From the IMG/VR virus record IMGVR_UViG_3300032328_001489, positions 1 to 26,079 of that record: a DNA stretch of 26,079 bases. One strand, given 5' to 3'. A program made the position numbers and the translations under genes. Below, piece by piece: positions 1 to 26,079 of the stretch. Positions within the stretch are counted from its first letter, which is position 1. Each line of letters opens with the position of its first letter. Below the pieces are notes generated by a model. The model searched no databases, had not been told where the DNA came from, and saw nothing but the letters and a program-made list of their open reading frames with translations. The stretch comes from a virus. Its lineage: Duplodnaviria > Caudoviricetes.

Positions 1-1
1 T

Positions 2-178
2 ACATCAACTCCTACACCAACAGGAACTGCAGCTGAAACGCCAACTCCTACCGCTGAACCAACATCTACTCCAACACCTACATCAACTCCTACACCAACA
101 GGAACTGCAGCTGAAACGCCAACCCCTACCGATGAACCAACATCTACTCCAACACCTACATCAACTCCTACACCAACA
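2..178 (+). repeat. 78-bp (26-codon) in-frame tandem repeat, about 2.3 copies visible
   Basis: Units begin at 2, 80 and 158 (acatcaactcctacaccaaca...); the two full copies differ at 2 positions. Confidence 0.9.
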
Positions 179-508
179 CTGGCTCTTACCGATGTAACTA
201 TTGATATAGGAACACAAAACAGTGCAAATGGTTCAGGTGAAATAACAGTATACGCGTATACATCAGGAAATACTAATGTTGACACAAATGTTGTTGTTGG
301 ATTCAAGTGGGTGGGGGATTTATCAACTGAAATAACTGATACAGTCTTAATTACTAATGGAACATCTTGTGGTAACAATACTTTTGCTGGAGCTGAGATT
401 GGTGAAAATACTTCAACATTTGAAATAACAAGTATTACACCGATTTCTTCAGGAACTCAATCATATAGTGAAGGCTCTGCAAATTATCCAATTAATGCTT
501 GCCCTTAA
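2..508 (+). CDS. 3' part of a Pro/Thr-rich repeat protein (probable virion-surface/structural protein), 5'-truncated by the window
   Basis: Frame open from position 2 (TSTPTPTGTAAETPTPTAEP...) and in frame with the listed 311..508 ORF; PT-rich linker followed by a beta-rich C-terminal domain ending ...PINACP*. Confidence 0.85.
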   Translation, partial: TSTPTPTGTAAETPTPTAEPTSTPTPTSTPTPTGTAAETPTPTDEPTSTPTPTSTPTPTLALTDVTIDIGTQNSANGSGEITVYAYTSGNTNVDTNVVVGFKWVGDLSTEITDTVLITNGTSCGNNTFAGAEIGENTSTFEITSITPISSGTQSYSEGSANYPINACP

Positions 509-545
509 ATCAATTTAAAATAATAAAAAATCTGCTTTTTATTGA

Positions 546-552
546 TATTTAT
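546..552 (+). promoter_or_regulatory. TATTTAT putative phage (late) promoter of the holin-like gene
   Basis: Same heptamer precedes at least 13 genes in the window. Confidence 0.6.
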
Positions 553-573
553 TGGTAAGTAAATTACCAAAAT

Positions 574-834
574 ATGAACAAATTTTTAGCAGCAATCAAA
601 AGCTTATTTTCAGATGAGCACGGAGTAATCTCCATGAAACGTCTTTGTGGTTTATTATGTACCATCTCTTTGACAGTTACATTATACCAAAACAGTTTCA
701 GTGAACAACATTACGCACCTTCAAGAGAATTGGTAGATGCGGTTGCATTATTAGCATTCGGTTGTCTAGGTTTATCAAGTGTTGATAAAATCTGGGGAAA
801 GAAACAAAAAGACACAAGCTCAGAATCTGAGTAA
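574..834 (+). CDS. small two-TM membrane protein, holin-like
   Basis: 86 aa; SMKRL motif, two hydrophobic segments (LCGLLCTISLTVTLY; AVALLAFGCLGLSSV), charged C-tail. Holin call is inference. Confidence 0.55.
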   Translation: MNKFLAAIKSLFSDEHGVISMKRLCGLLCTISLTVTLYQNSFSEQHYAPSRELVDAVALLAFGCLGLSSVDKIWGKKQKDTSSESE

Positions 835-841
835 AAAATTT

Positions 842-874
842 AAGTCCCCACTCATAAGGTGGGGATTTTTGTTT
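842..874 (+). terminator. intrinsic terminator
   Basis: Stem tccccac(845-851)/gtgggga(859-865) followed by tttttgttt. Confidence 0.85.
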
Positions 875-895
875 CTGTTAGGTATTTATTGATGT

Positions 896-1867
896 ATGAA
901 TATAATCATCACAAATGAACAATTAGACAAATTAATTCCCTTAGAAGATATTGAGTTTGTAAAAAAGTATAAGGAACAAACAGGACATTATCCTAAGTTT
1001 AGAGAATTACAAAACAATCCTGCAAAAGTTGGTGATTACATTCCCACTCATTCCAAAAAAAATATTGGACTTAAAAGGTATGTTGATAAATATTTGGGTA
1101 AATATTTGAACTATATTAATTCTAACTTGGCATCGAAATCAGAAGAATCGTTTGAAAAGGGTCCTGTGGGTTCAAGAAATTATATTTCTATTGATGGAAA
1201 ACATGTTTTGAGAAGTGAATTAGAGGCTTTAACTTATAACATTTTTGTTTTAGAAAATTTACAAGATGAAATTGAAGTTGATTCAAAAATATTTCTAAAA
1301 TCATGTAATAAAATACCAGATTTTGTTTGGGAAAACAAAAAAATAATAATTGAAGTTGCTGGAAGGGAAGATGAAGGATATAAAAATAAATTAGAAGATG
1401 CCGAAGATTGTTTCAAAAAAATGGGATACAAAGTTTATGTCATTAATGCAAGAGCTTTTGAAAAACAAGGGAAATATGTTAATTATTATTTGTATTTGTG
1501 TGACTTGTTAGGTTTTGAGCCGAAACAAGAAGTAATTGAATCTCCGTACAAATACTTAGGATATAAAGATGTTGATAGAAAGTTTAGACAAAAATATATT
1601 GACAATAACATAAATAAATTACCGCTTAACTTCACCCAACAATATACATTGAACAAATACCTGAACCAATTGTATGGATATGGAATTAAAGAATATAAAA
1701 AAAGGAATGATATGAAACGTTTCAGAAATTCACCCGATAAAAAAGAAATTCAACAATTCAAGACAGAACATCCTAATTTATCTAACAAAGAAATTGCTGA
1801 TTATTTTGGTGTGAGTAAAAATACTGTTCAAAGAATCACATTTGGGAATGAAGGATTAGATAAATAA
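896..1867 (+). CDS. PD-(D/E)XK-type endonuclease with C-terminal HTH (homing-endonuclease-like)
   Basis: RSELE...IPDF...IIIEVAG motif; HTH LSNKEIADYFGVSKNTVQR; TATTTAT at 883-889. Confidence 0.65.
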   Translation: MNIIITNEQLDKLIPLEDIEFVKKYKEQTGHYPKFRELQNNPAKVGDYIPTHSKKNIGLKRYVDKYLGKYLNYINSNLASKSEESFEKGPVGSRNYISIDGKHVLRSELEALTYNIFVLENLQDEIEVDSKIFLKSCNKIPDFVWENKKIIIEVAGREDEGYKNKLEDAEDCFKKMGYKVYVINARAFEKQGKYVNYYLYLCDLLGFEPKQEVIESPYKYLGYKDVDRKFRQKYIDNNINKLPLNFTQQYTLNKYLNQLYGYGIKEYKKRNDMKRFRNSPDKKEIQQFKTEHPNLSNKEIADYFGVSKNTVQRITFGNEGLDK

Positions 1868-1880
1868 TCCGAAAAAATAT

Positions 1881-1888
1881 TATTTTTG
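1881..1888 (+). promoter_or_regulatory. Bacteroidota-type -7 promoter element (TAnnTTTG)
   Basis: TATTTTTG, 4 nt before ATG 1893. Confidence 0.6.
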
Positions 1889-1892
1889 TATC

Positions 1893-2150
1893 ATGGGAGT
1901 ATCTATAAATCAAAAAGAAGTCGTAAAACCAACAAAATGGGAGGTTGTTTATGAGGATGAGGATTGTATATCCATTTGGAGATATAACTCGAAAATAACG
2001 ACCTCAGGACCCGTAGAAGTGGAATACAAATGGAAGAGACATTATAATCCTTGGGGTCAGAAGAAAAAGACTTTGGGTGAATTAGCAAAAGAGGAAAAAA
2101 AGAAAAAGAAATTAGAGAAGTCTCAACTTGGAATCAATTATTCTTCTTAA
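1893..2150 (+). CDS. hypothetical protein, basic C-terminus
   Basis: 85-aa ORF with promoter element directly upstream. Confidence 0.7.
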   Translation: MGVSINQKEVVKPTKWEVVYEDEDCISIWRYNSKITTSGPVEVEYKWKRHYNPWGQKKKTLGELAKEEKKKKKLEKSQLGINYSS

Positions 2151-2765
2151 TTCTAAAAGAGTTTTTCTATCCAAAGAATTAACAACTTCTGATGTGTTTT
2201 CAAGTACAAGTTTGTTAAGTAGAGATTCTTGAACAGGTTTGTCATTTACTTCATATACTCTACCGTAATCATAATCATTCACCTCGAAATTTTCATAGTC
2301 AGTAGGACTTCTTTCACGAGCATTATACATGTCCCAACTACCATCGTTGTTTCGTTGTGTTGCAGATTCTAGTACCCAATCTTTATCATAAGAATCCATT
2401 TCTTGAGTAAAATATTCTGTATAGGTACAACTACCGTTTACGTCATAATCCAAATTATAACTTTTTGCAACAGGTATAACTAATTGCTCAATTAATTCCC
2501 TGTTATTGATTTGTTCACGATTGTTTGCAAAAAGGTCGGCTACTAAATTATCGTTAATTTCTAAAAATTTTGCAAAAAACTCAACATCTTCGTGAGTTAC
2601 AATAATATTAAAATATTTTGAAACCGATTGCAAAATTTCATACGCGTCGTCAAAATCATCTGTATATGGATTCCCAATAGGAAAATCTTCATCAACTAAT
2701 TTTTCAGCAATGAATGCTAATTGTTTTTTTGGTAATCTTGAAAATTGACTTTGTTCCGCTGCCAT
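2112..2765 (-). CDS. hypothetical acidic protein
   Basis: 217-aa ORF; TATTTAT (2770-2776, minus) 4 nt upstream. Confidence 0.85.
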   Translation of the reverse strand: MAAEQSQFSRLPKKQLAFIAEKLVDEDFPIGNPYTDDFDDAYEILQSVSKYFNIIVTHEDVEFFAKFLEINDNLVADLFANNREQINNRELIEQLVIPVAKSYNLDYDVNGSCTYTEYFTQEMDSYDKDWVLESATQRNNDGSWDMYNARERSPTDYENFEVNDYDYGRVYEVNDKPVQESLLNKLVLENTSEVVNSLDRKTLLELRRIIDSKLRLL

Positions 2766-2777
2766 GATTATAAATAT

Positions 2778-2805
2778 AAAAAAGGTGAGATTTCTCTCAC
2801 CTTTT
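2778..2805 (-). terminator. intrinsic terminator (possibly bidirectional)
   Basis: aaaggtgaga-tttc-tctcaccttt perfect 10-bp stem with A/T tracts on both sides, at the end of the 2804..3145 gene. Confidence 0.8.
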
Positions 2806-3145
2806 AATCATTTAGTCTTTCTTTATGACTATTCAAGACTGCTAATATATTTTCTCTACCTACAGGATTTGCCGAATGACAATTAAATTCGGGTAATGGT
2901 AAACCGTTAGTCCAACAATAATCACACATCCATTTAGCAGCATCATATCCTGTTTTTTCCTCATACTTGAAACTTTCAGTATAAGTTTTTGAGTCATAAT
3001 GAATTTCAGCTAAATCGTGGTCGAAAGATACTTCATTAGGTAATCCATTTTTTGTAATCCAACTTACAAAATCATCGTAAGTTCTAACAATATCCCACCC
3101 TTCAGTTTTAGGACATCTTACATCATCAAGATATAGTTTTTTCAT
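2804..3145 (-). CDS. cyclic-phosphate-processing receiver-like (cREC) domain protein
   Basis: LYLDDVR, SFDHDL, TGYDAAKW and HSANPVG motifs typical of this stand-alone receiver-fold family. Confidence 0.8.
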   Translation of the reverse strand: MKKLYLDDVRCPKTEGWDIVRTYDDFVSWITKNGLPNEVSFDHDLAEIHYDSKTYTESFKYEEKTGYDAAKWMCDYCWTNGLPLPEFNCHSANPVGRENILAVLNSHKERLND

Positions 3146-3351
3146 TTCTTTTTTTGTTTTTTATAGGATTTATTTCCTACAATTTGATATGCCTCGGCTA
3201 AAGACATTACTGCATCATCAATAAGTTTTTTAGCCTTTTTTATTTTTTTTGTTAATGGATGACTAACTAAGTGGTCGTCTATCATACATGTTTGTACATG
3301 TAATCTATCCATTAATTCTAAATAATGACCATCGTTTATTTTATTTTTCAT
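3142..3351 (-). CDS. hypothetical protein
   Basis: 69 aa; 4-nt ATGA overlaps with both neighbours. Confidence 0.75.
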   Translation of the reverse strand: MKNKINDGHYLELMDRLHVQTCMIDDHLVSHPLTKKIKKAKKLIDDAVMSLAEAYQIVGNKSYKKQKKK

Positions 3352-4028
3352 GGGTAATCAATTTGTTTTGTTTCGATATCAAAATCTACAACAATTGGTT
3401 TATTTTCATATTCATATCTTTCATTAAGGACAGATGCATTTAAGAATTCAACACCATTAAAGTTTTTTTGACCGTAAGCACAATGGATATGTCCACAAAC
3501 ATGGATTTTCGGTTGAACTTCCATGATTCTGTGAAATAAATCTTCACAACCAACTCTTTGTCCACTTGGAGTCCAATCTAACATTCCGTGTGCGGGACCA
3601 TGAGTAATTAATATATCAGTATTACCAGGGATTTTTGCCCACTTCTCAGCAAGTTTTTCTCCTCTTGGTAAGTTGAATGCCCAATCATAAAATTCAGGTT
3701 GCCAAGGGCTACCATAGAACTTTACACCGTCAATTACAACTTCACTATCAAAAAGATAGATAATACCTTTTTCTTTGAATTCATCGGCAATATCGTGATG
3801 TAATTCAAAACCAAAATCGTGGTTTCCCGCAATAAAGATTTTGTGTTTGAAATCAGTCATAGCAAACCAATTTAAAAAGTTGGTTATTTCATGACTTTTA
3901 CCCATACTGGTACAATCTCCCGAGTGAATTAGAACATCACCGCTTCCAAGTATGTTATTGTACGCTTTACTTGTTAAGTGGTTGTGCTTGTTATGAGTGT
4001 CTGATATAAAAGTATATTTTTTAGTCAT
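3348..4028 (-). CDS. calcineurin-like metallophosphoesterase (MPPED/239FB-like)
   Basis: SDTH, HSGD, AGNHD, ITHGP and CGHIH motifs. Confidence 0.9.
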   Translation of the reverse strand: MTKKYTFISDTHNKHNHLTSKAYNNILGSGDVLIHSGDCTSMGKSHEITNFLNWFAMTDFKHKIFIAGNHDFGFELHHDIADEFKEKGIIYLFDSEVVIDGVKFYGSPWQPEFYDWAFNLPRGEKLAEKWAKIPGNTDILITHGPAHGMLDWTPSGQRVGCEDLFHRIMEVQPKIHVCGHIHCAYGQKNFNGVEFLNASVLNERYEYENKPIVVDFDIETKQIDYP

Positions 4029-4674
4029 TTTGATTCTTTTTATTTTTTTTACAATTAGGACCGTGCCATCTTACATAATTCCCACCACCAGCAAATATAC
4101 CACAAACTTCGCACTTTTTTTTATTTTTACTAGGATTTTTTTCAAAAGAAAAAAGAGACGGATGGTTTTTTAGAATATTAGGGTTTCTCATTGGGTTTTT
4201 ATCTCCATCAATTCTACCTTTACTAGATAATCCAATATTTTTTCTATGCTCCTCTGAAAATTTTTTTCCCTTACTCCAAGAGGATTTTCCCTTTTTTGAC
4301 TCGGATATATTTCTTTTATGTTCTTCTGTAAATGGTTTAAGTTTTCTTCCCTTTAATCTTTTACTATGTAAAATCGAGCATTCCTTTTTTATTCTTTCAT
4401 ATTGTTGCCCTGATATTACATAATCCCTCAACTGATTTTTTCCTTTCCTCATCATACATTCCAAAGACTTTAAAAGAGAATAATTTTTGGGATATATTTC
4501 ACAAAGAATTTGATGTATTATCCAATGCTCTTTTGCGGTTAATTTTACTAAATTAACTTTTTCATTTCCTCCACCAAGACATTTCGGTAAAATATGGTGA
4601 GTTTCAGTATAACCTGAAATCTCTCTGTTTTTCGCTCTATAAATTATAGAATCATGAATTTTTTTATAGTCCAT
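4021..4674 (-). CDS. HNH homing endonuclease with NUMOD3-like repeats
   Basis: ETHHILPKCLGG..N..NLV.LTAKEH..IH HNH signature; two (F)S/TEEH(K/R)..I repeats; start re-assigned to ATG 4674 with TATTTAT 4 nt upstream (4679-4685). Confidence 0.9.
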   Translation of the reverse strand: MDYKKIHDSIIYRAKNREISGYTETHHILPKCLGGGNEKVNLVKLTAKEHWIIHQILCEIYPKNYSLLKSLECMMRKGKNQLRDYVISGQQYERIKKECSILHSKRLKGRKLKPFTEEHKRNISESKKGKSSWSKGKKFSEEHRKNIGLSSKGRIDGDKNPMRNPNILKNHPSLFSFEKNPSKNKKKCEVCGIFAGGGNYVRWHGPNCKKNKKNQND

Positions 4675-4724
4675 ATAAATAAATATCACGGACAAGAACT
4701 AAAAGATACTTTTATAAATATTTT

Positions 4725-4877
4725 TCAACCTAACCAATCTTTGTCTTCATCACCTAATTCTAAAAAGTCTTCACCTTTATATTCAGGATGATTTTCTTTC
4801 ATATAATCGATTCCTCGAACCCAAAGGTACGAAATTATTGCCACAACTGCAACCATTAATAAATAAACTTTCCACAT
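4725..4877 (-). CDS. small membrane-anchored protein (50 aa, not in ORF track)
   Basis: MWKVYLLMVAVVAIISYLWVRGIDYMKENHPEYKGEDFLELGDEDKDWLG*; fills the gap in a same-strand gene run. Confidence 0.75.
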   Translation of the reverse strand: MWKVYLLMVAVVAIISYLWVRGIDYMKENHPEYKGEDFLELGDEDKDWLG

Positions 4878-4892
4878 ATATTATAATTTTAA

Positions 4893-5495
4893 CTAATCCC
4901 ACCAACTTTTCATTCCTGACCCATCAAACCAATCATTCCAAACACCCTCATCTTGTTTTTCTTCATCAGTTTTACTGTTGTAGATTTTACTAAACTCATT
5001 CATATCTTGTCCGTGAATAATTGACCACAGTTCTTTCCATTCAGAAATTTCAATTTCTCTAGCTCTCTCAAACACTTTTTTATTATGTATTTGTTCTTCC
5101 TCAGTATCTTCTCTATCAGTCCATAGACAATCAGAGTTTTTTATTTTACCTAATTCTTTTTCCGCAATCTTAACATATTCATCACTACGAACGTTCTTGA
5201 ATAATTGAATTGCTCGTTTCATCTTTTCAACCTTTTTCATTCTTGATTCTTCTACTTCATGTCCGTGATTCTCAATCGTATCCACAGTTTTTTCTAATGA
5301 ACGACGGAACAAATCAAGATTAAATGAATAATCCCAAGAACGGAATGCATATAATTCTTTTCTAAAAAACCAAATGTTTTCTAAAAAATACGGTAAATCT
5401 CTACGAAAAAATTCATAGGTTTTGTACCACCAAGTTTGTTGTCTTGATAATCTTTTTAATGATTTCCAAAAACTATCTGCGAATTCTACTTTCAT
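4893..5495 (-). CDS. hypothetical phage protein (Trp-rich, helical)
   Basis: Start re-assigned to ATG 5495 (MKVEFADSFW), 4 nt after TATATTTG. Confidence 0.8.
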   Translation of the reverse strand: MKVEFADSFWKSLKRLSRQQTWWYKTYEFFRRDLPYFLENIWFFRKELYAFRSWDYSFNLDLFRRSLEKTVDTIENHGHEVEESRMKKVEKMKRAIQLFKNVRSDEYVKIAEKELGKIKNSDCLWTDREDTEEEQIHNKKVFERAREIEISEWKELWSIIHGQDMNEFSKIYNSKTDEEKQDEGVWNDWFDGSGMKSWWD

Positions 5496-5499
5496 ATTG

Positions 5500-5530
5500 C
5501 AAATATAATAAAAAAATAAGACCCGACAAA
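5500..5530 (-). promoter_or_regulatory. Bacteroidota-type -33/-7 promoter
   Basis: Minus strand TTTG-N19-TATATTTG-caat-ATG. Confidence 0.75.
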
Positions 5531-5587
5531 ATAAATTTCGCGGGTCTTTTGGAAAGGGATATATGAGAACACTCTTTCGAGCGATGT
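5510..5587 (-). ncRNA. candidate small RNA 2 (late-type promoter, GAAA hairpin, CU-rich linker, terminator)
   Basis: TATTTAT at 5592-5598, hairpin CGCUC-GAAA-GAGUG, linker UUCUCAUAUAUCCCUUUCC, stem AAGACCCG/CGGGUCUU plus U-tract. Confidence 0.5.
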
Positions 5588-5630
5588 ACAAATAAATATA
5601 TTCAAATTATAAAAATATACTTTTACAATA

Positions 5631-6044
5631 TCAAGAGAACAACTTTTCTACTCTTTTTAACAAATTTTCATCAAATTTAATACCATGTCTCTCCTTAAAA
5701 TTCTTTAAAAGTGATTTTATTGAGTTGGTATATCCTTTTTCTTTTAATAAAATATACGCACCTAAATCTGCGTCTAATTCATCCTCCGAAATTCTTGGAC
5801 CATCATGACCTAAGATTACGTGAGAAATTTCATGAGCCTCAATAAACTTTAAAACATCAACATTAAAATTATTTAATATGTTTTCACCATCTATTATAAC
5901 TAAATTTTTGTTTGGAACCATAAAACCGTAACCATATTCCTCAAACATAGGAAGTAACTGTTCATATTGGGAATTATCTCCAAATACAACTGCGATGGTT
6001 ACTTCAGGTAAAAATTCACTATTATATGATAAAGGTTCCGACAA
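5631..6044 (-). CDS. HExxH zinc metallopeptidase-like protein (ImmA/IrrE- or M48-like)
   Basis: AHEISH followed by ELDAD; TTG start. Confidence 0.7.
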   Translation of the reverse strand: MSEPLSYNSEFLPEVTIAVVFGDNSQYEQLLPMFEEYGYGFMVPNKNLVIIDGENILNNFNVDVLKFIEAHEISHVILGHDGPRISEDELDADLGAYILLKEKGYTNSIKSLLKNFKERHGIKFDENLLKRVEKLFS

Positions 6045-6267
6045 ATTGATTGTTTTTATTCTTATATGTAGCCCAAAAATTACTTTTTAAACGACTCATT
6101 GTTGATAACTCCGACATAGTTAAATTATTTCCAATATGTTTTCTTTCCCAAAGTTCAAAGCATTTAAGTACAGCATCCATTTGGGTTTTAGATTTAGCGG
6201 ACTCCAAAACACGGATAATCCATTCAAAATCCTGAAAAGCGTTTTTTAAATTAAATTGTATTATCAT
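6022..6267 (-). CDS. hypothetical protein
   Basis: Start re-assigned to ATG 6267; TATCTTTG element at 6279-6286 (minus). Confidence 0.7.
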   Translation of the reverse strand: MIIQFNLKNAFQDFEWIIRVLESAKSKTQMDAVLKCFELWERKHIGNNLTMSELSTMSRLKSNFWATYKNKNNQFVGTFII

Positions 6268-6292
6268 AACTTTTTTTACAAAGATAAGGAAT

Positions 6293-7135
6293 TTACGCAA
6301 GTAATTTATAATATTCTTTGAAATGTTTGATTCTGTCAGGTAATCCGATAGTCCCTCCGTTTACTCTTTTAGTAATCTTGGTTACAACTAAATCACTGGC
6401 ACCTTCATCTGCCATTTTATGTAATCCGTTTTTACTGAAGAACCAAGCAGCGGATAATAACGCATAATGTGTTGCCACTTTATCAGGATTTGCTGTCATG
6501 TCCTCGTTGATTGCTTTACCGAATGCGGTATAATTGTCTTTACCTGTTAATTGGATATAACCTCTTCCACGAAATTTATATCCATCTCCAGTAGACTCAG
6601 GACCATTACCCATTCTTCCACCATAAACTCTACTTGCAATTTTTTGTGGATTTCTTTGATATGATTCTGCTAAACCAGATTCTTTAAAGTATTTTGAAAA
6701 AATACCTCTGAGACCACTTGCGGAGTAGTTTAGATTTTCTTGGGTTGCTCTAAATCCACCACTTTCATGACCACACTGAGCTAAAAAGTGTGCAAGTCTT
6801 AGTGGTGTATTGATTTCAAATTTAGCCGCTGTGTCAGGTATTTGAGCAATTACTGCATCAGGAATATGACCCCTCAGGTTCTCTAATTTTAATCCGCCTA
6901 CAGATGCAATTGGCTTAACAACAGGTACAGAAGGTTCAGTTATCAATTCTTGAGAACCAAACATTTTATTCCAAGTACCTTCACCAACAATACCATCGGC
7001 TGCAAGGTCATTATCGATTTGCCATTTTTTTACTGCTTTTTCAGTTCCAGGTCCAAAAGCACCATCGGCACTAAGACCTAATTTTTGTTGGAGTTTTTTA
7101 ACGTCATCTCCTCTTGACCCAATTTTTAGTAACAT
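6293..7135 (-). CDS. endolysin: N-terminal peptidoglycan-binding domain plus GH19 (chitinase/lysozyme-like) catalytic domain
   Basis: LKIGSRGDDVKKLQ..DGAFGPGT..DGIVG PG-binding motif; AHFLAQCGHES, ENLNY, GRGYIQLTG and TKRVNGG GH19 motifs. Confidence 0.95.
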   Translation of the reverse strand: MLLKIGSRGDDVKKLQQKLGLSADGAFGPGTEKAVKKWQIDNDLAADGIVGEGTWNKMFGSQELITEPSVPVVKPIASVGGLKLENLRGHIPDAVIAQIPDTAAKFEINTPLRLAHFLAQCGHESGGFRATQENLNYSASGLRGIFSKYFKESGLAESYQRNPQKIASRVYGGRMGNGPESTGDGYKFRGRGYIQLTGKDNYTAFGKAINEDMTANPDKVATHYALLSAAWFFSKNGLHKMADEGASDLVVTKITKRVNGGTIGLPDRIKHFKEYYKLLA

Positions 7136-7174
7136 AGTAATTTACATTTACTATAAATACTTTTATAGTTGGGT

Positions 7175-7381
7175 ATGAAAGTATTGCTGTCGCTTTTTTT
7201 GATTTTTTTAAGATTATGGGTTGGATACCATATCATATCTTGGTTAGTCGAAGAATATTCTCGTCCTGAATTTCACTCAATGTCAGAAATAGAATTTTAT
7301 TTAGTCGTGATGGTATTTGATGGTTGGATTTCAAAATCCCAAAACAATATAGACTTAAAAGTTACCAAAGAAGAAGATTAA
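7175..7381 (+). CDS. small membrane protein
   Basis: Two hydrophobic segments; ATG 7175 preferred to TTG 7169; divergent from the endolysin. Confidence 0.6.
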   Translation: MKVLLSLFLIFLRLWVGYHIISWLVEEYSRPEFHSMSEIEFYLVVMVFDGWISKSQNNIDLKVTKEED

Positions 7382-7478
7382 GATTATGATTTCAATGTCA
7401 TAATAATTTCAAAAAATCCCAATTTTATAGAAAAATAGTCAAGTTAATAGTATTTATTATTACCAAGATACTATCGCA

Positions 7479-7973
7479 ATGAATAAAGTTTTTCTATTCG
7501 TTATGAGTGCACTTTTATGTGTATTCCCTCATAATAATTCACAACAAACTCAAGAGATATGGGTGGATGCTGTCACAAACAAAATCCAAATAGGGTCTCT
7601 TGCAGGTAATCGAAACTTAGAGTTCGGTGTAAGAAATATCGTTGAAGAATTCTTACAAGAAAAAGACTATGAACTTAATCCCCAAGCAAAAAATAAACTA
7701 TCCATCGAGTTAGTTTATTTGGACGTGCTCAAAACAAAATCTAACGTATCCGTTTTCCACAAAAACGAAGAATCTGTTGTAATCAGACTCAAGGGTACAT
7801 TAAAATCAGATAATAAAAAAATAAAAGAGGTGATTGTCGAAGAGGAATCATCCGAAATCTCTATGTCCACTTTAATTGTGGATAACGGAGGTAAATTCAA
7901 CCAAACGTCGTTAAGTAATGCAATCAAAAAAGCTAGCGATAAGTTGGTGACTAAAATATTTGAAACAAAATAA
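7479..7973 (+). CDS. exported short CsgG-like protein (paralog of 11715..12434)
   Basis: Signal-peptide-like N-terminus; shares GV.NIV.E.L and KFNQ(T/S)..S...KKA with the 11715 protein; TATTTAT at 7451-7457. Confidence 0.6.
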   Translation: MNKVFLFVMSALLCVFPHNNSQQTQEIWVDAVTNKIQIGSLAGNRNLEFGVRNIVEEFLQEKDYELNPQAKNKLSIELVYLDVLKTKSNVSVFHKNEESVVIRLKGTLKSDNKKIKEVIVEEESSEISMSTLIVDNGGKFNQTSLSNAIKKASDKLVTKIFETK

Positions 7974-7977
7974 AAAA

Positions 7978-10089
7978 ATGAAGAAATTTTTAACTTTAGG
8001 ACTTTTATTAATGTCCTTAACATCATTTAGTCAAATTAAATTTAAGTTTCCTGACACAAGAGTTCTTACCGATATTAATGGTGGAGTTATTGATAGAGGA
8101 GACCAATTCGACGTTATGGTTCACGCGAACGGTAATGGAGATGCAACCACAAGACAATTAATGTTTGACTTTCAGTACGACCAAACAAATTTTGAGGTAA
8201 TCTCAATTAACCACACCGGTACGGGTGGAAATGGTGGAGTACTTCCTGCAGGTTCAAATGTACAATTATCATGGCAGAATTATCCTAATTATACTTACGC
8301 AGGAAATAGTACTTTTACAAACGGAACACAAAGATATGTTTCTAATGCATCTTACACTTATAACCCTAACGGAGGGTCGAGTGCAATTCTTAGAGCTACT
8401 TTGACTTGGGCAACAAATTCGGCAATGCCCTACAACAGTTATTCACAAATAATAATTGTAAGATTTAGATTAAAGGCAGGTTCTACATCAAATTCATTTA
8501 ATCCCATTAAATTAAACTTTGTTGCGGGATGGAATGGTCAAGGAGTTGGTGTTGCAACTACAATGGATACACCATTATCAACTGAGGTTATAATGAATCA
8601 AAACACTGGTAAACTTGTAACAGCTAAAGTTGATATAAGTTCTAATTTACTTGCATTATCAGATGTCAAAGTTTCCTTCAGAGATACTCTTAGTGGTATC
8701 GGACAATTGTTTAGTGTTTTATCTAATGGTAATGTTGATATTAATCAATCATTGTTAGCAGAAAACAAAGTTTATGAAGTGTCTGTTATGCATAGTTTAG
8801 ATAAAACATATGCAATATACAACGGAGCAATTACAATATCAGACTTCACCACAGCACAAAGTGAATTTACATCAATGGGTTTAGATGGTAGTAATGGTCA
8901 AATATTAAAAACAGGTCAATCATTATATGCTGCAGACATCAACAGGAATAAAATTATAGATGGTGGTGATTTACCAAGACTATTAGGACAAGTTGTTGGA
9001 ATAGATACACTTGTAACTATTCCAACAGGATATGCTATGGGTAGTAATGGATTTATGAGTTTACCTACTTGGAGAGCAGTAGATGCAACAAGTATAGGGG
9101 GTCAGGTTGAATGGTGTATTGTTAATGTTGATGGATACGGTTCGGGACAAGCAAAAGTTTACATTGATATGAGAGAATTTAACGGAACGAATACATTACC
9201 TGAAGATATTAAAAGTTTACAACTATTTGATTTGTATTCAGGTCCTGTTGAATTTGTTAGTAAAGACGCATCATGGGCTTTCTACAAAGTACCATCAAGT
9301 TTTACAACAATATCAACTTCAACATTTGCTCCTTACATTAGAACTATGGGTAATAATGATTTTGGTATTAGAGCAGAATTTACATTCAATACAAGTCCTT
9401 CTACTTCATGGGGTTCAATAACATCTTCTAATTGGAAGAACATAACATACCCTAAAACATATGTTAAGACAGGAGTATCAGGAACAAACGAAATTGTTGA
9501 TTTGAAATACCTTTTGTGGGCTGATGTAAATCGTTCACACTCGTCACAAGTTGTTACTAGTTCAAATGGTACTAGCACTGTTCAAACAAATGCTGTTAAT
9601 AGCTTAATGACTAATACCGCATTTATGAGTATGTCAACACAGGCATCATCATTTATTAATACACCGAATGATGTTTCATCAATCGATGTTAATCTATTTA
9701 ATATAACAGTAACATCAAATAATGTTGAAATACCTGTATCACTTAATACTAATGGTATTTCAGTTGGAGGATTACAATTTGAATTTCAATACGACCCATC
9801 AAAAATTAAATTTGAGGAGTTGAAGTCAGAGGTTCCTAACTCTTGGTATGTTTTTGTTAATTCAAAAGACGGAAAAGTTAAATTCGGTGCTATTGACCAA
9901 AATAACAAACCAATAAACGGAACTAATATACCGTTCAAGTTGAAATTCTCAACAGTGGGAAGTGGGGTTGACATTTTAACCTCAGTTAAAGTTTCTCCAA
10001 CTATGGATGCGAGTGATTCCAAAGGAGTTCAATTAGGAATTAATTTAAATTCAACACAAATAAAATTAACAGGATATAAAAACTTTTAG
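7978..10089 (+). CDS. secreted cohesin/dockerin-domain protein (703 aa)
   Basis: Signal peptide MKKFLTLGLLLMSLTSFS-Q; cohesin-like ends (GDQFDVMV..FDFQYDQ; VEIPVSL..GGLQFEFQYDPSKIKF); dockerin-like Ca loop AADINRNKIIDGGDL. Confidence 0.7.
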   Translation: MKKFLTLGLLLMSLTSFSQIKFKFPDTRVLTDINGGVIDRGDQFDVMVHANGNGDATTRQLMFDFQYDQTNFEVISINHTGTGGNGGVLPAGSNVQLSWQNYPNYTYAGNSTFTNGTQRYVSNASYTYNPNGGSSAILRATLTWATNSAMPYNSYSQIIIVRFRLKAGSTSNSFNPIKLNFVAGWNGQGVGVATTMDTPLSTEVIMNQNTGKLVTAKVDISSNLLALSDVKVSFRDTLSGIGQLFSVLSNGNVDINQSLLAENKVYEVSVMHSLDKTYAIYNGAITISDFTTAQSEFTSMGLDGSNGQILKTGQSLYAADINRNKIIDGGDLPRLLGQVVGIDTLVTIPTGYAMGSNGFMSLPTWRAVDATSIGGQVEWCIVNVDGYGSGQAKVYIDMREFNGTNTLPEDIKSLQLFDLYSGPVEFVSKDASWAFYKVPSSFTTISTSTFAPYIRTMGNNDFGIRAEFTFNTSPSTSWGSITSSNWKNITYPKTYVKTGVSGTNEIVDLKYLLWADVNRSHSSQVVTSSNGTSTVQTNAVNSLMTNTAFMSMSTQASSFINTPNDVSSIDVNLFNITVTSNNVEIPVSLNTNGISVGGLQFEFQYDPSKIKFEELKSEVPNSWYVFVNSKDGKVKFGAIDQNNKPINGTNIPFKLKFSTVGSGVDILTSVKVSPTMDASDSKGVQLGINLNSTQIKLTGYKNF

Positions 10090-10091
10090 TT

Positions 10092-10463
10092 ATGAAAAGA
10101 ATAGATAAAATTTTAGGTTTAGGTTTTTTAGTTACCCTTTTGGCGATTAGTTGTAGAAAGGTGGACTTACCACAACCACAAATTATTGATTTAGGAAATC
10201 AATCAACATCAACAGCAATTAAATCAATTGCTCAAACAGGGAATATTGTAACCGCTGAGTTCGAAACAACAGTGGGTGCAAAATATTCAGTACAAATAAT
10301 ACCTTTTGGGAGCGAAATACCATTGAAAAAAGAAGGGTTTACCGCAACTGAAGGTATTACAAAAAAAGTGTACGATTTATCAGGGTTATCAAAAAAAGAC
10401 TATGACTTAGTGTTCATAGACATCAGCGGTAAGGAAGTAAAATATCCAATCGTAATAAAATAA
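10092..10463 (+). CDS. lipoprotein whose mature part resembles a T9SS C-terminal sorting domain
   Basis: Lipobox LAIS-C; C-terminal YSVQI...YDLSGLSKKDYDLVF...KYPIVIK pattern. Confidence 0.55.
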   Translation: MKRIDKILGLGFLVTLLAISCRKVDLPQPQIIDLGNQSTSTAIKSIAQTGNIVTAEFETTVGAKYSVQIIPFGSEIPLKKEGFTATEGITKKVYDLSGLSKKDYDLVFIDISGKEVKYPIVIK

Positions 10464-10480
10464 AAATAAAAATAAAAAAC

Positions 10481-10801
10481 ATGTCAGAAGAAGTAGAAAA
10501 ATCAGAAAGTACCGGTGGTTCATTAAAGAATATAATCATCGGTTTCATCTCAACTATCACTTTAGGTGTTGGGGGATGGATAACAACTAAATTAACAGGC
10601 GGTGAGGAAGAAAAACCTGCAACTCAACAAGCAGCACCGGTAATCAACATTACAAATTCTAATCAACAAGCTGCAGGTAAGACTGTAATTGTTAACGGAG
10701 GTGGTGGAAATGGTGATAAATCATCAAATCCAGCACCAGCACCTAAACCTAAACCTAAAAAAGACGGTGACGAATTTAAAGAGGAAGCACCTAAATGGTA
10801 A
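10481..10801 (+). CDS. single-TM protein with Pro/Lys-rich tail
   Basis: TM IIIGFISTITLGVGGWI; PAPAPKPKPKK. Confidence 0.75.
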   Translation: MSEEVEKSESTGGSLKNIIIGFISTITLGVGGWITTKLTGGEEEKPATQQAAPVINITNSNQQAAGKTVIVNGGGGNGDKSSNPAPAPKPKPKKDGDEFKEEAPKW

Positions 10802-10805
10802 TTTT

Positions 10806-11348
10806 ATGAGTAGTAATCAACAACAAACAGGATTTAAAGATTTATTATTTTCGGTAATGCAAAGAAGATGGTTTATTACTGCCATCGTATTATTCACCTT
10901 TTTTGGTACAATCCTTACAATCTTTATGGCAATTTTGGGTAAGACACAAATGTCAGGTGAATGGAAAGAACTGTTACTTTTATTGTTGGGAGCATTCATC
11001 GGAAGTTATGGTAAAATCATAGACTACTGGTTTAGTGACCAAGATAAAGACAAAATGTTAGTTCAAAAAATGGACGAAGAAGATGGAACTTCATTATCAG
11101 ACACAGGAGCGGGTGGACCTAAAACTCCGTTACCAAGTATCATAGTTAGTCCCATAGAAAATACCACAGATAAAGGAGTCGAAATAGACGAAGATGGAGA
11201 TGGTGTGATGGATGGAATCGATAACGATGGTGATGGTACTATCGATGAATATTTCGACCATAGAAACTGTCAACATGTTTGGGGTGACCAAGATGGTGAC
11301 GGTGATGAAGAGTGTTTAATTTGCGGTAAAATAAAAGACGTAGAATAA
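10806..11348 (+). CDS. two-TM membrane protein with DxDxDG Ca-binding repeats and C-terminal Cys/His motif
   Basis: Start re-assigned to ATG 10806; DEDGDG, DNDGDG, DQDGDG; CQH...CLIC. Confidence 0.75.
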   Translation: MSSNQQQTGFKDLLFSVMQRRWFITAIVLFTFFGTILTIFMAILGKTQMSGEWKELLLLLLGAFIGSYGKIIDYWFSDQDKDKMLVQKMDEEDGTSLSDTGAGGPKTPLPSIIVSPIENTTDKGVEIDEDGDGVMDGIDNDGDGTIDEYFDHRNCQHVWGDQDGDGDEECLICGKIKDVE

Positions 11349-11359
11349 AATTAAAAATT

Positions 11360-11590
11360 ATGAAAACAATAAGTTTAAACAAATTGAATGAAATTATAAT
11401 ATTAGGTTTTCTTAAGTTATGTATACTTTGGGTAGTATCTGCACTTTCCTTCCAAATATTTTGTATGTATTTGGAATTTTCAGGACAAGAACAAAGACAA
11501 CGTGACATAATTAACAAAATAGATTGGAAATTTGATGGAACATTCAAAAATAATCCTGATAATATTTGGTACAAATCACCTAAAAAATAA
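11360..11590 (+). CDS. small membrane protein
   Basis: 76 aa with one long hydrophobic segment; inside the operon. Confidence 0.65.
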   Translation: MKTISLNKLNEIIILGFLKLCILWVVSALSFQIFCMYLEFSGQEQRQRDIINKIDWKFDGTFKNNPDNIWYKSPKK

Positions 11591-11594
11591 TTTT

Positions 11595-11708
11595 ATGGCA
11601 AAGACTCAAGAAATAGTGAAATTCATACTAACAGTAGGAATTGTTGCATTTGGATTAGTTATCCTTTCATTCGGATTTAGAGTGATATTAACTCCATTTT
11701 TAAATTAA
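11595..11708 (+). CDS. 37-aa single-TM peptide (not in ORF track)
   Basis: MAKTQEIVKFILTVGIVAFGLVILSFGFRVILTPFLN*; fills the gap between 11590 and 11715. Confidence 0.65.
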   Translation: MAKTQEIVKFILTVGIVAFGLVILSFGFRVILTPFLN

Positions 11709-11714
11709 ATTAAA

Positions 11715-12434
11715 ATGAAAAAATTATTATTTTTCTCGGCAGTATTATTGTTGAGTAAGGGAGCTTTTTCCCAAACTATAGGTAAAACCAAAACGGAAGA
11801 TTACAAAGCTTCGTTTGAAACAAAAAGCGATATCTCACAATTTTTGGAATATGACGGACCAAAAAAGAATATTCAACTTTTAAAATGCGGTATCAATGAT
11901 GAGATGTACGAAATGTATCCTGAACTAAAAGAAAAAAGAGTTGGTTTGGGTGTTACAAATATTGTATTAGAATATCTTGATAATTTAAATCGTTTTGAAT
12001 TTACAGAAGACAAAACAGAAATAAAAAACAGAATGGTTAAACAATTCCAAGCTTCTCAAGCAGGAATTTCTGAAAACAAATTGGATGGTAGAGGTAAGAT
12101 TAAATTAGCTCATTACTTTGTTGAGATTGAATGTTATGACTACTCTGTTTCTGAAGATGAAACCATTAATTTAAAAGACGGTGTAAAAAATATGTTGGTA
12201 ACACGTATTGGTTTACAAGTTAGATTTACAAATGCGGAAAACGGTACAATAATAGCGGCATCTGGATTAGGAGAAGCAAAGACGACAAGAGAATTAACTT
12301 TCTTATCTGATGCAACTGTTGACCCAGTTAAATTCAACCAATCTACAATTAGCATTTCAACCAAAAAAGCTTTGGATATTGCATGTGCTAACATTTTAGG
12401 TAAAATGGTTAAAAAAGGAATATTCATTAAATAA
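11715..12434 (+). CDS. CsgG/HfaB-family outer-membrane assembly/transport protein
   Basis: Signal peptide ..GAFS-Q; GLGVTNIVLEYL..LNRF, AHYFV, IGLQVRFTNAENGTII..SG.G pattern of the CsgG fold. Confidence 0.75.
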   Translation: MKKLLFFSAVLLLSKGAFSQTIGKTKTEDYKASFETKSDISQFLEYDGPKKNIQLLKCGINDEMYEMYPELKEKRVGLGVTNIVLEYLDNLNRFEFTEDKTEIKNRMVKQFQASQAGISENKLDGRGKIKLAHYFVEIECYDYSVSEDETINLKDGVKNMLVTRIGLQVRFTNAENGTIIAASGLGEAKTTRELTFLSDATVDPVKFNQSTISISTKKALDIACANILGKMVKKGIFIK

Positions 12435-13744
12435 TGAAAAAATGGATTGGTGTATATTTGTTTTTACTTTTTTTTCTGAAAGGTTCAGGACAAGTTGTAA
12501 CGCAAACATACATTGACCCATGTGATTTAAAGACTTATGTAGTGTCAATACCCATCACTAATAATAGTGGTGTTACAGTTATCATTAGAGGTAAATCCAA
12601 AGTTTTTACTTACGCACAATTTACAAGTGGTGAGGTTGACCAATGGATAAAAACTATATTTGCAGCTCCATGTCCATCAAGTTTAGTAGTTCAACAAACA
12701 GTAACAGCTGCGGTATCTCAGGCGGCATCTGCGGCAGCAAGTTCGGCAGCTTCTTCAGCGGCATCCGCGGCAGCATCCTCCGCCGCAAGTTCAGGTGCAT
12801 CTGGAGCTGCATCATCTTCGGCGTCCAATGCAGCATCATCGTCAGCGTCCAGTTCATCTTCCTCTCAATCATCCTCATCATCTGGGGAGTCCTCATCATC
12901 GGGAGGAAGTTCAGAAAGTAGTTCATCTTCAGAAAGTAGTTCATCCTCAGAAAGTAGTTCAGAATCAAAATCTGAAAGTAAAAGTGATGAAAAGAAATCT
13001 GACGAAAAAAAAGAAGAAAAAAAGAACGATAAAAAAGAAGAAAAGAAAAAGGCTGTTGCTGCAAACCCAATGTTAGTCGCTTCTGACCTAACAACAGCTC
13101 AAGGACCCGACCTGAGATATAACGCGATAGTATCTTTTGGTGTAAGTAAATCGTCAATGGCTGGGAACGAGAGCTGGGGTGCAACAGCACTAATATGGAG
13201 CTCATTAAGACAATTTGCTTTGAGTGGTGGATATACCAAAATGGATTTTAATAAGGGTCAACTTAATGCAATCCACTCATACTCCGTAACAGGGGCATAT
13301 TTGGAAGGAAATTATATGAGTCTTGTTGGTTACACCTATATCAAACCACACCCTAAATTCGGTACCTACGGGTATAATTTAGGAGCCATAACTTTATTGT
13401 TAAAAGATACTAAAATAATAAACAGTAAAACGGGAGAAACAAAAGAAATATTCAATACGTCTTTCTCAACATCAGTGGTTTCGTTTTGGACGAAACCATA
13501 TCCTTATAATAAAAAGATTACCTTATCCCCACAGGTATTCTTAATGAATTCACCGATAAGTTGGAATTCTAAAACAGGAGAAACAACGGTTGATAGACAA
13601 TTTGGATTTTTGGTTGGGTCGTCATTTGACTATAAAATAAGTAAGAGATTTGGGTTTAGTTTCAACTACAAACTCGCAGGTTCAACTCTGAAGGGAGCAC
13701 CATTACTTAGTAATTTCTTGATAGGTTCAAGAGTAATACTTTAA
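12434..13744 (+). CDS. exported protein with Ala/Ser-rich and charged linker and C-terminal beta-barrel-like domain
   Basis: Signal peptide ..GSG-Q; Cys pair in N-domain; about 100-aa A/S then E/K linker; amphipathic strands ending NFLIGSRVIL. Confidence 0.7.
   Translation: MKKWIGVYLFLLFFLKGSGQVVTQTYIDPCDLKTYVVSIPITNNSGVTVIIRGKSKVFTYAQFTSGEVDQWIKTIFAAPCPSSLVVQQTVTAAVSQAASAAASSAASSAASAAASSAASSGASGAASSSASNAASSSASSSSSSQSSSSSGESSSSGGSSESSSSSESSSSSESSSESKSESKSDEKKSDEKKEEKKNDKKEEKKKAVAANPMLVASDLTTAQGPDLRYNAIVSFGVSKSSMAGNESWGATALIWSSLRQFALSGGYTKMDFNKGQLNAIHSYSVTGAYLEGNYMSLVGYTYIKPHPKFGTYGYNLGAITLLLKDTKIINSKTGETKEIFNTSFSTSVVSFWTKPYPYNKKITLSPQVFLMNSPISWNSKTGETTVDRQFGFLVGSSFDYKISKRFGFSFNYKLAGSTLKGAPLLSNFLIGSRVIL
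12911..12961 (+). repeat. 18-bp in-frame tandem repeat (SESSSS) x~3
   Basis: tcagaaagtagttcatc(t/c) at 12911 and 12929, partial copy at 12947. Confidence 0.85.
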
Positions 13745-13748
13745 CACT

Positions 13749-14378
13749 ATGAAAAAGATATTAGACATTAGACATTTTATAATTTTGGGTTTGATAATAA
13801 CATTATTGGTATTACTAAAATCAGACAACAAACCAAGAATAAAAGAAATAATCAAAGAAGTTCCGTCGGAACCAATTCACGATACAATATCTGTAGAAGT
13901 AGAAGTTCCGTATGAGGTGAAAGGAGATGATATCTATCACGATACAACAATATATGTCCCAACATATGTACAAGTTGATACGGCAGCAATTTTACAAAGT
14001 TTTTATTTTACCAACTCATTTATCGACACACTAAAATTGAATAATAATCAAGGGTTTGTATATTTGAATCAAACAGTTTCTGAGAATAAAATTGCATCAA
14101 GAAATTGGTCAGCAACTGTTAAGCCTAAAATAGTAAGAGAACCAGCACCTGAACCACCACCAATCAAAAACCAAGTATTCTTGGGTATTAACGGTGCAAT
14201 AAGTAGAGAAGATTGGGTGAACTCATTGGGAATGGGAGTTATACTTAAAACAAAAAAAGACCACCTATATCAAGTCGGAGCGGGTGTTGCAAATAGAACT
14301 GTAGATGGAGTATCAGGTGAATTTAGACCTTTCCTTAGTGGTGGGGTTTATTGGAATATTAAAGTTAAAAAAGATTAG
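13749..14378 (+). CDS. N-terminally membrane-anchored protein with HDT/DT repeats and C-terminal beta-strands (spanin-like candidate)
   Basis: TM FIILGLIITLLVLL; IHDTI, YHDTT, VDTA, IDTL; Pro linker; ends GGVYWNIKVKKD. Confidence 0.55.
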   Translation: MKKILDIRHFIILGLIITLLVLLKSDNKPRIKEIIKEVPSEPIHDTISVEVEVPYEVKGDDIYHDTTIYVPTYVQVDTAAILQSFYFTNSFIDTLKLNNNQGFVYLNQTVSENKIASRNWSATVKPKIVREPAPEPPPIKNQVFLGINGAISREDWVNSLGMGVILKTKKDHLYQVGAGVANRTVDGVSGEFRPFLSGGVYWNIKVKKD

Positions 14379-14401
14379 AGTATTTATATTAAAATACCTT
14401 T

Positions 14402-14914
14402 ATGGGTTTGCGTGATTTAATTAAAGAAACATTAGGGCAACAGTTAAACAAATCTTTAACATTAAAAGAAGATGTCAAAATTTCGAATGCATTACAATAT
14501 CACATTGATAATGGAATGACCCTAACTGAAAACTCATTTATGTTTTATTCAGAAGGTTATTTTAATTTGGTTAATGAAGTTAGAGATTTGTGGAAAGAAG
14601 GTAAAATTGAACTTAATGAAGACGATATCCTAATGGTTGAATCTGATTTAGGTGTTAAAGTCAAGATTGGTAAGGAATATGTTTATTTAGACGCACCTTA
14701 TATCTATGAAACTTCAGGAAAACTTAAGAAATTTGCGGTTTATACTAAGAGTAAAACAGAAGGAATTAAGAAGATAACTTTTGGAAACTCTAATTCAATA
14801 TTGAAGGAAAGTCGCAACTGTTCTCGAAAAACGGATAGAACAACTGCGGAATATTGGTCTTGTAACATTGGAAGATACTCTAAACAATTGGGGTTATCAT
14901 CTTCAAATGGATAG
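14402..14914 (+). CDS. hypothetical phage protein (late-type promoter)
   Basis: TATTTAT at 14381-14387; KKFAVY..KKITFG..C...YWSC C-terminal motif. Confidence 0.8.
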   Translation: MGLRDLIKETLGQQLNKSLTLKEDVKISNALQYHIDNGMTLTENSFMFYSEGYFNLVNEVRDLWKEGKIELNEDDILMVESDLGVKVKIGKEYVYLDAPYIYETSGKLKKFAVYTKSKTEGIKKITFGNSNSILKESRNCSRKTDRTTAEYWSCNIGRYSKQLGLSSSNG

Positions 14915-14918
14915 TTCC

Positions 14919-14975
14919 ATGCCAAACAAATTGTTAAATGCCGAACAAATTTGAATTTTGAAATTTGTTTGGCAT
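14919..14975. repeat. 14-bp element, two direct copies plus one inverted copy
   Basis: atgccaaacaaatt (14919), atgccgaacaaatt (14938), aatttgtttggcat (14962). Confidence 0.8.
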
Positions 14976-15003
14976 AAAGTAATAAAGGTGTTAAAAAATT
15001 AAA

Positions 15004-15210
15004 TTGTTGAAATCGAAGAGTGTAAGTTATAAAGATATAGGATATTATAAGTATAAATCTTCAGTTCCACTAATTGCTGATTGTGTACGAGAATATCCTA
15101 TTACAGAATTTATTTTGGAAAAAATTAAGAAAAAAGAATTGGTCTGGGAATTTGAAATGGAAGAACAAAAACCAAAATTATACAACGGAAAATTAATTGT
15201 TCTAATATAA
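15004..15210 (+). CDS. hypothetical protein
   Basis: 68-aa TTG-start ORF filling the gap; start uncertain. Confidence 0.45.
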   Translation: MLKSKSVSYKDIGYYKYKSSVPLIADCVREYPITEFILEKIKKKELVWEFEMEEQKPKLYNGKLIVLI

Positions 15211-15972
15211 ATTATCTAAGTCAAATTTCTTTACGAAGGCTGGAAACGCCTCTTCATATGATTTTTCTGATTCATCACTAATTTTGTTAGTAAACTGCCA
15301 GTTCCAATAAAAAGTATCGTTAGGTTTAAAACCGTAGAATGTATGAACTCTTTTTTGAGTATCAACAACATCCATACCTTTCCAGTTTTGTCCAGTACAA
15401 ATAAATCCACTTTGAATACCTTCAATAATATTTGACTCACCTAAGGTATAGTGTCTGTTCTCAATCCAAGTTAATCTTTCAATTAATTTTTGATAAAACA
15501 TACTTGCTTGACCCCACCTTACCGAGGTAAAAAATATAACGGCATTAGATTCAAATAACTCTTTTGATATTTTCCAAAGTTCATCATCTTTTTCGTTCAG
15601 ACTTGCCCAACATCTATGGTATCCTGTAGGATTCTTATCTTTGTCTTTAAGTTTGGCTTTCATTACTCCACAAGAGTTACCGTCTTTTCTTGAAACATTA
15701 CCCTCGCAAGGTGCAATTTTCAATTCAGGGACATCAATCAAAACTGATTTGTCATTTAGATATTCGTTAATGACCATTCCAAGAATTGTCGACTTGGGAA
15801 TATCAACATCATTTGGGTCCCAATTATATCTGTTGGAGCATGTTAATAGTAATACCTTATCCAACTTTTGAAGTTCAGATATTGTCTTTTCAAGTTTTTT
15901 CAAATTACCTGTGGAGTTGTTCTTTTCGGTAACGTTGTACTTATCAAATATTTCTTGTAATCTACTATCCAT
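15202..15972 (-). CDS. flavodoxin-fold NAD(P)H-dependent FMN reductase / iron-sulfur-flavoprotein-like protein
   Basis: VLLLTCSNR; IAPCEGNVS..C..HRCWAS; DDELWKI..ESNAVIFFTSVRWG..S..QKLIERL. Confidence 0.75.
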   Translation of the reverse strand: MDSRLQEIFDKYNVTEKNNSTGNLKKLEKTISELQKLDKVLLLTCSNRYNWDPNDVDIPKSTILGMVINEYLNDKSVLIDVPELKIAPCEGNVSRKDGNSCGVMKAKLKDKDKNPTGYHRCWASLNEKDDELWKISKELFESNAVIFFTSVRWGQASMFYQKLIERLTWIENRHYTLGESNIIEGIQSGFICTGQNWKGMDVVDTQKRVHTFYGFKPNDTFYWNWQFTNKISDESEKSYEEAFPAFVKKFDLDNLY

Positions 15973-16000
15973 TCAATATAAATACTTTATAAATCATAAT

Positions 16001-16026
16001 AAAAAACCCACCATTGAGGTGGGTTT
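16001..16026 (-). terminator. intrinsic terminator
   Basis: aaacccacc-attga-ggtgggttt stem with U-tract on the minus strand. Confidence 0.85.
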
Positions 16027-16031
16027 ATATT

Positions 16032-17045
16032 TTAAGCTCTCATTGTTGGAACACGAGTAATTTCAGGTCTCAATTCTCTAATTTGTGTTTCAACTTGAGC
16101 AATTTCATTATCCGTCCCATTAAGTAATTGATGTAATCTATCCACTTCTCTTTGATAATTAGGTTGTTCTGGTTGTTCATCAAGTGGAATTGTTTCATCA
16201 AGAAATTCAACTCTCATTTTTTCATATGAAGTTAAACATTCTTCATGAACTTGTTGTTGAATTTCGTCCGAACACAAATTTTTGTTTGTGTCTTGAGATT
16301 TAAAAATTTTTCTAACGAGTGGAAACAAATAATCATCAGCGTCAACATCAAGATAATCAACTCTTGAATCTTCAGAATTCCAAAAACTAAATTCACTATC
16401 TCCATCCAATCCTTTGAAACCGGCGAACTTATATCCAGTTTCTTTATTGATGAAATAAACTAAAATACCTTTTCTCCAATATTTTTCAAAATAGTTTTTT
16501 TCTTTTTTATAGGTTGTACACCATCTTGTTGAAGCTCCATATTTAGCGGATGCTGAAAAAGTTAATGGTCTAACAGCCACCCATTTTTCATCTTCAAATT
16601 CTTTAATTACTTGACCTTCAAGGTCTTTAGTTAATTCTTTCATAGATGCTAAAGTTACAGCACCTCTCACATCCTCAAGGTCTTTGTAAGTTGACACGTC
16701 TTTATTTTCAATTTGGTCTTTGTCCATGTACTCCATGAACTCTTTTAGAGTTGTAAACGTATCAATACTAAAATGTTCTGTAATGTAATTTGAAATATAA
16801 TACATTTGACCATCATTAAGACCGTCAGTTGAAATTCCTTTATTAATTAAATTAGATTGAACATCAGATATGCCATTTAGGTAATCATCTCCCCAATATT
16901 TTTTTGGATTGAATCTTTGACCAAATATTTTACACAATAATGGAAGATACTTGTAAGACTTGGAAGTATCTAATCTTGTCATCATATCAAACATAGTGAC
17001 ATTTAATTCAGGATATTGTTTTTTTAATTCATCTAAACGAGACAT
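16032..17045 (-). CDS. conserved-type large-phage protein with YG..T.WCT motif, function unknown
   Basis: Start re-assigned to ATG 17045; RPLTFSASAKYGASTRWCTT; upstream TTGACT-N17-TATATT (17060-17090). Confidence 0.8.
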   Translation of the reverse strand: MSRLDELKKQYPELNVTMFDMMTRLDTSKSYKYLPLLCKIFGQRFNPKKYWGDDYLNGISDVQSNLINKGISTDGLNDGQMYYISNYITEHFSIDTFTTLKEFMEYMDKDQIENKDVSTYKDLEDVRGAVTLASMKELTKDLEGQVIKEFEDEKWVAVRPLTFSASAKYGASTRWCTTYKKEKNYFEKYWRKGILVYFINKETGYKFAGFKGLDGDSEFSFWNSEDSRVDYLDVDADDYLFPLVRKIFKSQDTNKNLCSDEIQQQVHEECLTSYEKMRVEFLDETIPLDEQPEQPNYQREVDRLHQLLNGTDNEIAQVETQIRELRPEITRVPTMRA

Positions 17046-17088
17046 ATAATTCTTTTTGTAAAATATAGGTAAAATAAAAGTTTGAGTC

Positions 17089-17121
17089 AAAAAAAAACAC
17101 TCAGTATTTGTACTGAATGTT
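17089..17121 (-). terminator. intrinsic terminator downstream of the tRNA
   Basis: Minus strand acattcagta-caaa-tactgagtgt followed by a T-tract. Confidence 0.8.
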
Positions 17122-17132
17122 AGTGATTTTTG

Positions 17133-17217
17133 CAGAGAGTTAGGGATTCGAACCCCAGAAGCTGTTACACTTGCCAGTTTTCAAGACTGGTGCCATCAAC
17201 CACTCGGCCAACTCTCT
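17133..17217 (-). tRNA. trnS: tRNA-Ser(UGA), CCA not encoded
   Basis: Acceptor AGAGAGT/ACTCTCT plus G discriminator; anticodon arm CCAGT-CTTGAAA-ACTGG; long variable arm; GGTTCGAATCC T-arm. Confidence 0.95.
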
Positions 17218-17719
17218 ATTTTTCTTTATTAACTGTATATCCAAAATTTATTAAAACATCTTTACAAAGTCCAATAAATTCATCTATAGTTAAATCATTT
17301 TTTGCTCTATTTGCTTCGGGACGAGCAATCCCTAAATTATCAAAAGAACTCTCACCACCTAATAATCTTGGTATTATATGGTCGAACTCATATGTGGCAA
17401 AATTATTAATGTCTATTGGTCTACCGGTCAAATAACATTTATCAATAGATGATAAATATTCTTTTAGTTTTTTCCTATCAAAATCACCTCTTCGATTATA
17501 AGTAATTTTTTTACCTTCATATTCTTGTAAGAATTTCTCTGTTTTATGTAGCCAAGGATTTAATTTTCTTTGTTTCTTAACCCTATCATAGGCCCTTTCT
17601 TTTTGATTGTCACCTAAATGGTATGAAATTGTTGATTTACTACAACCTAAAGATTTTTGAATTTGTTGATATGAATAACCTTTTTCTTTTAATTTAACTA
17701 TTTCTTCTTTTAACGACAT
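17216..17719 (-). CDS. HTH-HNH endonuclease
   Basis: GYSYQQIQKSLGCSKSTISYH HTH; CYLTG..FDHIIP..GG....NL....AN..K HNH; start re-assigned to ATG 17719; TATTTAT at 17725-17731. Confidence 0.85.
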   Translation of the reverse strand: MSLKEEIVKLKEKGYSYQQIQKSLGCSKSTISYHLGDNQKERAYDRVKKQRKLNPWLHKTEKFLQEYEGKKITYNRRGDFDRKKLKEYLSSIDKCYLTGRPIDINNFATYEFDHIIPRLLGGESSFDNLGIARPEANRAKNDLTIDEFIGLCKDVLINFGYTVNKEK

Positions 17720-17762
17720 ATAATATAAATATGTGTTCGTATCAAAAAAGATTAGAACCATT

Positions 17763-17793
17763 TTTGTAATCTGTTACAAATGTAGTATATTTG
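17763..17793 (+). promoter_or_regulatory. Bacteroidota-type -33/-7 promoter
   Basis: TTTG-N19-TATATTTG-tggt-ATG. Confidence 0.75.
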
Positions 17794-17797
17794 TGGT

Positions 17798-18238
17798 ATG
17801 AAAACAATAATTATCTCATTATTTTTAATCTTGTCTATTTCGGCAAAAAGTCAAACCACTGATGTTATGTGGGTACCTGACCAAAATACTTTGGTTGCAT
17901 CCTATAATAGTTATTCACAAATTGGATGGTATCTATGTGGATATTATACCACCACATTCCCCGCACCATTTATTTATACCACACCAGCATCGATTATCAA
18001 TCGAGGTGGTCTAACGTTCACAAATAGGAAGAACACTTACAGTATTATGGGTGGAGTATTCGTTAAAAGTGCATCAGTTAGTAAAATAGAATACATACCA
18101 GATGTTTGGTTTAAAATATACCCACTCAGAGCTTTGTTGAAGACCTCGAGAGGACCTGATTTTGCTGTTGGGGTAAATTATACAGAGGAATTCAGAGTGG
18201 GTGTTGGATTATCTATACCATTAGGTATTTATAGGTAA
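17798..18238 (+). CDS. small exported beta-strand-rich protein (small OMP-like)
   Basis: Signal peptide ..SAKS-Q; aromatic/Gly amphipathic strands; FAVGVNY...FRVGVGLSI C-terminus. Confidence 0.6.
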   Translation: MKTIIISLFLILSISAKSQTTDVMWVPDQNTLVASYNSYSQIGWYLCGYYTTTFPAPFIYTTPASIINRGGLTFTNRKNTYSIMGGVFVKSASVSKIEYIPDVWFKIYPLRALLKTSRGPDFAVGVNYTEEFRVGVGLSIPLGIYR

Positions 18239-19233
18239 TGTATAATGATGTTTTAGATAGAGCCAATAAATTTTTTGAAAATCACATTTTCGAGATGTAT
18301 TATCTTTTCGATTCGGAAGGTGAACCTATTGCACCAACAAATGTTAAAATTAAACTCACAGGTGTAAAAGATTTCATTTCGATGGGTGATTATAAACCCT
18401 TCATATTATACACTGCCTACATCTTACCATCAAACGAACAGTCTGATAAATTTAATTCTGTATTAAGTACTCACTTTGGTTCTGAAACAGAAATTAAGAC
18501 ATTTGACAAAGGTGCTTACAGTAATTTCGAGTGGGTCATGACAAAAAAATTATCTGAATTTTTAAAATATTTTTCATTACCAGATGCGGTACTCACTAAA
18601 GTTGTGAATGAAGTTGAGCCGATGAAAATAAATGAAAGTTTAATTGTTGAATCTAAAGTAGATGGTGCTGTAAGGAAAGTGGTTAAAGACATTTTGGAGT
18701 TGATTAAATTCCAAAGGAATGGAGAATTTGTTTTACCAGAAGACGCCAGAATCGAAGATAATACTTATAAGTTTTCGAATTTACCTGAATTCACAATTGA
18801 GTTAGAAGTTATAGAAAGTGATGTTGTTGATAGATTTGACGTTGAATGTGCTTATTATAAGGAAGAGGATGTGATAACGGTTGATATTGTTATTAATCCT
18901 GATGTAAGGTATTCGATACTATACGATATTGTTGGTGAGTTAAATGAACAGTTAAGACATGAAATGGAACACATGATTCAAAATGTTCGTGGAGTGGAAT
19001 TACCTGACAAAGAGCCAAAGTCACCTTCAAAATATTATTCACAACCACATGAAATCGGTGCACAAATTGCTGGATTCAAAAGAAAGGCAAAGATAACAAA
19101 ACAACCATACGAAAAAGTGGTTAGAAAATGGTTCGAAGAAAACAAACACAAACATAGATTAAACCCAAAACAATCCGAAAAGATTATTCAAAAATTATTG
19201 GACGCATCAAATGGTATCAGAAAAATTAATTAA
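18238..19233 (+). CDS. two-domain protein with C-terminal HExxH zinc-metalloprotease-like domain
   Basis: LRHEMEHMIQ and YYSQPHEIGA; TATTTAT at 18226-18232. Confidence 0.75.
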   Translation: MYNDVLDRANKFFENHIFEMYYLFDSEGEPIAPTNVKIKLTGVKDFISMGDYKPFILYTAYILPSNEQSDKFNSVLSTHFGSETEIKTFDKGAYSNFEWVMTKKLSEFLKYFSLPDAVLTKVVNEVEPMKINESLIVESKVDGAVRKVVKDILELIKFQRNGEFVLPEDARIEDNTYKFSNLPEFTIELEVIESDVVDRFDVECAYYKEEDVITVDIVINPDVRYSILYDIVGELNEQLRHEMEHMIQNVRGVELPDKEPKSPSKYYSQPHEIGAQIAGFKRKAKITKQPYEKVVRKWFEENKHKHRLNPKQSEKIIQKLLDASNGIRKIN

Positions 19234-19930
19234 TAAAATTTTAGTTGGACAAACGTTCCAAGAAAATACTTTTGAGTATACATTCGAGAATATTCAATTA
19301 AGTGAAAACGAATTTGCTTATGATGTTTCAGTACATGTTAATCTTCCAAATCCAAATCAATCATATGTTGCGGAGGTTTTTATTAGTGATATTCACAATT
19401 ATTTGTCTAACATGTGGCAATACATTGGAGAATCTTTTTCGTATTCCTTGATTGTTACTACAAATGCACCGCATAAACTTGAGGCTTATGTTAGTCCTGA
19501 AAAATATGATGAGATTGTTGAAGCGGTAAATGCCAAATACAGACATGTTGAAATAAAAGGAGGTCATAGTTTTGATGTTGATTTATCTCCATTAAAAAAT
19601 CAAAAAGGTTTTTATGTTATGCATGACAATTATCTTGAGTTTTATTTTACTGTTAGATTGGGTGGATTCAAATATGATGGCAAAACTGTCGAAGTAAAAC
19701 CTGAAATGATTAATGAATTTTGTGGTATTTTGGCGGATGAATTATATGATTCCGATAACTTTAAAGTTGCAATTGAAAATACAATTTATGAAATATTAGA
19801 ACCTGAAATTCACATAAAAGATGTTGAAGTTTATATCAATGCTCTATTCCATGTTACTCATTATAATGGAGCAAAGGTTGAACCTCATTGGTATCTCAGT
19901 TCAATTGACCCGAACGTATTCTTTATTTAA
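19211..19930 (+). CDS. hypothetical protein
   Basis: 239-aa ORF. Confidence 0.8.
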   Translation: MVSEKLINKILVGQTFQENTFEYTFENIQLSENEFAYDVSVHVNLPNPNQSYVAEVFISDIHNYLSNMWQYIGESFSYSLIVTTNAPHKLEAYVSPEKYDEIVEAVNAKYRHVEIKGGHSFDVDLSPLKNQKGFYVMHDNYLEFYFTVRLGGFKYDGKTVEVKPEMINEFCGILADELYDSDNFKVAIENTIYEILEPEIHIKDVEVYINALFHVTHYNGAKVEPHWYLSSIDPNVFFI

Positions 19931-20543
19931 ACTTTCTGATAAGTTTTGTCATCAATGCTGATAAAGTTTCAGCACCCATTATAACCACTCCCGAGGCAAT
20001 CAATCTTTCAAGAATTATTTTTCCAGTTTCTCTTGGGTCACCACTATTTGAAATATAATGTTGAATATCTGTAATGATTGGAATTAAAAAGGCATATGAG
20101 ACAGTATCCAAAAATGTACCAACACTAATCTTGATACCATTTAAAAACCCAATAAATGCATCTTCTAATTCTTCAGACTTTTTTAAAACAATATTGAATG
20201 TATTCTTTAAACCTTCTTCATCAATTTTTTTGATAAGTTCTTTAGTTGTTTTTTTATTATTGAAAAATAAAATTGATGCAATTGCAGCTAAAATAAGATA
20301 ACGTTGGTCATCAGTAACATTAAAACTACCATTACGAATGAAGTTATCTAATGGTAAAATTAATCCACCAACAGACGTACCCCAAGTCAAAAGCATTTTT
20401 ATATTTAAATCGTATTTTTTACCAACTCTGTTAACAACTTCTTTTGTAAACGAATAAAGTCGTTTCATATAGTTTGTCATCTTAGATTCGTCTTGTTCTC
20501 TAAGAATTGCTCTCAGTTGATTTTCATTAATAATAAAGTCCAT
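19923..20543 (-). CDS. hypothetical helical protein with hydrophobic segments
   Basis: 206 aa; N-terminal MDFIINENQLRAILREQ; TATTTAT at 20551-20557 (minus). Confidence 0.8.
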   Translation of the reverse strand: MDFIINENQLRAILREQDESKMTNYMKRLYSFTKEVVNRVGKKYDLNIKMLLTWGTSVGGLILPLDNFIRNGSFNVTDDQRYLILAAIASILFFNNKKTTKELIKKIDEEGLKNTFNIVLKKSEELEDAFIGFLNGIKISVGTFLDTVSYAFLIPIITDIQHYISNSGDPRETGKIILERLIASGVVIMGAETLSALMTKLIRKFK

Positions 20544-20577
20544 ACAGAATATAAATATCCAAGATATATTTATTAGT

Positions 20578-21183
20578 ATGAAAGGACAATTAAATCCACC
20601 GGTAAAACCAGGTGATAAAATAGTTTGTTACCACATGGATGGTGAAACAGGTGTTCCTGCAGGAACTTTCGGTGTTGTAAGAACAGTAAGTCGTGACCCA
20701 TTTGAAACAGAGACTGACGGTCAAATAATTGGTGTTGATTGGGAAAACGGTAGTAAATTGTCTTTGTTAACAATTACGGATGCTTGGAAAAAAGTTGTGG
20801 AAGAGATTCAAGAACAAACAGGTTCTCCTGAGTATGATTTTTTTTCAAAAAACCCTGAAATATTTGAAAATTTTGATTACAAGTTTTTCAAGAAATATTT
20901 ATTAAAACTTAGAGAATCTGGTGTTATTAATATGTTTCAAGCTTCTCCTTTTTTATATTCAGGTGAAGCATGGATTGATAGGTATCATGGTGAGAATCAG
21001 GAGGATAATGAAGCATTCCAAGAAGTCTTAGGAATGGCGGATAATGCTAAAAACAAAATGATTCAAGGACTATTGAAATATATGGAGTCAAAAAATATGG
21101 ATGTTGAAGATATGTCGCGAGTTAATAATTTGATTAATAGATTTGCGATGAAAATTAATCAATTTTATATGACTTTTGCTTAA
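20578..21183 (+). CDS. DUF4314-like domain fused to a DUF5049-like domain
   Basis: PGDKI...MD...VPAGT.G.V...I.VDWENGS.LSL and LRESGVINMF; TATTTAT at 20567-20573. Confidence 0.6.
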   Translation: MKGQLNPPVKPGDKIVCYHMDGETGVPAGTFGVVRTVSRDPFETETDGQIIGVDWENGSKLSLLTITDAWKKVVEEIQEQTGSPEYDFFSKNPEIFENFDYKFFKKYLLKLRESGVINMFQASPFLYSGEAWIDRYHGENQEDNEAFQEVLGMADNAKNKMIQGLLKYMESKNMDVEDMSRVNNLINRFAMKINQFYMTFA

Positions 21184-21362
21184 GCTTTTTTAATCTTCTC
21201 AATTGTCCCATCCTTCCAATGTTTGACAACCCACCCATTATCATCAAGATAAACCATTGGTAAATCTTTATCCCAAGTTTGTTTTTCAACTTGTTTTCTG
21301 AAAGATTCTTTAAATTGTTCAGACCTGATTATATCAGATAATCTTTTTTCTTCTATATCCAT
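21180..21362 (-). CDS. hypothetical protein
   Basis: 60 aa; last gene of the minus-strand run. Confidence 0.7.
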   Translation of the reverse strand: MDIEEKRLSDIIRSEQFKESFRKQVEKQTWDKDLPMVYLDDNGWVVKHWKDGTIEKIKKA

Positions 21363-21363
21363 T

Positions 21364-21522
21364 TTAATTACTTATGTGTTTGAAAGACAATTCAATTGAT
21401 TCTAATAAAGTCATTTTTGGGTTCATGTCCCTTAATTTTTTTGATAGCTCTAAAACTTTTTCTCTGATTTCCAATTCAGATGCTTCATGTAAGATTTCAT
21501 CGATAATTTCTTCGTTACTCAT
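21364..21522 (-). CDS. hypothetical protein
   Basis: Start re-assigned to ATG 21522 (ATGA overlap with the upstream stop). Confidence 0.65.
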   Translation of the reverse strand: MSNEEIIDEILHEASELEIREKVLELSKKLRDMNPKMTLLESIELSFKHISN

Positions 21523-21740
21523 AATAATCCTCCTTCTTTTTTCCAATTTTCTTCTACTTGAGTATTATTTAACTCTTTTAGAAGGTCTAAGAATGTTTTT
21601 TTTAATTTATTATATTTTTCTTCACTTTCATTTTTACCCAACATATAAGATTGATACATACAACTATCTATAGACCTTTTATCTAAAAAGGAATGATGTG
21701 GTATGGTGTGTTGATATATTTCTTCTAATTTTTCTCTCAT
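21519..21740 (-). CDS. hypothetical protein
   Basis: Start re-assigned to ATG 21740 (ATGA overlap with the ligase stop). Confidence 0.65.
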   Translation of the reverse strand: MREKLEEIYQHTIPHHSFLDKRSIDSCMYQSYMLGKNESEEKYNKLKKTFLDLLKELNNTQVEENWKKEGGLL

Positions 21741-22822
21741 AATTCCACCTCCTTTTGCCAAAATGGTTTTGAATATTTTGGTTTGATTAATTTCCAAATT
21801 ATTTCATCAACTTTTTCATTATTTTTATTCCACATTGCAAACATAATTGCATGTAAAACTTCTTCTTGTTTCATTACAAATTCGGCAAATTCTTTTTTAG
21901 TTGGTTCAGGGTCCACATCACCAAATTTTCCATAACGGAATCCATCGTGAAGTTTTCCAGCTCTTTCTCTTAATTGGTAAGAACCATACCTAAGGTCTTT
22001 AATTGTGGTTCTAACCCATTTGTCAAATTCATCGGGAACTCTATCAAGTAATTCATCAATGTTTTTTCCGTCTTTAAGGTATTCCCATATGTCCACATTT
22101 GAGAATCCTGTTAAAATCCTATGGAGACGAACGTATTCTTCCCCCTTTATCTTCATTCTGAACCCATTTCTGAAACGAATGACATAACCTTCTCGGTCTT
22201 TGGATATTAAAGACTTGAGGGTCTTATAATCGTTAACCGCATCGTATTTCTTAACAACAGCCATTCTAGTTTCATTGCTGATGTATAACAAAGAAGTGTA
22301 ATCTAACTCTTTTCCTGAAGAGTTGTTTATCATAGACAAAACAACCAAAGATTCCTCATCACCATATCCACAAACAATTCTGTTTTCAGGATATATTATT
22401 TCCACCAAAGTGGTATATCCTTTCGGTATTGGTTCAAAGTTGTATTTCATAAGAATTTCTCTTCCTTTAATTGCTTGTTCGGAAACAAATGAACCTTTGG
22501 TTGCTAACATCCATTTTCCTTGATACCAAAATAAAATCCCTAATGAACCGTCCAATTTTTCAAAAACTTCAAATGGTTCATTTGGAATTTCTTCTGGATT
22601 GTGTTCTTCCATATTGAAAAATTTATCAAAACCTTTGGCAATAACATTTCCTTCTTGGTCCAAAATAAGACCACGGCATGCTTTGGTAATTTCATCCCAT
22701 TTATTTTCATACTGACAAGTACGAGAATAGTTGTAGATAGAAATAGGAAGAGTTGGATGGTCATTTTTGACTACCAACCCATCACTGATGTATTTGTTCA
22801 ATATGTTTAAATCGAAGGTCAA
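21737..22822 (-). CDS. rnlA: RNA ligase, T4 Rnl1 (RnlA) family
   Basis: CRGLI, KFFN, motif I EKLDGSL, ATKGSF, motif IV EGYVI, motif V KIK..EY..LH. Confidence 0.92.
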   Translation of the reverse strand: MTFDLNILNKYISDGLVVKNDHPTLPISIYNYSRTCQYENKWDEITKACRGLILDQEGNVIAKGFDKFFNMEEHNPEEIPNEPFEVFEKLDGSLGILFWYQGKWMLATKGSFVSEQAIKGREILMKYNFEPIPKGYTTLVEIIYPENRIVCGYGDEESLVVLSMINNSSGKELDYTSLLYISNETRMAVVKKYDAVNDYKTLKSLISKDREGYVIRFRNGFRMKIKGEEYVRLHRILTGFSNVDIWEYLKDGKNIDELLDRVPDEFDKWVRTTIKDLRYGSYQLRERAGKLHDGFRYGKFGDVDPEPTKKEFAEFVMKQEEVLHAIMFAMWNKNNEKVDEIIWKLIKPKYSKPFWQKEVEL

Positions 22823-22823
22823 T

Positions 22824-23042
22824 TTATTTCTTAATTAACATGTTTGTGTTTGCGATTGGAAAACGAGCTACTGGAACTTTTTTTTCTTCTACTGAAGTTG
22901 CGTCGATTTGCATTACTTGATAATAACCGTCTTCCATTTTTACGGTTGGGACATCATTAAATGTGTAAAGAATGTTTCCTTGTTCTACTCCCTCATAAAG
23001 TTTTGCTGACTTTGTTGATGTGTTGAATACTAATGTTTGCAT
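22824..23042 (-). CDS. hypothetical protein
   Basis: 72 aa, tightly packed in the operon. Confidence 0.75.
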   Translation of the reverse strand: MQTLVFNTSTKSAKLYEGVEQGNILYTFNDVPTVKMEDGYYQVMQIDATSVEEKKVPVARFPIANTNMLIKK

Positions 23043-23052
23043 GTGTTTGTTT

Positions 23053-23286
23053 TTATAATTTTTCGTATTTTATTGTGTCATCTTTTTTTATATCGTCAAA
23101 GTTTCTCCAAAGAGTAAATTTTCTACCTACTCTCGGTAAACTATGGTGTTCTCTATGTCCACACCAACGGCATTCTCTAACTACTACTCTAATAACATCC
23201 CTCCCTTGTGGATGATTTTCTACTTTGTGCTTTTCTTTACGGTACTCCCAATTATGAAGACCAATATAGCAAAATGGGTTTATCAT
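23053..23286 (-). CDS. small Zn-binding protein (DUF1660-like)
   Basis: FCYIGLHNW...RECRWCG. Confidence 0.6.
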   Translation of the reverse strand: MINPFCYIGLHNWEYRKEKHKVENHPQGRDVIRVVVRECRWCGHREHHSLPRVGRKFTLWRNFDDIKKDDTIKYEKL

Positions 23287-23287
23287 A

Positions 23288-23701
23288 TTATAATTTAATT
23301 TCGAATCTGTTTTTCATAATTTGGAGCTTGTCTTCAGGTACCCCATGAACATTTTGCCCACCGTGTCTATTTTCAATAATCAAAGATACAACTTTGTATC
23401 CATATTTCACAGCTAATTTGAAATAATCTTCCATTTCCCATTCTTGTGTAAAAGTATTTGAAACAGCAATTTCAGGATAATATTGTTCATTATTTTGGTG
23501 GTCAATCATCCTTGTTTCGACCTCGTTTTTACACCAAGCATGAGCTTCTTTTAATTTTGATGGGTCAAAATTGTAATTACCTTCTTTATCGTAGAAAAAC
23601 TTATCGGCTTCACAAACAGCATAATCATTCCAAATTGCCGATGCAAATGATGTCTTACCTGAACCAGGTAAACCTCTTACTAAAAATAATACTCCACTCA
23701 T
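23288..23701 (-). CDS. P-loop polynucleotide-kinase-like protein (AAA_33 type)
   Basis: RGLPGSGKT, CEAD.FF, AH.WC, VSNTF and NVHGVP motifs. Confidence 0.85.
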   Translation of the reverse strand: MSGVLFLVRGLPGSGKTSFASAIWNDYAVCEADKFFYDKEGNYNFDPSKLKEAHAWCKNEVETRMIDHQNNEQYYPEIAVSNTFTQEWEMEDYFKLAVKYGYKVVSLIIENRHGGQNVHGVPEDKLQIMKNRFEIKL

Positions 23702-23702
23702 A

Positions 23703-23888
23703 TTAATATCCTTTTTGAAATGTCAATCCGTATGAAAAGTTAAGAAAAGAAATTTGAATTCCAAAGGCTGGTGAAGTAACACCTGTCTCAAGGAAGTAAT
23801 ACTTATCGTACCAAATTGAAATACAAGGTATTAACCAATATTTTCCTCTTATTCTAACAAACCTATTATTTTCTACAAACCATTTCAT
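23703..23888 (-). CDS. hypothetical protein
   Basis: 61 aa, ATGA-coupled. Confidence 0.65.
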   Translation of the reverse strand: MKWFVENNRFVRIRGKYWLIPCISIWYDKYYFLETGVTSPAFGIQISFLNFSYGLTFQKGY

Positions 23889-24253
23889 AATTTTTCATTT
23901 AAATTGTTATCAATATTCCATATATTAAATGGGTCAAATTCATTTTCTTTTTCCCATCCATACAATCTCATACTAATTTCATTTCTTGTTTCCAAAGATA
24001 GTGATTTTGCAAGAACTTCTCTTAAATTTTGATGAATCATTTGAACCATACTAACAAAATTTGAACCTTCATTCTTTAAATCTTTAATTTCGTTAATTTT
24101 AGATTGTACATATTCTATCTCTAATTGTTCTTGCCTCTCATCCCACATATGGGGTAGAGTAAAAGACCTCCAAAATCGAATACAAATTTCGCGTAATTCT
24201 TCAAAGCTTTCGTCTTTTGGAGGTGTATAGAATAATTTAACTGACTTATCCAT
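23885..24253 (-). CDS. hypothetical protein
   Basis: 122 aa, overlaps both neighbours. Confidence 0.75.
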   Translation of the reverse strand: MDKSVKLFYTPPKDESFEELREICIRFWRSFTLPHMWDERQEQLEIEYVQSKINEIKDLKNEGSNFVSMVQMIHQNLREVLAKSLSLETRNEISMRLYGWEKENEFDPFNIWNIDNNLNEKL

Positions 24254-24920
24254 TATCTTTATTTACAAGGTCATCTAAATGGTGGTCGTTTTGCATTTCA
24301 GAAAGTTTATCTCTGTGTCTTAACAAAGGTACTACTTCACGATACACGTTGTAAGGTCTAAATTCAGGGTGACCATCCATTCCAACATCAATTCTTTGAC
24401 CTTTACCAAATCTTAAATTTGTTGGTAAGTGACAGTGACCGTGTAAGTGCATTACACCTTTATTAAGACCATCCCAAGAACTTATGGGATAGTGCATCAA
24501 ACGAAATTTAAATTGTCCCATCTCAAGTGTATTATAGTGGGATACGGATTTGAATAATCCCTGAGCACCATCTCTATTGTTTTCTATATGGTGGTCGTGA
24601 TTACCTAAAACTAAGTGAATATTTTTACATATGAGTCTATCCCAAAATTCACGTATTTGGTCATATCCACCAAAAGACCAGTCACCAAGGTGAATTAATA
24701 TGTCATCTTGACCAACAACTTCATTGATGTTATTGACTATGGAAGCATTCATTTTTTCTATGGTTGAAAAGTCACGAGTCTGAGATAAAGGTATTTCACC
24801 TTCTTGGGTTCTCCAAGCTGTAACCCCACGACATATATTCTTGTGAGAATAGTGGGTGTCAGAAGTAATCCATACATTAACTTCTGGGATATTTTTGGTA
24901 TCTACAGGTAGTTTTATCAT
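24246..24920 (-). CDS. calcineurin-like metallophosphoesterase
   Basis: TSDTHYSH, HLGD, GNHD, MHYP, HGHCH, DVGMD; TATCTTCG element 4 nt upstream (24925-24932). Confidence 0.9.
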   Translation of the reverse strand: MIKLPVDTKNIPEVNVWITSDTHYSHKNICRGVTAWRTQEGEIPLSQTRDFSTIEKMNASIVNNINEVVGQDDILIHLGDWSFGGYDQIREFWDRLICKNIHLVLGNHDHHIENNRDGAQGLFKSVSHYNTLEMGQFKFRLMHYPISSWDGLNKGVMHLHGHCHLPTNLRFGKGQRIDVGMDGHPEFRPYNVYREVVPLLRHRDKLSEMQNDHHLDDLVNKDNG

Positions 24921-24936
24921 AAAACGAAGATAAGAA

Positions 24937-25191
24937 TTATTCTGTAATTAAAAAAACTGGATTTTGGTCTCCAGCAAATAAACCTAAAATGTTGTATTCG
25001 TAGAATTCAACTGCATCGATAGGAGACATTCCGTCTCTTTCTTCAAGAATATCAAGGATTTTGTTTTTGGAGTATAAGATTCTCGGCCCATTACCGAATT
25101 CTTCAACAATTCCGATGATTGCGTCATCCAAACCGTCCAAAATAACGGCTCCTTCAGCATTTTCGTGAATATCGTCTATGTTGATTGTCAT
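24937..25191 (-). CDS. conserved-type small acidic phage protein
   Basis: Start re-assigned to ATG 25191; LDGLDDAIIG..YS..KI..DA.EF.EYNI.G...P.F. Confidence 0.8.
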   Translation of the reverse strand: MTINIDDIHENAEGAVILDGLDDAIIGIVEEFGNGPRILYSKNKILDILEERDGMSPIDAVEFYEYNILGLFAGDQNPVFLITE

Positions 25192-25197
25192 ATAAAT

Positions 25198-25281
25198 AAA
25201 AAAAAAACAAGTGATTTCAATTCGAGGCGATAAGTAAATTACCAAGATACTATCAAAAGGAAGGAGAGGGTCACTTGTTTC
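25198..25281 (-). ncRNA. candidate trans-acting antisense small RNA 1
   Basis: Promoter directly upstream; 10-bp terminal stem AAACAAGUGA/UCACUUGUUU; 10-U tract; loop complementary to three gene starts in the window. Confidence 0.7.
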
Positions 25282-25285
25282 TATA

Positions 25286-25317
25286 CAATGGTAGAATTAA
25301 TTCATAAAAATGTCAAA
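25286..25317 (-). promoter_or_regulatory. host-sigma-type promoter of sRNA 1
   Basis: Minus strand TTTGACA-N17-TACCATTG (TTTG-N20-TAnnATTG). Confidence 0.7.
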
Positions 25318-25360
25318 CATAAAAAATGAAAATTTTAAAGTATTTATAATAAAATAATTT

Positions 25361-26079
25361 ATGAAAGGATATTTTGGATTAGGTCAATTGTCACCGGCAG
25401 ATAAGTCTGACATCTTAGACCAACACAAACATGTATATGATGGTTACAAAACAATGTTACCACACGTTCCCAATACACAACCATTGTACGTACAGGATTT
25501 TGCTAACGACAAAAATGGTATCACAGTTAATAACAAGGGTGAAGTTAAACATTATACCAACGTAGGAATTAATGAAAGCATTGAGGAAGGTAAAATTTGT
25601 GAACAATGCGGAGGTCAAATGAGTGAAGGTATCTGTGAACAATGTGGTGGTGGTATGATGAACGAAGGTGGTGAGTGTTCAGAATGTGGTGGTATGATGT
25701 ATGAAGGAGAATGTTCTGAATGTGGATACAAAGGACAAATGGATGAAGAAACAGGACATTTGGATGACATCTATAATGTAAGAGATTTAAATCTAAAAAA
25801 TGGCGATTTTGATTATGTTGAAGGTGGTGGTAACGATTATGGTACATTTGAAAAAATGCATCATATGAAAGAACAAGCAGATGATTATGTTAATTATGAA
25901 GATAATTTAGATGAGCAAGGTGGAAATGCTGATGATATGGATGTGGATGATGTTGAACCAGCGTTCGATTTTGAATCGGAAGGACCAGGAATGGGTGATG
26001 CTTATCCTGTAAATGAGGAAGGTAATATGGATGAACCTGAAATTACTTACGACGCTATGGAGTCAGCATTCAACGATGA
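25361..26079 (+). CDS. acidic protein with four CxxCG motifs, 3'-truncated (not in ORF track)
   Basis: MKGYFGLGQLSPADKSDILDQH... open to the window end; CEQCG x2, CSECG x2; TATTTAT at 25341-25347. Confidence 0.85.
   Translation, partial: MKGYFGLGQLSPADKSDILDQHKHVYDGYKTMLPHVPNTQPLYVQDFANDKNGITVNNKGEVKHYTNVGINESIEEGKICEQCGGQMSEGICEQCGGGMMNEGGECSECGGMMYEGECSECGYKGQMDEETGHLDDIYNVRDLNLKNGDFDYVEGGGNDYGTFEKMHHMKEQADDYVNYEDNLDEQGGNADDMDVDDVEPAFDFESEGPGMGDAYPVNEEGNMDEPEITYDAMESAFND

Follow-up and report, generated by a model that had tools for sequence, protein, structure and literature searches.

A candidate small RNA complementary to three dispersed lysis and envelope gene starts in bS21-encoding jumbo phages

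The stretch of DNA analysed here, called the window throughout, is a 26-kb virus record (26,079 nt) with an AT content of 68%. Close to its right end a candidate small RNA is found on the minus strand, between a phrog_13182 gene and a divergently oriented gene. The loop of this RNA is complementary to the starts of three genes, namely a holin-like gene, an endolysin gene and the first gene of a probable envelope operon (Table 1). The targets begin at 574, 7135 and 7479 and the RNA lies at 25198-25281, so the targets are 18-25 kb away from it.

Table 1. Position of the candidate RNA, its predicted target sites and the neighbouring genes in the window
Feature	Position	Strand	Remark
Late-promoter motif TATTTAT, holin-like gene	546..552	+	putative late class
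Target site 1, holin-like leader	556..574	+	-18 to +1
Holin-like membrane protein, 86 aa	574..834	+	no Pfam, PHROG or NCBIfam family
Endolysin, PG_binding_1 + glycoside hydrolase 19, phrog_181	6293..7135	-	domains over curated cut-offs
Target site 2, across endolysin start codon	7127..7145	-	-10 to +9
Late-promoter motif, endolysin gene	7153..7159	-	motif match
Late-promoter motif, 7479 operon	7451..7457	+	motif match
Target site 3, leader of gene 7479	7459..7475	+	-20 to -4
Exported protein, 164 aa, CsgG/PelC/LptE-type fold	7479..7973	+	first gene of operon; model pLDDT 71
Probable operon of exported, membrane and lipoprotein genes	7479..14378	+	putative lytic role
phrog_13182 gene, directly downstream of U-tract	24937..25191	-	possible read-through product
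Closing stem, 3' arm, and U-tract	25198..25214	-	terminator-like, no canonical short hairpin
Candidate small RNA, ~84 nt, long irregular hairpin and U-tract	25198..25281	-	5' end predicted
Antisense loop region	25231..25254	-	19-nt core 25233-25251; 11-nt apical loop 25237-25247
Closing stem, 5' arm	25271..25281	-	variable sequence, pairing kept
-10-like element TACCATTG	25286..25293	-	RNA promoter
-35-like hexamer TTGACA	25311..25316	-	RNA promoter
Divergent late-class gene, selector of relatives	25361..26079	+	TATTTAT at 25341

A sequence-only reading made before this analysis had placed a minus-strand promoter with a 17-nt spacer ahead of the RNA, and such a promoter is found: TTGACA (25316-25311) and TACCAT (25293-25288) are 17 nt apart. 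This is the best of 8 promoter-like sites in the region 24000-26079, where shuffled sequences average 10.1 sites, i.e. such sites are not in excess. The 84-nt minus strand folds at -15 kcal/mol (z -2.9; 1 of 200 shuffles was as good), and in the predicted fold 11 bp form the closing stem around an inner hairpin, with a U tail behind them. Both structural features read earlier from the letters, i.e. paired ends followed by a U-tract and a core displayed in the loop of an internal hairpin, are thus recovered in the fold. A terminator scan that requires a loop of 3-8 nt does not list 25198..25214. There is no ATG-started frame inside the 84 nt and one frame is open throughout; a protein-coding frame is disfavoured because indels occur among the copies of the element. 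The element had not been recognised as a known family, and in agreement with this Rfam 15 has no match over 25198-25281 up to an E value of 5, nor is there any match at gathering score at the RNA loci of four relatives.

The endolysin is the only target with a named lysis family. The designation holin-like for gene 574 fits in size and hydropathy, but not by a family hit in Pfam, PHROG or NCBIfam; taken together with a near-threshold Atlas lead (DUF2644, 0.91, 38% of members), these properties suggest a holin-like product. Two hydrophobic segments are seen in 45 of the 57 homologues, and the window's own protein has one above threshold. The model of the 7479 protein resembles 6lqh_A, which we take to be CsgG itself (Z 13.2, rmsd 2.6 over 128 residues), with PelC and Cj1090c tied within 1 Z and LptE on top in Foldseek; a single-sequence model was discarded (pLDDT 44.5). 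Neither a CsgG Pfam hit nor a lipobox was detected in this protein. In other words, the earlier name "CsgG envelope operon" stands as far as the modelled fold of the first gene goes, but not as a family assignment, and for gene 11715, which has no Pfam, PHROG, NCBIfam or PDB sequence hit, the CsgG label is tentative. The rest of the operon comprises a cohesin-domain gene (7978), a lipobox gene (10092), genes of transmembrane proteins (10481, 10806 and 13749) and a gene of a Ser/Ala-rich protein. Homologues of the operon are found in RNA-lacking phages too.

The window has further features. A tRNA-Ser(TGA) gene (17132-17217, minus strand) adjoins an HTH-HNH endonuclease gene (17216-17761, minus strand), and an RNA-repair-like cluster of RNA ligase, AAA kinase and metallophosphoesterase genes occupies 21737-24920 (minus strand). 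A cREC_REC receiver gene lies near a second phosphoesterase and a NUMOD3 endonuclease at 2804-4695 (minus strand).

The complementarity between loop and gene starts is strongest for two of the three sites. Site 1 (556-574 against 25231-25249) pairs at 18 of 19 positions, and site 3 (7459-7475 against 25238-25254) at 17 of 17, ending 3 nt short of the ATG at 7479. These are the two best non-self matches on both strands of the window, with scores of 18.9 and 18.3, and the next match scores 15.6. None of 200 Markov simulations gave an exact 17-mer, and 2 of them gave a 15-mer, as against the four 15-mers observed; the top-three start-region score of the window was reached by 0 of 500 loop shuffles. 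Both matches, as first noticed by eye in the sequence, are confirmed and above chance. Site 2 (7127-7145 on the minus strand against 25234-25252) is present as it had been described, with 16 of 19 positions paired and one of the three differences being a G-U, but its score in the window (12.3) is background-like, i.e. under several coding-region hits and 4th of 42 starts. The predicted net energies after opening costs are -13.2 kcal/mol for site 1, -12.6 for site 3 and -4.7 for the endolysin. The endolysin site is credible because relatives carry it, not from the window match alone.

The position of the sites relative to the promoters was considered in the complete relatives. TATTTAT lies upstream of 203 called starts in two of these (G001 and G015), and its spacing to the ATG peaks at 4-5 nt (80/203). 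The mRNAs of such genes may be leaderless, with the motif marking the start site, and because of this spacing sites 1 and 3 would begin at about +1. G001 has 95 TATTTAT genes, of which 58 were scanned; among those that could be named are genes of the portal, sheath, tube, baseplate, head protease, fibres and endolysin, together with a single nuclease gene, and we read TATTTAT as a putative late promoter class. The TTGAC/TTTAC class (19 genes of G001 and G174) includes gp32, Hsp20 and Hc1 and none of the named structural genes, which points to a non-late class and, for the RNA, to a presumably pre-late promoter. A looser "early" list of 32 genes is mixed and contains a helicase, a ClpP-like protease and a second endolysin-family hit. 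TAnnTTTG, the Bacteroidetes promoter element, is present in only 19 of 88 RNA copies. The RNA promoter, assigned to host polymerase in the earlier reading, could be read by a phage sigma factor instead of the host's, since all 5 complete relatives encode a sigma-70-family protein (a sigma-70 region 2 protein of ~270 aa, with two hits in G174). Within the window, TATTTAT with 4-5 nt spacing is seen at 546, 7153, 7451 and 25341 and at many other positions. In the literature searched, no description of a TATTTAT promoter in bS21-encoding phages was found.

The 24-nt core is present without mismatch in 16 viral contigs, of which several measure 317-321 kb. The clade that carries the RNA consists of ~320-kb jumbo phages encoding bS21, whose gene is present in all 5 complete relatives (G001, G015, G174, G034 and G035). 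In the accessible part of their paper, Chen et al. 2022 describe huge phages that encode bS21 and whose predicted hosts are Bacteroidetes, and the main text has no mention of small RNAs, antisense or promoters (PMC9723584). As bS21 is common to the relatives and to those phages, the hosts of the present clade are probably Bacteroidetes as well; the phages may belong to clades a-e of that study, for which a bS21 gene, a genome of ~320-330 kb and the position in the TerL tree are diagnostic. The INPHARED phages have no match to window positions 25150-25420, i.e. no cultured representative was found. In GTDB there are 6 exact matches to the 19-mer core, none with promoter, stem and U-tract, and they were treated as chance.

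Relatives were chosen through the protein encoded by the neighbouring gene at 25361, i.e. independently of the RNA. The element is found at the same place in 27 of the 80 loci picked in this way (18 of 49 distinct ones), and a metagenome scan contributed 106 further stretches. A covariance model (R1), based on 6 pairs only and dominated by sequence, was run over 138 distinct records; it gave 5 further true copies and one hit to a target site (G112). No remote variants were among the R1 matches listed for these records, from which homologues with a different loop could escape, and "without RNA" below means that a record has no R1 hit.

Over all loci, 88 distinct copies pass the stem and U-tract filter. 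The promoter pair TT[GT]A[CT]N-16..18-TAnnnT precedes 87 of the 88, as compared with 69 of 767 background upstream regions, and the late motif TATTTAT precedes none (0/88). Among the 18 distinct copies found through the neighbouring protein, 16 have the 19-nt core without mismatch, and each copy folds to the same shape although the stem sequence is rewritten. Covariation of the stem was computed on a 22-row MAFFT alignment in which one clade is out of register and relatedness inflates the counts. In the outer helix 1, 5 of 8 pairs have changes on both sides (23 cells; 0/500 shuffles), and pairing is 88% as against 35-52% in slid controls. The six inner pairs have 19 G-U cells versus 2 A-C cells, which fixes the RNA strand as minus. 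No both-side change is seen in the inner hairpin in this alignment and its pairing is predicted only; such invariance is expected, because the loop sequence would be locked by its targets. Immediately downstream, 42 of 87 copies have the same gene family, 7 have other genes and 38 have no ATG within 35 nt. These data support the view that the element is an RNA gene with its own promoter, a covarying stem and a U-tract, the terminator hairpin being atypical.

The loop was compared with whole genomes of the relatives. On both strands of the 321-kb genome G001, the top three non-self hits are the starts of the holin-like gene, the 7479-family gene and the endolysin gene; the same three, i.e. holin-like, CsgG-fold (7479) and endolysin, also lead the 394 start regions when these are ranked by duplex energy, a result that 0 of 500 shuffles equalled. 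The holin-like start ranks first in G017, and G174 has a one-base loop variant together with all three sites. The complete genome G015 also has all three sites, but they are weak (ranks 4, 56 and 96 of 98 hits), and its genome-wide target test gave no signal (151/500 shuffles as good). Genome-wide ranking against shuffled controls thus bears out the earlier proposal in G001 but not in G015. A homologue of gene 12434, which lies inside the operon, was considered as a further target and rejected: its start ranks 6th in G001 and is not conserved in the window, G008 and G015. Its match in G001 (170765-170787; L110) scores 13.9 at -18 to +4 and could be a fourth site of the G001 group only.

It is conspicuous that the sites track the RNA, as conserved complementarity in relatives, put forward earlier as a check, would have it. 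The holin-like site is present in 28 of 28 records with the RNA and in 0 of 13 without it (distinct leaders 13/13 versus 0/8), and of the 13 controls 11 include the syntenic place while the other two are 92-100% complete. The corresponding counts are 23/23 versus 0/3 for the 7479-family (CsgG-fold) site, where RNA-lacking controls are few (3), and 24/32 versus 0/10 for the endolysin site. One record was omitted from each tally since its leader was cut or its start unplaceable (G020 for holin-like, G161 for 7479 and G007 for the endolysin). Permutation and Fisher values overstate independence, since the set is made up of related records, many of them fragmentary. The RNA label changes 4 times on a holin tree of 30 rows, at least 2 of these changes being forced. 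Both the RNA-bearing and the RNA-lacking state are found in both holin subfamilies, which are distant homologues only (no BLASTP alignment, HH probability 97%).

The endolysin site spans -12 to +9 across the AUG, and in most records sites 1 and 3 end 0-7 nt from the ATG, with several site-3 duplexes crossing it. The complementarity of site 3 stops upstream of the putative +1, where the next base pairs in 6 of 51 cases, and extends downstream past the searched motif in 43/51 and 39/51.

Covariation between loop and leader, the other comparative check named beforehand, was examined for site 3 in 19 distinct pairs from 30 records; G044 was left out, having no site 3 in the 20 kb covered. RNAs fit their own site 3 better than permuted pairs do (2/20,000). 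A clade with two extra loop bases (G018/G023) has two extra bases in site 3, G021 has a perfect RNA/site-3 match of 24 nt, and for the sites of G174, G045, G004 and G025 the cognate RNA comes first or second. The RNA of the window comes 11th of 19 for its site, that of G001 15th and that of G003 19th, and in 6 of the 19 pairs the other RNAs on average fit better than the cognate one. The signal thus lies in a subset of pairs.

Viral contigs were also scanned for a late promoter followed by site 3. Of the 103 hits most lie ahead of 7479-family genes and about 10 look like chance. In a second set the gene behind the site encodes a 100-aa membrane/coiled-coil protein, with a lipobox gene and then the endolysin next in line; in a third it is a PAS-domain gene upstream of the endolysin. 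These alternatives account for half of the eight exceptions at the endolysin site, i.e. in G003, G016, G017 and G021 site 3 heads the membrane/coiled-coil cluster upstream of the endolysin. The other four (G013, G171, G172 and G173) have loop changes in the segment complementary to sites 2 and 3, neither of which is present in the genes covered. In the changed-loop records that include a holin-like gene its start is still first (of 191 in G171, of 139 in G173). G013 has the RNA and no site on the endolysin or the upstream cluster. In the alternative clusters site 3 lies 20-75 nt from the ATG, so simple occlusion is unlikely there. G007 has an intact promoter with a clean gap in place of the RNA, so that the promoter runs directly into the downstream gene; the endolysin leader of this phage has no site and the 7479 operon was not found.

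Some observations on these loci are recorded here in their own right. The holin position of G007 (L360 ~2030-2290; G007 21930) is taken by an 81-aa hydrophobic gene with a partial, possibly decaying site, and the G007 endolysin is without the PG-binding part. In G017 (L532, 2544-4382) a membrane/coiled-coil gene, a lipobox coiled-coil gene and a gene with a signal plus a C-terminal transmembrane segment lie directly upstream of the endolysin, and the same cluster is seen in G003, G013, G016 and G021. Its genes have no hit in the family libraries searched, and our reading of the cluster as spanin-like is by anatomy. All five records with the cluster are without the 7479 family. A double PAS-domain gene stands between site 3 and the endolysin in G075 (L504, 2588-3706) and also in G042 and G013, where it is a possible sensory input beside the lysis genes; a polyphosphate kinase 2 gene (L504, 1351-2451, minus strand) is divergent from the site-3 promoter in several relatives. 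In G021 the endolysin tblastn hit (19233-20036) falls in two blocks, reflecting a frameshift, a small insert or an assembly error.

We consider it probable that the element is a trans-acting antisense repressor RNA of a dispersed lysis and envelope regulon. An RNA acting in trans and antisense to holin-like, endolysin and CsgG-type starts had been proposed from the window, and ranking, co-occurrence and covariation now lend it comparative support. The RNA would be transcribed from its pre-late promoter before the late mRNAs and would fold as one long hairpin displaying a single loop of ~24 nt. Overlapping segments of the loop would pair with three late mRNAs encoded kilobases apart, i.e. with ~13-17 nt at the 5' end of the holin-like mRNA, with ~12-17 nt at the 5' end of the transcript of the endolysin-adjacent envelope operon, and with positions -12 to +9 around the endolysin AUG. 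These duplexes would cover short unstructured initiation regions and block ribosome loading. Lysis and envelope proteins would be held down until late mRNA outnumbers the pre-made RNA, and this titration would set a threshold and a delay on lysis. Transcription, the start sites, repression as the sign of the effect and timing by titration are all inferred from sequence. Repression is the simplest outcome because initiation in Flavobacterium, according to the accessible part of the source, depends on an open A-rich region, i.e. an unstructured region with A at -3, -6, -12 and -13 (PMC7797042).

The same RNA and targets could act with another or a mixed sign, pairing at the 5' end protecting the holin-like and operon mRNAs or tuning their ratio. 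We regard this as unlikely. Sites 1 and 3 begin at the putative +1 and are fixed to the promoter and less to the ATG, and FasX, as far as the accessible text goes, is a precedent in that it protects ska (PMC4691137). On the other hand, site 2 spans the endolysin AUG, and a duplex that ends within a few nucleotides of the ATG, as at most copies of sites 1 and 3, is hard to square with initiation when bound.

A role in cis, as leader or attenuator of the gene that follows, with late mRNA ends pairing to the loop to switch termination, appears improbable. Although the same gene family directly follows nearly half of the copies (42/87), the G007 promoter runs straight into that gene without the RNA and the terminator is non-canonical, the loop and its targets stay in the 38 copies without a nearby ATG and in the 7 that precede other genes. 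Nor could a cis switch explain three conserved partners, all of them lysis or envelope genes.

We give very little credence to a DNA-level role of the shared sequence at late promoters, whether as the operator of a phage protein or as a site addressed by an RNA guide, with the copy at 25231-25254 as one more operator or a guide. The sites do lie close enough to TATTTAT (3-5 nt) for a repressor to act there, and the motif follows gene orientation. However, the three sites match staggered loop segments with only about 4-5 nt in common, which leaves neither a shared operator nor a constant guide-PAM register; moreover, the loop is part of a covarying stem that has a promoter and a U-tract of its own, the sites vanish where the RNA is absent, and their extensions covary with the RNA. 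As to a guide system, PF07282 (Cas12f/TnpB) was found in 0 of 5 complete genomes, in a search confined to this one guide-using family. Least probable is that AT-rich leaders and loop match by chance or were inherited together without function: the high AT content of the window, the null result in G015 and the relatedness of the records would allow it, but the simulations of the 17-mer, the loop kept exact in 16/18 copies with rewritten stems, and the recurrence of the site in two holin subfamilies only distantly related to each other and at the head of at least three unrelated operons have already largely refuted it.

A trans-acting antisense repressor remains our preferred reading, and a wider version of it may be entertained, tentatively and with more doubt than belief. 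Here the one RNA would be the master switch of a dispersed lysis regulon, in which each late 5' end carries a tag complementary to the loop of the RNA and the tag marks lysis genes, since it moves onto whichever envelope module adjoins the endolysin; on this view the operon headed by the CsgG/LptE-fold gene would disrupt the outer membrane by a system not described before, alternating with the spanin-like cluster. As the loop is nearly invariant across diverged phages, the RNA could also silence lysis by a superinfecting relative.

Several known systems resemble the proposed one in part. Cis-encoded antisense RNAs of the PAK_P4as15, OOP and sar type were ruled out as models, the targets being kilobases from the RNA. 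Type I toxin-antitoxin antisense RNAs and the lambda S105/S107 dual-start act in cis or beside one gene; they share with the window RNA the suppression, at the RNA level, of a small toxic membrane protein until it is needed, whereas the window RNA would act at a distance on a regulon. As described in the accessible portions of the literature, the c4 antisense RNA of phages P1/P7 (77 nt, trans-acting) is likewise phage-encoded, of similar size and displays its pairing region in loops, blocking translation near a start, but it controls antirepressor synthesis, i.e. immunity, in temperate phages (PMC12197685). The window RNA has one loop for three unlinked late lysis/envelope mRNAs and belongs to apparently virulent jumbo phages. 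PAK_P4as15, an antisense RNA over the endolysin gene of Pseudomonas phage PAK_P4, was also proposed, and there too as a proposal, to be an early RNA delaying lysis via endolysin translation; in the same partial sources it is cis-encoded, ~550 nt long, has one target and is absent from a sister phage (PMC5563952, PMC12197685). The present RNA, in comparison, is predicted to act in trans and on several targets; it is structured, 84 nt long and conserved within a clade. FasX of Streptococcus pyogenes is similarly a single sRNA that pairs with one mRNA at its 5' end and with a second one at the initiation region, but, in the text accessible, it is bacterial, uses separate seed regions and activates by 5'-end pairing (PMC4691137). 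A relation in sequence to the present RNA is not expected. VpdS and PreS are trans-acting phage sRNAs with a role in the lytic cycle, and differ, in the accessible account, by being Hfq-dependent and acting on host genes or host sRNAs (PMC12197685). An Hfq gene was found in none of the 5 phage genomes, by a search whose control, Bacteroides thetaiotaomicron, was also without a hit.

No description of this RNA was found in the openly accessible literature. In Fremin et al. 2023 (PMC10690425) the core is absent from the four supplementary files searched; the RNA could be an unnamed candidate in the alignments of that study.

We note that the scattered lysis genes of jumbo phages make an 84-nt RNA with three predicted targets a testable case of coordination at the RNA level. 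Lysis timing is classically a matter of protein-level holin/antiholin control of a clustered cassette. The proposed RNA adds a multi-target trans-acting sRNA to the biology of virulent phages, in a host group that presumably works without Shine-Dalgarno pairing and Hfq. The loop-complementary tag also points to lysis and envelope genes that had gone unrecognised, including a candidate spanin substitute. If the master-switch reading were true, lysis genes would be coordinated without a single holin/endolysin/outer-membrane-disruption cassette.
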